A DNA stretch of 64,000 nt from Candidatus Poriferihabitaceae bacterium (lineage in GTDB: Bacteria > Pseudomonadota > Gammaproteobacteria > Arenicellales > Poriferihabitantaceae), in assembly GCA_965203265.1 (NCBI GenBank), contig CBDBBV010000002.1:129617-193616 (forward strand). Direction: 5' to 3'. The position numbers and the translations under genes were made by a program. Of this stretch, positions 1 through 64,000 are shown one piece after another (the first letter of the stretch is position 1; every line of letters starts with the position of its first letter). The notes beneath the pieces were generated by a model. The model did not search any database and was not told the DNA's origin. It worked only from the letters and a program-made list of their open reading frames with translations.

Positions 1-561
1 AGTCCGGTCGGCAAGAAGATCGATGAAAAGTGTAAGTTCGATCGCCCTCCCGGCGCCAAGCCGGGAGGCCGCCGCCCGCGCACCACGGTGTACGGCGTGC
101 AGTTGCGCGAAAAGCAGAAACTGCGCCGCATGTATGGCGTGCTGGAAAAGCAGTTCGCCAATTACTATCGGGAGGCCGCGAGAATTTCCGGCTCCACCGG
201 CCTCAACCTGTTGCAGCTGCTGGAAGCCCGTCTCGACAATGTGGTCTACCGCATGAGTTTCGGCATAACGCGCGCCGAATCGCGCCAGCTGGTGAGCCAT
301 AAATCGGTGATGGTCAACGGGCGCAAGGTCAATGTGCCCTCCTATCAGGTCAAGGTGGGAGACGAAATCGAGATCGTTGATAAGAGCAAGCGGCAGTTGC
401 GCATCAAGGCGGCGCTGGAAGTCGGCGAACAGGTCGGTTTCGTACCCTGGGTGGATGTGGACATCAAGGCGGTCAAGGGGCAGTTCAGGTCTCTGCCCGA
501 GCGCGACGATCTTTCGTCGGATATTCAGGAAGCGCTGGTGGTCGCGCTTTATTCAAAGTAG
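1..561 (+). CDS. rpsD: 30S ribosomal protein S4, 5'-truncated by window edge
   Basis: Frame 1 is open from nt 1 ([52 protein letters not shown]...), a typical S4 sequence with the S4 RNA-binding domain. Stop TAG at 559-561. Followed by rpoA and rplQ as in the alpha operon. Confidence 0.95.
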
Positions 562-637
562 CAAGTAGTCGTGGTCGGCACCGCAGCTGCGGCCGCCGCC
601 ACGGATTTTTTCAATTTCGTATCATCTTGGAGTATCG

Positions 638-1699
638 ATGCAAGATCCTACTGTCGAATTCCTCAGGCCGCGCCTGGTGGAAGCAAAGAAAATCGATGCA
701 ACGCATTCCCGCATAACGATCGAGCCCCTCGAGCGGGGGTTCGGCTACACGTTGGGCAACGCACTTCGCCGGATCCTGCTTTCCTCCATGCCCGGCTGCG
801 CGGTCACCGATGTACGCATCGAGGGCGTCCTGCACGAGTATTCCGCCCTCGAGGGCGTGCAGGAGGATGTGATCGACATCCTGCTGAATCTCAAAAGTCT
901 GGCGCTGAAGATGCACACGCGCAATGAGGCGGTACTGACCCTGAAGAAGAAGGGGGCGGGCGTGGTTCGCGCGGCCGACATCGAGTTGATCGACGATGTG
1001 GAAGTGGTCGATCCCGACCACCACATCGCGACCTTGTCCGAGGATGCCGAACTCGACATGGAGATCACCGTGCGCCGCAGCCGCGGCTACGAGACCGCGG
1101 AAAGCCGGCTGCGGGATACCGATGAATCCCGCGCGGTCGGGGTAATTCATCTGGATGCGTCGTTCAGCCCGATCATCCGCATTTCCTACTCGGTGGAAGA
1201 CGCCCGAGTCGAGCAGCGTACCGATTTGGATCGGCTGGTGTTCGAGATCGAATCCAACGGCTCCATCGATCCGGAAACCGCCATCCGGCGAGCCGCGACC
1301 ATTCTGCACGACCAAATTGCGGTGTTTGTCAATCTGGAGGAATCCATGGTGCAGAGCCAGTCGCGCGAAGAGCCGGAAATCAATCCGGTGTTGTTGCGCC
1401 CAGTGGATGATCTGGAACTGACGGTGCGCTCGGCAAACTGCCTCAAGGCGGAGAGCATCTACTACATCGGCGATCTGGTGCAGCATACGGAAAACGAATT
1501 GCTGAAAACCCCCAATTTGGGCAAGAAGTCCTTGACTGAAATCAAGGATGTGCTCGCTCAGCAAAATCTGGCTCTGGGAGTCAAAATCGAAAACTGGCCG
1601 CCGCTGTCGCTGATCCAGCACGATGACGACAACGGCTTCGGCGGTATGGGCGGCTTGGGCGGTATGGGCGGCACCGGCGGCATAGGGATGGGTCGATAA
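638..1699 (+). CDS. rpoA: DNA-directed RNA polymerase subunit alpha, with an atypical Gly/Met-rich C-terminal extension
   Basis: 353-aa ORF. N-terminal LRPRLVE..., [17 protein letters not shown] and alpha-CTD motif [22 protein letters not shown] are textbook RpoA. Sits between rpsD and rplQ. Confidence 0.97.
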
Positions 1700-1700
1700 C

Positions 1701-2105
1701 ATGCGTCACCGAAAAGCCGGGCGGCGCCTGAATCGCACCGCCTCCCATCGAAAGGCCATGTTCGCCAACATGGCGGCATCGCTGTTTCGCCATGAGCAGA
1801 TCAAGACCACGTTGCCCAAGGCGAAGGAGTTGCGGCGGGTGGCCGAGCCGCTGATCACACTGGCAAAAACCGCCAGCGTCGCCAATCGCCGCATCGCTTT
1901 CGCGCGCTTGGGCGAGCGGGAAATCGTCGGCAAGCTGTTCGATGATCTCGGCCCGCACTTCGCCGACCGCCCGGGCGGTTATCTGCGAATTCTCAAGTGC
2001 GGCTATCGAGCCGGCGATAATGCACCGATGGCATTTGTTCAGCTGGTCGATCGCGAAATCGGCGTCGACCCGGAAGAAATCGCGGAAGAGACCGCGGAAG
2101 AATAG
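1701..2105 (+). CDS. rplQ: 50S ribosomal protein L17
   Basis: [46 protein letters not shown] is the L17 signature N-terminus. Starts 2 nt after the rpoA stop. Confidence 0.95.
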
Positions 2106-2280
2106 TGTCATTCGGGCACGCCCGAATCTTTCTCTTTCCCGTTTCGCCGGCAAAGCGGCAGCTTCATCCACTCCCATCCTTCGGGTTGCTTTTTCCCGGC
2201 TCGGATCACCCCACTCCCGCAACGCGCAGCGCCAATCGCCGCCCGTGATACACTCGAATCGGCCATTGCAAATTGTCGAT

Positions 2281-3480
2281 ATGGAAACACATCAAGCAAA
2301 GTGGCGCACTGCGGAAGTCTTGTTGATGTTGATGGCGGCGGCGGTGCCGTTGTCGTTCGCCACCTGGTCCTCGCTGATCAACAACTTCGCCGTGGAAGAG
2401 GGCGGATTCAACGGTGCCCAATACGGGATGCTGCAGAGCATCCGTGAAATTCCCGGATTTCTGGCGTTTGCCGTCATATTCGTCCTCATCCTGATGCGCG
2501 AACAGACGCTCGCGGTGTTGGCGCTGCTGTTGCTTGGAGTCGGCACCGCCATGACCGGATTTTTCCCCGGGGTGGTCGGCTTGTATTGCGTTACCGCGTT
2601 GATGTCGGTGGGCTTTCACTACTACGAGACCATACAGACTTCCCTCTCGCTGCAGTGGATCGACAAGGCGCGCACCCCATTTGTGCTGGGGAAATTGATC
2701 GCCGTCGGTTCGTTCACCTCGCTGTTCGCCTTCGGCCTGATTTATCTGGGATTGACGATTTTCGGGTTGGGCTATGCGGCGGTTTACGCAATCGGCGGCG
2801 CGCTGACCTGCCTGATCGCGGTGTTCGTTTGGCTGGCGTATCCGCATTTTCCTTCCAAGCAGGCGCAGCACAAGAAGCTCGTCCTGCGAAAACGCTACTG
2901 GTTGTATTATGCGCTGATCTTTCTCTCCGGCGCCCGTCGGCAGATTTTCGTGGTATTCGCCGGATTCCTCATGGTTGAGAAATTCGGCTACAGCGCAGCC
3001 GCGCTCACCCTGTTGTTCCTGATCAACTGCGCCATCAACATCTGGCTCGCGCCGCTCATCGGAAAACTGGTTGGCCGCTGGGGGGAGCGCAATGCCCTTG
3101 TGCTCGAATATGCCGGTCTGATCGTGATTTTCACCGCCTACGCATTTGTGCAACACGCTGGCCTCGCGGCGTTTCTGTACATCGCCGACCACCTGTTTTT
3201 TGCGCTCGCCATCGCCATCCGCAGCTATTTCCAGAAGATCGCCGACCCAGCCGACATCGCCGCCACTGCCGGCGTGTCGTTCACCATCAACCACATTGCC
3301 GCGGTAGTCCTGCCGGCTCTGTTGGGGGTGGTGTGGCTGTCATCCCCGGCGGCGGTATTTCTGTGCGGCGCGGCCATCGCGGCGGCATCCCTGATCTTGT
3401 CGTGGTGGGTGCCGGATCGCCCGGCAGTCGGCGCCGAGGTGCGGCTGCAGCGGCAGTTTCCGGCGGTTGATTGCCCTTGA
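2281..3480 (+). CDS. MFS-type membrane transporter (substrate unknown)
   Basis: Start chosen at the internal ATG (METHQAKW...) of ORF 1942..3480 because the upstream part overlaps rplQ. Long run of hydrophobic helices, about 12 TM by eye. No specific family recognised. Confidence 0.65.
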   Translation: METHQAKWRTAEVLLMLMAAAVPLSFATWSSLINNFAVEEGGFNGAQYGMLQSIREIPGFLAFAVIFVLILMREQTLAVLALLLLGVGTAMTGFFPGVVGLYCVTALMSVGFHYYETIQTSLSLQWIDKARTPFVLGKLIAVGSFTSLFAFGLIYLGLTIFGLGYAAVYAIGGALTCLIAVFVWLAYPHFPSKQAQHKKLVLRKRYWLYYALIFLSGARRQIFVVFAGFLMVEKFGYSAAALTLLFLINCAINIWLAPLIGKLVGRWGERNALVLEYAGLIVIFTAYAFVQHAGLAAFLYIADHLFFALAIAIRSYFQKIADPADIAATAGVSFTINHIAAVVLPALLGVVWLSSPAAVFLCGAAIAAASLILSWWVPDRPAVGAEVRLQRQFPAVDCP

Positions 3481-3490
3481 ACGCATCGCC

Positions 3491-4162
3491 ATGGCGCGCG
3501 CCAAAAATCGTGGGAAAACCGGCCAATGGGCGGCGCGGCAAAACCGCGACCCATTTGTGCGCGCAGCCCGCCACAGCGGTTTCCGCGCCAGATCGGTTTT
3601 CAAACTCGAGCAAATCGATCGGAAATATCGCCTCATTGCCCCGAACTCGCTGATCGTCGATCTCGGTTCCGCCCCCGGCAGCTGGTCGCAGTACGCGGCA
3701 ACTCGGGTGCGCGCGGACAACCGGATTATCGCGGTGGACTTGCTGGCGATGGAGTCCATCGCCAAGGTGCACTTCATTCAGGGGGATTTCACCGAGGGCG
3801 CGGTGGTCGAGAAAATCGTCGCGGCGCTGGACGGCCGACCGGTTGACCTTGTTTTATCCGACATGGCCCCCAATATCAGCGGGGTATACAGCACCGATCA
3901 GGCGCGCGCGGAGCGGTTGCAGCGGGCAGTGTTGGAATTCTGCCGGCATAGCTTGCGGCCAGGGGGCGCGTTGTTGACCAAACTGTTTGCCGGCGAGGCG
4001 GAAGCGACGACCCGCGCACTTCTCACCAGATTGTTCGAACAGGCGCGCAACGTGAAGCCGGAGGCGTCCCGCCCGCAGTCGAAGGAAGTCTATCTGCTGG
4101 CTCGAGGCTATGGGTCGGCGGCGCGCGGCAGCCGGATGGCTTATACTGGGGCACTGGCGTGA
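3491..4162 (+). CDS. rlmE: 23S rRNA (uridine2552-2'-O)-methyltransferase RlmE/FtsJ
   Basis: MARAKNRGKTGQWAARQNRDPFV..RARSVFKLEQID..VDLGSAPGSWSQY..LSDMAPN matches FtsJ/RlmE. Lies directly upstream of ftsH as in many proteobacteria. Confidence 0.9.
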   Translation: MARAKNRGKTGQWAARQNRDPFVRAARHSGFRARSVFKLEQIDRKYRLIAPNSLIVDLGSAPGSWSQYAATRVRADNRIIAVDLLAMESIAKVHFIQGDFTEGAVVEKIVAALDGRPVDLVLSDMAPNISGVYSTDQARAERLQRAVLEFCRHSLRPGGALLTKLFAGEAEATTRALLTRLFEQARNVKPEASRPQSKEVYLLARGYGSAARGSRMAYTGALA

Positions 4163-4204
4163 GCCGTGCGAACCGATTGCATCGAGAGAATTGAATTGTC
4201 CACT

Positions 4205-6115
<1,911 letters not shown>

Positions 6116-6127
6116 CACCGCATACAG

Positions 6128-7480
6128 ATGTCAAACTCGTTGTTTGGCACCGATGGCGTCCGCGGGCGCGTAGGCGAGGAGCCGGTTACCCCGCAGACGG
6201 TGATGAAACTCGGCTGGGCCGCCGGGCGCGAATTCGCCAGCGCCGACGGCGGCGACAAAGTGCTGATCGGCAAGGACACCCGGGTGTCCGGATACCTGCT
6301 CGAATCCGCTCTGGAAGCCGGTTTTTCCGCAGCCGGAGTCAATGTGTGTTTTCTCGGCCCCCTGCCAACCCCCGGCATTGCCTATCTCACGCGCACCACG
6401 CGCGCCTGCGCCGGAGTTGCCATCAGCGCGTCCCACAACCCCTACTACGACAACGGCCTCAAGTTTTTCTCCGCCGGTGGCGCCAAACTGTCGGATGAAC
6501 TGGCCGCCAGAATCGATGCCAGAATGGCCGAGCCGATGGAATGCGTGAAGTCGAGCAAACTGGGCAAGGCCGAGCGGCTCAACGACGCGCAGGGCCGGTA
6601 CATCGAATTCTGCAAGGGCACTCAGCCATCCGCGCGCACCCTCGCCGGGCTGAAAATCGTCGTCGATTGCGCCAACGGCGCGGGATATGAAGTGGCCCCT
6701 TGCGTGTTTGCGGAAATGGGCGCCGAGGTGATCGCCATCGGCAATCAGCCGGACGGCTTCAACATCAATCGGCAATGCGGCTCGACTCATCTGGACGGGT
6801 TGATGGCCGCGGTCGTGCAAAACAACGCCGATGTCGGCGTAGCACTGGACGGCGATGCGGATCGGGTTTTGCTGGTGGACGCCTTCGGCACGCGCGTGGA
6901 TGGCGATCAAATTCTCTACCTGCTGGCAAAACGGCGGCAACGGCAACAGATCCTCGGCGGCGGCGTGGTCGGCACGGTGATGACCAATCTGGGGCTGGAA
7001 CTGGCGCTTAAGGAGATGGGCATACCCTTTGCGCGCGCTCAGGTGGGCGACCGCCATGTTCACGAGGCATTGAGCAAAAACAACTGGCTGCTGGGGGGAG
7101 AGCCCTGCGGACACATAATCTGCTTGGACAAGAGCACCACCGGCGACGGCATCATCGCCGCCCTTGATGTGGTGGAGACCATGCTGGATTGCCAGTGCAC
7201 CCTGCGCCAACTGGTCGAGGGTCTGGATATCTATCCCCAACGGATCATCAATGTTGCGGTGGGTTGCGCCAACGGCGGTGAGCTGATTCGCCGCAAGCGG
7301 GTGAGCGACGCGCTTACACAGGCGCAATCCGAACTGGGCGCGACCGGGCGGGTGGTGCTCAGGCCCTCGGGCACCGAGCCGGTAGTGCGGGTAATGATCG
7401 AAGGGGAAGATCGCAGCCGGGTGGAACGAATGGCCAGAGAAGTGGCCGATACGGTTGAATTCGCGGCGATGTCGTCCTGA
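6128..7480 (+). CDS. glmM: phosphoglucosamine mutase
   Basis: LFGTDGVRG N-terminus and active-site serine loop SASHNPYYDNG. Length 450 aa. Confidence 0.95.
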   Translation: MSNSLFGTDGVRGRVGEEPVTPQTVMKLGWAAGREFASADGGDKVLIGKDTRVSGYLLESALEAGFSAAGVNVCFLGPLPTPGIAYLTRTTRACAGVAISASHNPYYDNGLKFFSAGGAKLSDELAARIDARMAEPMECVKSSKLGKAERLNDAQGRYIEFCKGTQPSARTLAGLKIVVDCANGAGYEVAPCVFAEMGAEVIAIGNQPDGFNINRQCGSTHLDGLMAAVVQNNADVGVALDGDADRVLLVDAFGTRVDGDQILYLLAKRRQRQQILGGGVVGTVMTNLGLELALKEMGIPFARAQVGDRHVHEALSKNNWLLGGEPCGHIICLDKSTTGDGIIAALDVVETMLDCQCTLRQLVEGLDIYPQRIINVAVGCANGGELIRRKRVSDALTQAQSELGATGRVVLRPSGTEPVVRVMIEGEDRSRVERMAREVADTVEFAAMSS

Positions 7481-7522
7481 CCTCGGCGGGGGTGGAGTGG
7501 CTGACGGGGCTGACCGTCGCGG

Positions 7523-8038
7523 CTATCGCTTCGGCGGTGCGCCATCCGGGCGCGCGGATTGCATCAACGGTTTTGTGCCGACTTTCCCCAGCGTCTTGGC
7601 GCCGGTCAGTTTTGCGCTGGTGCGCGGATCCGACGGCGCGGCCGGTTTTTCTTCCATATCCACGGAACCCTTGAACTGGCAGCCGTCGTGCAATATGACT
7701 CTGGGCGCGCGAATATCGCCGATCACCCGGCCGGATGGCTTGACCGTAACCTGCGCGCTGCCGCGCAATTCCCCCTTGATCTCGCCCTCGATGTAAATGT
7801 TCTTGGCCACCACGTTGGCGTTTACTCGGCCTTTTTCGCCGATCACCACATTGTTTTCGCGAAAGTCGATGGTGCCCTCCACATAGCCATCGATGAGCAA
7901 GTTCTCCTTGCCGCTGATGTCGCCGGTAATTTTGAGGGTGGCGCCGATATAGGCTTTGGTTTCCGGATTGTCTTCCTCGGCGTCGGTGGGATGGTTCGGT
8001 TGATTCATTGGCAGGCCGCTCGGTTCACTGTGGTTCAT
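7523..8038 (-). CDS. bactofilin-family polymer-forming cytoskeletal protein
   Basis: Beta-helical bactofilin repeat pattern (IGATLKITGDISGKENLLIDGYVEGTI...VVIGEKGRVNANVVAKNIYIEGEIKGEL...VILHDGCQFKGSV). Start uncertain: ATGs at 8083, 8038 or further in. Confidence 0.75.
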   Translation of the reverse strand: MNHSEPSGLPMNQPNHPTDAEEDNPETKAYIGATLKITGDISGKENLLIDGYVEGTIDFRENNVVIGEKGRVNANVVAKNIYIEGEIKGELRGSAQVTVKPSGRVIGDIRAPRVILHDGCQFKGSVDMEEKPAAPSDPRTSAKLTGAKTLGKVGTKPLMQSARPDGAPPKR

Positions 8039-8087
8039 CTGTAAAAATGGCTGGCGCCCAGAGTCGGGCATGTTGCCACACATCAGG

Positions 8088-8174
8088 TGGTACCGAGGGT
8101 CGGACTCGAACCGACACTGGGTTGCCCCAACCAGATTTTGAGTCTGGCGCGTCTACCAATTTCGCCACCCCGGC
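8088..8174 (-). tRNA. tRNA-Leu (anticodon CAA)
   Basis: Reverse complement reads GCCGGGGTGGCGAAATTGGTAGACGCGCCAGACTCAAAATCTGG + long variable arm + GGTTCGAGTCCGACCCTCGGTACCA. Cloverleaf with class-II variable arm and encoded CCA. Confidence 0.92.
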
Positions 8175-8303
8175 AACTGTCGCAAAGATAAACGCTTTTC
8201 CGGCGGGATGCAACCCGAGCGGCGCGCGCCTCCTGCGAAAACCCGCAAACCCACGGCGAAATTACATAGAATTGGCGCCGTGCCCACCCAAGCCGCCTCC
8301 GCC

Positions 8304-10426
<2,123 letters not shown>

Positions 10427-10570
10427 GCGGCGCGCCGGGTTGCCGCGGTCGCGCCCTTTCGCTATTGCAACGATGATTCGGCTATAATCCCGCGCGTTTT
10501 CACCCGCCGATCGATCGCGTTCGACCAGCGGGTTTCACCATCCACTCACCCACTTGGAGCAGTCACCGCC

Positions 10571-11833
10571 ATGCCCAACTACGATTCATTGAAACAACTG
10601 GATCCCGATATTCACGCCGCCGTGGTCGGGGAAATGCAGCGTCAGGTCGAGGGCGTGGAACTGATCCCGTCGGAGAACTACATCTCGGCTGCGGTCATGG
10701 AGACCATGGCGTCGGTATTCAACAACAAGTACTCCGAGGGCTATCCCGGCAGACGCTATTACGGCGGCCAGACCTATACGGACATCGTCGAATCCCTCGC
10801 CATCGAGCGCGCCAAACAGTTGTTCGACGCCGGCCACGCCAATGTACAGCCTCATGCGGGCGCACCGGCCAATGTGGCAACCTATTTCGCCCTGCTGGAA
10901 CCGGGCGACACCGTGTTGAGTATGGATTTGAGTCATGGCGGCCATCTCACCCACGGCCATCCGGTTACCTATCTCCCGCGGATATACAAATTCGTCCGCT
11001 ACAAGATGAAGGATGTGCAAACCGGCGAAATCGACTACGACGAAATGCGCCAAGTCGCCCTGCGGGAAAAACCGAAGATAGTGCTGGCCGGTTTTTCCGC
11101 GTATCCCCGGGAACTCGACTACGCCAAAATGAAGGCCATCGCCGAGGAGGTGGGCGCCTACGCGGTTGCCGACATGGCGCACATCGCCGGCCTGATTGCC
11201 GGTCGCGCCGTGCGCAATCCGTTCGATGACGGCTTCGATGTGATTCTGAGCACGACCCACAAATCCCTGCGCGGCCCGCGCGGCGGCTTGATTCTGAGCC
11301 GCGAGGCGGAACTGGGCAAGCGCATCGACAAGTCGGTTTTTCCGGGCTTTCAGGGCGGGCCGATCATGCAGATGGTGGCGGCCAAGGCGGTTGCGTTCAA
11401 GGAGGCGCTGAAGCCCGAATTTCGGGAATATGCCCGGCAGATCATGGCCAACGCCAAACGTATGGCGGAGCGATTCATGGCGAACGGCGCCAGCCTCATC
11501 ACCAACGGCACCGACAACCACCTGCTGCTGCTTGATTGCGTCCAGTCCTGGGGCATCAGCGGGCAGCAAGCGGAGGAACTGTTCGACCGCATCGGCATCA
11601 CCTTGAACAAAAACGTGATCCCCGACGACCCGCGCAAACCGCTGGACCCCTCCGGCATCCGGCTGGGAACACCGGCGGTTACGACTCGGGGGATGAAGGA
11701 GGCGGAAATGGATCAACTGGTCGATTTCATGCTCTCGGCAGTGGCGAAACGCGATGACGAGGCCGCCCTCGACAGTTTGCATGAGGAGGTGAAGGCGTTT
11801 TGTGGGAGGTATCCGGTGCCGGGGATTAGCTGA
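10571..11833 (+). CDS. glyA: serine hydroxymethyltransferase
   Basis: ELIPSENY, YYGG, and PLP-lysine region STTHKSLRGPRGG. Length 420 aa. Confidence 0.96.
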   Translation: MPNYDSLKQLDPDIHAAVVGEMQRQVEGVELIPSENYISAAVMETMASVFNNKYSEGYPGRRYYGGQTYTDIVESLAIERAKQLFDAGHANVQPHAGAPANVATYFALLEPGDTVLSMDLSHGGHLTHGHPVTYLPRIYKFVRYKMKDVQTGEIDYDEMRQVALREKPKIVLAGFSAYPRELDYAKMKAIAEEVGAYAVADMAHIAGLIAGRAVRNPFDDGFDVILSTTHKSLRGPRGGLILSREAELGKRIDKSVFPGFQGGPIMQMVAAKAVAFKEALKPEFREYARQIMANAKRMAERFMANGASLITNGTDNHLLLLDCVQSWGISGQQAEELFDRIGITLNKNVIPDDPRKPLDPSGIRLGTPAVTTRGMKEAEMDQLVDFMLSAVAKRDDEAALDSLHEEVKAFCGRYPVPGIS

Positions 11834-11865
11834 GGAGGTGTGCCTGCGCAAATCGGGGCAAGATC

Positions 11866-12468
11866 ATGCGGCCACTCAAGGCGTATTGCTATAAGAGTCT
11901 CATCGGGGAACTCTATATGGTGGCCGATGGTGATCGGCTGTGTTATCTCGACTTTGCCGAGAACGTTAAGGTGGTCGGACAAAATAAAAAGAGTCGCTGG
12001 GATGAACTGATGCCCCCCTGTTATGGTGCTTTTCCCCCTCTCGCCAAGTCCAACCTGCTCGGTTTGCGGGAGCGGCTGGATCGCTATTTTGCCCGCGAGT
12101 GGGACGCCTTTGACGGACTTGATCGATGCATCGACGGCACCGCTTTCCGTCGCGCGGTGTGGGGTCACCTCCTGTCCATTCCCAGAGGCACGGTGAAGCC
12201 CTATAGCAAAGTGGCTGACGAAATCGGCAGGCCCGGCGCCAACCAATCGGTCGGCCAAGCCAATGCGAAAAATCCTATCGCCATTATCGTCCCGTGTCAC
12301 CGCGTTATTCCCAAAAACAAACCTCTGAAGAAGTACACGGGCGGCACCGAGCGACAAGCTTGGCTACTCGGCCACGAAGGCGTGGATCTTCGCCTACTTA
12401 AACATACATTTACCGAGAGCGAGCAAGAATCTTGGCAACTTGGCCGCGAGGGCAAGGAACTTCCCTAG
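11866..12468 (+). CDS. ogt: methylated-DNA--protein-cysteine methyltransferase (Ogt/MGMT family)
   Basis: Active-site PCHRVI motif preceded by the helix-turn-helix region (YSKVADEIGRPGANQSVGQANAKNPIAIIVPCHRVI). Gene is visibly less GC-rich than its neighbours. Confidence 0.8.
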   Translation: MRPLKAYCYKSLIGELYMVADGDRLCYLDFAENVKVVGQNKKSRWDELMPPCYGAFPPLAKSNLLGLRERLDRYFAREWDAFDGLDRCIDGTAFRRAVWGHLLSIPRGTVKPYSKVADEIGRPGANQSVGQANAKNPIAIIVPCHRVIPKNKPLKKYTGGTERQAWLLGHEGVDLRLLKHTFTESEQESWQLGREGKELP

Positions 12469-12588
12469 CACGAGAATCCGCAATAGCGGCGGGCATCGCC
12501 GCTCGAAGTCGGGGAAGGAGATTGTGATTTGTCGTTGCAGTTTGGCGGTGTTGCCCGTAGTTTGGGCGCTTGGCGCTAATCCACCAAA

Positions 12589-12675
12589 TGGTACCGAGGA
12601 GAGGACTTGAACCTCCACGGGGTTGCCCCCACTAGCACCTGAAGCTAGCGCGTCTACCAATTCCGCCACCTCGGC
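12589..12675 (-). tRNA. tRNA-Leu (anticodon CAG)
   Basis: Reverse complement reads GCCGAGGTGGCGGAATTGGTAGACGCGCTAGCTTCAGGTGCTAG + variable arm + GGTTCAAGTCCTCTCCTCGGTACCA. Confidence 0.92.
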
Positions 12676-12832
12676 CGAGGAAGGGTGCGAACTCTACCCA
12701 CAGCGCGAATTCATGTCAACCGGCGGGCGCTGCCGCCGGGCGAAAAATCCGCCAAGCAGGGCGGTTTTTCCTGTGTCATTCGCGGGCAAAATTGCTATCC
12801 TGCGCGACCTGAATTCAACCCGGTTGAAATCC

Positions 12833-13931
12833 ATGGAAACCCCCACCGAATTGCTCGAATCCCTACACGCCTCGTCCCGGCGGGTGGATGAATTACGGGG
12901 GTTTCTTTGACTACGCGGACAAGAAGGAACGCCTTGCGGCGATCGATCTGCAGCTGGAAAATCCGGATGTCTGGGCGCAGCCCGCCGAGGCGCAGGCGCT
13001 TGGGCAGGAGCGTGGTCGGCTGCGGCAGGTGGTGGACGAGCTGGATCGGTTGAGCGGGCGGATCGCGGAGAGTATCGAATTGTTCGAGCTGGCGCAAATG
13101 GAGGAGGATGCGGAGGCGCTGGCGGCGGTTGATCGGGACGCCGGAGAAATCGCCGCGACGCTGGACAAAATGGAATTCCGGCGGATGTTCAGCGGCGAGG
13201 CCGACCATCGCAACGCCTTTGTCGATATTCAAGCCGGTTCCGGCGGCACCGAAGCGCAGGATTGGGCTGAAATGCTGTTGCGCATGTATATCCGCTGGGG
13301 AGAAGATCAGGGCTACCACATCGAGCTGGTGGCGAAATCCCCCGGCGATGTGGCCGGTATCAAGAGCGCTACCGTCAAGATGACCGGAGAATTCGCATTC
13401 GGACACCTGCGCACCGAAACCGGAGTTCATCGTCTGGTTCGCAAGAGCCCGTTCGACACGGGGAATCGCCGCCATACTTCGTTCGCCTCGGTGTATGCCT
13501 ATCCGCAGATCGATGACAGTTTCCAAGTGGAAATCAATCCGGCCGACCTGCGCATCGACACCTATCGCGCCAGCGGCGCCGGCGGCCAGCATGTCAACCG
13601 CACCGATTCGGCCGTGCGCATCACCCATTTCCCGTCGGGAATCGTGGTACAGTGCCAGAATGATCGCTCGCAACACCGCAACCGCGCGGAAGCGATGGCC
13701 ATGTTGAAGTCCAGATTGTTCGAGGTCGAAATGCAAAAACGGCGGGCGCAGCGGCAAAGCGAGGAGGCAGGCAAGGCGGATATCGCCTGGGGCAACCAGA
13801 TCCGCTCATATGTACTCGACCAATCCCGAATCAAGGACTTGCGAACCGGCGTCGAGACCGGCAATGCGCAGGCGGTTCTGGACGGTTCCCTCAATCAATT
13901 TATCGAAGCCAGTTTGAAGGCCGGGTTGTAG
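12833..13931 (+). CDS. prfB: peptide chain release factor 2, expressed through a +1 programmed frameshift
   Basis: Frame-0 leader [25 protein letters not shown] stops at TGA 12908-12910. The +1 frame continues from GAC 12909 ([22 protein letters not shown]...) and contains SPF and the GGQ motif ([11 protein letters not shown]). Confidence 0.95.
12896..12911 (+). promoter_or_regulatory. RF2 autoregulatory +1 frameshift site (internal SD-like GGGGG, then CUU UGA C)
   Basis: Sequence CGG GGG UUU CUU UGA C. Slippery CUU, in-frame UGA followed by C, and a G-rich SD-like element upstream, as in the E. coli prfB paradigm. Confidence 0.9.
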
Positions 13932-13958
13932 CCCGGGTCGCCGGGGGTTCAGCATTCA

Positions 13959-15428
13959 GTGAGCGAAGAAAGCGAACAGCGCAGATTGCGGCGGGCAAAA
14001 TTGGCGGCACTGCGCGCCCGCGGCAACGCCTTTCCCAATGACTTCCGACGGGATGCGTTCGCCGGGGATTTGCACGAGAATTTCGCCGATGAGGAGGGGC
14101 GGCGGGTGAAGGTGGCTGGGCGGCTCATGTCCCAGCGCATCATGGGCCGGGTCGGCTTCGCCCACATCCGCGATATGAGCGGGCAGATTCAGCTGTTTGT
14201 GGCGCGGGATTCGTTGCCGCGCGGTATCTACGACGAGGAATTCAGGAAATACGACATCGGCGACATCATCGCCGCCGAGGGGACGCTCTTTCACACCCGA
14301 ACCGGCGAGCTCAGCGTGCGCGTGGAAACCATTCGCCTGCTGACCAAATCCCTGCGGCCGCTGCCGGAAAAATACCACGGCCTGAGCGACGCCGAAATGA
14401 AATATCGGCAGCGATATGTGGATCTGATCATGAGCGAGGAGACTCGCGAGGTTTTCAGGATTCGCGCCGCCACCATCCGCTATCTTCGGGAATTTCTCGA
14501 CCAACGGCGCTTTCTCGAGGTGGAAACGCCGATGATGCACCCCATCCCCGGAGGCGCCTTGGCGAGACCGTTTACCACCCACCACAACGCCCTTGACATG
14601 GAGTTGTTCCTGCGCGTCGCTCCGGAACTGTATTTGAAGCGGCTGGTGGTCGGCGGTTTCGAGCGCGTCTTCGAGATCAACCGCAATTTCAGGAACGAAG
14701 GCGTCAGCACCAAGCACAATCCCGAATTCACCATGCTGGAATTCTATCTGGGCTATGCGGATTATCGCGACCTGATGGAATTGACCGAGGAAATGATGCG
14801 CGGGCTGTGCCGCGCCGTGGTTGGCGACACGACGCTGGAATATCAGGGGTGTACCCTGAATTTTTCCCGCCCCTTCGCGCGGATGACCCTGCGCGAAGCG
14901 ATCCTTCACCACAACCCCGGCGTCGAGGCGGAACGATTGGATGATGCCGCCGCCATCGTCCCGCTCGCGCAAACCCTCGGGGTCGAGGTCGAGCCCGGTA
15001 GCGGGGTGGGCAAACTGCAAATGGACATCTTTGAAAAAACCGTCGAGGACAAGTTGATCGATCCGACCTTCATCACGGCCTATCCGGTGGAAGTCTCGCC
15101 GCTGTCTCGGCGAAACGACGAGCAGGCCGAAGTCAGCGACCGCTTCGAACTATTCGTCGCCGGGCGCGAAATCGCCAACGGCTTTTCCGAATTGAACGAT
15201 CCCGAGGATCAGGCCGCGCGCTTCCGCCGGCAATTCGAGCAGGCGCAGTCGGGAGGAGTCGAGGCCATGCACTTCGACGCCGACTATATCCGCGCCCTCG
15301 AATACGCCATGCCGCCGACCGCCGGCGAGGGCATCGGCGTCGACAGGTTGGTGATGCTGCTGACCGACAGCCCCTCGATCCGCGATGTGCTGCTATTCCC
15401 GCACATGCGGCGGGAAGCGGTTTCCTGA
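13959..15428 (+). CDS. lysS: lysine--tRNA ligase (class II)
   Basis: GTG start. OB-fold N-domain, class II motifs ([28 protein letters not shown]). Follows prfB as in E. coli. Confidence 0.95.
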
Positions 15429-16693
15429 TGCCCGTGCCGCCTTCGATGAAACTACCGCTGGCGCTTTTCATCGGCCTGCGCTACACCCGGGCGAGGCGGC
15501 GCAATCATTTCATCTCGTTCATCACCATGATCTCCATGGCGGGGATCATCCTCGGGGTATGGGCGCTGATCACGGTGATGTCGATCATGAACGGCTTTCA
15601 TGCGGATCTGCGCGATCGCATTTTGTTCGTGGTTTCCCATGTAACGGTGAGCGATTACGGCGGGCGCCTCGGCGACTGGCAGGCCGCCTCCGACCGGATC
15701 GCCGGCCACCCGCAGGTGCAGGCTCAGGCGCCGTACATCCTCGGTCAGGGCATGCTCACCAAGGGCACGCGGGCGACCGGGGCGCTCATCCGTGGAATAT
15801 CGCCGCAACGGGAGCGCGAGGTGTCGGCGGTGTTGGATCACATCGTCGCCGGCAGTGCCGACGCCCTCCGCCCCGGCGGCTTCGGCATCATTCTGGGAGA
15901 CACGCTGGCGAGATCGCTGGGCGTGTCTCTGGGCGGCAAGGTTACGCTGGTCGCGCCCAAGGGCAAGGTGACTCCGGCGGGCCTGCTGCCGCGGTTGAAG
16001 CGCTTCACCGTGGTCGGCCTGTTTCGCATCGACATGCACGAATACGACAGCGGCATCGCCCTCATCCATATCGAAGATGCCGCCAGATTGTTCGGCGAGG
16101 TGGGCGAGGTCAGCGGACTGCGGCTGAAACTTGCGGATGTGGAGCAGGCGCGCCCGGTGCGGCGGCAACTGGCGCAACAGTTGGGTGCGGCCTACCAGCT
16201 GCGCGACTGGACCATGGAGCACGCCAATTTCTTCCGCGCCTTGGAGATCGAAAAGCGGGTGGTGTTCATCGTGCTGCTGCTGATCATCGCGGTGGCCGCC
16301 TTCAATATCGTCTCCACGCTGGTGATGATCGTAACCGACAAACAGCCCGAAGTGGCGATTCTCAGGACCCTGGGGCTGAGTCCGGCCGGCGTCATGAAGG
16401 TGTTCATGGTGCAGGGGGCGGTGATCGGCGTGGTCGGCACGCTGCTGGGCGGCATCTTGGGGGTGATCACCGCCCTCAATGTAGATGTGATCATTCCGGC
16501 GTTGGAGAGATTCTTCAACACCGAGTTATTCCCCATCGATGTATATCTGATCAGCGACTTCCCCGCGCAGATGCGCTGGTCCGATGTGTCGCGCATCGTT
16601 CTGGCGGCGCTGGCGATGAGTTTCCTCGCGACTCTCTACCCGGCGTGGAAGGCGTCCGGAGTCCAGCCCGCCGAGGCGCTGCGGTACGAATGA
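15428..16693 (+). CDS. lolC: lipoprotein-releasing ABC transporter permease (LolC/LolE family)
   Basis: [21 protein letters not shown]-terminus, MacB-like periplasmic domain, C-terminal FtsX 3-TM bundle. Alternative start ATG 15446. The ATG overlaps the lysS stop. Confidence 0.88.
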
Positions 16694-17394
16694 GCGAGGC
16701 GGTGCTCCAGTGTCGGCGAGTTTCCAAGGTGTTCGGGCAGGGCGCGCTCAGTGACCTCAGCGCCCTTAGCGTGCGCGCGCTCAGCGAAGTCAGCCTCGCC
16801 GTCGAGGCGGGCGAGAGATTGGCGATCGTCGGCGCCTCGGGTTCCGGCAAGACCACGTTGCTGCACCTGCTCGGCGGGCTGGCCAAGCCCTCCGGCGGCG
16901 TGGTGTTGGTGGAGGGGCAGGACATCAATCGCCTCGGCTCCAGAGCGGCGGGGGAGCTGCGAAACCGCGCCCTCGGATTCGTCTACCAGTTCCACCATCT
17001 GCTGGCGGAATTCACCGCCCTCGAGAATGTTGCCATGCCGCTGCTGATTCGGCGCGCGCCGCGCGAGCAGGCGTTTGCGCAGGCCAACGAGATTCTGCAT
17101 CTCGTCGGACTCGCCCACCGCATCGCCCACAAGCCGGGGGAGTTGTCGGGAGGCGAACGGCAACGCGCCGCCGTGGCTCGAGCCATGGTAACCCGCCCGA
17201 AGTGCATTCTGGCGGATGAGCCGACCGGCAATCTGGACACGAAAACCGCCGAATCCATTCACGATCTGCTGCTCGAGCTCAATCGGGCGTTCGCTACCAG
17301 TTTGGTGGTGGCGACTCACGATCTTGCCTTGGCGCGGAAGATGGAGCGGGTGGTGACGCTCGCGGACGGCGCCGTCTCGCCGCCATCGCCATAG
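16690..17394 (+). CDS. lolD: lipoprotein-releasing system ATP-binding protein
   Basis: Walker [10 protein letters not shown], signature LSGGERQR, Walker [16 protein letters not shown] overlap with lolC. It is the 3' third of the long ORF 15385..17394. Confidence 0.92.
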
Positions 17395-17472
17395 CGCGAG
17401 CCGGATTTGGCAATCGCCGCGCCTGCCCCCATAATGATACCCGGTGTCGAACCCCTCATTGCCGCATAGCCC

Positions 17473-19902
17473 GTGGACGATCGCGACGAACAAAATCCCG
17501 AAACATCCGACAGCCCCGCCGAGGCGGCCACGGAACTCGCCCGGCTCGCGGACATCCTGCCCGGTGCCCTCAACCTGATTCCCCTCGAACAGAAGCCGTT
17601 TTTCCCGGGGCAGGTGCTGCCGCTGATTCTCGACTCGCGCAAATGGAGCGAAACCCTGAAGCAGGCGCACCGCTCGGGGCACGGCTCGGTCGGCGTGGTG
17701 TTCACCGGCGGCGTCAGCCCGGATGCGGTCGGACACACCGATTTCCGCGCCATGGGGACGGTGTGCAAGATTCACCAGATCGAGCGGCACGAGGCGCAAC
17801 TGCATGCCGTACTCGCCGGAATGCAGCGTTTTCGCATCGACCGGTGGATATCGAAGAAGCGGCCGTTCCGCGCTCAGGTCAGTTATTTTCCGGAGCTCAG
17901 CCCCAAGGAAACCACCGAGATCAAGGCCTACACCACCGCCATCGTCAACATCATCAAGGAACTCCTGCCGCTCAACCCGATGTACGGCGAGGAATTGAAG
18001 ATGTTCCTGAATTATTTCGGCACCAGCGAGCCGTCCCGTCTGGCGGATTTCGGCGCCAGTTTGACCACCGCCGACGCCGCCGAGATGCAGGAAATTCTGG
18101 AGACCGTGGATTTGCTGCCGAGAATGGAAAAAACGCTGGTGCTGCTGCAAAAGGAGGTGGAGATCGCCAAGGCGCAAACGGAAATTCGCCAACATGTCGA
18201 AAGCGAATTGAACCAGCGTCAACGGGAAATGGTTCTGCGCGAGCAGCTCAAGTTCATCCAGTCCGAGCTGGGTATTTCCAAGGACGACCGGCAGAGCGAG
18301 ATCGAAGCCTTTCGGGAAAAAATCAAGGACTACCGGATGCCGCCTCAGGCCGGTGAACGAATCGAGCAGGAGTTGGAGAAACTGTCCGTGCTGGAGCGGG
18401 GCTCGCCGGAATATACCGTCACGCGCAATTACCTCGACTGGCTGGTGAGCGTGCCGTGGGGGGTGTTCAGCGAGGACTCCCTCGATCTGAATCTGGCGGA
18501 AAAAATCCTCGATGCCGACCACGAGGGCCTGGAGGAAGTGAAGCGGCGAATCCTCGAATTCATCGCGGTGGGCACCATGCGGGGGAAGATCGCCGGATCG
18601 ATATTGCTGCTGGTGGGCCCGCCCGGAGTCGGCAAGACCTCGCTGGGGCGTTCGGTGGCGGCCGCTCTGGGGCGGAAATTCTTTCGCTTTTCGCTGGGCG
18701 GCATGCACGACGAAGCGGAGATAAAAGGCCACCGGCGCACCTATATCGGCGCCATGCCGGGGAAATTCATTCAGGCTCTGCGCGAGTGCAAGACCGCCAA
18801 TGCGGTGATCATGCTGGATGAAATCGACAAGATCGGCACCTCCTTTCGCGGCGACCCGGCCTCGGCGCTGCTGGAGGTGCTCGACCCCGAGCAGAATCGG
18901 GACTTCCTCGACCACTATCTCGATGTGCGCGTCGATCTGTCCAATGTGCTGTTCATCTGCACCGCCAACCAGATCGACACCATCCCCGGCCCGCTGATCG
19001 ATCGCATGGAAAGCGTCCGTCTTTCGGGCTATCTGGCGACGGAAAAGATCGCCATCGCCAGAAAACACCTGCTGCCTCGCCAACTGGCGCGCGCCGGCCT
19101 GAAGGCGCGAGGGCAGCTGCGCATCGACACCGCGGCGCTACGCAAGATCACCGAGCAATATGCGCGCGAGGCGGGCGTGCGCAAACTGGAGAAAATGCTG
19201 GGTTCCATCGCGCGCAAGGCGGCGATGAAGCTGCTGAAGAAGGAAACGGCGCCGATTCGCGTGACCGCGCGCGGTTTGGAAGAATATCTGGGCAAGCCGG
19301 TGTTCGCCGCCGGTCGGCGGATTCACGGGGTCGGCGTGGTTACCGGCTTGGCTTGGACCGCGCTGGGCGGCGCCACGCTGGATGTGGAGGCGTCCGGCGT
19401 GCACGATTTCGGTCGCGGCCTCAAACTCACCGGGCAGCTCGGCAATGTCATGAAGGAATCCGCCGAAATTGCCTACAGTTATGTGGTGGGCAATGCCGAG
19501 CGGCTGGGGGTGGAGAAATCGTTCTTCGAGAAGGCGACGATCCACCTGCATGTCCCCGCCGGCGCCACCCCCAAGGACGGGCCGAGCGCCGGCATCACCA
19601 TGGTCACCGCCCTCATTTCTCTGGCGAAAAACCGCCGAGTTGCGAAATCTCTGGCCATGAGCGGTGAAATTTCCCTGACCGGCCAAGTGCTGCCCGTCGG
19701 CGGCATCAAGGAGAAAGTTATCGCCGCAAGACGAATGAAAATCCGCCGTCTGCTGCTGCCCCACGCCAACCGGGGCGACTACGAGACGCTCCCGGCGCAC
19801 GTCCGCAAAGGGATTCAGGTCGATTTCGTCTCGACCTACGACGAAGTGTTGGCACCCTGTTTCGGGCGCGGCGCGGCGGGGAAATCCTCGTTTCGCCGGT
19901 GA
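17473..19902 (+). CDS. lon: ATP-dependent Lon protease
   Basis: Lon N-domain (PLEQKPFFPGQVLPLIL), AAA+ Walker A GPPGVGKTS, and catalytic serine loop KDGPSAGIT. GTG start. Confidence 0.94.
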   Translation: MDDRDEQNPETSDSPAEAATELARLADILPGALNLIPLEQKPFFPGQVLPLILDSRKWSETLKQAHRSGHGSVGVVFTGGVSPDAVGHTDFRAMGTVCKIHQIERHEAQLHAVLAGMQRFRIDRWISKKRPFRAQVSYFPELSPKETTEIKAYTTAIVNIIKELLPLNPMYGEELKMFLNYFGTSEPSRLADFGASLTTADAAEMQEILETVDLLPRMEKTLVLLQKEVEIAKAQTEIRQHVESELNQRQREMVLREQLKFIQSELGISKDDRQSEIEAFREKIKDYRMPPQAGERIEQELEKLSVLERGSPEYTVTRNYLDWLVSVPWGVFSEDSLDLNLAEKILDADHEGLEEVKRRILEFIAVGTMRGKIAGSILLLVGPPGVGKTSLGRSVAAALGRKFFRFSLGGMHDEAEIKGHRRTYIGAMPGKFIQALRECKTANAVIMLDEIDKIGTSFRGDPASALLEVLDPEQNRDFLDHYLDVRVDLSNVLFICTANQIDTIPGPLIDRMESVRLSGYLATEKIAIARKHLLPRQLARAGLKARGQLRIDTAALRKITEQYAREAGVRKLEKMLGSIARKAAMKLLKKETAPIRVTARGLEEYLGKPVFAAGRRIHGVGVVTGLAWTALGGATLDVEASGVHDFGRGLKLTGQLGNVMKESAEIAYSYVVGNAERLGVEKSFFEKATIHLHVPAGATPKDGPSAGITMVTALISLAKNRRVAKSLAMSGEISLTGQVLPVGGIKEKVIAARRMKIRRLLLPHANRGDYETLPAHVRKGIQVDFVSTYDEVLAPCFGRGAAGKSSFRR

Positions 19903-20077
19903 GGGGAAAGTCGTTCGTAAGTGGTTTTGCCGGAAGGCCGTTTCCCCGTTTTCCGTTGAAATTCGGGCTCACCGGTGCCAAACAAAGCCATTCTTTGCCA
20001 TAATTCGGCCTCTGTTCCCGAATAATTTCCCCTCATTCCAGTATGTCGGACGCGAAATTTTTTATTTAAAATAGGTC

Positions 20078-20106
20078 TTGCATTTTTTTTCGCGACGCAG
20101 TATGTT
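20078..20106 (+). promoter_or_regulatory. candidate sigma70 promoter for the ABC importer operon (TTGCAT-N17-TATGTT)
   Basis: -35 TTGCAT at 20078-20083, 17-nt spacer, -10 TATGTT at 20101-20106. Preceded by an A/T-rich UP-like stretch (AAATTTTTTATTTAAAATAGG). About 80 nt upstream of ATG 20186. Confidence 0.4.
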
Positions 20107-20185
20107 GCCCACTCATGGGTCCGAGGCACTGCCGATTTGGACTGAAACTTTACATATTCACATCAAATTTTTGGAGGTAGAACCG

Positions 20186-21772
20186 ATGAAAAAGATTGAC
20201 AAGTTGCAAAGTGAACTTAAGGCGGGGCGAATCTCCCGCCGCGAGTTCGTACAGGCCGCGTCGGTGCTAGGCTTGGCGGCGGTTGCGCCAAGCGTGTTCA
20301 ACACCGCGCAGGCGATGCCGAAAAAAGGTGGGAAACTGACCGCCGGTCTTGGGCATGGCGACACCAACGATTCCTTCGATCCCGGAACCTGGGCGAACGA
20401 TTTCGATTATGCTGCCGGACATGCCTGGAGCAACCACCTCACCGAAATCGACAACAATGGCAACCTCATCCCCGAGTTGGCGGAAAGTTGGGAAGCCTCT
20501 CCCGACGCCAAGAACTGGACGTTCGCCCTGCGTAGCGGCGTAGAGTTTCACAACGGCAAATCGCTTACCGCTCAGGATGTGGTGGATTCGATCAATCACC
20601 ACCGAGGCGAGGATTCCACATCCGCCATCAAGGATCAGCTCGCGCAGATCACCGAACTCAAGGCGGACGGCAATCGTGTGATGTTCGCTCTGAGCGGCGG
20701 CAATGCCGATCTTCCGTTCCTGCTGGCTACTCCTCATCTGGTGGTTATGCCGAGCAAGGACGGGAAATCCGATTGGTCCGAAGCCGTTGGAACCGGTGGG
20801 TACATGGTCGAGGAATTCGAGCCGGGCGTGCGCCTCAAACTCACCCGCAATCCCAACTACTGGAAGGAGGGTCGAGGGCACTTCGATGAAGTCGAGATTC
20901 TCACCATCGCCGATGTTTCATCTCGCACCAATGCCCTGACCACCGGAGAAATCGATCTGATGGATCGTTGCGAGATCAAGACTATCCACCTGTTGGAGCG
21001 CAACAAAGATGTTACGGTTGAGAAATTGGATGGCCCCGGCTATTACTCCGTACCAATGCGCACCAATCTCGCGCCGTTCAACGACAACAATGTTCGCATG
21101 GCGCTGAAATACGGTCTCGACCGTGAAGCCATCCTGCAAACCATATTGCGCGGATACGGCTCCCTCGGTAACGATCATCCCATCAGCGGCGCCTATCGCT
21201 ATTTCGATTCCGAACTGGAGCAGCGGCCATATGATCCCGATCGGTCGAAGTACTACCTGAAGCAGGCCGGCCTGTCCGAGCTTACGGTTACTATGGCTGC
21301 CGCGGATGCCGCTTTTGGCGGTGCCGTAGATGCCGCGGTGCTGTATAAGGAGCATGCCGCCAAATCCGGAATCACCATCAATGTGGAGCGTGTGCCCAGC
21401 GATGGCTATTGGAACAATGTCTGGAATACCGACAATTATGGTTGGGCCATGTCCTATTGGTCCGGTCGTCCCACTGAAGACGAGATATTCTCCGTCGCAT
21501 TTGCGGCAGATTCCGATTGGAATGAATCCGAATGGCAGAATGCGGATTTCAATCGCCTGCTGGTGGCTGCGCGTGCCGAACTGGATGACGCCAAGCGTCG
21601 CGACATGTATGGGGAAATGCAGCGGCTGGCGCGGGATGATAGCGGTGTGGTTGTTCCGGTATTCAACAACTTCATCCATGCCAGGTCCAACGATATCGCC
21701 CATGACGAGAACATGGGGGCGAACCATGCCACCGATGGTGCGCGATTTGTAGAAAGATGGTGGCGCGTCTGA
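20186..21772 (+). CDS. ABC transporter substrate-binding protein, family 5 (peptide/nickel/opine type), Tat-type signal
   Basis: GGAGG SD 8 nt upstream. Twin-arginine-like signal ISRREFVQAASVLGLAAVAP..AQA. SBP_bac_5-like body. Confidence 0.85.
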   Translation: MKKIDKLQSELKAGRISRREFVQAASVLGLAAVAPSVFNTAQAMPKKGGKLTAGLGHGDTNDSFDPGTWANDFDYAAGHAWSNHLTEIDNNGNLIPELAESWEASPDAKNWTFALRSGVEFHNGKSLTAQDVVDSINHHRGEDSTSAIKDQLAQITELKADGNRVMFALSGGNADLPFLLATPHLVVMPSKDGKSDWSEAVGTGGYMVEEFEPGVRLKLTRNPNYWKEGRGHFDEVEILTIADVSSRTNALTTGEIDLMDRCEIKTIHLLERNKDVTVEKLDGPGYYSVPMRTNLAPFNDNNVRMALKYGLDREAILQTILRGYGSLGNDHPISGAYRYFDSELEQRPYDPDRSKYYLKQAGLSELTVTMAAADAAFGGAVDAAVLYKEHAAKSGITINVERVPSDGYWNNVWNTDNYGWAMSYWSGRPTEDEIFSVAFAADSDWNESEWQNADFNRLLVAARAELDDAKRRDMYGEMQRLARDDSGVVVPVFNNFIHARSNDIAHDENMGANHATDGARFVERWWRV

Positions 21773-21814
21773 TTCGGCGCTGATCCATTAGTGGTGATTT
21801 TGCCTCAACCGCGC

Positions 21815-21854
21815 GCCTTGCTTGTCTTGTTTTCCAAGATGCCAAGAGCAAGGC
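21815..21854 (+). promoter_or_regulatory. intercistronic stem-loop between the SBP gene and the first permease gene
   Basis: GCCTTGC...GCAAGGC (7 bp perfect, extended by imperfect TCTTG/CCAAGA pairing). This is the typical position of mRNA-stabilising or attenuating hairpins after SBP genes. Confidence 0.35.
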
Positions 21855-21895
21855 GTAGCGGTTGTCCCATTTTACATAGCCCGGAGTAATCGACC

Positions 21896-22879
21896 GTGAA
21901 CGACATACTCAGAATGTTGGCTCAAAACGACATACTCCGGATGTTGGCTCAACGATTGTCGCTCGGCGTGCTTACATTGTTCGTCGTCTCGTTGATCATA
22001 TTCCTCGGCGTCAGCATGCTTCCCGGGGACGCCGCCCAAGTCATGTTGGGTCAGGCGGCGACGCCGGAAACCGTGGCCGCGCTTCGTGTGCAGATGGGCC
22101 TCGATCAACCGGGTTACATTCGCTATTTCTCTTGGCTTGGCGGTGTTCTTCAGGGAGATTTCGGCATTTCGATAGGCAACAAACGAGAAATCGCCGAACT
22201 GCTCGGCTGGCGGTTCGCCAACACGCTGTTTCTCGCAGTGCTGGCGGCCGTCATCTCTGTGCCCATCGCCCTGACCCTCGGCGTCCTCGCGGCGCTCTAC
22301 CGCAACAGCGTCTACGACCGCACGGTCAACGTGGTCACCCTGTCATCCATATCCACCCCGGAGTTTTTCGTCGCCTATATCCTCATTCTGGTATTTGCGG
22401 TGCAACTCGGGTGGTTCCCCAGCTTGGTCAATGTCGGCTCGGATACGCCGTTCCTCGAGCGGGTGTACGCCTGCATCCTGCCGGCGACGACCCTCACGCT
22501 GGTGGTGGTAGCCCATATGATGCGCATGACGCGGGCGGCGATCATCAACCTGCTGGCGAGCCCGTACATTGAAATGGCGGCGCTCAAGGGAATTCCCAGA
22601 AGGCAGATCATCGTGCGCCATGCGCTGCCCAATGCGTGGGCGCCGATCATCAACGTCATCGTCATCAATCTGGCGTATCTGATCGTCGGCGTGGTGCTGG
22701 TCGAGGTGGTGTTCGTCTATCCCGGTTTGGGGCAGCTGTTGGTGGATGCGGTGCGACAGCGGGATCTGCCGGTGGTGCAGGCGTGTAGTTTGATCTTCGC
22801 CGCCACATATGTGTTGCTGAATCTGACCGCGGACATCCTTTCCATTCTCACCAATCCGAGGTTGCTTCATCCAAAATGA
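21896..22879 (+). CDS. ABC transporter permease (DppB/OppB-like)
   Basis: BPD_transp_1 fold and six TM segments by eye. GTG start with GGAG 9 nt upstream; in-frame ATGs at 21914 and 21941 are alternatives. Confidence 0.88.
   Translation: MNDILRMLAQNDILRMLAQRLSLGVLTLFVVSLIIFLGVSMLPGDAAQVMLGQAATPETVAALRVQMGLDQPGYIRYFSWLGGVLQGDFGISIGNKREIAELLGWRFANTLFLAVLAAVISVPIALTLGVLAALYRNSVYDRTVNVVTLSSISTPEFFVAYILILVFAVQLGWFPSLVNVGSDTPFLERVYACILPATTLTLVVVAHMMRMTRAAIINLLASPYIEMAALKGIPRRQIIVRHALPNAWAPIINVIVINLAYLIVGVVLVEVVFVYPGLGQLLVDAVRQRDLPVVQACSLIFAATYVLLNLTADILSILTNPRLLHPK
21899..21952 (+). repeat. 27-nt in-frame tandem duplication (2 copies) at codons 2-19 of the permease gene
   Basis: AACGACATACTCAGAATGTTGGCTCAA (21899-21925) and AACGACATACTCCGGATGTTGGCTCAA (21926-21952). 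25/27 identical; both encode NDILRMLAQ. Confidence 0.95.
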
Positions 22880-23772
22880 CGGAACCGACCCATACCGATC
22901 CGAGCGAAGCGGTTTCCCCGCCAAGAAGCCAGAGCCAGATGGCAGTTGCTTGGCGGGAGCTAAAAAAGGCGCCATTCACCGCCCAGTTCGGGCTTGTCGT
23001 GATACTCGTCTACATTTTCGTGGCGATATTCGCACCGATTCTCGCGCCGCACGGGGAATCCGAAATTGTCGGGGTGGAGTTTGCGCCGTGGGGCGAAGGC
23101 TTTATCCTCGGTACCGACAATCTCGGCCGCGACACGCTGACTCGCCTGATCTACGGCGCCCGAAACACCGTCGGCATCGCCTTCATCACCACCCTGCTGG
23201 CGTTCTTTCTAGGCGGTATCGCCGGCATCATGGCGGCGGTATTGGGCGGTTGGTACGACCAGCTGACCAGCCGCACCGTGGATGTATTGATGGCCATTCC
23301 CGCCCTCATCTTCGCCATGTTGTTGCTCACCATCTTCGGCACCTCGATACCGACCCTCATCGTGGTCATCGGTGTGCTCGATTCCACCCGAGTGTTTCGC
23401 ATTTCCCGCGCGGTGAGCGTCAACGTGGTGGTGATGGACTACATCGAGTCGGCCAGATTACGAGGCGAGAGGGTAATCTGGATCACATGCAAGGAAGTCC
23501 TGCCCAACATCATGCCGCCGCTGGTGGCCGAATTCGGTCTGCGTTTCTGCTTCGTCTTCCTCACCATCAGCGCGCTCAGCTTCCTCGGGCTCGGCATTCA
23601 GCCACCCTCCGCCGACTGGGGCTCCATGGTGCGAGACAACGCCACGCTGATCACCTACGGCGATGTTACCCCGTTGTTGCCGGCGGCTGCGATTGCGTTG
23701 TTGACCATCGGCGTCAATTTCGTGGTTGACTGGTTCCTGCACAAGACGAGTGGATTGAAGGATGAACACTGA
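22876..23772 (+). CDS. ABC transporter permease (DppC/OppC-like)
   Basis: ATGA overlap with the preceding permease. LGTDNLGRD motif typical of OppC/DppC N-terminal regions. Confidence 0.88.
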   Translation: MTEPTHTDPSEAVSPPRSQSQMAVAWRELKKAPFTAQFGLVVILVYIFVAIFAPILAPHGESEIVGVEFAPWGEGFILGTDNLGRDTLTRLIYGARNTVGIAFITTLLAFFLGGIAGIMAAVLGGWYDQLTSRTVDVLMAIPALIFAMLLLTIFGTSIPTLIVVIGVLDSTRVFRISRAVSVNVVVMDYIESARLRGERVIWITCKEVLPNIMPPLVAEFGLRFCFVFLTISALSFLGLGIQPPSADWGSMVRDNATLITYGDVTPLLPAAAIALLTIGVNFVVDWFLHKTSGLKDEH

Positions 23773-25411
23773 CAGCGACGCACCCCTGCTGGAAATGCGC
23801 GGCCTTCGCATCGAAGGCTTCAGCGATGAAAAGTGGCACCAGATCGTCAAGGGGGTCGATGTAACCCTGCATCGCGGCGAGGTGCTCGGCTTGATCGGCG
23901 AATCCGGTGCCGGCAAATCGACCATCGGCATTGCCGCGATGGGGTATGCGAAACCGGGCTGCCGCATCAACGGCGGCAGCATCGTGTTCGACGGCATAGA
24001 CTTGGTCAAGGCGTCGGAGGAGAAGAAGCGGCAACTGCGCGGATCGCGCATCGCATATGTGGCGCAAAGCGCCGCCGCATCGTTCAATCCAGCCCACAAG
24101 CTGATCGACCAGTTCGCCGAGACCGTCATCGAGCATGGAGTGGGTACCAAGGAATCGGCCTATACCGACGCCAAGGACTTGTACGCCAAGATCAAAATGC
24201 CCAAACCCGACGAGATCGGCTTCCGCTATCCCCATCAGGTTTCCGGCGGGCAACTGCAGCGCGCCATGACGGCGATGGCGCTTTCGTGCCGGCCCGATCT
24301 GCTGATCTTCGACGAGCCCACCACCGCCCTCGATGTTACCACCCAGATCGAGGTGCTGGTGACCATGCGCGACATCGTCGATCAGTTCAATTGCGCGGCG
24401 ATTTACATCACCCACGACCTCGCGGTTGTGGCACAGATGGCGGACAAGATCATGGTATTGCGCTACGGCGAAACCGTGGAAGAAGCCGACACCCGCAGAA
24501 TGTTGTCGACGCCTGAAGAGGAGTACACCAAATCGTTGTGGGCGGTGCGCTCGTTCAAAAAACAGGAAGCCGCTCCGCCGCCCGAGGAAACGCCGTTGAT
24601 TCGGGTGGAAAACGTGACCGCCGCCTACGGCCCGGTAACGGTGCTGTCCGATGTGGATTTTGAAGTGCATCGCGGTCACACCGTCGCCGTGGTGGGCGAG
24701 TCCGGCAGTGGCAAGAGCACCACCGCCCGAGTCATTACCGGGCTGTTGCCGCCGAAGCAGGGCGATGTGTATTACGACGGCGTCAAGTATCCGCGAGATT
24801 ACCGCAAGCGCAACAAGGAGCAGTTGCGCCAAGCCCAGATGATCTACCAGATGGCCGACACGGCGGTGAATCCGCGGCAGAAGATTCGCGAAATCGTCGG
24901 CCGCCCGCTGAGCTTCTATCTCGGCCTCGAGGGCGCGGAAAAAGAACAACGGTTGCGCCAGTTGATGGACATGATCGAGATGAATCCGGATCAGTTTCTC
25001 GACCGACTTCCGGGGGAGCTGTCCGGCGGCCAGAAGCAACGCATCTGCATCGCCCGGGCGCTGGCGGCCGAGCCGACCTTCATCATTTGCGACGAAGTCA
25101 CCTCGGCGCTCGACCAGTTGGTCGCCGAAGGCATTCTCAAACTGCTCGATCGCCTGCAACGGGAGCTGAATCTGGCGTACATGTTCATCACCCACGACTT
25201 GGCAACGGTCAACGCCATCGCCGATGAAGTCATCGTCATGCTCGAAGGGCGCATCGTCGAGCAGGGGCCCAAGGACGAAATTTTCTCGCCGCCCTACCAT
25301 GAGTACACAGATCTGTTGCTTTCCTCGGTGCCGAAGATGGACCCCGACTGGATGGACAACGTACTGGCGGAGCGAAAGGCCAAGGGCGGGCGAGCAGCAG
25401 CCGGAAACTGA
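23762..25411 (+). CDS. fused double ABC ATPase (DppD/DppF-like)
   Basis: Two cassettes: GESGAGKST ... VSGGQLQR ... LIFDEPTTALD, and GESGSGKST ... LSGGQKQR ... IICDEVTSALD. Confidence 0.9.
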   Translation: MNTDSDAPLLEMRGLRIEGFSDEKWHQIVKGVDVTLHRGEVLGLIGESGAGKSTIGIAAMGYAKPGCRINGGSIVFDGIDLVKASEEKKRQLRGSRIAYVAQSAAASFNPAHKLIDQFAETVIEHGVGTKESAYTDAKDLYAKIKMPKPDEIGFRYPHQVSGGQLQRAMTAMALSCRPDLLIFDEPTTALDVTTQIEVLVTMRDIVDQFNCAAIYITHDLAVVAQMADKIMVLRYGETVEEADTRRMLSTPEEEYTKSLWAVRSFKKQEAAPPPEETPLIRVENVTAAYGPVTVLSDVDFEVHRGHTVAVVGESGSGKSTTARVITGLLPPKQGDVYYDGVKYPRDYRKRNKEQLRQAQMIYQMADTAVNPRQKIREIVGRPLSFYLGLEGAEKEQRLRQLMDMIEMNPDQFLDRLPGELSGGQKQRICIARALAAEPTFIICDEVTSALDQLVAEGILKLLDRLQRELNLAYMFITHDLATVNAIADEVIVMLEGRIVEQGPKDEIFSPPYHEYTDLLLSSVPKMDPDWMDNVLAERKAKGGRAAAGN

Positions 25412-25458
25412 TCTGCCCATCTGCCGTCCTCCGCTCCGATGGACGGCGAATTCCGGCC

Positions 25459-26634
25459 CTACAGGGCGGGTCTGCGGTAGGCGCCTTCTCTGGCGCCGGT
25501 GGACATGACGATTTGCCACAGTTGCAAATTCCGCGCGCGAAACGCTCCGGCGCACACGTGCAGATAGTATCTCCACATGCGGTAGAAGCGCTCCGGGTAG
25601 TTTTTCGCAAGCTGCGGCCAAGCGCGGTGGAAATTGGCAAACCACGCCATCAACGTCTTGTCGTAGTCCGCGCCGAAATTGTGTACGTCCTCGATCACCA
25701 TCAGCGATTCCAGAGCGGCTGATATTTGCTTCAGCGAGGGAATTTCCCCATTGGGGAAGATGTATTTGGCAATCCACGGATCCACCCCCACGTTGGAGTT
25801 GTTCTTGCCGATGGTCTGCAGCAGAAATTTCCCCTCTTCCTTGAGACAGCGCCGCGCCACCCGCATGTAGGTTCGGTAGTTCTTGTGGCCGACGTGCTCG
25901 AACATGCCGAGGGAGACGATGGCGTCGAATGGTTCGTTCACCTCGCGGTAGTCCTGCAGACGCAATTCAACCGGCAGCCCGCGGCACTGCTCGGCGCCGA
26001 GTGCGACCTGTTGTTTTGAAATGGTCACCCCGACTACTTCGACGGCGTAATTCTCGACCGCGTATTTGGCGAAGCCGCCCCAGCCACAGCCGATGTCGAG
26101 TACCCGCATGCCCGGCTGCAGGTCGAGTTTCCGGCACACCAGATCGAGCTTATGCCGTTGCGCGTCATCGAGATTGTCGGCGTCGCGCCAGTATCCGCAG
26201 GTGTAGATCATGCGCCGATCCAGCATGGCGCGGTACATGTCGTTGCCGAGATCGTAATGCGCTTCGCCGACCTGAAAGGCGCGCGTTTTTCGTTGCAGGT
26301 TGGCGAGGATGGAGAGGAGATAGGGGGCGATGTAGGCGACGAATTTGCGCCTGCGAATTTGCGGTGAACGCAGCAATCGGTTGTACATCTCGTCGAGTTG
26401 GTCGTTCTCCCACCAGCCGTCCATATAGGATTCACCCAGGCCCAGCGAGCCGTTGATCAGCACCCGCTTGTAGAACGCGGGGTTGCGTATTTGCGGATCC
26501 CACGGATTGGGTCCGTTGATTTCAACCGTTGTTCCCGTCAGCATCTTGCGGATGCGGCGTTCGGCAAAGTTCGGTTTTTGCGGATTTTTCGAGTTTTGGT
26601 ACGTCGTCATTTTTGCTTGGGTAAATTCAGGCAA
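25459..26634 (-). CDS. cfa: cyclopropane-fatty-acyl-phospholipid synthase family methyltransferase
   Basis: NPAFYKRVLINGSLGLGESYMDGWW, SAM motif VLDIGCGWGG, and C-terminal YLHVCAGAFRARNLQLWQ closely parallel E. coli Cfa. Start may be ATG 26610. Confidence 0.9.
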   Translation of the reverse strand: MPEFTQAKMTTYQNSKNPQKPNFAERRIRKMLTGTTVEINGPNPWDPQIRNPAFYKRVLINGSLGLGESYMDGWWENDQLDEMYNRLLRSPQIRRRKFVAYIAPYLLSILANLQRKTRAFQVGEAHYDLGNDMYRAMLDRRMIYTCGYWRDADNLDDAQRHKLDLVCRKLDLQPGMRVLDIGCGWGGFAKYAVENYAVEVVGVTISKQQVALGAEQCRGLPVELRLQDYREVNEPFDAIVSLGMFEHVGHKNYRTYMRVARRCLKEEGKFLLQTIGKNNSNVGVDPWIAKYIFPNGEIPSLKQISAALESLMVIEDVHNFGADYDKTLMAWFANFHRAWPQLAKNYPERFYRMWRYYLHVCAGAFRARNLQLWQIVMSTGAREGAYRRPAL

Positions 26635-26753
26635 TGGGTTCTCCGCATCAGCCGATGCGAACTTGTATTTGACCGGGCATTATATTGACTGATCGCCGCA
26701 AAATACGCAAACACGAGAATACCGGGATTCGGGGGGAGCGGCTACATCGATCC

Positions 26754-29468
26754 CTAGTGGGCTTCCTTCCAGTTGCGCCCGTTTCCCGTGTCAACCACCA
26801 GCGGCACTTTCAAAACGGCGACGCCCGCCATCAACTCGGCGACCCGGCGGGACACCAGATCGACCTCGTCTTCCGCCACTTCGAGCACCAGTTCGTCGTG
26901 CACCTGCAGAATGATCTTCGCCCGAGATTTTTCCTCGCGTAGCCACCGATCCACCGCCAACATCGCCAGTTTGATCAGATCCGCGGCCGACCCCTGCATG
27001 GGCGCGTTGATCGCCGTGCGTTCGGCATACTGGCGGCGGGCGGCGTTGCGCGAGTGGATTTCCGGTAAATGCAGGCGCCGCCCGTACAGTGTTTCCACAT
27101 AGCCCTGCTGCCGCGCCGTCTCTCTGGCGTGTTCCATGTAGCTTTTTACCCCGGGGTAGCGCTCGAAATAAATCTCCATGTATTCCCGCGCTTGCTTCTG
27201 CTCGATATGCAACTGCCGTGCCAGACCGAATGCCGACATGCCGTAGATCAATCCGAAATTGATCGCCTTGGCTCGTCGGCGCTGCTCCCCGTCTACCTGG
27301 TCCACGGCGATGCCGAACACCTCCGCGGCGGTGGCGCTGTGCACATCCAGCCCCCGGTTGAAGGCGTCGATGAGCCCGTTGTCGGCGGACAGGTGCGCCA
27401 TGATGCGCAGTTCGATTTGCGAATAATCCGCAGACACCAGTATGTGGCCGGGCTCCGCAATGAAGGCTTCGCGGATTTGCCTGCCTTCCTCGGTGCGCAC
27501 CGGAATATTTTGCAAATTGGGGTCGGACGAAGACAGCCGCCCGGTTGCGGCGACCGCCTGATGGTAGGAGGTATGAATGCGCCCGCTCCGCGGATTCACC
27601 AGAGCGGGCAGTTTGTCGGTGTAGGTGCCTTTGAGCTTGGCCAAACCGCGATGCGCCAGAATCAATCTCGGCAGCTCGTAGGTGCGCGCCAGCTCCTGTA
27701 GCACGCTCTCCGCGGTGGAAGGTTGTCCCTTCGGCGTCTTGCGCAACACCGGAATGCCCTGCTTTTCGTACAGAATCTCCTGAATTTGCTTGGTCGAGGC
27801 GATATTGAATACCTCGCCGGCCTCGTCCACGGCGGCTTTCTCGATTTCCGCCAGACGACTTGCGATGGCCGAGCTTTGCCGCCGCAGCATATCCGTGTCC
27901 ACCTTGACGCCATTGGCCTCGATGCGAGCCAACACATCGATCAACGGCATTTCGATGTCTCGAAACAGCGCCTGCAACGCCTCATCGCCTTCAAGCCGGG
28001 GCGCCAGCGCCCGCTGCAGTCGCAGGGTGATGTCGGCGTCTTCGGCGGCGTAGCGGGTGGCCTGAGCGATCTCGACCTGATCGAAGGTCAACTGATCCTT
28101 GCCGCGCCCGGCAACATCGGAAAACGTGATGGTCTCGTATCCAAGATGCTTGCGCGCCAGCGTGTCCATATCGTGGCGGGAATTGCCGGCGTCCAAAAGA
28201 TAGGACATCAGCATGGTGTCGTGGGTAACGCCGCGCAGGGCGATGCCGTGGCGCCGCAACACCTCCAGATCGTATTTGAGATTCTGCGCGGTTTTCGCCT
28301 GCTGCGGATTCTCCAAGAGCGGGCGTAGTTTCGCCAGCGTGCGGTCGCAGGGCAGTTGCTTCGGCGCGCCGGCATACTGATGAGTCAGCGGCAGGTAGGC
28401 CGCCTCGTTCTCGGCCACGGAAAACGATATGCCCACCAGCTCGGCTTGGTGGGGATCCGGCGAGGTGGTCTCCGTGTCGATGGCGAACAGGGTTGACTGC
28501 TCCAGTCGATCAATCCATCTCGCCAGCGTTTCCTCGTCGAGGATGGTTTCATAGTGGGCGTCCGGCGGCGGCGTGTCGTCCTTCGCTTGGGGGGCGCCGT
28601 CGCCATCGCCATCGCTGTCCAGCTGCTTCAACCACGAGCGAAATTCGAGGTCGGTGTACAGCGAGCGCAGTTTTTCGGTGTCGGGCGGTTGCACCAGCAG
28701 ATCGTCCAGCCCCAAGCCGAGGTCGAGGTCGCACTGGATGGTGGCCAGCTGCCGCGACAACGCCAGTTGTTCCAGATTTTCCCGCAGGGACGCCCCGACC
28801 CGGCCCTTGATCTCGTCGGCGCACGCCACGATGCGGTCGAGGGAGCCGTACTGGGCAAGCCATTTCACCGCGGTCTTCGGCCCGACTCCGGGAATTCCGG
28901 GAATGTTGTCCGAGGCATCCCCCATCAGCGCCAGATATTCGACCATCCGCTCCGGCGGCACGCCAAATTTCTTGACCACGCCATCGGGGTCGAGGCGGGT
29001 ATTGCGCATGGTGTCCACCATTTCCACCCGCTCGTTCACCAACTGCGCCAAGTCCTTGTCGCCGCTGACGATCATGGTGTGGAAGCCCTGACTGGCCGCC
29101 TCGCTCGCCAGCGTGCCGATGACATCGTCCGCCTCCACTCCGGGTATGGACACCAGCGCAATGCCCAGAGCCGGAACGATTTGCTTCACATATGCGAGTT
29201 GCGCGCGCAAATCGTCCGGCATCGGCGGGCGATTGGCCTTGTATTGCGCGTACATTTCGTCTCGGAAGGTTTTCCCGCCAGCATCCATCACCACCGCCAA
29301 GCGCGTCGGTCGATATTCCGCCGTCAGGCTGCGCAGCATGTTGATGGTGCCGAACACGGCGTGGGTGGTGCGCCCGTCCGCGGTGGTCAGCGGCTGGCGG
29401 ATCGCGTGATAGGCGCGAAACAGGAAGGAGGAGCCGTCGACCAGAATGATTTGCGCGGCGGGTGTCAT
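26754..29468 (-). CDS. polA: DNA polymerase I
   Basis: 5'-nuclease domain (ILVDGSSFLFRAYHA), 3'-5' exo domain (FAIDTETTS), and pol motifs (DYSQIELRIMAHLS, QVHDELVLE). Length 904 aa. Confidence 0.97.
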   Translation of the reverse strand: MTPAAQIILVDGSSFLFRAYHAIRQPLTTADGRTTHAVFGTINMLRSLTAEYRPTRLAVVMDAGGKTFRDEMYAQYKANRPPMPDDLRAQLAYVKQIVPALGIALVSIPGVEADDVIGTLASEAASQGFHTMIVSGDKDLAQLVNERVEMVDTMRNTRLDPDGVVKKFGVPPERMVEYLALMGDASDNIPGIPGVGPKTAVKWLAQYGSLDRIVACADEIKGRVGASLRENLEQLALSRQLATIQCDLDLGLGLDDLLVQPPDTEKLRSLYTDLEFRSWLKQLDSDGDGDGAPQAKDDTPPPDAHYETILDEETLARWIDRLEQSTLFAIDTETTSPDPHQAELVGISFSVAENEAAYLPLTHQYAGAPKQLPCDRTLAKLRPLLENPQQAKTAQNLKYDLEVLRRHGIALRGVTHDTMLMSYLLDAGNSRHDMDTLARKHLGYETITFSDVAGRGKDQLTFDQVEIAQATRYAAEDADITLRLQRALAPRLEGDEALQALFRDIEMPLIDVLARIEANGVKVDTDMLRRQSSAIASRLAEIEKAAVDEAGEVFNIASTKQIQEILYEKQGIPVLRKTPKGQPSTAESVLQELARTYELPRLILAHRGLAKLKGTYTDKLPALVNPRSGRIHTSYHQAVAATGRLSSSDPNLQNIPVRTEEGRQIREAFIAEPGHILVSADYSQIELRIMAHLSADNGLIDAFNRGLDVHSATAAEVFGIAVDQVDGEQRRRAKAINFGLIYGMSAFGLARQLHIEQKQAREYMEIYFERYPGVKSYMEHARETARQQGYVETLYGRRLHLPEIHSRNAARRQYAERTAINAPMQGSAADLIKLAMLAVDRWLREEKSRAKIILQVHDELVLEVAEDEVDLVSRRVAELMAGVAVLKVPLVVDTGNGRNWKEAH

Positions 29469-29609
29469 TGCCGAAGAGGTTTGCAGGAGCGGATTATCAG
29501 TGTGTTATTATCCCATCAAATCCCGCATTTGTATGAAAAGTCGTCCGCCTCCGCGCGGGCGTTTGTGGGAAAGCGAAACCGGTGCGCCTGTGGGCGCGGG
29601 AGCAGTGAA

Positions 29610-29936
29610 ATGAAGCAGAAAACGCATGAAATCAGGGTATTTTTAATGGTCGGCGCGCTCGTGTCGGCATTGGCGCAGCAGCCGATTTCAGCGGACGAGC
29701 AGGCGCAGGAGCAGGCGGACGCGGAAAGCGCCGACGACCTCGCCGCCGAGGGAAAAGACGGCATCCGATATGAGGAACACCGCGTGGGTGGCCGCCTCGA
29801 GCAGATCATCGTCCCGCGAGAACGCGGCTTGGTGGAAACCTATCGAAACAAGCGCACGGACACCCTGTGGGCAGCCGAGGAAAACGAACTGGGCGAAGTA
29901 CCCAACATGCGCCAGTGGATTCTCGGTACTTGGTGA
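29610..29936 (+). CDS. small secreted protein, DUF2782-like
   Basis: Signal peptide (VFLMVGALVSALAQQPISA) followed by an acidic region. Sits divergent from polA, where I recall DUF2782 genes in gammaproteobacteria. The family call is from memory only. Confidence 0.5.
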   Translation: MKQKTHEIRVFLMVGALVSALAQQPISADEQAQEQADAESADDLAAEGKDGIRYEEHRVGGRLEQIIVPRERGLVETYRNKRTDTLWAAEENELGEVPNMRQWILGTW

Positions 29937-29981
29937 TGCGGTGAATGCCGCCCGCCGGTCGGCGGCAGGCGGCGATGGTCT

Positions 29982-32159
29982 CTACCTCAGGCGCCGCTCG
30001 ATCGCCGGAATCGACACGGTAACCGCCACCCCCGGCAAGTCGTCTCGGTTGTCCGCCCACGCCTGCCCGTGGTGATATTCGGCGATCAGCCGCACCACGA
30101 ACAGGCCGAGTCCGAGATGGGAGCGCTTGGGGTTGGTTTTGCCGTGCGACACCATGGGGTCGAACAGCCGGTCGCGCAGATTTTCCGGCAATGCCCGGCC
30201 TTCGTTCAGCACCGCGATTTCGGCGTTTTTCCCCCGGCGGCGCACGCGCACGACGATCGCCCGGCCGGGGAGGCTGAATTGCACCGCATTGTCGATCAGT
30301 TTGTCGAGCATTTGCGCCAGATGGTCGGCGTTGCCCTCGATGTGCAACGGATCGTCCCCGACCTGCAGTTGAAAGCGGTGGTCGGGTTGGCTGATGCGGT
30401 AGCCGTCGACGAATTCGGTGACCAGCGCGGCCAGATTCAGCGGCTGCTTGACCTCGTTGCGCATCGCCTCTTCCAGATTGGCCGCTTCGGTCAAACTGGT
30501 GAGAATGGCGCGCAGCCGCGCCACGCCGGTTCGCGCCCGCTGCATGTATTGATTTTTCCGTATCCCCGGAATCTCGGTTTCCAGTATCTGCAGGGATGAG
30601 CTGACCACGTTGAGCGGGTTGTTCATCTCGTGGGCGAGGGTGTCGGGCATCCCTTCGAGATAGCGGGTATAACCCGACAGCCGCTGCAACATGGCGGTAA
30701 TGCTGCGCCCGAGATCGCCCAGTTCGTCCGTGGGGTAGTTGTGCGCGGGAATGCGCCCATCCACCACCCGCCCCTCGGCGGTGATCGCCTTTTCCGTGGT
30801 GGTATGCAGCCGTCTCACTCTGGCGGTCAGGCGCCACGCGAACATGAATAGGGCGACTACCACGAAGGCGAACACGAAGGTGGTGGCCAGGCTGAGATTT
30901 CGCAGCAGGCGATACTGCAGCGCCAGCACCACGTTGCTGCTTTGCTCGACGATCACCGCGCCGAGTATTTCATCGCCCGACCGGATCGGATATCCGGCGA
31001 CGATAATCTGCGCTTTTCGATCCAACGACGGGCGCGCATGGGCGCGCGCTTCGCCCTTCAAAATGGTGGTGAAAATCTTGTCCGGGCGGTGGGTTACATC
31101 GGTGGGGACATCGACGAATTGCTCCACCGGGCTCTTCGGCAGCGCCTCGATGCGAGATTGCAGGCGCTGATAGGCGCTCTGCAGCCAGCCGGGTGGCGGC
31201 GCGTCGGTTTTCCCCGAATCGATGGGCGCCGACAGGCCGCCGACCACCGCGCGCACCCGCTGCTCCTTGTCGAGAATCCAGATCAACGACCTCGGCTGAT
31301 CCAGCCCCTTGAGTATCTTGGTCAATTCCGGCGAACTCAACAGTATCTGCGCCGGGTCGCTGCCGGACACCTGCGGTGAAGTGGAGAGAGTCGCGACGAT
31401 GCTGCGATCGTCGGCGTCATCCACATCGACGACGAAGAACCCTAGTTTCGATCTCGTGCCGATGACATCTCGCGGCATTCGCAATTCGACCTGATAGCCC
31501 CACTCGGTTTCCGCGATTTCCCCGGTGAATTCGGTCGTCGGCTGGCCCTCCAGCGGCAGGCGCCAGTCCTCGTCCACCAGATAGACGCTCGTGCGCCCCG
31601 GTGCGCGCGCCACCATCAGGTAGTGCTGCAGCGTGTTGTCGGGGCGTTGCAGCAGAATTCTGATCTGGTCGCTGGTGTCCAGATGCAGCAGATCGAGGTC
31701 GCGGTACACCACCTGATCGTCGTTGACCGCAAACATGGCGTACAGGAAATTCTCGTAGTAGCCGATCGCGTTCTTCAGGGAAAACGAATTCGGGCGGTAA
31801 TTCTCATCGCACAGGAACGGGTCGCCGCCGGTGTGATAGGTGGCGTGCTGCTGCAGGGATTCCCAGTCGCCGAGCTTGCCGTCCAGTTGCACCAGACTGT
31901 CCAGCCGATGCGCGTACAGGTCGCTTCTCTCGCCGAGCACTTCCGGCACGCCGGTGGCGGGGTTGAACAGCTCGGAGCGATCGTTGAGCACCGTGGCGAT
32001 GCCGCTGGCGGTCAAGAGCAGGGCTTCCTGTTGCCCCTGCAGCAGAAACTTCTTCATCTCCTGCACATAATGGTAGCCCAGCCAGGGGATGATCAGCAGG
32101 GCGAGCACCAGCCAGATCAGTTTGATCTGTATGCTCGCTGCGCGCAGTCGTCGGAGCAT
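29982..32159 (-). CDS. sensor histidine kinase with a large periplasmic domain
   Basis: TM1 (IKLIWLVLALLIIPWLGY), about 390-aa extracytoplasmic region, TM2, H-box LAHEMNNPLNVV, N/G boxes (IDNAVQFS, GLGLGLFVV). Confidence 0.85.
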   Translation of the reverse strand: MLRRLRAASIQIKLIWLVLALLIIPWLGYHYVQEMKKFLLQGQQEALLLTASGIATVLNDRSELFNPATGVPEVLGERSDLYAHRLDSLVQLDGKLGDWESLQQHATYHTGGDPFLCDENYRPNSFSLKNAIGYYENFLYAMFAVNDDQVVYRDLDLLHLDTSDQIRILLQRPDNTLQHYLMVARAPGRTSVYLVDEDWRLPLEGQPTTEFTGEIAETEWGYQVELRMPRDVIGTRSKLGFFVVDVDDADDRSIVATLSTSPQVSGSDPAQILLSSPELTKILKGLDQPRSLIWILDKEQRVRAVVGGLSAPIDSGKTDAPPPGWLQSAYQRLQSRIEALPKSPVEQFVDVPTDVTHRPDKIFTTILKGEARAHARPSLDRKAQIIVAGYPIRSGDEILGAVIVEQSSNVVLALQYRLLRNLSLATTFVFAFVVVALFMFAWRLTARVRRLHTTTEKAITAEGRVVDGRIPAHNYPTDELGDLGRSITAMLQRLSGYTRYLEGMPDTLAHEMNNPLNVVSSSLQILETEIPGIRKNQYMQRARTGVARLRAILTSLTEAANLEEAMRNEVKQPLNLAALVTEFVDGYRISQPDHRFQLQVGDDPLHIEGNADHLAQMLDKLIDNAVQFSLPGRAIVVRVRRRGKNAEIAVLNEGRALPENLRDRLFDPMVSHGKTNPKRSHLGLGLFVVRLIAEYHHGQAWADNRDDLPGVAVTVSIPAIERRLR

Positions 32160-32195
32160 GGCCGGTGAAATTCCGCAGCGACCCCGCTGGCGGGA

Positions 32196-32891
32196 TCAGT
32201 CCGAATTCCAACGGTAGCCGACGCCGAATACCGTTTTAATCATGGAAAAATTCCGATCCGCCTCCTTGAACTTCTTGCGGATTCGCCGAACATACCCGTT
32301 GATGGTGTTCTTCTCCACATAACTCTGGCGGGTAACCTGCATGAGTGCGTCGTAGGTTTTGACATGGCCGGGATGCCGGGCGAGGGCTTCGATCAGCCAG
32401 AATTCGGTCAGCGTCAGGTTCATCACCTGCCCCCTCCATCGCACCGACATGGTGTTTTGGTCGAGGGTCAGATCGCCGAGCACGAGCGTGGACGGTTGTT
32501 CCGCTTCGGTTTGCAGCATCGAGGCGATGCGAAACAGCGACGACACCCGCACCGCCAGAAACTGCAGATTCACCGGTTTGGTGATGTAGTCCCAGGCGTC
32601 CAGCCGCAGGCCGGAAACCCGGTCGATATCGCTGTCTCGGGCGGTCAGGAAGATGATCGGCATGTTCGGGCTGCGCTGGCGCAAGTCCCGGCACAGGTCG
32701 AAACCGCCGTCTATTTCATCCTCCAGCATGATGTCCAAAATGGCGAGGTCCGGCAGGTGCCGCTTGAATCCGGCCAAGGCCGCCCGGCAGTTGCCGTAGG
32801 TGTGAATGGCATAGCCCTGAGACTTGAGCGCGTGGGCGTAATTGGCGCGCTGATCGGTGTCGTCCTCAACGATGGCGATGACTTTCGACAT
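32196..32891 (-). CDS. OmpR-family response regulator
   Basis: Receiver domain (IAIVEDDTDQR...DLAILDIMLED...IFLTAR) plus winged-helix output (LTLTEFWLIEALARHPG...GVGYRW). Start at internal ATG 32891. Adjacent to and co-oriented with the kinase. Confidence 0.9.
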   Translation of the reverse strand: MSKVIAIVEDDTDQRANYAHALKSQGYAIHTYGNCRAALAGFKRHLPDLAILDIMLEDEIDGGFDLCRDLRQRSPNMPIIFLTARDSDIDRVSGLRLDAWDYITKPVNLQFLAVRVSSLFRIASMLQTEAEQPSTLVLGDLTLDQNTMSVRWRGQVMNLTLTEFWLIEALARHPGHVKTYDALMQVTRQSYVEKNTINGYVRRIRKKFKEADRNFSMIKTVFGVGYRWNSD

Positions 32892-33138
32892 GAATGGCGT
32901 GTAGCGGCTGGCAGTCGGTGGCCGCAAAATCGGCGGTTGACGGGTAAGGCGAGTATACGGGATTGGCAACACCGCAAGCGAATGCCCGGCCGAGTGCCAC
33001 AAAAATGCCATTTTTTTCTCGCTTCAATGCCATTCCCCGGAGTTGTAATGCCACTGTTTCCCCGCTGGAAAATGCCCCGACGCCCGCCGACCGCGGCGAT
33101 TTCCGGGAACGGGAGAACAACGCAGAGGAAACCCGACC

Positions 33139-33300
33139 ATGAAGCAGAAAGTTTTTATCCCGGTAACCGACGAGATGCTCTACGATCATCCGGAGTTGAT
33201 CACCGCGCCGCTGCAGCCGTTCACCATCGACCAGCCGTGCTTTCACTGGATGGCGGACGCCGAGATCGAGATCATCGAACCGGAAAAACCGGCGGCCTGA
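33139..33300 (+). CDS. hypothetical 53-aa protein (below the ORF-track size cut-off)
   Basis: ATG preceded by AGAGGA. Translation MKQKVFIPVTDEMLYDHPELITAPLQPFTIDQPCFHWMADAEIEIIEPEKPAA. Third codon positions are overwhelmingly G/C, like host genes. No family recognised. Confidence 0.4.
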   Translation: MKQKVFIPVTDEMLYDHPELITAPLQPFTIDQPCFHWMADAEIEIIEPEKPAA

Positions 33301-33325
33301 TCTACCCGCGCCGCCGCAAGCCGGA

Positions 33326-35479
33326 TCAAACCGGCTCCAGATTGGCATATGCGCACACCAGCCACTTCGGCCCCACCTCGGCAAAATTGACCTGAATGCG
33401 GGCGTGTTCCCCCCGTCCCTCGAGCTCGACCACCATGCCCTCGCCGAATTTCCTGTGGCGCACCTGCCGTCCCGGTGCAAGCCCGTTGAAGGCACGGTCG
33501 CTGGGCGCCGCCGGGCGAATCAGTGGGCGGGTTATCTGAGCCGAACGAATTTCCTCGATGTGGCGGGACGGGATTTCGCCCAGAAAGCGAGACGGCTGGG
33601 CATAGTGCTCGCGCCCGTGCAGACGCCGGATTTCCGCGTAGCAGATGATCAATTGCCGCATCGCCCGCGTCATGCCGACATAGCACAGGCGGCGTTCCTC
33701 CTCCAACCGACCGGGTTCCTCCAATGAGCGTTGGTGGGGGAAGAGTCCCTCCTCCATGCCGCACAGGAAAACCAGCGGAAATTCCAGCCCCTTGGCGGAA
33801 TGCAGGCTCATCAACTGCACACAATCCTCCCATTCCTCGGCCTGACCTTCTCCGGCTTCGAGCGCCGCGTTGGCGAGGAACAGCGACAGCGCATCCAGAT
33901 CCTCCTCTTCATCCGGAGTGAAATTTCTCGCGGCATTGACCAATTCCTCGAGATTTTCGACCCGTCCCTGCGCGCGCTCACTGCGATCGTTCTTGTGGTG
34001 TTCGAGCAGGCCGCTGTGCCGCAGCGCATAGTCGGTCGCCTCCCCCAGTTGCAGATTGGCGGTGGCCTCGGCCATGCCGTCGATGAGGCGCAAAAAGCGG
34101 TGTACCGCGCCCGCGGCGCGCGGCGACAGTTCATCTCCGGCGATGATTTCGCCGGCGGACTGCCACATCGAAATCCGGTTTTGCCGCGCTCGGCGGCGAA
34201 TCTGCTCGAGAGTTTTCGCACCGATTCCGCGAACCGGCAGATTGACGACGCGCTCGAAGGCCGGATCCGAGTCGCGACTGGAGATGAGCCGCAGATACGC
34301 CAGCGCGTCCTTGATTTCGGCACGCTCGAAGAAGCGCAGGCCGCCGTACACCCGATAGGGCATGCCGGCGGACAGCAATTCCTCTTCGAATGCCCGCGAC
34401 TGCGCGTTGGAGCGGTACAGCAGGGCGACGCTGTCGCGCCGGTTGCCCTGCGCCACCCATTGTTCGATGTGCCCCACCACAAAGCGCGCTTCGTCGATTT
34501 CGTTGCTGGCCGCATACAGCCGGATTGGTTCGCCGACCGGCGCCTCGGTCCACAACTCCTTGCCCAGACGGCTGGCGTTGTTGGCGATGAGGCCGTTCGC
34601 GGCGCTCAGAATGTTGCCGCTGGAGCGGTAATTTTGCTCCAAACGGATCACCGTGGCGCCGGGGAAATCCTTCTCGAAGCGCAGCAGATTTTCCACCCGC
34701 GCCCCGCGCCAGCCGTAGATGGATTGGTCGTCGTCGCCCACGGCGAACAGCTGGCCGTGAGCCTCGCTCAGCAGGCGCAGCCAGCGGTATTGAATGGTGT
34801 TGGTGTCCTGAAATTCGTCCACCAGCACGTGCTGGAAACGCTGCTGATAGGTTTCGCGAACCTGTTGGTTGTGGCGGAACAACTCCAGCGCGCGCAACAG
34901 AATCTCGGCAAAATCCACCAGCCCGAAACGCCCGCACAGTTCCTCGTAGGCGCGGTAGATGCGAAGCAGAGATTGCTGCTGATCGTCGTCGCCCGCCGGC
35001 GGCAGATCCTGGGAGCGGCGCGCCTCTTCCTTGTGGGTGTTGATCATCCATTGCACCTGTCTGGGCGGCCACTGAGCCTCATCCAGATTCAGTTCCCGCA
35101 GGACTCGGCGAATCAGCCGATACTGGTCGTCGCTGTCGATGATTTGAAAATCCTGCGGCAGCCCGGCTGCTTGGAAGTGCAGCCGCAGCAGTCGATGACA
35201 CAGGCCGTGAAAAGTGCCCATCCACATGCCCCCGGCGGGCGCGCCCAGCAACTGCGCGATGCGCCCGCGCATTTCGCGGGAAGCCTTGTTGGTGAAGGTG
35301 ACCGCGAGGATCGACAGCGGCGAAATCCGCTGCGCCTGCACCAGCCACGCCACCCGATGGGTGAGCACCCGAGTCTTGCCGCTGCCGGCGCCGGCCAGCA
35401 CCAGCAACGCCCCCGCGGGCGCCGCCACGGCTTGCCGCTGGGCTTCGTTCAGGGGGTCGAGAATCGGCGAAACATCCAT
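33326..35479 (-). CDS. uvrD: DNA helicase II (UvrD)
   Basis: LNEAQRQAV, Walker A AGAGSGKTRVL, and SF1 motifs. The C-terminus (KFGEGMVVELEGRGEHARIQVNFAEVGPKWLVCAYANLEPV) parallels the E. coli UvrD C-terminus. Start set at MDVSPILDP; the rest of ORF 33326..36688 is antisense read-through. Confidence 0.93.
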   Translation of the reverse strand: MDVSPILDPLNEAQRQAVAAPAGALLVLAGAGSGKTRVLTHRVAWLVQAQRISPLSILAVTFTNKASREMRGRIAQLLGAPAGGMWMGTFHGLCHRLLRLHFQAAGLPQDFQIIDSDDQYRLIRRVLRELNLDEAQWPPRQVQWMINTHKEEARRSQDLPPAGDDDQQQSLLRIYRAYEELCGRFGLVDFAEILLRALELFRHNQQVRETYQQRFQHVLVDEFQDTNTIQYRWLRLLSEAHGQLFAVGDDDQSIYGWRGARVENLLRFEKDFPGATVIRLEQNYRSSGNILSAANGLIANNASRLGKELWTEAPVGEPIRLYAASNEIDEARFVVGHIEQWVAQGNRRDSVALLYRSNAQSRAFEEELLSAGMPYRVYGGLRFFERAEIKDALAYLRLISSRDSDPAFERVVNLPVRGIGAKTLEQIRRRARQNRISMWQSAGEIIAGDELSPRAAGAVHRFLRLIDGMAEATANLQLGEATDYALRHSGLLEHHKNDRSERAQGRVENLEELVNAARNFTPDEEEDLDALSLFLANAALEAGEGQAEEWEDCVQLMSLHSAKGLEFPLVFLCGMEEGLFPHQRSLEEPGRLEEERRLCYVGMTRAMRQLIICYAEIRRLHGREHYAQPSRFLGEIPSRHIEEIRSAQITRPLIRPAAPSDRAFNGLAPGRQVRHRKFGEGMVVELEGRGEHARIQVNFAEVGPKWLVCAYANLEPV

Positions 35480-35659
35480 GCGGGGGATTGTAACCCGTAA
35501 GCGGAATCGGTGGCCGGCACAGTCCCCGCGCGTCCGCTCCCGGCCGGCTCGGCCGATCGCCGGGGACTGTTGCATAGCCGGCGTAACCGGGTATGATTGC
35601 GGCAGCCGGCCGAACGAGACGGCGGCGTATTTCCGCAAACCCGACAGCAGGTATCGACG

Positions 35660-37057
35660 ATGAACAACGGAGCAATCCCCCCCATCGACAGCGGCGAAAT
35701 CGTCAGCGACGACCGCGCCCATGTATGGCATCACCTCAGCCAGCACAAGCCGCTGAAAAACGCCGACCCCATGGTCATCGTCGAAGGCGAAGGGCTGCGG
35801 ATTCGGGACATAAACGGCAAGACCTATCTGGACGCGGTGTCCGGCGGGGTGTGGACCGTCAACGTGGGGTATGGCCGCGAGCGCATCGCCCGAGCGGTGC
35901 ACGACCAACTGGTCAAAATGTGCTATTTCGCCAATTCCGCCGGCAACGTTCCGGGGGCGATCTTCGCCAAGGAACTGGTCGCGAAGATGCCGAGCCTCAG
36001 CCGGGTGTACTACTCCAATTCCGGCTCCGAGGCCAACGAGAAGGGCTACAAACTGGTGCGCCAGCTGGCGGAACTGAAGAACAACGGGCAAAAACACAAG
36101 ATCGTCTACCGCGACCGCGATTACCACGGCACCACCATTACCGCGCTGAGCTCCTGCGGGCAATTCCAGCGCAAGGCGCAGTACGGGCCGTTCACCCCGG
36201 GATTCGTCGAAATCCCCCACTGCCTCGCCTACCACGCGCCCAACGGCGATGATCCGGATTTCGGCGTGCAGGCCGCGCGGGAACTGGAGAAGGCGATCCT
36301 GCGCGAGGGGCCGGACACGGTCGGATCGGTGGTGCTCGAGCCGATCACCGCCGGCGGCGGCGTCATCATCCCGCCGCCGGGCTACTTTGAAACCATCGAG
36401 GAAATCTGCCGCAAATACGGGGTGCTGCTGCACATCGACGAAGTGGTTTGCGGCCTCGGGCGAACCGGCAAGTGGTTCGGCTACCAACACTTCGGCATCC
36501 AGCCGGACATCGTCACCATGGCCAAGGGCATCGCCAGCGGCTATGCCGCCATCGCCGTTACCGTCACCAGCGAAGACCTGTTCGGCGAATTTCTCGCCGA
36601 CTCCGACGAAAAACTGCGCTATTTCCGCGACATCAGCACCTTCGGCGGCTGTACCGCCGGGCCGGCGGCGGCGCTCGAGAACCTGCACATCATCGAGGAG
36701 GAAAACCTGCTCGCCAATGCGGCGGCGATGGGCGACTACCTCATGGAATGCCTACTGGAATTGCAGGAAAAACACGCCATCATCGGCGATGTACGCGGCG
36801 GCAAGGGCTTGTTCGCCGGCGCCGAACTGGTCGCGGATCGCGCCACCCGCGAACCGGTGGACGAATCCGTCGCCATCGCCGTGGTGGCCGATTGCCTGAA
36901 ACAGGGCGTAATGATCGGACGAACCAACCGCAGCTTCCCCCAACACAACAACACCCTGTGCCTGAGCCCGGCACTCATCTGCAACCGAGACGACATCGAC
37001 GAAATCATCGCCGCTATGGACGGCGCTCTGAGCCGTACTGGCCGCGCCGCGCACTGA
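35660..37057 (+). CDS. class-III (omega) aminotransferase, PLP-dependent
   Basis: HVWHHLSQH, DAVSGGVWTVNVGYGR, HIDEVVCGLGRTGKWFG and MAKGIASGY (PLP-lysine region) are typical of omega-amino acid:pyruvate aminotransferases. Substrate not inferable. Confidence 0.85.
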   Translation: MNNGAIPPIDSGEIVSDDRAHVWHHLSQHKPLKNADPMVIVEGEGLRIRDINGKTYLDAVSGGVWTVNVGYGRERIARAVHDQLVKMCYFANSAGNVPGAIFAKELVAKMPSLSRVYYSNSGSEANEKGYKLVRQLAELKNNGQKHKIVYRDRDYHGTTITALSSCGQFQRKAQYGPFTPGFVEIPHCLAYHAPNGDDPDFGVQAARELEKAILREGPDTVGSVVLEPITAGGGVIIPPPGYFETIEEICRKYGVLLHIDEVVCGLGRTGKWFGYQHFGIQPDIVTMAKGIASGYAAIAVTVTSEDLFGEFLADSDEKLRYFRDISTFGGCTAGPAAALENLHIIEEENLLANAAAMGDYLMECLLELQEKHAIIGDVRGGKGLFAGAELVADRATREPVDESVAIAVVADCLKQGVMIGRTNRSFPQHNNTLCLSPALICNRDDIDEIIAAMDGALSRTGRAAH

Positions 37058-37077
37058 TTTATCGGTAGGATTGAAAG

Positions 37078-37154
37078 TGGTGGCTACGCCCTGGCTTGAA
37101 CAGGGGACCTCACCATTATGAGTGGTGCGCTCTAACCGACTGAGCTACGTAGCC
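37078..37154 (-). tRNA. tRNA-Met, elongator type (anticodon CAT)
   Basis: Reverse complement reads GGCTACGTAGCTCAGTCGGTTAGAGCGCACCACTCATAATGGTGAGGTCCCCTGTTCAAGCCAGGGCGTAGCCACCA, near-identical in its 5' half to E. coli elongator tRNA-Met. A lysidine-modified tRNA-Ile2 cannot be excluded from sequence alone. Confidence 0.9.
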
Positions 37155-37434
37155 ACGGGGGAATGGCGAAGGGTAGCGCAATTTCAATGCCGGCGCAATA
37201 GCATATGGGCTTGTTTCGGATCTGGACTGAAGTCATGATCAGGTTGGGTGAATCGGAGTTATACGGACCTCGTCAATCTGACGAAATTCATGGGGTAGCC
37301 GTGCTGTCTATCCGATTGCCTGGTCAGCGCCTAGTCTGAATACTATGTAGCAAGCGAAATTTTCTATTCGCCGGTAGCGTGTTGGCTATCTCTATGGGAA
37401 ATATTACGTGAAACCATTTATGTGAAATACAAAC

Positions 37435-40400
37435 ATGTCAAAGATCGATATGAGTAAAAAAGGCTGGTCCAAGTGGATCGCGCAACAGTTGGAAGAACAC
37501 AAGAAAGTGTATAAATATAGCCCTGAGCGTCTAATCGCGGAGTACCGGCGCGAGAAAGCTTCTATGCACGACTACCAAGGACGGGAACTATTAGAATTGC
37601 TTCAGAATGCAAATGATGCGGCTGCCGCAGACAATAAGAAATGCCGAGTGAAAATTAGGTTATGTGATGTTGGTATAGCCGTGGGGAATACTGGACAGCC
37701 ATTCTCAAAGGATGGAATTAAAAGCCTGATGATCAGCGATCTAAGTCCGAAAAGTCATTCTCCAAACTTAATTGGCGATAAGGGCTTAGGATTGCGTGCT
37801 CTCCTGAATTGGTGTAGTTATCCTATAATAATTAGCGGAAATCTCTCCTTGACTTACTCTAAAGAGTACACAGAAGAATGGTTGTATTCACTTTGTGACA
37901 AAGAACCGGATATTTCAAAAGCTGTAAATAAAGAAAAGAATCAAACTCATGAGCTACCTGTTCCAAAATTGCTAGTGCCAATCGTAGATCGTGAAGTATT
38001 TGAGGATCGCAGTGAAATTTCTGATAAATCTCGTTGTTTGATTCGCGTAGCCGATGAAATGCATAGAGATGGATTAGATACAGTTGTTGCGGCTACATTC
38101 GATAATCAGGATCAATTCAGCGCGGCTGCCGAACAAATCGAAAATCTTCGAAGTGAAATCCTGCTTTTGGTAAAAAACATAGAATCTATAGAGATTTTCG
38201 CCAATGATACAAAATCAATCTGTAAGTTGGATGTTATCGATCAAAAATCAGAAAATTTCGATTATGTAATCTTACGAAAAAGAAATGGAGAAAAATTATC
38301 AGGTTGGAAACGGTGGAAACTTTCCGGAAGTATCCCAAAGGAAGATTGTGATAAAGATAATCCTTCCAATTCGAAATATGAGGTAGTCGTAGCAGTACCC
38401 GATGATCCAAATAATGCGCCTAGTGCTTTATTTACTTATTTTCCAACAAAAATTAATCTCAATTATTCTGCGTTATGTCATGCAACATTGGATCTTACTT
38501 CCAATCGAGATGGTGTGCGGGAGAACAATATCAATAAATATGTTCTTTCTAAGTTGGCAACACTTTTGGCAAAAATTTCGGAATACATATGCAGTAAAGA
38601 CGATCCCTGGGCAGCATGCAATCTTTTGCTATTACAAAAACAACATGACGAAACTCTAAAAAGTCTTGGTTTTTATGAAAACTTAATCAAAAACGCAAAA
38701 AATCGAAAGATTGTCCCTGTGGTTTCTGGTGAATTCAAACGTTCATCCGATGTTCGCCGATTGCCTTGGGATTATGGTGATTGGCTTCCACAAATAGGAT
38801 TTGGGAACTTTGCTTTATCTACTACTGGCTCCTGGACAAATAAGTATCAGTTTCTAGAGGCGTTGAATATACCTTTTTGTGATATATGCGATTTCATAGA
38901 AATTCTCCGAGGCATATCTACAGAATTGAATATTAATGAACGGACAAATCTGATCTCAGGACTTGCTGAGAATTATAATTTTAAACCAGAAACCCCATTT
39001 GTACCATTATGGATCAATGCCCAAGGAAATTTGATCAAGGAAGGCGATCCAATATTTATACCCCCAGCATCAGGTGAGTTACCGGAATTTCCAGTTTGGG
39101 CGAATGTGGAGTGGTTAAATCCGAAGTTTCTAGATTGCCTCAAGAGAAAATTAGAAACGAAAGATAACCGCCAGCTGTCTTCCAAAATACAAAGAATTGG
39201 CGAAATACACGAATTTAATCGGCGGGAAGTTGCTCAGTCTTTGACTAAAATTGCCAACAGGTATATTGAGGAGCATAAGGATTTAGAAGAACAAATCAGG
39301 CTTGAGCTTCTACATACTTTATGGAAAATTTTTAATATCAGGCACGATAAATCGGATCGCAGGCTTCTCGATAATTTACAGATATATGTCCGCACCAATC
39401 AAGGTAAATTCAAGCCAGCAAATTGTGTCTACTTTTCGAAAAATTACAACGATGATGGGGAAGTAGTTGAACGACTTTACAGTGGCTCACAACATGCCTT
39501 TATCCTTGGCAATCAAGAGAGCATGGGCCTAAATCCCGAGAATGATCATATACAGTTTTTCAAATGGCTAGGAGTGCAGAATTGGCCGAGGCTACTGCCC
39601 GTAAAAGAACCAAGCCAAGATTATATTGATCAAGAATTAAATGATCTGAACAATCCCGTTCGATTCGATGATGCTAATGAAGTATATGAAAAGGCGGATA
39701 TTTCCCGTGTATCGATAAAAGGTCTCCAGGTTTTTCATGATCTTGAACATATCGTTGAGAATGCGCCATTCGAGGCTATATTGACTTGGTTGGCAAAGGA
39801 TGGTCGTGCTTCTGAAATGATCAATAATGATAAATGCAATGGGACTCTCACAGGGTTTCCTCCTCGTAAATCAAAATCTCGCAAGTTACAAAAAGATTTT
39901 CGCAACTATTCAAAGTGGATTTTTTCGAATACCTCTTGGGTGCCGACAAAATCGGGCAAAAAGAAACGTCTCGTCTATTGTTCTCTCATAAGTGAAAATA
40001 CTAACTTACCAAGCAAATTTCTATCTCCAATTTCTTTCTCGGAAAAGATCAATAAATTTTTTCGTTGTCATGAAGTGGAAAAAAGAAAAGTGTTGAGAGT
40101 TTTGGAAGATTTAGGGGTACCGTCGTGCATCGATGATTTAGATTGGGTCGCTTATTATAATATAATAAGTTCTCTGCCAAAAGTGGATCCAAATGGTGAA
40201 AAAGCGAAATTTCTGTACAATCTATTTCTTCAGAGAAAAGATATTTCTGTGCCAGATGAGATTAGATATGATTTTATCAGTAATAAAAAAATGTGGGGAA
40301 TTAAGAATGAAACGGGGCAGTATTTCTCTATCGGAGAATTATATTATCTGGATATAGATCATCTATCTGATGATATAAAACGACAAATACCACTTGTTGC

Positions 40401-41673
40401 AATAGATAGAAAAAGGGGAGGAAAAAAAGTTTCTAGATTATTCGGTATAAAGACAATCAAGTTAAATGATCTGTGTTTGAAAATTGAAAAATCTAATTCA
40501 TCCGATATTGAAAAAAGATTTAATGAGGAATTCTCAAAGGCGTTACCCTATCTTTACTCACTTCGCGTTGATGGGGATTTTAATTGTCGTATGGCCAGAA
40601 AACTTAGTTCTCTAAAGATAAGATTTTGTAGCTCGCTCAGAGTAACAGGACGGATAGGTAATCAGAGCGTAGTTGCAGAGATTAGCCCTGGAAGCTGGCA
40701 CCATGAAAAAGAAGAGTATTTTCTCAAATCATCCGAAAAATCGAAGCCCTCTGTTCTGAAAGATATGAAGATCGTCCGAGCTGTTAGTGAAATAGTTTGT
40801 AATATTTTACCTAGGGAAGATGAACCAAAGTGTCAGATGATTTTGTGCTGTACAAAAGAGGAGAAAAAAGATGTTCTAGAAGGCTATATTGGATCGGACT
40901 GGCGTGCGTATGTAGAGGCAGCGAAGAAAAACCTGAATTTAAGAATTGATGAAGATACTTCTCTTTTATATTGTGATTTTGATGAAAATGAGGATAGCGT
41001 TAAGGAAAATAAAACAGAAAGAATTTCTAGTGGTACATTGGATAGTAGCGAGAAAAATAGGCCGAGTGATGATGTTGATGATTTAGTATATTCACCAAAT
41101 GATATAACGAAAGTATCAAGTATTCCAAAAGATTATGTTGCGCTACCCAGCCCTCAAAGAATTTCTATTCGAATTACAAAGAAAAAAAGAAATAGCAAAA
41201 AAGGCACTGTAACTCGCTATCGAATCGCGGATGGAAACAGATGCGAACAGATTTGTGTGGCTTTTGAAAAATCTGATGGACAAAATCGGCTACCCATCCG
41301 AGTTGATCATATCCAAGGATACGATGGGCCGAAATGCGATATTCTGAGTTTTGAGGATCGGGAAAAACTTGAAGAATTCACGAAAACACTTGATTATAAG
41401 TTAGTTGACCGATTTATTGAGGTCAAAGGGAAAACAGATTATGCAGCGAAGATTGATCTAGGTAATTATCAATTAGATGCGGCGCAAGAGTATGATGATC
41501 GATATTGGCTATATCGTGTTTATGAATATCCAGATGGCAGAATCGACTTGATCGCCTTGAATAATCCGATCGAGGATGAAAACGCACGAACTTGGTGGGT
41601 TAAAATTGATCCGCTTCGCGCGTCAGAAGCTGATCAATACGAAATTGAAATCCTGCCCGCAGAAAATGCCTGA
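37435..41673 (+). CDS. 1412-aa multidomain protein: N-terminal sacsin/NOV-like GHKL (Bergerat-fold) ATPase + long unassigned middle + C-terminal DUF3883-type PD-(D/E)xK nuclease-like domain
   Basis: N-box E54-LLQ-N58-AN-D61-A (ExxxNxxD), G1-like VGNTGQPFS, G2-like IGDKGLGLRALLNW, and the sacsin-repeat hallmark LFTYFPTKINLNYSALCHATLDLTSNRDGV. C-terminus has GNRCEQICVAFEK..., GYDGPKCDILSF (D1302) and RFIEVKGK (E1329, K1331), then YWLYRVY, matching my memory of DUF3883. No Walker A or helicase motif seen. Confidence 0.8.
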   Translation: MSKIDMSKKGWSKWIAQQLEEHKKVYKYSPERLIAEYRREKASMHDYQGRELLELLQNANDAAAADNKKCRVKIRLCDVGIAVGNTGQPFSKDGIKSLMISDLSPKSHSPNLIGDKGLGLRALLNWCSYPIIISGNLSLTYSKEYTEEWLYSLCDKEPDISKAVNKEKNQTHELPVPKLLVPIVDREVFEDRSEISDKSRCLIRVADEMHRDGLDTVVAATFDNQDQFSAAAEQIENLRSEILLLVKNIESIEIFANDTKSICKLDVIDQKSENFDYVILRKRNGEKLSGWKRWKLSGSIPKEDCDKDNPSNSKYEVVVAVPDDPNNAPSALFTYFPTKINLNYSALCHATLDLTSNRDGVRENNINKYVLSKLATLLAKISEYICSKDDPWAACNLLLLQKQHDETLKSLGFYENLIKNAKNRKIVPVVSGEFKRSSDVRRLPWDYGDWLPQIGFGNFALSTTGSWTNKYQFLEALNIPFCDICDFIEILRGISTELNINERTNLISGLAENYNFKPETPFVPLWINAQGNLIKEGDPIFIPPASGELPEFPVWANVEWLNPKFLDCLKRKLETKDNRQLSSKIQRIGEIHEFNRREVAQSLTKIANRYIEEHKDLEEQIRLELLHTLWKIFNIRHDKSDRRLLDNLQIYVRTNQGKFKPANCVYFSKNYNDDGEVVERLYSGSQHAFILGNQESMGLNPENDHIQFFKWLGVQNWPRLLPVKEPSQDYIDQELNDLNNPVRFDDANEVYEKADISRVSIKGLQVFHDLEHIVENAPFEAILTWLAKDGRASEMINNDKCNGTLTGFPPRKSKSRKLQKDFRNYSKWIFSNTSWVPTKSGKKKRLVYCSLISENTNLPSKFLSPISFSEKINKFFRCHEVEKRKVLRVLEDLGVPSCIDDLDWVAYYNIISSLPKVDPNGEKAKFLYNLFLQRKDISVPDEIRYDFISNKKMWGIKNETGQYFSIGELYYLDIDHLSDDIKRQIPLVAIDRKRGGKKVSRLFGIKTIKLNDLCLKIEKSNSSDIEKRFNEEFSKALPYLYSLRVDGDFNCRMARKLSSLKIRFCSSLRVTGRIGNQSVVAEISPGSWHHEKEEYFLKSSEKSKPSVLKDMKIVRAVSEIVCNILPREDEPKCQMILCCTKEEKKDVLEGYIGSDWRAYVEAAKKNLNLRIDEDTSLLYCDFDENEDSVKENKTERISSGTLDSSEKNRPSDDVDDLVYSPNDITKVSSIPKDYVALPSPQRISIRITKKKRNSKKGTVTRYRIADGNRCEQICVAFEKSDGQNRLPIRVDHIQGYDGPKCDILSFEDREKLEEFTKTLDYKLVDRFIEVKGKTDYAAKIDLGNYQLDAAQEYDDRYWLYRVYEYPDGRIDLIALNNPIEDENARTWWVKIDPLRASEADQYEIEILPAENA

Positions 41674-41810
41674 TAGGCAGAATTTGATAGTATCATTACT
41701 GGAAGAATTACACTTGACACGCGGGCATGGGATATTTCAAGGCAGTTTGATATGTTCACTCCTCACGAAACTTCCGTGTTTATCCAATGCCCGATGCTGG
41801 AAAATAAAAT

Positions 41811-41869
41811 GGCCTTTGGGATCGGCCTCTCCACCCGAAAGAATTGGGAGAGGCTTACTGCCAAAGGCC
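41811..41869 (+). other. nested GC-rich stem-loop downstream of the islet gene
   Basis: Outer stem GGCCTTTGG (41811-41819) / CCAAAGGCC (41861-41869). Inner stem GCCTCTCC (41825-41832) / GGAGAGGC (41847-41854) with a 14-nt loop. No U-run follows, so it is not a canonical intrinsic terminator. Confidence 0.5.
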
Positions 41870-42093
41870 CTGATCGGTTGCCACTATACAAGACCGGATT
41901 TTCCGTTGTCAACAGTTTTTTTCGTCGTCAACGGTAATTGTGCTCTCGATTCGATGCGAAGTCCATCCGCTGATGAGCCGGCCCGACTCCCCCGCGTGAG
42001 AAGCCGCCCAGATTCCCGACCCCCCCGCCGCTCGGATGTTCCCGGGCCGGCCCATGATATAATCCCGCTCCCCCAACCGACCAAAAAACCGCA

Positions 42094-43323
42094 ATGCCCC
42101 AGATAAAAAAGGCGGTGCTCGCCTACTCCGGCGGTCTCGATACCTCGATCATCTTGAAGTGGCTGCAGGAAGAATACCGCTGTGAAGTGGTCACTTTCAC
42201 CGCCGACATCGGGCAGGGCGAGGAGGTCGAGTTGGCGCGGGCCAAGGCGCGCGACTGCGGTGCCGAGGAAATCCACATTGAGGACTTGCGGGAGGAATTC
42301 GCGCGGGATTTCGTCTTCCCGATGTTGCGCGCCAATGCCGTCTATGAGGGTGAATATCTGCTCGGCACCGCCATCGCGCGCCCGCTCATCGCCCAACATC
42401 TGGTGCGCGTCGCCGAGGAGAGCGGCGCCGACGCGATCTCCCACGGCGCCACCGGCAAGGGCAATGATCAGGTTCGCTTCGAGCTCGGCGCCTACGCCCT
42501 CAACCCGGAAATCTGCGTGATCGCGCCGTGGCGGGAATGGAACCTGCGCTCGCGCCGCGACCTGATGGAATACGCCCGCGCCCACGGCATCGCCGTGGAG
42601 AAGGACAGCGCCTCGGAAAACAGCGGCGAATCCCCGTACTCCATGGACGCCAATCTGCTGCACATCTCCTACGAAGGCGGCGAGTTGGAAGATCCGTGGC
42701 ATCCGCCGGCGGAGGAAATGTGGCGCTGGACCACATCGCCGCTGACCGCGCCGGACACCCCGCAGGAAATGACCCTGACCTTCCACCGCGGCGACCTCAG
42801 CGCCATCGACGGCGCGCAAATGACTCCGGCGGAAGCCATGATCGCCCTGAACGCAGCCGGAGCGAAACACGGCATCGGTCGCGCCGACATCGTCGAAAAC
42901 CGCCACATCGGCATGAAAAATCGCGGCTGCTACGAAACCCCCGCAGGCACGATCATCAGCAAAGCCCATCGCGCCATGGAATCGCTGACTCTGGATCGAG
43001 AAGTAGCCCACCTGAAGGACGAACTGATGCCGCGCTACGCCAAACTGATCTACAACGGCTACTGGTTCAGCCCCGAACGCCGAATGCTGCAACGGATGAT
43101 CGACGCCTCCCAAGTATCGGTGAACGGCGAGGTGCGCATTCGCCTGTACAAGGGCAATGTGGAAGTGCTCGGACGACGCTCCGACGACTCGCTGTTCGAC
43201 CCGCAAGTCGTAACCTTCGAGGAAGACGCCGGCGCCTACGATCAAGCCGACGCAAGCGGCTTCATCCGCCTCAACGCCCTACGCCTGCGCCTCGCCGCGC
43301 GCCGACGGGAATCCACGAGATAG
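42094..43323 (+). CDS. argG: argininosuccinate synthase
   Basis: [14 protein letters not shown]-PPase motif and 409-aa type-I ArgG body ([13 protein letters not shown]). Confidence 0.97.
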
Positions 43324-43436
43324 CGGTTTGCGTTACGCCCCTGCCATGCCCGTTACTTGGTGGGTGTCCAGCCGAATGCGCCCCTGCGCGAACGCATGAA
43401 TCGAAATAGTCGCAATCGCTTTCAGGATTTGCGGGG

Positions 43437-44183
43437 ATGGTGACGGCAGTGGAAGAAAAACCCGAAACGCCCAGTTGCTCTCAGCTCTCCATAATCGCCC
43501 CCCTCTACAACGAAGGCGACCATCCCCCCCACCTACTCGCCCATCTCCGACAACTCCCCGATTTGGCCGAAGTGGTTCTGGTGGATGCCAGCGACGAACC
43601 GGCCTCGCTCGCGGTGATCCATGCGCTTGAGCGGCAGTTGCACGGTGACCCCCTCGTCCGTCTGCTGAGATGCCCGTTACCCGGTCGGGCGCGGCAGATG
43701 AATCTCGGGGCTCGGCATTGTCGCGGTGCCGTATTGTTGTTCCTGCACTGCGACACCCGCCTGCCGTCCACGGCGGCGCGGGAGATTGCCCGCGGCATCG
43801 CCCGGAGGCGCCAATGGGGTTGGTTCGACCTGCGACTCGATGCCGCCGGCCTCGTCTATCGCCTCATTGAGCGGATGATCAGCCTGCGTGCGCGCGTTCG
43901 CCGCATCGCTACCGGCGATCAGGCGATGTTCGTGCAGCGGCGGGTGTTCGTGCAGCAGCGCGGTTTCGCCGAGATCGACCTGATGGAGGATATCGAAATG
44001 TCGTGCCGGTTGAAGCGCCTGAGCGCGCCGGCGGTTGTTCCCCAGCCGGTGTTGACCTCGGCGCGGCGGTGGCGGCAGGGCGGGGTGGTGCGCACCGTGT
44101 TGCTGATGTGGAAATTGCGATTCCTCTACTGGCTCGGTCGCAGCCCCGAGCAGCTTGCAGCGCGCTACCGCCATGTGCGCTGA
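43437..44183 (+). CDS. family-2 glycosyltransferase, resembling the rSAM/selenodomain-associated transferase 2 group
   Basis: GT2 N-terminus LSIIAPLYNE, DxD-like VDASDE, and C-terminal RRWRQGGVVRTVLLMW. The subfamily assignment (TIGR04283-like) is from memory and from the adjacent DUF2064 partner. Confidence 0.6.
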   Translation: MVTAVEEKPETPSCSQLSIIAPLYNEGDHPPHLLAHLRQLPDLAEVVLVDASDEPASLAVIHALERQLHGDPLVRLLRCPLPGRARQMNLGARHCRGAVLLFLHCDTRLPSTAAREIARGIARRRQWGWFDLRLDAAGLVYRLIERMISLRARVRRIATGDQAMFVQRRVFVQQRGFAEIDLMEDIEMSCRLKRLSAPAVVPQPVLTSARRWRQGGVVRTVLLMWKLRFLYWLGRSPEQLAARYRHVR

Positions 44184-44826
44184 ATCTGCCATTCCCATTC
44201 CCCTCTACCTCATGGCCAAGGCGCCGGTGCCGGGGCAAGTGAAGACGCGCATGGCGCCCGAGATTGGCCCCCGCCAGTCGGCAAAACTGGCGCGCTTGAT
44301 GCTGGCGCAAACCGTGGCGAACGCCTGCCGCCACTGGCGCGGCGAGGTGGCGCTGTGCGTCTGGCCGCGCCACGCTCATCCGGTTTTCGTGCAGCTGGCC
44401 GAGCGATACCGGCTGACCATCACCTCTCAGATCGACGCCGACTTGGGCAGCCGCATGATGGCGGCGTTGAAACAGGGCATCGCGCGCGCCGGGCGGGCGG
44501 CGGTGATGGGGTGCGATGTGCCTCATTGTCCCGGGGAGATTCTGGCCGGCGCCTATGCCATGCTGGCGCGCGGCGAAAATCCGGTGGGTCCGGCGGAGGA
44601 CGGCGGTTTCTACCTGATCGGCCTGAGCAATCTGAGCCGCGCCGAAAATTCCCTGTTCAACGGAATTTGCTGGGACGATCCGGCTCCATTGCAACAGGTG
44701 CGCGAGAATGCGCTGAGCGCCGGACTGCATCTTTCCGACTTGCCGCCGCTGCGTGACATTGACCGCTACGCCGACCTGCAATGGCTCGCCGGAATCGATG
44801 ACGCCTACAAACCGTTCGTCCAGTGA
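44173..44826 (+). CDS. DUF2064 family protein (rSAM/selenodomain-associated transferase 1-like)
   Basis: PLYLMAKAPVPGQVKTRMAPEIG is the characteristic DUF2064 N-terminus. Overlaps the upstream GT2 gene by 11 nt. Confidence 0.6.
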   Translation: MCAESAIPIPLYLMAKAPVPGQVKTRMAPEIGPRQSAKLARLMLAQTVANACRHWRGEVALCVWPRHAHPVFVQLAERYRLTITSQIDADLGSRMMAALKQGIARAGRAAVMGCDVPHCPGEILAGAYAMLARGENPVGPAEDGGFYLIGLSNLSRAENSLFNGICWDDPAPLQQVRENALSAGLHLSDLPPLRDIDRYADLQWLAGIDDAYKPFVQ

Positions 44827-44848
44827 AGCGCGCCCGCCCCCGCCGCCG

Positions 44849-45811
44849 ATGAAATCAGCGCCCCCCAAGAAAACCCCCGACCCGCGCTTCGAGGCGAAAT
44901 TCCTCAAGCCACGATTCTGGGGGACTTGGTGTCGCCTGTTGCTGCTGGGAGTCGCCATGTATCTGCCGCGCAAGTGGGTGATGGCCGTGGGCGGATTCCT
45001 CGGCGACCAGTTGCGGCGGCGCAACGCCAAGCGTCGGCGCATCGCCGAAATCAATCTGCGGTTATGTTTCCCGAAGTTGAGCGAGCGCCGCCGCCAACAA
45101 TTGCTGGTGGCGCATTTCCGCCAATACGGCCGCGGGTTGCTGGACATGGGGCTGGCGCTGTGGGCCTCGGCGGCGCGCGTCAACCGGCTGTGTCGGCTGG
45201 AACGCCGCCAGTGGCTACAACAGCTGGCGCGGCGCAACCGCATCATCGTCGTCTCCTACCACTTCACCACCCTCGACTTCAGCGGCAGCATCCTCGCCGG
45301 CATCCACCCGCTGGTGTCGATGATGAAGCGCGACCGCAACCCGTTGATAACATGGCAGTTGTGGGCCGGGCGCAAGCACCTCGATCAGGACAACATCATC
45401 ATGGTCATGCGCGATCAGGGCCTGCGCCCGATGGTGCGGGGGATACGCGCCGGGCACATCTGCTGTTTCGTTCCGGACGAGGATTTCGGCGAATCCAGCC
45501 ACACCGTGTTCGCGCCGTTTTTCGGCGTGCCGACTTCCACCCTGACCGTGGTCGGGCGCTTGGCCAAATTGACCGGCGCGCTGGTCGTGCCCAGCGCCAC
45601 CCGCCTCGACCCGCAAACCGGGCGCTACACCATGACCGTCGGCGACCCGCTGGAGAATTTCCCCAGCGCCGATCCGCGCGCCGACGCCACCGCCCTGAAT
45701 CGCGCTATGGAAGATCTGATTCGACAGGCGCCGGAGCAATACATGTGGACTTTTCGCTGGTTCAAGACTCGGCCCGACGGCCAACCCAACCCCTACAAAT
45801 CGCGCCGATGA
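44849..45811 (+). CDS. lpxL: lipid A biosynthesis (Kdo)2-lipid IVA acyltransferase (LpxL/HtrB family)
   Basis: FLKPRFWGTWCRLLLLGV...RRIAEINLRLCFPKLSE parallels the E. coli LpxL N-terminus. Has the lysophospholipid acyltransferase HX4D-type body. Confidence 0.8.
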   Translation: MKSAPPKKTPDPRFEAKFLKPRFWGTWCRLLLLGVAMYLPRKWVMAVGGFLGDQLRRRNAKRRRIAEINLRLCFPKLSERRRQQLLVAHFRQYGRGLLDMGLALWASAARVNRLCRLERRQWLQQLARRNRIIVVSYHFTTLDFSGSILAGIHPLVSMMKRDRNPLITWQLWAGRKHLDQDNIIMVMRDQGLRPMVRGIRAGHICCFVPDEDFGESSHTVFAPFFGVPTSTLTVVGRLAKLTGALVVPSATRLDPQTGRYTMTVGDPLENFPSADPRADATALNRAMEDLIRQAPEQYMWTFRWFKTRPDGQPNPYKSRR

Positions 45812-46827
45812 ACATCCTCGTCATCAAGCAGACCTCGCTGGGCGATGTACTCCACGCCAGCGGCCACATCCGCACCATCAAGGAAAATTTCCCCCATTGT
45901 CGCCTGACCCTGCTGACCGCCTCCGCCTCCGCCGACATCTACCGCCACAACCCCTGGGTGGACGAAATCATCCTGCTGGATCGCAGCCGAATCAAGCGCG
46001 ATTGGTGCCGCCGCCCGCTGCGCGCCGCCGCCCACATCGCCGCCGTACTCGCACAGGTGCGCGCGCGGCGTTTCGCTCTGGCCTTCGATCTGCAGGGGCT
46101 GGCCAGATCGGTGATATTCCTCTATGCCGCCCGAGCCGATGAGAAATATGTGAAGGGAAACTGGCTCGGATTGCGGAGATTTCGCAATCCGGCGTTGCAC
46201 GCCATCGCCGAAATGGACGGCGTGCTCGCCCGTGCGCGCCTCTCCCTTACCGACACCTCCATGGAATTCTTCACCGACGCAACCGAGCGCCAATACATTG
46301 ACGACCTGCTCGCGCGGCACAACCCCGACAACAAGCCCCTGCTGGTGTTCAGCCCGTTTTCCCGCTGGCCATCCAAGGACTGGCCGCTGCATCGCTACGC
46401 CGAAATCGCCGTCTCCCTGACCGCCGCCGAAGAATGCACCGTGGCCATCACCGGCGCCGTGGAGATGCGCCGCCGCATCGACGACGCCCTGCCGCCGCGC
46501 CGCCCGTCTCGCCTGCTCAATCTCGCTGGGCGCTTGTCCATCACGCAGTTTGCCGAGCTGCTGAGCCGCGCCGACCTACTGCTGAGCGGCGACAGCTTCC
46601 CCATGCACCTCGCATGCGCCGCGAAAACTCCGGTAATCGCCCTGTTCGCGCCCACGGACGAAAGCAAAACTGGCCCGGTCGGAGACGGCCACGAAGTCAT
46701 TCGTGCGCCGGATTGCGCCCATTGCGATCGCCCCGACTGCCGCCGCCGCTGCCTCGAAAAACTGCCGACCGAAGTCGTCTTCCAATCCCTGCGCCGCCGG
46801 CTGGATGCCCTGCGCTGGCCCTTCTAG
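45808..46827 (+). CDS. family-9 glycosyltransferase (LPS heptosyltransferase-like)
   Basis: MNILVIKQTSLGDVLHASGHIRTIKENFP is the typical GT9 N-terminus. ATGA overlap with the lpxL-like gene. Confidence 0.8.
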   Translation: MNILVIKQTSLGDVLHASGHIRTIKENFPHCRLTLLTASASADIYRHNPWVDEIILLDRSRIKRDWCRRPLRAAAHIAAVLAQVRARRFALAFDLQGLARSVIFLYAARADEKYVKGNWLGLRRFRNPALHAIAEMDGVLARARLSLTDTSMEFFTDATERQYIDDLLARHNPDNKPLLVFSPFSRWPSKDWPLHRYAEIAVSLTAAEECTVAITGAVEMRRRIDDALPPRRPSRLLNLAGRLSITQFAELLSRADLLLSGDSFPMHLACAAKTPVIALFAPTDESKTGPVGDGHEVIRAPDCAHCDRPDCRRRCLEKLPTEVVFQSLRRRLDALRWPF

Positions 46828-47771
46828 GCCGCCGACTCCGACTCGATCATCATCCGATCGAATTCCGCCTGAGATTCCTCCGCCTCGCGCAACAGCCATT
46901 CGCGAAATGCGGCGATCTGCGGCTCGCTCTGCCGCCCCGGCGCGCACACGAAGAAATAGGACACATTCGAGCGGCACATCACCTCGGGAAACAGGCGCAC
47001 CAGCCGCCCGGCATTGAGATCGTCCAATACATGGGCACTGCGCGCCAGCGCGACTCCTTGATGGTCGATGGCGGCCTGCACCGCCAGACTGGTTTGCGGA
47101 AACTGGGTGCCCTTGGGCATCCTGCGCACGCCCACACCGGCGTCGCGGAACCAATCGCGCCAGCGCGGGCAAATATCCACGGCGCTCCGCCGCAACAGCG
47201 GTAGCCGAAGCAGTCCGGCGGGTTTTTCCGGTAGCGGATGCGTTTTCAGGAATTGCGGGCTGCACACCGGAAAGACATATTCGGTCAGCAACAGCTCCTC
47301 GTGCAGGCCGAGCCAGTTGCCGTAGCCCAGGCGGATGCCCACATCGGCGTTTTCCGCATCGAAATCCACCAGATCGTCCGAAGTCGAAATCCACACATCG
47401 ATTTCCGGATAATCCTGATTGAAGTGGCCGAGGCGGTGCACCAGCCACTTGAAGGCGAAGGACTGCAACAGGGTTACCCGCAGGGCGGTTGGCGCCTCGT
47501 TTTTCTCGCCGAGGTCCTCCAGCGTCAGGGTAATGCGGCGGAGGAAATCCCGAATCACCGGCACCAACGCATGGCCGGCCTCGGTGAGAATCAGCCGCCG
47601 CCCGCGCTTCTCGAACAACTTCAGCCCCCACAGCGCCTCGGCATGCTTGATCTGGTGGCTGATCGCGCTCTGCGTGACGAACAATTCCTCGGCGGCGCGG
47701 GTGAAACTCAAGTGCCGGGCGGCGGATTCGAGGGCGCGCAGGGAGGAGATGGGCGGGAAGCGAGTGGCCAT
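46824..47771 (-). CDS. LysR-family transcriptional regulator (GcvA-like)
   Basis: N-terminal HTH LRALESAARHLSFTRAAEELFVTQSAISHQIK plus a LysR substrate-binding domain. Confidence 0.9.
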   Translation of the reverse strand: MATRFPPISSLRALESAARHLSFTRAAEELFVTQSAISHQIKHAEALWGLKLFEKRGRRLILTEAGHALVPVIRDFLRRITLTLEDLGEKNEAPTALRVTLLQSFAFKWLVHRLGHFNQDYPEIDVWISTSDDLVDFDAENADVGIRLGYGNWLGLHEELLLTEYVFPVCSPQFLKTHPLPEKPAGLLRLPLLRRSAVDICPRWRDWFRDAGVGVRRMPKGTQFPQTSLAVQAAIDHQGVALARSAHVLDDLNAGRLVRLFPEVMCRSNVSYFFVCAPGRQSEPQIAAFREWLLREAEESQAEFDRMMIESESAA

Positions 47772-47901
47772 TTCGGATACATGAATAAAACCTCATGGAT
47801 ATTATGAACATAATTCGTTTGTTTTCAAGGCTTCCAATCCCTATATTTGCCCCACTCGCTGATGAACAGCACGACTTTCAACCGCAACCCTGTCGGAGGG
47901 C

Positions 47902-47994
47902 ATGAAAATGGCAAACGATGTATGGATCAAAGTAGGCGGCGCTTACATTGGCGCCATCGCAATCCTGACGGCAATTATGACCGTCATCAGCTAG
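47902..47994 (+). CDS. 30-aa hydrophobic peptide (single predicted TM)
   Basis: GGAGGG SD 3-4 nt upstream of the ATG. Translation MKMANDVWIKVGGAYIGAIAILTAIMTVIS. Its stop is embedded in the AGGAG SD of the next gene. Confidence 0.45.
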   Translation: MKMANDVWIKVGGAYIGAIAILTAIMTVIS

Positions 47995-48004
47995 GAGAAC
48001 GAAC

Positions 48005-48292
48005 ATGAACGCAACTGTACCAGCAAACGGCGCAACCATCGCATGCGCCACTTTCCGTCCCGCCCCGCTTACTCGGGCATGGGCGGCGCTCACAGTCTGG
48101 CGCAACCGTCGCGCCGCCGTGCGCGCCTTGCGCGCGCTGCCCGACGAACTGCTGCGCGACATCGGCATCGAGCGCCACCAGATTCGAGACGCGGTATACA
48201 ACTTCCGCGCCCAGCCGGCAAGACTGGATCGACTCGACCGGCAACCAGTCGGCGAAATCATCCGCGCGACCGAGGCCAGAAAAGCGGCCTGA
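48005..48292 (+). CDS. DUF1127 domain protein
   Basis: WRNRRAAVRALRALPDELLRDIGIERHQI fits the DUF1127 (YjiS-like) signature. AGGAG SD upstream. Confidence 0.7.
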   Translation: MNATVPANGATIACATFRPAPLTRAWAALTVWRNRRAAVRALRALPDELLRDIGIERHQIRDAVYNFRAQPARLDRLDRQPVGEIIRATEARKAA

Positions 48293-48316
48293 CCAATTAT
48301 TCCTCCGTGGTGTTTT

Positions 48317-48343
48317 AGGCGATCGTCAGATCGCCTTTTTTTT
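48317..48343 (+). terminator. rho-independent terminator after the DUF1127 gene
   Basis: AGGCGATC-GTCA-GATCGCCT perfect 8-bp stem followed by a T8 run. Confidence 0.85.
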
Positions 48344-48461
48344 GGCCCCGCAGCCCGCCCGCCCAGCGATTTCGCGGCCCCCAACCGCCCGAAATTCCCC
48401 CAACCGGCGCGCTCCATCGCCGAAATCACCCGAAATTCGCAACGGGGCGACCTCAAGGGTA

Positions 48462-48489
48462 TTGCCAACCGCCGAAAAGAGATTATAAT
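48462..48489 (+). promoter_or_regulatory. candidate sigma70 promoter of the autotransporter locus (TTGCCA-N16-TATAAT)
   Basis: -35 TTGCCA at 48462-48467, 16-nt spacer, consensus -10 TATAAT at 48484-48489. About 60 nt upstream of ATG 48549. Confidence 0.55.
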
Positions 48490-48615
48490 GCCCGCCATCG
48501 GCCGCTCGCCGGCCCAAATACCTACCTATCTACCGCGAGGACAGCACCATGAAACGCCATACTCAAATCGGTCATACTCAAATCGCTCAAGTCTCAAGCG
48601 TACAAGTGAACACTG

Positions 48616-48652
<37 letters not shown>

Positions 48653-48747
48653 TATCCGGATATGAATCCAACGGGCGGGCGCTAACCCCCTGCCGATCTG
48701 CCTCCCGTCCAATCCCCTCGCCGAGCGCGGCCAGCCGCCTTGCTCTA

Positions 48748-51700
48748 TTGCTCGGCGCGCTTGCCCTGTTTGCCGTTGCGCCGTTGCAGGCGCAGGCGCC
48801 GCCGGTGCCGGCCAATATACTGCTCACCACGGGCAACGCGCAATTCACCGTAAACTGGGACGCATCCCCCGGCGCCGGTACTTATGTCATCCGATACGAT
48901 GACAGCACCGGCGAAAGCATCAACCGATTGAAAGCCGCTGTCTTTGTAAGACCCGGCACGGTTACCAGTAGGACGATCGTGACCAACTCCAGCCTGACCA
49001 TTACCAACGGCACAACCTACCGAGTGCGCATTCGGGCGTGTGCGGGTCAAGCCACCAGCGGCACGGGCTGTAGCGCGTTCAGCGCGGTTCAGACCGTTGT
49101 CCCGACGGCGACTCCGCAGCTGAGCTTCGCCACGAACACCTACAGCGTGAACGAGGGCGAAAGCGTTACGGTGACTGTGCGCATTTCGCCGCGATTGACC
49201 TCGGCCAGTAGCGTTTCGGTTGCAATAGGCATAACCCCCGACCACTTCACCCTGAGTGGAGTGAGCGGGCAGCCACCCCTCTATGGGCTGGTGCTGCCGG
49301 CCAACGCCGATAGCGCGACCTTCACCTTTACCGCGGTGACGGACCAAGTAATAGAAGGAGAACAACTCTATCAATTCCTACTACTTTCCATCGGAAGTGC
49401 ACCACCATATGGTATAGCGACGAACGCCCGTACTACGACAGTAACCATCGTAGACACCACCGTCCGCAAGATACGCTTCGCCGAGACCGCCTACAGCGTG
49501 GTCGAGGGCGACAGCATTACCCTGACGGTAACCATCGTGCCGCAACTGACCACGGCCAGTTTCGCGACGGCTCTCTACGGCTCATCCTCGTCGGCCGACT
49601 GCGAGGACGACTTCTCACTGAGCGGGGTGACCGGCAGCTGCGAGGGCGAGCTGTGGGATTTTTCCCTACCGGCCAACGCCGACAGCACCACCATCACACT
49701 CGCCGCCACCGCCGACTCGCTCGCCGAGGGGGACGAAACCGCGATATTCACCCTACGGAAAGTAGGCGGTGAGCCCTACACAGTGCCGAGTTCGAGCAAC
49801 GAAGCGACCGTAACCATCGCCACCCCGCAAGTGAGTTTCGCCGAGACCGTCTACAGCGTGCACGAGGGCAACAGCATTACCCTGACTGTGGGCATTTCGC
49901 CGCAACTGGTCTCGGCCAGCAGCGTGCGGATTGGCTATCTCGCGGCCTCAACGGCCGACGTCGTAAACGACTTCACGCTGAGTGGGGTGAGCGGCTCCGG
50001 CGGGCTATGGACTCTGACCCTACCGGCCAACGCTGACACCGCCACCTTCACACTCGCCGCCACCGCCAATTCGCCAACCGAGGGCAACGAGAGCGCGATA
50101 TTCGGGCTGACCCCCATCGATTCCGCGCCCTACGCAATCGCGTCCGCGGGGGAGCTGACCACGGTAACCATCACCGACACCTCGCAGGTGCGTTTCGCCG
50201 CCGCCGACTACAGCGTTGCCGAGGGTGCCGAAGTTACCCTGACCGTGGGCATCGCGCCGCAACTGACCACGGCCAGCAGCGTGCGGCTCACCTACGGCGC
50301 ATCCTCATCGGCGGATAGCGCGGACGACTTCACACTGAACGGCGTGAGCGGTTCCGGCGGTTCTTGGTCGTTGACTCTGCCGGCCAATGCCGACACCGCC
50401 ACCATCACACTCGCCGCCACCACGGATCCGACTCCGGAGGGGAACGAAATCGCCATATTCAATCTGGTCGCAATCGCCTCTCCGCCCTACTCGGTGGCGG
50501 TGGACGCCGGTGAAACGCGGGTAACCATCGGCAACGAGATAACCCCCGGACTGACCCTGACGGCCACGCCCAATCCGGTGCGCCAGGGTTCGCCGGTAAC
50601 GATAACGGCGCACCTGTCGCAGGCGCTGACCAGCCGGGTAACCATCCCCATCACCCTGACCGCAGGCACGGCAAACTCCGCCGACTACGGCCCCCTAACC
50701 GGCATCGACATCGCCCCCGGCGACAACACCGGCACAGGCACGATAACCACCACGGCGGAGACAACCTCGGACACCGGCTCCGGCGGAGGAACCTTCACAG
50801 TGATGTTGGGCACGCCACTGCCGGCCGGGATATTGGTGAGCCAGCCGAGTGAGGTGGAAATTACCATCACACTGCCCGCACCGGCCGAGCAGGTTCATCG
50901 GGCGGCACTGCCGGAAGTGGCGCGCGCCGTGGCCGACCGCGTTACCGGCGCCATTTCCGCGCGCGTGGAGCGGGTGTTGCGTGGCGGCGGCGGGGTTGGC
51001 GCGGCCAGCTTGGGCGGGCAGGGCACTTTGGCGGGGGCGTTGGTGTCCCACGCTCCGGACTTGCTGAACGACCGCCGCCCCCTGCGCGATTTGCTGGACG
51101 GCAGCCAATTCGTCTTGCCGTTGAATGGTGATGGTGGCGGCTTGCGCTCGGCATCCCTGTGGGGCAGCGGCGACTACCGCACCCTCTCCGGCGAACAAGA
51201 CGGGCTGGATTTCGACGGCAACCTGCTCGGCGCCCAACTCGGCGCGGACTCGATGGTGCGAGACGACCTGCTGGCCGGTGTGGTGCTGTCGTGGAGTCAG
51301 GGCGAGTTCGACTACGAGAACGGCGGCAGTAGCGGCAGTGGCGGTGCGGGCGACTACGAAGTCGATGTAATCAGCCTGCACCCCTATCTCGGCGGGCGCA
51401 CCGACCAACTGGACTGGTGGGCGACCACCGGCTACGGCAGCGGCGAAGTGTCCGTAAATCCGGCACGCGGCGAGGGCGCCTCCAACGATGTGATCCTGTG
51501 GACCCTAGGCGCGGGCGGCAGCGGGCAGTTGTGGTCGAACGGCAACACCGATGTGCTTTTCAAGGGAGAAATCATGCAAACCGAAATGGATCTCAAGGCG
51601 GGCGCGGGCGAGGCTTCCCTGCGAGTAGACGCCACCCTGATTCGCCTTGCGGCGCAGGCCAATCAACGCCCGCGAACGCTGGCCAACGGCGGGCAGTTGT

Positions 51701-52251
51701 CGCCGTCCCTGTCCCTCGGCGCCCGCCACGACGGCGGAGACGGCAACACCGGCGCCGGCGCCGAGGTGAGCGGTCGCGTGCACTACGACAACCCCGAGAC
51801 GGGTTTGAGCGCATCCGCCGACCTGCACACCCTGTTGGGCCGCAGCGACTATAGCGAATGGGGCATACAGGGCATGGTGCGACTGAAGCACGGCGCCGAT
51901 GGTCAGGGCCTGTCCTTCATCCTACGCCCCGGCTACGGCGGCGCAGGCGAGGGCGACACCAGCCAAATCTGGTCCCACGGCCTACGCGACACCGCCGCCC
52001 CCACCACCCGCGACACCGGCGGGCGGTTGGAAATGAGATTGGGCTACGGCCTGTCGGCCTCCGGCGAACGAAGCGGCCTGTTGACCCCGTGGGGCGGCCT
52101 GACTTTGCACGGCGATGGCAAGCACTATCGCCTAGGGCTGGATTGGGCCTCCGGCGGGCTGTTCACCGTGCGCCTGTCCGGGGAGCGCCGCGAGCAGGAG
52201 AACGCGGACGCCGACCATGCCGTTTTGCTGAAGGGCGAGATGCGCTTCTGA
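48748..52251 (+). CDS. autotransporter-type outer-membrane protein with Calx-beta-like repeat passenger (5' end unresolved; probably phase-variable)
   Basis: Hydrophobic signal-like LALLLGALALFAVAPLQAQA, FN3-like module, 4-5 repeats of about 117 aa, and a C-terminal beta-domain of about 400 aa (ASLWGSGDYRTL..., alternating pattern, terminal MRF). Only a TTG (48748) is available as an in-frame start. The frame stays open upstream to 48610, and ATG 48549 lies in the -1 register across the poly-C tract. Confidence 0.75.
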   Translation: MLGALALFAVAPLQAQAPPVPANILLTTGNAQFTVNWDASPGAGTYVIRYDDSTGESINRLKAAVFVRPGTVTSRTIVTNSSLTITNGTTYRVRIRACAGQATSGTGCSAFSAVQTVVPTATPQLSFATNTYSVNEGESVTVTVRISPRLTSASSVSVAIGITPDHFTLSGVSGQPPLYGLVLPANADSATFTFTAVTDQVIEGEQLYQFLLLSIGSAPPYGIATNARTTTVTIVDTTVRKIRFAETAYSVVEGDSITLTVTIVPQLTTASFATALYGSSSSADCEDDFSLSGVTGSCEGELWDFSLPANADSTTITLAATADSLAEGDETAIFTLRKVGGEPYTVPSSSNEATVTIATPQVSFAETVYSVHEGNSITLTVGISPQLVSASSVRIGYLAASTADVVNDFTLSGVSGSGGLWTLTLPANADTATFTLAATANSPTEGNESAIFGLTPIDSAPYAIASAGELTTVTITDTSQVRFAAADYSVAEGAEVTLTVGIAPQLTTASSVRLTYGASSSADSADDFTLNGVSGSGGSWSLTLPANADTATITLAATTDPTPEGNEIAIFNLVAIASPPYSVAVDAGETRVTIGNEITPGLTLTATPNPVRQGSPVTITAHLSQALTSRVTIPITLTAGTANSADYGPLTGIDIAPGDNTGTGTITTTAETTSDTGSGGGTFTVMLGTPLPAGILVSQPSEVEITITLPAPAEQVHRAALPEVARAVADRVTGAISARVERVLRGGGGVGAASLGGQGTLAGALVSHAPDLLNDRRPLRDLLDGSQFVLPLNGDGGGLRSASLWGSGDYRTLSGEQDGLDFDGNLLGAQLGADSMVRDDLLAGVVLSWSQGEFDYENGGSSGSGGAGDYEVDVISLHPYLGGRTDQLDWWATTGYGSGEVSVNPARGEGASNDVILWTLGAGGSGQLWSNGNTDVLFKGEIMQTEMDLKAGAGEASLRVDATLIRLAAQANQRPRTLANGGQLSPSLSLGARHDGGDGNTGAGAEVSGRVHYDNPETGLSASADLHTLLGRSDYSEWGIQGMVRLKHGADGQGLSFILRPGYGGAGEGDTSQIWSHGLRDTAAPTTRDTGGRLEMRLGYGLSASGERSGLLTPWGGLTLHGDGKHYRLGLDWASGGLFTVRLSGERREQENADADHAVLLKGEMRF
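49117..50880 (+). repeat. tandem array of about 350-nt coding repeats (Calx-beta-like modules)
   Basis: Units start at QLSFATNTYSVNEGESVTVTV, KIRFAETAYSVVEGDSITLTV, QVSFAETVYSVHEGNSITLTV and QVRFAAADYSVAEGAEVTLTV, plus a degenerate fifth (GLTLTATPNPVRQGSPVTITA). Shared internal LPANAD(S/T)ATxTLAAT..(E)G(N/D)E. Confidence 0.85.
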
Positions 52252-52261
52252 CTATAACGGG

Positions 52262-52306
52262 CGGCGGGCGGCGGCGTTTTCCTCGCGCCCGCCGTTGCCC
52301 TTTTTT
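52262..52306 (+). terminator. rho-independent terminator after the autotransporter gene
   Basis: CGGCGGGCG (52262-52270) pairs with CGCCCGCCG (52286-52294). T6 run at 52301-52306. Confidence 0.6.
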
Positions 52307-52341
52307 CAATGCCCGCTGGCGAATTGGTTTCGCATTGGCTA

Positions 52342-52369
52342 TTGACACGCGCGGACGATTGCATAAAAT
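52342..52369 (+). promoter_or_regulatory. candidate sigma70 promoter of the tRNA Gly-Cys-Leu operon (TTGACA-N16-TAAAAT)
   Basis: Consensus -35 TTGACA at 52342-52347, 16-nt spacer, -10 TAAAAT at 52364-52369. tRNA-Gly starts 26 nt downstream. Confidence 0.65.
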
Positions 52370-52394
52370 TGACCACCCCCACGGATCGTGTCAT

Positions 52395-52469
<75 letters not shown>

Positions 52470-52570
52470 TTTCAACGGGCATGGTGGGGATTGCCGGCCG
52501 GGTGCCGATTCGTCGGGTGTTTTGTTGTGCCGCCCGATTGTGTCGGCTGTGCCGGTTGCGGCGTTGGACG

Positions 52571-52644
52571 GGCTGAGTGGCAGAGTGGTTATGCAGCGGC
52601 CTGCAAAGCCGTTGATCTCGGTTCGATTCCGGGCTCAGCCTCCA
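52571..52644 (+). tRNA. tRNA-Cys (anticodon GCA)
   Basis: GGCTGAGTGGCAGAGTGGTTATGCAGCGGCCTGCAAAGCCGTTGATCTCGGTTCGATTCCGGGCTCAGCCTCCA. Confidence 0.93.
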
Positions 52645-52670
52645 TTCCGCCGGCGCGGCCTCCGGCTCGA

Positions 52671-52756
52671 GCCCGGGTGGCGGAATGGTAGACGCAAGGG
52701 ACTTAAAATCCCTCGATGGCGACATCGTGCCGGTTCAAGTCCGGCTCCGGGCACCA
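52671..52756 (+). tRNA. tRNA-Leu (anticodon TAA)
   Basis: GCCCGGGTGGCGGAATGGTAGACGCAAGGGACTTAAAATCCCT + variable arm + GGTTCAAGTCCGGCTCCGGGCACCA. The order Gly-Cys-Leu mirrors E. coli glyW-cysT-leuZ. Confidence 0.93.
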
Positions 52757-52772
52757 CCTCAGCGGAGCAGTG

Positions 52773-53348
52773 ATGAGCAGCGAAATCGACGACAAGCGAT
52801 TCATATCCGCGCAGGAACTGCTGGAGGATTCCTACCGGCTCGGCGCGCAGATCATCGAGAGCGGTTTCCGCCCGGACTTCATAGTCGGCATCTGGCGCGG
52901 CGGTTCGCCGGTCGGCATCGCGGTGCAGGAAATGCTCGAACATTTCGGCATTTCCACCGACCACATCAGCGTGCGAACCTCCCTCTATCGCGGCATCGGC
53001 CGCCGTGCTGCCTCGGTTCGGGTGCATGGGCTTGGCTACCTCGTGCGCTCCCTCAACGCGGAAAATGCGCTGCTGATCGTGGATGATGTGTATGATTCGG
53101 GGCGCAGCATCGAGGCGGTGATCGCGCAGTTGACCGAGCGCACCCGGCGCAATACCCCGGAATCCATTCGCGTCGCTACCCCGTGGTTCAAGCCGGGTAG
53201 CAACGCCACCGAGCGGCTGCCGGACTATTATCTGCATGAAACCGACCGATGGCTGGTTTTCCCCCACGAAATTCAGGGGCTGACCGACCGGGAAATCGCC
53301 CGCGACAAGCCGGAAATCCACAAAATCATGCAAAATGTCGCGAAATAG
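52773..53348 (+). CDS. type-I phosphoribosyltransferase family protein
   Basis: PRPP-binding loop LLIVDDVYDSGRS. Size and layout resemble purine PRTases. Substrate not assignable. Confidence 0.7.
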   Translation: MSSEIDDKRFISAQELLEDSYRLGAQIIESGFRPDFIVGIWRGGSPVGIAVQEMLEHFGISTDHISVRTSLYRGIGRRAASVRVHGLGYLVRSLNAENALLIVDDVYDSGRSIEAVIAQLTERTRRNTPESIRVATPWFKPGSNATERLPDYYLHETDRWLVFPHEIQGLTDREIARDKPEIHKIMQNVAK

Positions 53349-53580
53349 GGCGTTGCCGGCTCGTTATCCGAAAAAAAACTTGCAGACGGAAACCCGCCGC
53401 TACCCTTCGGGGGTATAATCCGCTCGGTTTCGTCCCACCGCCAGTGTCGTGAAAGCGATATGCGGTGTCGCATCAAGAGCAGAAAGAGAGAGTTCTTGAT
53501 TTGTATATTCCGCCGATTACCGCCGCGCTCGCGAATCGCTGGCGCGGCAACGGCAATTCGCATTTCGCGGGGTTTTTTCG

Positions 53581-54279
53581 ATGGTAGATGACAACACCGA
53601 AGAAGATCTGGATTTGGCCTCCCTGTCCGACGACGAGCTGGTCGAGCAGATGCACGACGATCTCTATGACGGGCTCAGAGATGAAATCATGGAGGGCACC
53701 CGCATCCTGCTGGATCGCGGCTGGGCTGCCGCCAAGGTGTTGGACACTGCGCTGGTCGAGGGCATGCGCATAGTCGGCATCGACTTCCGAGACGGCATCC
53801 TGTTCGTGCCCGAAGTGCTGATGTCCGCCAACGCCATGAAGGGCGGCATGGAGATTTTGCGCCCGCTGCTGGCCGAGACCGGCGCCAAGCCCATCGGCAA
53901 GATGGTGATCGGCACGGTGAAGGGCGATATTCACGATATCGGCAAGAATCTGGTGGCGATGATGATGGAGGGCGCCGGATTCGAGGTGATCAACCTCGGC
54001 ATCGACAATCCGGTGGAGAACTACCTCGAAGCGCTGGAAGAGCACAAGCCGGATATCCTCGGCATGTCCGCCCTGCTGACCACCACCATGCCCTACATGA
54101 AGGTGGTGATCGATACCATGGTGGAGAAGGGCATCCGCAACGACTACATCGTGCTGGTCGGCGGAGCGCCGCTCAATCAGGAATTCAGCGAAGCCATCGG
54201 CGCCGACGCCTATTGTCGGGACGCGGCGGTGGCGGTGGAAATCGCCACCGCCAAGATCGCCGAAAAGCGCGCCGCCTGA
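53581..54279 (+). CDS. corrinoid (B12)-binding methyl-carrier protein
   Basis: B12-binding-2 helical cap followed by a Rossmann B12 domain with the DxHxxG motif (GDIHDIGKN), SALLTTT and GGAP. Resembles MtbC/MtgC-type methyltransferase corrinoid proteins. Confidence 0.85.
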   Translation: MVDDNTEEDLDLASLSDDELVEQMHDDLYDGLRDEIMEGTRILLDRGWAAAKVLDTALVEGMRIVGIDFRDGILFVPEVLMSANAMKGGMEILRPLLAETGAKPIGKMVIGTVKGDIHDIGKNLVAMMMEGAGFEVINLGIDNPVENYLEALEEHKPDILGMSALLTTTMPYMKVVIDTMVEKGIRNDYIVLVGGAPLNQEFSEAIGADAYCRDAAVAVEIATAKIAEKRAA

Positions 54280-54308
54280 GCGTCTATCGCGTCTATCGGG
54301 CTGATCGA

Positions 54309-54911
54309 ATGACGGCGGAGCGCGTGCTGGTCATCGCCTGCGGGGCGTTGGCTCATGATCTGGTGAGAGTGCGGGATCTCAGCCGCTGGGATCACCTCGA
54401 CATCCAGTGCCTGCCCGCCGACCTGCACAACACCCCCCAGCTGATTCCGCAGGCGGTGCAGGACAAAATCACCGAAAACCGTGGCCGTTACCGCCGCATC
54501 TTCGCCGCCTATTCCGATTGCGGCACCGGCGGGCTGCTCGATCGGGTACTTGAGCGGGAGGGGGTCGAGCGTCTCCCCGGCGCTCATTGTTACGAGATGT
54601 TCGCCGGTGCCGCCCAATTCGCGCAGCTGCATCAGGCCGAAACGGGCACCTTCTACCTCACCGATTTTCTCGCGCGACACTTCAAGCGCGTGATCATTCA
54701 GGGCCTCGGCCTCGACCGTTTCCCGCAGCTCAAGGCGGAATACTTCGGCAATTACCGCAAACTGGTCTATCTGGCGCAGCGGGAAGACGAGCACACCGAA
54801 ACCGCCGCCCGGCAGGCAGCCGAATACCTCGAACTCGAATACGAGCGACTCTTCACCGGCGATCGCCATCTTGAAGAATCTCTGGCCGCTGCCGTCGCCG
54901 TCGCGCGCTGA
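54309..54911 (+). CDS. DUF1638 domain protein
   Basis: VLVIACGALAHDL...LPADLHNTPQLIP...YSDCGTGGLLD. Family call from memory of DUF1638 proteins that accompany corrinoid methyltransferase clusters. Confidence 0.5.
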   Translation: MTAERVLVIACGALAHDLVRVRDLSRWDHLDIQCLPADLHNTPQLIPQAVQDKITENRGRYRRIFAAYSDCGTGGLLDRVLEREGVERLPGAHCYEMFAGAAQFAQLHQAETGTFYLTDFLARHFKRVIIQGLGLDRFPQLKAEYFGNYRKLVYLAQREDEHTETAARQAAEYLELEYERLFTGDRHLEESLAAAVAVAR

Positions 54912-55001
54912 TCCCATGCCCTTTCGCCGCTTCGCACGCACGGGCGCCTGACGGCACCCCGCTTCCTTCCATCCCCTCCAGCATCAGCATCCGTAACCAT
55001 C

Positions 55002-55304
55002 ATGGCAAAACTGATCACGGTATCGTGGCGCGACATCCCCGCGCAGGTCATCGCCAAAGAGCGGCGCGACAGCGTCAAGGTCAAGTTGTCCGAGCGTTTT
55101 GCCGAGGCCATCGACCGCGCCGCCATGCGCGCCGGCAAGGGCACTTCGGACGCCTATCTGGCGGACTGGAGACGGCACAGCGTAACCTGCGGCAACGACC
55201 TGCGCGCCGAGGCCGAGGCGGCTGCGGCGCGCTACGAGCGGGAATACGACAAGGAGCGCCTGCTGGCGCTGATCCGCAACAAGGGCGACGAGCCGGAGGC
55301 GTAA
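55002..55304 (+). CDS. small conserved protein, virulence-factor-like family (function unknown)
   Basis: MAKLITVSWRDIPAQVIAKERRDSVKVKLSERFAEAIDRAAMRAG...DAYLADWRR. The pattern matches what I recall for the Pfam family named Virulence_fact. The name is historical, not functional. Confidence 0.4.
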   Translation: MAKLITVSWRDIPAQVIAKERRDSVKVKLSERFAEAIDRAAMRAGKGTSDAYLADWRRHSVTCGNDLRAEAEAAAARYEREYDKERLLALIRNKGDEPEA

Positions 55305-55307
55305 CGG

Positions 55308-55772
55308 ATGTACGCAGTGAGAAGATGGTCGGTGCGCCATTCCCGTGGGCTGGAATGGCTGTACGATTGCTTTGAAAAGGTCATGACGGCGCTACATCCG
55401 CTGTGGAATCTGATCGGCTACGAGCGCGTCGACAAGCCGGTGGCCGCCGTCGAGAAGGTGGTCAAGGGCGTGCTGTTCGACTGCCGCATGTGCGGGCGCT
55501 GCGCGCTCGGCTCCACCGGCATGTCGTGCCCGATGAATTGCCCCAAGCAGATGCGCAACGGGCCGTGCGGCGGCGTGCGCAGCAATGGCAACTGCGAGAT
55601 CGAGCCGGATATGCCGTGCGTTTGGGTCGAGGCGTACAAGGGCAGCCGCTCCATGCGCCACGGGGAAAAGATTCTGGTGCTACAGCCGCCGCTGGATTGG
55701 TCGGCGGAAGGTTCTTCCGCATGGTTGCGAGACGCGCGCCGGGCGCACCCGCGCGGAGGCGAACAGGCATGA
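55308..55772 (+). CDS. MTHFR C-terminal-domain protein (MetV-like Cys-rich small subunit)
   Basis: Cys cluster CRMCGRCALGSTGMSCPMNCPKQMRNGPCGG. Overlaps the following MTHFR gene by 4 nt. Confidence 0.6.
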   Translation: MYAVRRWSVRHSRGLEWLYDCFEKVMTALHPLWNLIGYERVDKPVAAVEKVVKGVLFDCRMCGRCALGSTGMSCPMNCPKQMRNGPCGGVRSNGNCEIEPDMPCVWVEAYKGSRSMRHGEKILVLQPPLDWSAEGSSAWLRDARRAHPRGGEQA

Positions 55773-56788
55773 CCGACGAGATCGAGCAGGCGCTTGCATC
55801 CATCCTGACCCAGCGCACAGGCCATGTTTCCGCCGGGCGGCTGGAGCAGGTGTTGCGCGCCGGTGAGTTTGCGGTAACCGCCGAACTGGCGCCGCCGGAT
55901 TCGGCCAGCGCGGAGGAGGTGTTCCGACAGGCCAAGTGGTTCGACGGCCATGTAGACGGCATCAACGCCACCGACGGCTCCGGCGGCAACTGCCACATGT
56001 CCAGCGTCGCCGTGTGCGCGCTGTTGAGCGGCGCCGGTTATTCTCCGGTCATGCAGATCGCCTGCCGCGACCGCAACCGCATCGCCATACAGGGCGAAAT
56101 TCTCGGCGCCGCGGCGCTGGGGGTATCCAACATGCTGTGCCTGACCGGAGACGGCGTGCAGGCGGGAGACCACCCGAATGCCAAGCCGGTGTTCGATCTC
56201 GACTCCATCTCGCTGCTCAACACCGCGCGCACCCTGCGCGATGAATCGAGATTGCTGAGCGGGCGAAAACTGGCCGAGGCGCCGAGGGTATTCCTCGGGG
56301 CGGCGGCCAATCCCTTCGTCCCACCGCGAGAATTCCGCGTGGAGCGGCTGGAAAAGAAGGTGGCGGCCGGCGCCGATTTCGTGCAGACCCAGTATTGCTT
56401 CGATCTGCCGGTGCTCGAGCGCTACATGCAGCAGGTGCGCGACAAGGGCTTGCACCAGCGGGTATTCATCCTAGTCGGCGTCGGCCCGCTGGCTTCCCCG
56501 CGAGCGGCGCGCTGGATTCGCGACAACGTGCCTGGGGTGCACATCCCCGATGCCGTCATCGAACGCCTCGCCGGCGCCGAGGACGCCAAACGCGAAGGCA
56601 GGAAAATCTGCATCGAGATGATGCAGCAAGTGAAGGAAATCGAGGGGGTCGCCGGCGTGCATGTCATGGCGTACCGACAAGAGCAGTGCGTGGCCGAGAT
56701 GGTTGCGGCTTCGGGGGTGCTGGATGAGCGCCTGCCGTGGCGTCCCGGCGAAGAGATAAACTTGCAACATCGGAGTAATTCAGCATGA
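55769..56788 (+). CDS. metF: methylenetetrahydrofolate reductase (MetF family)
   Basis: TIM-barrel MetF features: FAVTAELAPP, INATDGSGG, CRDRNRIA, GVSNMLCLTGD, FVQTQYCFD. Confidence 0.75.
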   Translation: MTDEIEQALASILTQRTGHVSAGRLEQVLRAGEFAVTAELAPPDSASAEEVFRQAKWFDGHVDGINATDGSGGNCHMSSVAVCALLSGAGYSPVMQIACRDRNRIAIQGEILGAAALGVSNMLCLTGDGVQAGDHPNAKPVFDLDSISLLNTARTLRDESRLLSGRKLAEAPRVFLGAAANPFVPPREFRVERLEKKVAAGADFVQTQYCFDLPVLERYMQQVRDKGLHQRVFILVGVGPLASPRAARWIRDNVPGVHIPDAVIERLAGAEDAKREGRKICIEMMQQVKEIEGVAGVHVMAYRQEQCVAEMVAASGVLDERLPWRPGEEINLQHRSNSA

Positions 56789-57684
56789 CCGACACCATCG
56801 TTTGTTCCCCCAAGGGCGAACTGAAAATCGGATTCGAGCAGCCGTTCGTGATCATCGGCGAGCGCATCAACCCCACCGGGCGCAAGATTCTCGCCGAGGA
56901 AATGAAGAACGGCGACTACAGCCGAGTCGAGGCCGACGCCGTCGCCCAAGTGGCCGCCGGCGCCACCATGCTCGATGTCAACGCCGGCATCCCGCTGGCG
57001 GATGAACCGCGCATTCTGGCCGAGTCGATCCGCTTGGTGCAGTCGGTTACCGATGTGCCGCTGTCCATCGACTCGTCCATCGTCGCCGCCCTCGAATCCG
57101 GCTTGGAGGCGTATCAGGGCAAGGCGTTGCTGAACTCGGTAACCGGCGAGGAAGAGCGACTGGAAGCGGTGCTGCCGTTGGTGAAGAAGTACGGCGCGGC
57201 GGTGGTGGCCATATCCAACGATGAGGCGGGCATATCGGAAAATCCGGATGAGCGTTTCGATGTTGCCAAGAAGATCGTCCAGCGAGCCGCCGACCACGGC
57301 ATTCACTACAGCGACATCGTGGTCGACCCGCTGGTCATGCCGGTGGGTGCGGTCAACAGCGCCGGGCGTCAGGTGCTCCATCTGGTGAAGCGCCTGCGCG
57401 AGGAACTCAAGGTAAACACCACCTGCGGCGCCTCCAACTTCAGTTTCGGCATCCCCAATCGCAAGGGGATGGACGGCACTTTCCTGAGCATGGCCATCGC
57501 CGCCGGCCTCACCTCGGCGATCACCAATCCCCTGCACGAGGAAGTCATGCAATCCATCATGGGCGCCAATGTGGTCATGGGCCACGACAGAAACTGCGCC
57601 AGATGGCTGAAGAAATACCGCCAACCGGCAGCGGAAGACGCCCCACCCGGACGCCCCCGCCGCCGCCGCCGCGCCTCTGCGTGA
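56785..57684 (+). CDS. pterin-binding methyltetrahydrofolate:corrinoid methyltransferase (DHPS-like, MtgA/AcsE/MetH-domain type)
   Basis: FVIIGERINPTGRK, MLDVNAG, LSIDSS, ALLNSVTGEE, DPLVMPVGA, TCGASNFSFG are hallmarks of the pterin-binding methyltransferase domain. Confidence 0.8.
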   Translation: MTDTIVCSPKGELKIGFEQPFVIIGERINPTGRKILAEEMKNGDYSRVEADAVAQVAAGATMLDVNAGIPLADEPRILAESIRLVQSVTDVPLSIDSSIVAALESGLEAYQGKALLNSVTGEEERLEAVLPLVKKYGAAVVAISNDEAGISENPDERFDVAKKIVQRAADHGIHYSDIVVDPLVMPVGAVNSAGRQVLHLVKRLREELKVNTTCGASNFSFGIPNRKGMDGTFLSMAIAAGLTSAITNPLHEEVMQSIMGANVVMGHDRNCARWLKKYRQPAAEDAPPGRPRRRRRASA

Positions 57685-57747
57685 GCGACAGCCCCGGAAC
57701 CGCTCCGGTTGCACCGCAATGGAAATTGCCGATTTTTACAAAATGGG

Positions 57748-57777
57748 TTGCAAAATCGATATTTCGCGAATTATACT
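57748..57777 (+). promoter_or_regulatory. candidate sigma70 promoter for the NYN gene (TTGCAA-N18-TATACT)
   Basis: -35 TTGCAA at 57748-57753, 18-nt spacer, -10 TATACT at 57772-57777, inside an AT-rich 200-nt gap. Confidence 0.45.
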
Positions 57778-57887
57778 TGCGACTCAAGACTACCCATCGG
57801 ATCACCGCCCAGATAGGGAAACACGGGGTTCGATCATCTTGAACTCAGGGGCGCTTCGTGTGCCCCTGTGTCTTTAAAGGGATTGAT

Positions 57888-58535
57888 ATGTCCGGTAACT
57901 CTCCGACTCAAGGATCACGCTATCGTGTTCGCGTGTTTGTCGATTTTTGGAATTACACGCTCAGTATGCGAGATGCCGACAGAGCTTTCCGCACCGACTG
58001 GGCGAAGCTCGGGCCGATGCTGTCTCGCGAAGCGGTCGCTGTGGTTGATGCCGCTGCAACCGGCGAATATCAGGGATTGAATTTCTACGGTTCCTACGAC
58101 CCTGCCAGCGAAAAAGACAAGAAACTGCGCCGATGGGCAACAACGGTGGTGGACACTTTTCCCGGCGTGAGCGTGTCGATCATGCCGCGCCAAAGGAAAC
58201 TTTCATCTCCCGAATGTCCCATCTGCCATGAAGCGGTGTCGGTCTGTCCAGCTTGTGGCGCAAACATGCGAGGGACTGAGGAGAAAGGCGTCGATGTACA
58301 TATGGCGACCGATATGATTCGACTCGCCTGGGTCAACAACTACGACATCGCGGTGCTGGTCTCGTCCGACCGGGACTTCGTGCCGGTGGCCGAATTTCTG
58401 GCGACTCGCGGGATTAAGGTGATTCACGGGAGATTCCGGCCGAAGGGCATGCAATTGACCCAGCGATGCTGGGGCGCGATCAACATCGCCAGTTTGCGCG
58501 AGGGGTTTCGCCTCCCCGAACCGAGAGAGGCTTGA
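57888..58535 (+). CDS. NYN/LabA-like ribonuclease-domain protein with an inserted CxxC...CxxC zinc ribbon
   Basis: VFVDFWNY (first acidic motif), EEKGVDVHMATDM, and LVSSDRDFVPVAEFLATRGIKV are NYN/PIN-like signatures. CPICHEAVSVCPACG is inserted between motifs. Confidence 0.75.
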   Translation: MSGNSPTQGSRYRVRVFVDFWNYTLSMRDADRAFRTDWAKLGPMLSREAVAVVDAAATGEYQGLNFYGSYDPASEKDKKLRRWATTVVDTFPGVSVSIMPRQRKLSSPECPICHEAVSVCPACGANMRGTEEKGVDVHMATDMIRLAWVNNYDIAVLVSSDRDFVPVAEFLATRGIKVIHGRFRPKGMQLTQRCWGAINIASLREGFRLPEPREA

Positions 58536-58550
58536 GGGGGACGGAATACA

Positions 58551-58958
58551 ATGCCCGCCGTTACACGCCGCCGGATGAGCGACAGCCCCAAAGTCGTCAC
58601 GGGCGGCTGCCTGTGTGGTGGCGTGCGTTGGCGGGTGAGTGGCGAGTTGCGGGGGGTGATCAATTGTTTTTGTGGGCAGTGTCGCAAGACCAGCGGGCAT
58701 CATGTTGCCGCTACCCGTGCCGCGTTGGCGGATTTTCACTTGGACAGCGACAGCACGCTGGCGTGGTATCATTCCTCGGCGAGGGCGCGGCGCGGGTTTT
58801 GCCGGCAATGCGGTGGCAACCTGTTTTGGCAGAATTTCGAGCTCGCCACCATCAGCATCATGGCGGGCTCCATCGACGATCCCACCGGCCTTGAAACCAT
58901 CGACAACATCCATGTCGAAGACGCCAGCGATTATCAAATTATCCCCACGCTGAAATGA
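58551..58958 (+). CDS. GFA (glutathione-dependent formaldehyde-activating / CENP-V) family zinc protein
   Basis: GGCLCGGVRW...CFCGQCRK...GFCRQCGGNLFW is the GFA Cys pattern. Confidence 0.8.
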   Translation: MPAVTRRRMSDSPKVVTGGCLCGGVRWRVSGELRGVINCFCGQCRKTSGHHVAATRAALADFHLDSDSTLAWYHSSARARRGFCRQCGGNLFWQNFELATISIMAGSIDDPTGLETIDNIHVEDASDYQIIPTLK

Positions 58959-60991
58959 ACTCGGCTTCATCCTCCGATACCGTCCACATCGTCTTCACCC
59001 CCTCCGGCAAGCGTGGCCAAGTCGCACTCGGCAAGTCGGTGCTCGAAGCGGCGCAGCAGCTCGGCGTGGATTTGGACACGGTGTGCGGCGGGCGCGGCTT
59101 GTGTGATCGTTGCCAGATCGACCAGAGCGTCGGCGATTTTGCCAAGTTCAAGATCAAGTCCGAGGCGTCTCATTTGTCGCCGCCGAGCGCCGCCGAGCGG
59201 GACTTCTTCCCGGCCGATTCGCCGCCGACTCGCCGCCTCGGTTGTCAGGCGAAATTGCGCGGCGATGTGGTCATCGATGTGCCGCCGGAGAGTCAGGCGC
59301 ATCGGCAGGTGGTGCGCAAGCGCGCCGATGTGCGCGGGATAACGGTCAATCCGGCGGTTCGGCTTCATTATGTCGAAGTCCCCGAACCCAACATGCACGA
59401 GCCGAGCGGCGACCTGCAGCGCCTCCTCGACGCCCTCGAATTCGAATGGGGGCTGACCGATCTGCGGTGCGATTTCCCCATTCTCGAGCCACTGCAGACG
59501 GCGCTGCGAAATGGCCACTGGAAGGTTACCGTGGCGGTTCACCAAGACGCGCGGATCATCGCCCTGTGGCCCGGCCTGAAGAACACCGTGTACGGCATGG
59601 CGGTGGATGTCGGCTCCACCACCATCGCCGCGCACCTGTGCGATCTGGTAACCGGAGAGGTGGTGGCATCGGCCGGCAAGATGAACCCGCAGATTCGCTT
59701 CGGCGAAGACCTGATGAGCCGGGTTTCCTACGCCATGATGAATCCGGGCGGGGAAGTGGATATGACTCGGGCGGTGCGGCAGGCATTGCAGGAACTGATG
59801 GAGGAAGTCGTTGGCGAATCTCGCATCGATCTGGCGGACGTGCTCGACATGACCCTGGTGGGCAATCCGGTCATGCACCATCTGCTGCTCGGCATCAACC
59901 CCGTGGAATTGGGCGGCGCGCCGTTCGCGCTGGCCACGGATCAGGCCGTAGACGGCCTCGCCGCCGATTTGCAGTTGCGCGCCCATGCCGGCACCCGCGT
60001 CTATGTGCTGCCGTGCATCGCCGGGCATGTGGGCGCCGATGCGGCCGCGGTAACCCTGTCCGAAGCGCCATATGCGCGCGAGCAGATGACTCTGGTGGTG
60101 GATGTCGGCACCAACGCCGAGATCGTGCTCGGCAACGACAAGAAAATGGTGGCGGCCTCCAGCCCCACCGGCCCGGCGTTCGAGGGCGCGCAGATCAGCG
60201 GCGGCCAGCGCGCCGCCCCCGGCGCCATCGAGCGGGTGCGCATCGACCGCGAAACTCTGGAACCCCGTTTTCGCGTGATCGGCTGCGAATTATGGTCCGA
60301 CGAGGAAGGCTTCGACCGCGCCGTCGCGCCAACCGGCGTAACCGGCATCTGCGGCTCCGGCATCATCGAGGTCATCGCCGAACTCTATCTGGCCGGCGTG
60401 ATCAAGTCGGACGGCATCATCGACGGCGCCACGGCATCCACAAGTTGGCGCGTGCAGCCCGACGCCAAGACCTGGGCCTACCTATTGCACGATCAGGAGC
60501 CGGTGAAAATCCGCATTACCCAGAACGATGTGCGCGCCATTCAGCTGGCCAAGGCGGCACTGCACGCTGGTGCCCAGCTGCTCATGGACAAAATCGGCAT
60601 CGAGCAGCTCGATCGAATTCGTCTGGCCGGTGCCTTCGGCGCCCACATCGATGTCAAGTACGCCATGGTGCTCGGCATGATTCCGGATTGCCGGCTGGAA
60701 CATGTAACCTCGGCGGGCAACGCCGCCGGTTCCGGCGCCATCATCACCCTGCTGGACAAGACCGCGCGACTGGAAATCGAGGATGTGGTAAAGCGCATCC
60801 ACAAGGTGGAAACCGCGGTGGAGGCGAAATTTCAAGATCATTTCGTCGCCGCGTTGGCGATTCCCCACAAGAGCGCCGACTATCGCCATCTGCGGCAGGA
60901 AGTCGAACTGCCCGAGGCCGTCGCCGGCGGGGCGGGGGCCGACGAGAAATCGGAGCGAGGACGGCAACGCCGCCGGAAAAGTCGCCGATGA
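58955..60991 (+). CDS. corrinoid reductive activase-like protein (N-terminal 2Fe-2S ferredoxin + ASKHA ATPase, RACo type)
   Basis: Plant-type ferredoxin Cys pattern CGGRGLCDRCQ...LGCQ. Large ASKHA/DUF4445-like body (GMAVDVGSTTIAAHL, VVDVGTNAEIVLG, SPTGPAFEG, GICGSG). ATGA overlap with the GFA gene. Confidence 0.75.
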   Translation: MNSASSSDTVHIVFTPSGKRGQVALGKSVLEAAQQLGVDLDTVCGGRGLCDRCQIDQSVGDFAKFKIKSEASHLSPPSAAERDFFPADSPPTRRLGCQAKLRGDVVIDVPPESQAHRQVVRKRADVRGITVNPAVRLHYVEVPEPNMHEPSGDLQRLLDALEFEWGLTDLRCDFPILEPLQTALRNGHWKVTVAVHQDARIIALWPGLKNTVYGMAVDVGSTTIAAHLCDLVTGEVVASAGKMNPQIRFGEDLMSRVSYAMMNPGGEVDMTRAVRQALQELMEEVVGESRIDLADVLDMTLVGNPVMHHLLLGINPVELGGAPFALATDQAVDGLAADLQLRAHAGTRVYVLPCIAGHVGADAAAVTLSEAPYAREQMTLVVDVGTNAEIVLGNDKKMVAASSPTGPAFEGAQISGGQRAAPGAIERVRIDRETLEPRFRVIGCELWSDEEGFDRAVAPTGVTGICGSGIIEVIAELYLAGVIKSDGIIDGATASTSWRVQPDAKTWAYLLHDQEPVKIRITQNDVRAIQLAKAALHAGAQLLMDKIGIEQLDRIRLAGAFGAHIDVKYAMVLGMIPDCRLEHVTSAGNAAGSGAIITLLDKTARLEIEDVVKRIHKVETAVEAKFQDHFVAALAIPHKSADYRHLRQEVELPEAVAGGAGADEKSERGRQRRRKSRR

Positions 60992-60992
60992 G

Positions 60993-61019
60993 GCTTGGTG
61001 GGTGGTTGCACCGCCAAGC
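60993..61019 (+). terminator. possible terminator hairpin after the activase gene
   Basis: GCTTGGTGG / CCGCCAAGC, 9-bp stem with one G-U pair and a 9-nt loop. Only a weak, displaced T-run follows. Confidence 0.3.
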
Positions 61020-61184
61020 GGTTTAGTCGGCGCTTTTCACCTGTGCAATGCCAAAATTCTTGACTTTTTCCGGCTTCGTTGCCATATTTCACCCCGAAAC
61101 CCAACCACACCAAGAGATTAAGACCGTGAAAATGCACTTCGGCCCTGGCGTTCCCATTTTCGTTTGAGGGAATATCCGGGGGAT

Positions 61185-61760
61185 CTATCCGGGATACAGT
61201 CTTTTCTTCTCCAAGAATTTCTTGATTCCTTGACCTGCCGCTTTCAGGGGGAACTGGATGCGTTTTCCCAAGAGTTTCTTCACTTGGCGCGCGTAGTCAA
61301 GCGTTTCGGTGTTGCACTGCTCGAACATACCAAATAGTTTCAATTTTCTGCCCTGTTCCAAGTTCCTGACGATCTCGTAGTTGAAGCTTTGACCGAGCGC
61401 CAGAAGTTGGGACTGACTATGAAAATATGATATCACCGCTTTTTCTTCTTCTGTTTTCAGCCATTCCAGCGCATCGATCACTTGATCGTAGGTAAGATCG
61501 TCGGTGGACGAAGTAATCACAGTGTATGGTGTATAAGTTGGGTCATTTTCGATAAGTCGTCGGGTGTTCGTGCTGTTTTCCTGATGCACACTAGAAACTT
61601 CGATCGTCCTGTCTGCGTGGTGGTAAATGGTGTTGATCAATTTTCGCCTCTTGCTACGACGCACTTGCAAGTAAGTGTAAATACTGAACCCGAAAGCAAG
61701 AAAAGAGACCACTATGGCCCCTCCGGCGCCCCACAACGAAATCAAGTTTTGTGTGCTCAT
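61185..61760 (-). CDS. hypothetical membrane-anchored protein, 191 aa, lower-GC
   Basis: Start at internal ATG 61760 with GGAGA SD. N-terminal TM (WGAGGAIVVSFLAFGFSIYTYL) followed by RRSKRRK, then a soluble domain of about 140 aa with no recognised motif. A sampled line (61381) gives 27/60 G+C. Confidence 0.55.
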   Translation of the reverse strand: MSTQNLISLWGAGGAIVVSFLAFGFSIYTYLQVRRSKRRKLINTIYHHADRTIEVSSVHQENSTNTRRLIENDPTYTPYTVITSSTDDLTYDQVIDALEWLKTEEEKAVISYFHSQSQLLALGQSFNYEIVRNLEQGRKLKLFGMFEQCNTETLDYARQVKKLLGKRIQFPLKAAGQGIKKFLEKKRLYPG

Positions 61761-61955
61761 GTTTTCTCCATAAACATTGGCGCTTGTACAAGAACAAAAC
61801 GCCGATCCATTGAAAGCAGCTGGGTGGAGCACCTGGCCCCAGCAAACCGTGATTACACACAGCCTTCCCAACCGCCGCCGTGCACCATACATACTCGGTG
61901 TCGATGGCGCAACTACATTCCATAAAAAAATGAACCCCCAACTACCACCCCCACC

Positions 61956-63515
61956 TCAATAATTGGAATCCGCAAACGACCCCTTGCGTTTATCGATATA
62001 TTCCACCAAAGCCTCGTCAATAGCCGGATCAATAGCCGGAGCAACATAATCCCGCAACATCTCCTTCCACAACTTGTTGGCACGTTGCACCGCATCCTGC
62101 GCGCCTTCGGATTGCCATTGTTCGAAGCTGTTGTTGTCGGCCACGTTTGAGCGATAAAACGCGGTTTTGAAATTGCTCTGGGTGTGCGCGCAGCCGAGGA
62201 AATGGGCGCCGGGGCCGACTTCGCGGATGGCGCTCAGCGCCTGACCGTTTTCCGATAGATCGAAACCTTCGGCAAACACCGCCATCATCCCCAGCTGATC
62301 CGCATCCAGAATCAGCTTCTCATAACTGGAAGCGAGGCCGCCTTCCAACCAACCCGCCGCGTGCAGCACGAAATTCACTCCGGCGGCGAGAGTCGGCAGC
62401 AGCGTGTTGGCACTTTCGAATGCCGCCTGCGCGTCTGGAACCTTCGACCCGCACAGCGAACCGCCGCTGCGGAAGGGAACGCCGAGACGCCGCGCCAACG
62501 CCGCTGCGCCGTTCAGCACCAGAGCCGGTTCCGGCGTGCCGAAGGTGGGGGCGCCGGATTGCATGGAAATGGAACTGGCGAAAGTGCCGAACACCACCGG
62601 CGAGCCGGGTCGCACCAGTTGGGTAAACGCCATCCCCGCCATCGCCTCGGCGAGGATTTGCGCGAGCGTGCCGGCGGCGGTTACCGGCGACATCGCGCCG
62701 GCGAGGATGAACGGCGAGATGATGCTGGCCTGATTGTTGCGCGCATACACCTCGGCGGCGCCGAGCATGGTTTCGTCGAAAGTCATCGGTGAATTGGCGT
62801 TGATCAGGTTGATCACCACGGTGTTTTCATTGACGAACCGCTCGCCGAACAGGATGCGGCACATCGCCACCGTGTCTTCGGCGCGCTCCGGATGGGTAAC
62901 CGAGCCCATGAACGGCTTGTCGCTGTACTTAATGTGGCTGTACACCATATCGAAATGGCGCTTGTTGACCGGCAGATCGGTAGGCTCGCACACCGTACCG
63001 CCGGAATGGTGCAACGCCGGTAGTTGATAGGCCAACTTCACCAGATTGCGAAAATCCTCGATGGTCGCATAGCGCCGCCCGGCGTCGAGATCGCGCACGA
63101 ACGGCGAGCCGTATACCGGCGCAAACACCGTGTGCCGCCCGCCGATCATGACGCTGCGCGCCGGATTGCGAGATTTCTGCTCGAACACCGTCGGCGCCGA
63201 ATCGCCAATGATCCGGCGGCACATGCCGGGCGGGAAGCGCACCCGCTCGCCGTCTATCTCGGCACCGGCCTGCTTGAACAGCCGAATTGCCGGTTCGTAG
63301 CGAAAATCGATGCCGATTTCCGCGAGGATGGTATCGGCGTTTTGCTCGATGAGGACGAGCCCCTCTTCGCCGAGCAGTTCGTATTCGGGAATGACGCGGG
63401 TGATGTACGCGGGCGCCGCCGGCGTGGGGCTAGCGCCTCCGCCCCCATCCCCGCCCGCGCTTGCTGAGCGACCGCGACTCCGGCGGCGGCCTCGTTTTCC
63501 TGCAGATTCCGACAT
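61956..63515 (-). CDS. MttB-superfamily (trimethylamine methyltransferase family) corrinoid-dependent methyltransferase, non-pyrrolysine type
   Basis: 519-aa uninterrupted ORF with MttB-family features (LLGEEGLVLIEQNADTILAEIGIDF, INANSPMTFD, GAMSPVT, HAAGWLEGGL). No internal amber codon. Confidence 0.85.
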   Translation of the reverse strand: MSESAGKRGRRRSRGRSASAGGDGGGGASPTPAAPAYITRVIPEYELLGEEGLVLIEQNADTILAEIGIDFRYEPAIRLFKQAGAEIDGERVRFPPGMCRRIIGDSAPTVFEQKSRNPARSVMIGGRHTVFAPVYGSPFVRDLDAGRRYATIEDFRNLVKLAYQLPALHHSGGTVCEPTDLPVNKRHFDMVYSHIKYSDKPFMGSVTHPERAEDTVAMCRILFGERFVNENTVVINLINANSPMTFDETMLGAAEVYARNNQASIISPFILAGAMSPVTAAGTLAQILAEAMAGMAFTQLVRPGSPVVFGTFASSISMQSGAPTFGTPEPALVLNGAAALARRLGVPFRSGGSLCGSKVPDAQAAFESANTLLPTLAAGVNFVLHAAGWLEGGLASSYEKLILDADQLGMMAVFAEGFDLSENGQALSAIREVGPGAHFLGCAHTQSNFKTAFYRSNVADNNSFEQWQSEGAQDAVQRANKLWKEMLRDYVAPAIDPAIDEALVEYIDKRKGSFADSNY

Positions 63516-63643
63516 GACTTGCTCCGATAATCAAAAAATCAAACCGGCAAAAATATACGCCTTCCCCCCCGCCGGAACAAGCCGCGATACGACCTGAAGG
63601 CAGCCGATTGCGCCACAAAGCGCCTTTGTACGATAATCGAAAC

Positions 63644-64000
63644 ATGGAAGAGATAGCGGAAAACGAGAACACCGCCACCGCCGAGCCGGCGCCCGATCCC
63701 ACGCCCGCGCCCACGCGCTACGGATTTTTGCTGGTGCCGGAGTATTCCATGATGGCTTTCGTCGCCGCCGTGGATCAAATCCGCATGGCCAACCGGCTAG
63801 CGAACCGGCAACTGTACGAATGGGTCGTATTGAGCGAAGACGGCGAGCCGGTGCACGCCAGCAACGACCTATCGGTGTCGGCGCTGGCCATGCACGCCAG
63901 CGAGGCGCTGGATGTGGTATTCGTCTGCGGCGGCACCAACATCGAGGCGCAGGCGAGCAAGCCGATAAACGCCTGGCTGCGGGCGCAATCGCGCCGACGG
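63644..64000 (+). CDS. GlxA/GbdR-type AraC-family regulator, N-terminal DJ-1/PfpI-like domain only (3'-truncated by window edge)
   Basis: YGFLLVPEYSMMAFVAAVDQIRMANRL...DVVFVCGG is the amidase-like sensor-domain pattern of GATase1-containing AraC regulators. Divergent from the MttB-family gene. Confidence 0.65.
   Translation, partial: MEEIAENENTATAEPAPDPTPAPTRYGFLLVPEYSMMAFVAAVDQIRMANRLANRQLYEWVVLSEDGEPVHASNDLSVSALAMHASEALDVVFVCGGTNIEAQASKPINAWLRAQSRRR

Follow-up and report, generated by a model that had tools for sequence, protein, structure and literature searches.

Introduction

Corrinoid-dependent demethylation of glycine betaine is represented by the MtgABC system of the strict anaerobe Desulfitobacterium hafniense, in which MtgB (DSY3156; PDB 2QNE/9YCE), a non-pyrrolysine TIM-barrel enzyme of the MttB family, methylates its cognate corrinoid protein, the methyl group is transferred to tetrahydrofolate (THF), and a RamA-type activase is needed (Ticak 2014; Picking 2026, PMC13080624). 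MtgA of this system has been described as lacking sequence identity to known structures (PMC7154762). Under aerobic growth of Phaeobacter inhibens, fitness genetics showed that a corrinoid protein, a pterin-binding protein, a RamA-like protein, and a DUF1638 protein jointly constitute a split methionine synthase (PGA1_c13350, c16040, c13370, the RamA-like c15200, and the DUF1638 protein c13340; Price et al. 2018, PMC5764234). In aerobic Ruegeria pomeroyi, growth on glycine betaine, choline, and carnitine induces MtgB1/2, MetF2, RamA, and DUF1638; MetF2, encoded beside mtgD, is the most induced protein on N-osmolytes, and mtgC and mtgD knockouts do not use glycine betaine, the support for the MtgB paralogues coming from induction only (PMC12478193). 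Mausz et al. (2025, PMC12478193) further described the co-location of such genes in operons of Alpha-, Gamma-, and Deltaproteobacteria and named the Sinorhizobium meliloti cluster MtgBCDE plus reactivation modules.

Here we analyze a locus within a 64-kb window (the whole stretch of DNA that was analyzed, to which all positions refer) from an uncultured sponge-associated gammaproteobacterium. The locus is an intact gene cluster for B12-dependent demethylation of a betaine-type compound, and it is best explained, with good though not overwhelming probability, by cobalamin-dependent methyl transfer of the MtgBCD type, the kind recently characterized in aerobic Alphaproteobacteria. The earlier note on this DNA considered the proteobacterial version of the pathway largely uncharacterized, a view that is outdated given the work on P. 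inhibens (2018, PMC5764234) and R. pomeroyi (2025, PMC12478193).

Gene content of the cluster

All gene families named in the earlier note were found where it had placed them, with strong Pfam profile scores, and the assignments were upheld by searches against both Pfam and NCBIfam; its parts list, however, left out the DUF1638, PF13769, GFA, and NYN genes and a small ORF. Unless indicated otherwise, the genes are on the forward strand. The MtgC-type corrinoid (cobalamin) carrier (53581..54279, 232 aa; B12-binding, 2.3e-28; B12-binding_2, 2.1e-15) contains the previously noticed DxHxxG motif at residues 116-121 (D116-I-H118-D-I-G121), along with S163-x-L and G194-G195. This protein is 78% identical to the cobalamin-binding protein of the S. 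meliloti cluster and scores under the cut-offs of both NCBIfam models of the anaerobe MtgC (206 vs 370 bits and 177 vs 310). It is followed by a DUF1638 protein (54309..54911, 200 aa; PF07796, 5.8e-28) with 50% identity to the S. meliloti homolog. The DUF1638 gene of P. inhibens shows cofitness with those of the split methionine synthase (PMC5764234), and by analogy the protein encoded here may be an accessory to B12 reactivation. The next gene encodes a small PF13769 ('Virulence_fact') protein (55002..55304, 100 aa; 6.3e-23).

The predicted pair of methylenetetrahydrofolate reductase (MTHFR) proteins is present as well, namely, a Cys-rich MetV-like protein (55308..55772, 154 aa; MTHFR C-terminal domain PF12225, 1.2e-28), with 8 Cys within residues 59-104, and a MetF-type reductase equivalent to MetF2 (55769..56788, 339 aa; PF02219, 7.8e-34) that is 68% identical to the MTHFR of the S. 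meliloti cluster. The pterin-binding methyl-corrinoid:THF methyltransferase that had been recognized from the sequence is of the MtgD type (56785..57684, 299 aa; Pterin_bind, 7.4e-28; NCBIfam PRK07535, 362 bits, above the cut-off of 259). Its nearest solved structures are the pterin domain of T. maritima MetH (1Q7M, 4e-41) and MeTr (2YCK, 3e-40). This enzyme is MetH/MeTr-like, whereas D. hafniense MtgA is not among the solved-structure matches at E <= 1e-10.

Downstream lie a zinc protein of the GFA family (glutathione-dependent formaldehyde-activating enzyme-like; 58551..58958, 135 aa; PF04828, 1.9e-17) and the RamA/RACo-type ATP-dependent reductive activase of corrinoid proteins (58955..60991, 678 aa). 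As proposed earlier, the activase combines a 2Fe-2S domain with an ASKHA ATPase: all three RACo domains are detected (RACo_linker, 7e-30; Raco_middle, 1e-46; RACo_C_ter, the ASKHA domain, 2e-89), and Cys44, 50, 53, and 97 show 2Fe-2S-type spacing. The match to RACo of Carboxydothermus hydrogenoformans (3ZYY) is full-length (E 1.2e-80), with the architecture shared by RACo and the RamA of methanogens, that is, a [2Fe-2S] N-domain followed by the linker, the middle domain, and the ASKHA ATPase; the scores are nevertheless below the NCBIfam cut-offs for AcsV (382 vs 800 bits) and RamA (107 vs 500), and whereas RACo serves CoFeSP, the present activase would serve the corrinoid protein of a methyltransferase in what is probably an aerobe. 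The MetV/MetF, MetF/MtgD, and GFA/RamA gene pairs have 4-bp start/stop overlaps, which indicates operon-like packing. A small ORF without a family (61185-61760, reverse strand) separates the activase gene from the MttB-family methyltransferase gene.

The closest correspondence is with the S. meliloti cluster, where eight proteins match gene for gene, in the same order, with 50-78% identity. With the R. pomeroyi DSS-3 MtgBCD(E) system, the locus shares a PF06253 MtgB, an MtgC with B12-cap and B12-binding domains, a PF00809 MtgD, MetF2 beside mtgD, a RamA-like activase, DUF1638, and the proposed methyl flow, a comparison drawn at the level of the parts list. The R. pomeroyi genes are scattered, whereas here all but MtgE are in a single ~10-kb locus. 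Other differences from R. pomeroyi and S. meliloti are the sponge-associated gammaproteobacterial host, the GbdR-like regulator divergent from mtgB, and the interspersed GFA, NYN, and small ORFs.

The methyltransferase, its probable regulator, and the likely substrate

The substrate:corrinoid methyltransferase (61956..63515, reverse strand, 519 aa) is an MtgB-type member of the MttB superfamily that covers positions 4-499 of the 500 in PF06253 (2.3e-225). As the earlier note held, it is a non-pyrrolysine enzyme: the 519-codon ORF is single and unbroken, without an amber codon, and Leu354 aligns with the residue that is pyrrolysine in M. barkeri MttB (7XCL) and Leu in D. hafniense MtgB. These features bear directly on the possibility of a true trimethylamine methyltransferase system, the least probable of the readings that we considered. 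Source annotations of the homologs do read 'trimethylamine methyltransferase family protein', and part of the gene resembles the mttB PYLIS element, albeit below threshold (31.3 bits vs the gathering score of 38), a similarity that we attribute to residual coding-sequence homology. However, the gene lacks an in-frame UAG, TIGR02369 is matched with 252 bits where its cut-off demands 525, and MttB (7XCL) aligns significantly to the C-terminal half only (1e-32), in contrast to the full-length match with D. hafniense MtgB (43% identity, 1e-125).

Three of the four experimentally defined betaine-binding residues are retained: Y135, R349, and H385 correspond to Y97, R312, and H348 of D. hafniense MtgB and are invariant in 83 aligned sequences. 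The fourth, F356, is replaced by Gly393, and Gly is found at this position in 81 of the 83 sequences, with an invariant Trp389 four residues upstream; Y355 and F356 of D. hafniense MtgB are Gly-Gly here. The closest solved structure, PDB 4YYC, a structural genomics entry with no assigned function ('putative trimethylamine methyltransferase'), has the same Y/R/H/W/GG pocket residues and shares 68% identity along 507 aligned residues (E 5e-234); its own identity to the ortholog from Sinorhizobium sp. CB7 is 90%. We take this structure to contain an unidentified ligand.

Divergently from mtgB, across a 128-bp intergenic region delimited by the start codons (63516..63643) and presumed to be the control region, lies the 5' part of the regulator gene (63644..64000, 119 codons), which runs off the window end. 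This fragment has no Pfam match on its own but shares 90% identity with the N-terminus of an orthologous protein that is complete (337 aa, DJ-1_PfpI and HTH_18 domains) on a 97%-identical contig (L081). The full ortholog scores nearest to GbdR, in agreement with the GlxA/GbdR-type AraC regulator described in the earlier note: it aligns to positions 13-327 of the 365 in the NCBIfam model of Pseudomonas aeruginosa GbdR (NF052371), sharing the DJ-1/PfpI-like N-domain and the AraC HTH, and reaches 435 bits (1.8e-130), just below the equivalog cut-off of 480, the next family being at 159 bits. GbdR of Pseudomonas governs the oxygenase route (gbcAB), whereas the regulator here adjoins a corrinoid route. 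No promoter consensus was found in the 128-bp region, and consensus sites in the region are not above the shuffled expectation.

Given the GbdR-like regulator and the retention of three of the four betaine-binding residues, glycine betaine is the most likely substrate. The replacement of F356 counts against it: in D. hafniense MtgB, the F356L mutation raises Km several hundred-fold, and according to Picking et al., the aromatic pair distinguishes MttB members with different substrates (PMC13080624). The system might then work as described on another of the quaternary amines that sponge tissue offers, for example, carnitine, gamma-butyrobetaine, proline betaine, or a choline derivative, a possibility that we judge unlikely, albeit far from negligible. 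Compatible with this possibility are the swap of the betaine-cage Phe for Gly accompanied by Trp389, the variability of the aromatic pair among MtcB, MtpB, MthB, and MtyB (PMC13080624), an identity of only 43% to the sole biochemically proven MtgB, the up to seven PF06253 paralogs of unknown specificity in R. pomeroyi, the detection of carnitine in sponge tissue, and the proposal of guilds of carnitine-using symbionts. Conversely, the Arg and His that bind the carboxylate are kept, as is the first aromatic residue, the regulator is nearest to GbdR, the surroundings of the S. meliloti ortholog include bmt and a gene for a glycine betaine/proline ABC transporter, and the ortholog group of this MtgB is the one that is physically linked to MtgC and MtgD across classes.

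Intactness and conservation among relatives

None of the eight core genes differs in length from its counterpart in L081, and their dN/dS values are 0.00-0.17, that is, they are intact and evolve under purifying selection. It is very unlikely that the cluster is a decaying remnant, silent or pseudogenized, in a reduced symbiont genome. What might suggest decay is the insertion of a ~658-bp segment (57910-58567) that interrupts the operon between mtgD and the GFA gene, together with the absence of MetV/MetF from the cluster in the closest family members; yet every ORF is full length relative to its Pfam model, and the GFA gene retains its own ATG after the insertion. The inserted segment, which is missing from L081, carries the NYN-domain ORF (57888..58535; 3.9e-14), with weak PADLOC matches to HEC-09 and NYN. 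No counterpart of this gene was found across 80 related loci, and it is a passenger outside the conserved system.

We surveyed the 10-kb neighborhoods of orthologous MttB genes (67-85% identity) in 80 loci, where many contigs are short, so that the counts are lower bounds. The activase was found in 36 of the 80 loci, the pterin protein in 33, the corrinoid protein in 31, PF13769 in 28, DUF1638 in 23, the regulator in 21, MetV with MetF in 19, and GFA in 9. The block adjoins MttB orthologs in Alpha-, Beta-, and Gammaproteobacteria, including Sinorhizobium, Rhizobium, Halioglobus, Woeseia, Steroidobacteraceae, Granulosicoccaceae, and Poriferihabitaceae. The grouping into one neighborhood, as initially described, therefore recurs and is not due to chance. 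The PF13769 gene, whose S. meliloti counterpart is annotated 'virulence factor' and which is not mentioned in PMC12478193, is always located between DUF1638 and MetV or MtgD; it is a conserved operon member without an explanation. The lack of MetV/MetF in the clusters of the closest relatives (L001, L003, L004, L005) counts against demethylation of the MtgBCD type. Also counting against it, neither the window nor the cluster surroundings in close relatives contain a betaine transporter, a dimethylglycine/sarcosine catabolic gene, or MtgE. To call the cluster 'complete', as was done at first, is too strong.

Proposed roles in demethylation and methionine synthesis

The core genes probably also serve methionine synthesis, a dual role that the earlier note overlooked. 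The operon could primarily encode MtgC, MtgD, RamA, and DUF1638 as the central part of a B12-dependent split methionine synthase, with MetVF supplying CH3-THF reductively, the homocysteine-binding MtgE unlinked, and the MttB homolog a secondary add-on sharing the corrinoid protein. This is a serious possibility but clearly a minority one; it is compatible with the main explanation, the question being which role dominates. The P. inhibens homologs of the corrinoid, pterin-binding, RamA-like, and DUF1638 proteins are required for growth without methionine (PMC5764234), mutation of mtgC or mtgD makes R. pomeroyi auxotrophic for methionine, and MetH is absent from about 70% of the genomes with MtgBCD (PMC12478193). 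The operon MetF is compatible with either direction, and in 44 of the 80 loci the core is not within 10 kb of the MttB ortholog, so that the two modules are separable. The present locus resembles the P. inhibens system in encoding the corrinoid, pterin-binding, ferredoxin+DUF4445 activase, and DUF1638 proteins as separate genes, a set that in P. inhibens works under oxic growth. However, it was methionine auxotrophy that defined the P. inhibens system, and a PF02574 homocysteine module belongs to it, whereas the 64-kb window contains no PF02574/MtgE homolog, and an MttB homolog and MetVF are linked here, unlike in P. inhibens. Furthermore, there is no SAM or cobalamin riboswitch upstream of the operon, the nearest regulator is GbdR-like and not a methionine regulator, and the MttB gene lies next to the operon here, as it does in 30-odd other genomes.

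Under the favored scenario of demethylation, the methyl flow proposed earlier, X-N-CH3 → CH3-Co(III) → CH3-THF → CH2-THF, is backed by the profile searches, synteny, and selection analysis. MtgB would bind a carboxylate-bearing quaternary amine, most probably, glycine betaine, and move one of the amine's N-methyl groups to the Co(I) of MtgC-bound cobalamin, leaving dimethylglycine; MtgD would then transfer the methyl group from CH3-Co(III) to THF, and the MetV-like/MetF pair (55308-56788) would oxidize CH3-THF to CH2-THF for C1 oxidation or assimilation. Cobalamin accidentally oxidized to Co(II) would be returned to Co(I) by the RamA/RACo-type protein, using its [2Fe-2S] cluster and ATP, with DUF1638 possibly assisting. 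When betaine or dimethylglycine is present, the GbdR-like regulator probably turns on mtgB at the least.

Because the same system was published in 2018 and 2025 from aerobic marine bacteria, the locus is a further example and not a new kind of system. Judging from R. pomeroyi and P. inhibens, the core of MtgC, MtgD, RamA, and DUF1638 is probably also used in reverse, passing methyl groups from CH3-THF via Co to homocysteine and thus forming a split methionine synthase together with an MtgE encoded elsewhere.

Gene content and integrity of the cluster

The earlier note, made from the sequence alone, had assigned the genes at 53581-64000 to the families of a B12-dependent methyl-transfer pathway, and Pfam profile searches return matches for the corrinoid, MttB, pterin-binding, MetV/MetF and activase genes among them, which confirms the observation. 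The forward strand encodes, in this order, the corrinoid protein MtgC (53581-54279; B12-binding, 2.3e-28, and B12-binding_2, 2.1e-15), a DUF1638 protein (54309-54911; 5.8e-28), a PF13769 'Virulence_fact' protein (55002-55304; 6.3e-23), a MetV-like MTHFR C-terminal-domain protein (55308-55772; 1.2e-28), MetF (55769-56788; 7.8e-34), the pterin-binding methyltransferase MtgD (56785-57684; 7.4e-28), an NYN-domain ORF (57888-58535; 3.9e-14), a GFA-family protein (58551-58958; 1.9e-17) and the RACo-type activase RamA (58955-60991; three RACo Pfam domains, up to 1.7e-89). On the reverse strand follow an ORF without a family (61185-61760) and the MttB-family protein MtgB (61956-63515; PF06253, 2.3e-225), and the window ends, on the forward strand, in a 119-codon 5' fragment of a GbdR-like regulator gene (63644-64000) that has no Pfam match of its own. 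The MetV/MetF, MetF/MtgD and GFA/RamA coordinates overlap by 4 bp each, as expected of co-translated operon genes.

Gene content, order, conservation and key residues can be read directly from the sequences. MtgC, which scores under both NCBIfam MtgC cut-offs, carries a B12 cap and a B12-binding domain on a separate protein and contains D116-x-H118-x-x-G121, the His-on DxHxxG motif, along with S163-x-L and G194-G195. The best solved-structure matches of MtgD, a MetH/MeTr-like PF00809 protein, are 1Q7M and 2YCK. The MetV-like protein has eight cysteines, and its PF12225 gene adjoins the PF02219 metF gene in a MetVF-type arrangement. The activase has the RACo/RamA architecture, that is, an N-terminal [2Fe-2S] cysteine motif (Cys44, 50, 53 and 97, in 2Fe-2S-type spacing), a linker, a middle domain and an ASKHA domain, and matches RACo (3ZYY) over its full length (1.2e-80).

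A near-identical public metagenomic contig (L081, ENA, 54.7 kb) aligns with the cluster at 92-97% DNA identity, with the same gene set and order. All eight core genes have equal lengths in the window and in L081, with dN/dS of 0.00-0.17; on these values we reject the reading of the cluster as pseudogenes, and the core genes are under purifying selection, with no decay.

A segment of ~658 bp (57910-58567), with the NYN-domain/zinc-ribbon ORF (57888-58535, +), is present in the window and missing from L081, a 97%-identical contig. In L081, the start codon and first ~6 codons used by this ORF are part of the GFA gene; in the window, GFA restarts at its own ATG (58551). The segment may have been inserted in the window, or L081 may have lost it by deletion between short ATGYCCG repeats. 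The NYN ORF has weak PADLOC matches to HEC-09 (4e-11) and NYN. Between mtgB and the activase gene, in a stretch of lower GC, a local search detected an Rfam DUF3800-VI RNA motif (RF02915; 61817-61874, -; 42.2 bits, above the gathering threshold of 35; E 1e-7) located 57 nt upstream of the family-less ORF (61760-61185, -). The latter encodes 191 aa with one predicted membrane helix and matches no Pfam, NCBIfam or PADLOC family; in relatives, this slot is filled by other genes.

The MttB homologue and its predicted substrate

MtgB matches PF06253 with 748.7 bits (E 2.3e-225) across profile positions 4-499 of 500 and is encoded by an uninterrupted ORF of 519 codons that contains no in-frame UAG. 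The pyrrolysine of Methanosarcina barkeri MttB (the 'X' of 7XCL) aligns with Leu354 of the window protein, and Leu is found at this position in D. hafniense MtgB as well, so that the non-pyrrolysine assignment proposed from the sequence holds. A role as a trimethylamine methyltransferase is rejected, given the absence of an amber codon and a score of 252 bits on the respective equivalog model, TIGR02369, for which the cut-off is 525. Inside the gene, at 62357-62460 (-), lies a match to the Rfam model of the mttB pyrrolysine-insertion element PYLIS_3, at 31.3 bits against a gathering threshold of 38. Because no UAG is present, we read this sub-threshold match as leftover coding-sequence homology and dismiss it as a genuine element.

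A search of PDB sequences provided the proteins with which MtgB was compared, namely, D. hafniense MtgB (43% identity), M. barkeri MttB and 4YYC (68% identity), a structure without an assigned function that is 90% identical to a Sinorhizobium orthologue. Picking et al. 2026 (PMC13080624) combined mutagenesis with a ligand-bound structure to define the betaine site of D. hafniense MtgB: the trimethylammonium group is held through cation-pi contacts by Y97 and F356, the carboxylate by R312 and H348. The carboxylate-binding pair is retained in the window protein as R349 and H385, and these residues, along with Y135, are invariant across the 83 aligned sequences. The aromatic pair is retained only in part: Y135 is kept, but the F356 position is Gly393, with Gly in 81 of the 83 sequences. 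Four residues upstream of Gly393 lies Trp389, which is present in all 82 proteobacterial sequences and is Ile in D. hafniense; it might provide the second aromatic face. At the pocket positions, the orthologue group has the Tyr and the invariant Trp389, with Gly-Gly in place of the Tyr-Phe of D. hafniense.

Taken together, these comparisons and the score of the GbdR-like regulator (see below) indicate, but do not prove, that the substrate is a quaternary amine with a carboxylate group; glycine betaine is the most probable candidate.

Regulator and control signals

The regulator fragment at the window edge matches the N-terminal part of a full-length, 337-aa protein of L081 at 90% identity; the L081 protein combines DJ-1_PfpI and AraC-HTH domains. 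The L081 protein scores 435 bits (1.8e-130) against the NCBIfam GbdR model (NF052371), compared to 159 bits for the next family, and the regulator of L005, a Ca. Poriferihabitaceae genome, scores 406 bits; both values are below the equivalog cut-off of 480 bits. The divergent GbdR-type regulator of the earlier note is therefore upheld as GbdR-like, through the orthologue of a gene that is only a fragment in the window, but not as a certified GbdR equivalog.

No SAM or cobalamin riboswitch, which would have pointed to a methionine or B12 regulatory role, was detected in 52000-64000 at E <= 1, and none lies ahead of the operon. A scan of the cluster for promoter and terminator consensus sequences yielded no excess over the shuffled expectation (counts of 4 vs 3.2 and 12 vs 11.5).

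Relationship to known aerobic systems

The block of the window is also present in an annotated Sinorhizobium meliloti record, where genes annotated as ASKHA protein, methyltetrahydrofolate-cobalamin methyltransferase, MTHFR, MTHFR-C-terminal-domain protein, 'virulence factor', DUF1638 and cobalamin-binding protein are accompanied by a divergent 'trimethylamine methyltransferase family protein' gene, with bmt and a glycine betaine/proline ABC transporter gene nearby. The eight proteins common to the two clusters are 50-78% identical (MtgC 78%, MetF 68%, MtgD 61%). Mausz et al. 2025 (PMC12478193) name this S. meliloti cluster MtgBCDE plus reactivation modules and describe co-located operons in Alpha-, Gamma- and Deltaproteobacteria of marine origin. 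Of the features that characterize the system in that study, the window has a separate MtgC, a separate MtgD with a metF paralogue alongside, and a RamA-like protein with DUF1638; genomes with the system often lack MetH. In the aerobic bacterium Ruegeria pomeroyi, knockout of mtgC or mtgD abolishes both growth on glycine betaine and its consumption, and causes methionine auxotrophy; glycine betaine, choline and carnitine induce MtgB1/2 (two PF06253 proteins), MetF2, RamA and DUF1638 (PMC12478193). The putative orthology of the window proteins to those of R. pomeroyi (MtgB, SPO2108 and SPO2134; MtgC, SPO2160; UniProt Q5LRL7, Q5LRJ3 and Q5LRG8) is drawn through the S. meliloti cluster. Fitness genetics in Phaeobacter inhibens had already revealed a joint function, as a split methionine synthase, of the corrinoid, pterin, RamA-like and DUF1638 genes (Price et al. 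2018, PMC5764234). Because of this work on R. pomeroyi and P. inhibens, the description of the proteobacterial version as largely uncharacterised is out of date; the cluster is a further example of an already described system, and the claim of novelty is unsupported. One difference from D. hafniense is that the THF methyltransferase of the window is MetH/MeTr-like (PF00809), unlike MtgA of that bacterium.

The methyl path anticipated from the sequence, X-N-CH3 -> CH3-Co(III) -> CH3-THF -> CH2-THF, is supported as a mechanistic reading, with the flux direction, inducer and substrate carried over from homologous systems. MtgB would methylate Co(I)-MtgC, MtgD would pass the methyl group to THF, and MetVF would oxidize CH3-THF to CH2-THF; RamA, with DUF1638, would bring back Co(I) after accidental oxidation. 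By analogy with R. pomeroyi and P. inhibens, methionine synthesis is probably a second role of the MtgC/MtgD/RamA/DUF1638 core, in which an unlinked MtgE, the PF02574 homocysteine module, would take part; no homologue of S. meliloti bmt was found within the 64-kb window.

Conservation and genomic surroundings

A survey of MttB homologues, with one genome per species, recovered 80 loci from Gamma-, Alpha- and Betaproteobacteria with 67-85% identity. Within 10 kb of the MttB orthologue, the activase is encoded at 36 loci, the pterin protein at 33, the corrinoid protein at 31, PF13769 at 28, DUF1638 at 23, the regulator at 21, MetV and MetF at 19, and GFA at 9; these are lower bounds because many of the contigs are short. 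The NYN gene and the family-less ORF occur at none of the 80 loci. In the closest family-level relatives (the Ca. Poriferihabitaceae genomes L001, L003, L004 and L005), PF13769 is followed directly by mtgD, without MetV/MetF in the cluster, whereas MetV/MetF of the window and L081 are 61-67% identical to the versions in Granulosicoccaceae, Woeseia and Steroidobacteraceae. Within the symbiont family, the MTHFR module has therefore been gained or lost.

The nearest named genomes are those of sponge-associated Gammaproteobacteria of the order Arenicellales (Ca. Spongiihabitans, Ca. Poriferihabitans and Ca. Poriferihabitaceae), with which the window shares the PRTase-mtgC junction and the mtgB/regulator pair; the junction itself was found in Ca. 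Spongiihabitans and Ca. Poriferihabitans genomes. Otherwise, the window is ordinary chromosome and holds housekeeping genes (rpsD, tgt, prfB, lysS, polA and uvrD) along with genes for a two-component system and an ABC transporter of the Opp type. No betaine transporter, dimethylglycine or sarcosine genes were found in the window, nor beyond the regulator in relatives, where msbA-lpxK-kdsB follow. An aerobic lifestyle of the uncultured host is plausible; the window is no demonstration of it.

Three successive tRNA genes (Gly-GCC, Cys-GCA and Leu-TAA; 52395-52756, +) lie directly 5' of the phosphoribosyltransferase gene (true start ~52773) and the corrinoid operon. Just 5' of these tRNAs, 48748-52251 (+) encodes a secreted repeat protein of 1167 aa. 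This protein has Calx-beta-like repeats, begins with an fn3-like N-terminus and carries an autotransporter beta-domain; it may be an adhesin through which the symbiont interacts with its host. A gene for a 1412-aa protein (37435-41673, +) occupies a sharply low-GC island (GC 0.38 vs ~0.62; GC3 0.32). It scores 808 bits on the PADLOC model for TmtA, from the Tiamat anti-phage system, and also matches Pfam NOV_C; it is probably a horizontally acquired defence gene.

Implications

The cluster opens no new kind of biology. It does represent a compact operon version with three conserved partners (PF13769, MetV-like and GFA) outside the published models; Mausz et al. 2025 do not discuss these proteins (PMC12478193), and published work on the aerobic system leaves both their roles and the pocket difference unaddressed. 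For substrate recognition in the aerobic clade, the replacement of F356 by Gly, together with Trp389, offers a concrete, testable point. It is conceivable, albeit unlikely, that the orthologue group with the rebuilt pocket binds its substrate in another mode than D. hafniense MtgB or prefers another betaine, and that PF13769, MetV-like and GFA proteins enable CH3-THF oxidation and corrinoid chemistry in oxygen-exposed cells. For annotation, 'trimethylamine methyltransferase' labels on MtgB-type genes are misleading. The B12-dependent route has been described as a major pathway of ocean N-osmolyte turnover (Mausz et al. 2025, PMC12478193). The locus extends the hosts of B12-dependent betaine demethylation to a lineage of sponge-symbiont Gammaproteobacteria, and within the sponge, the route would connect betaines from host or diet with the C1 metabolism of the symbiont and with the supply of cobalamin.
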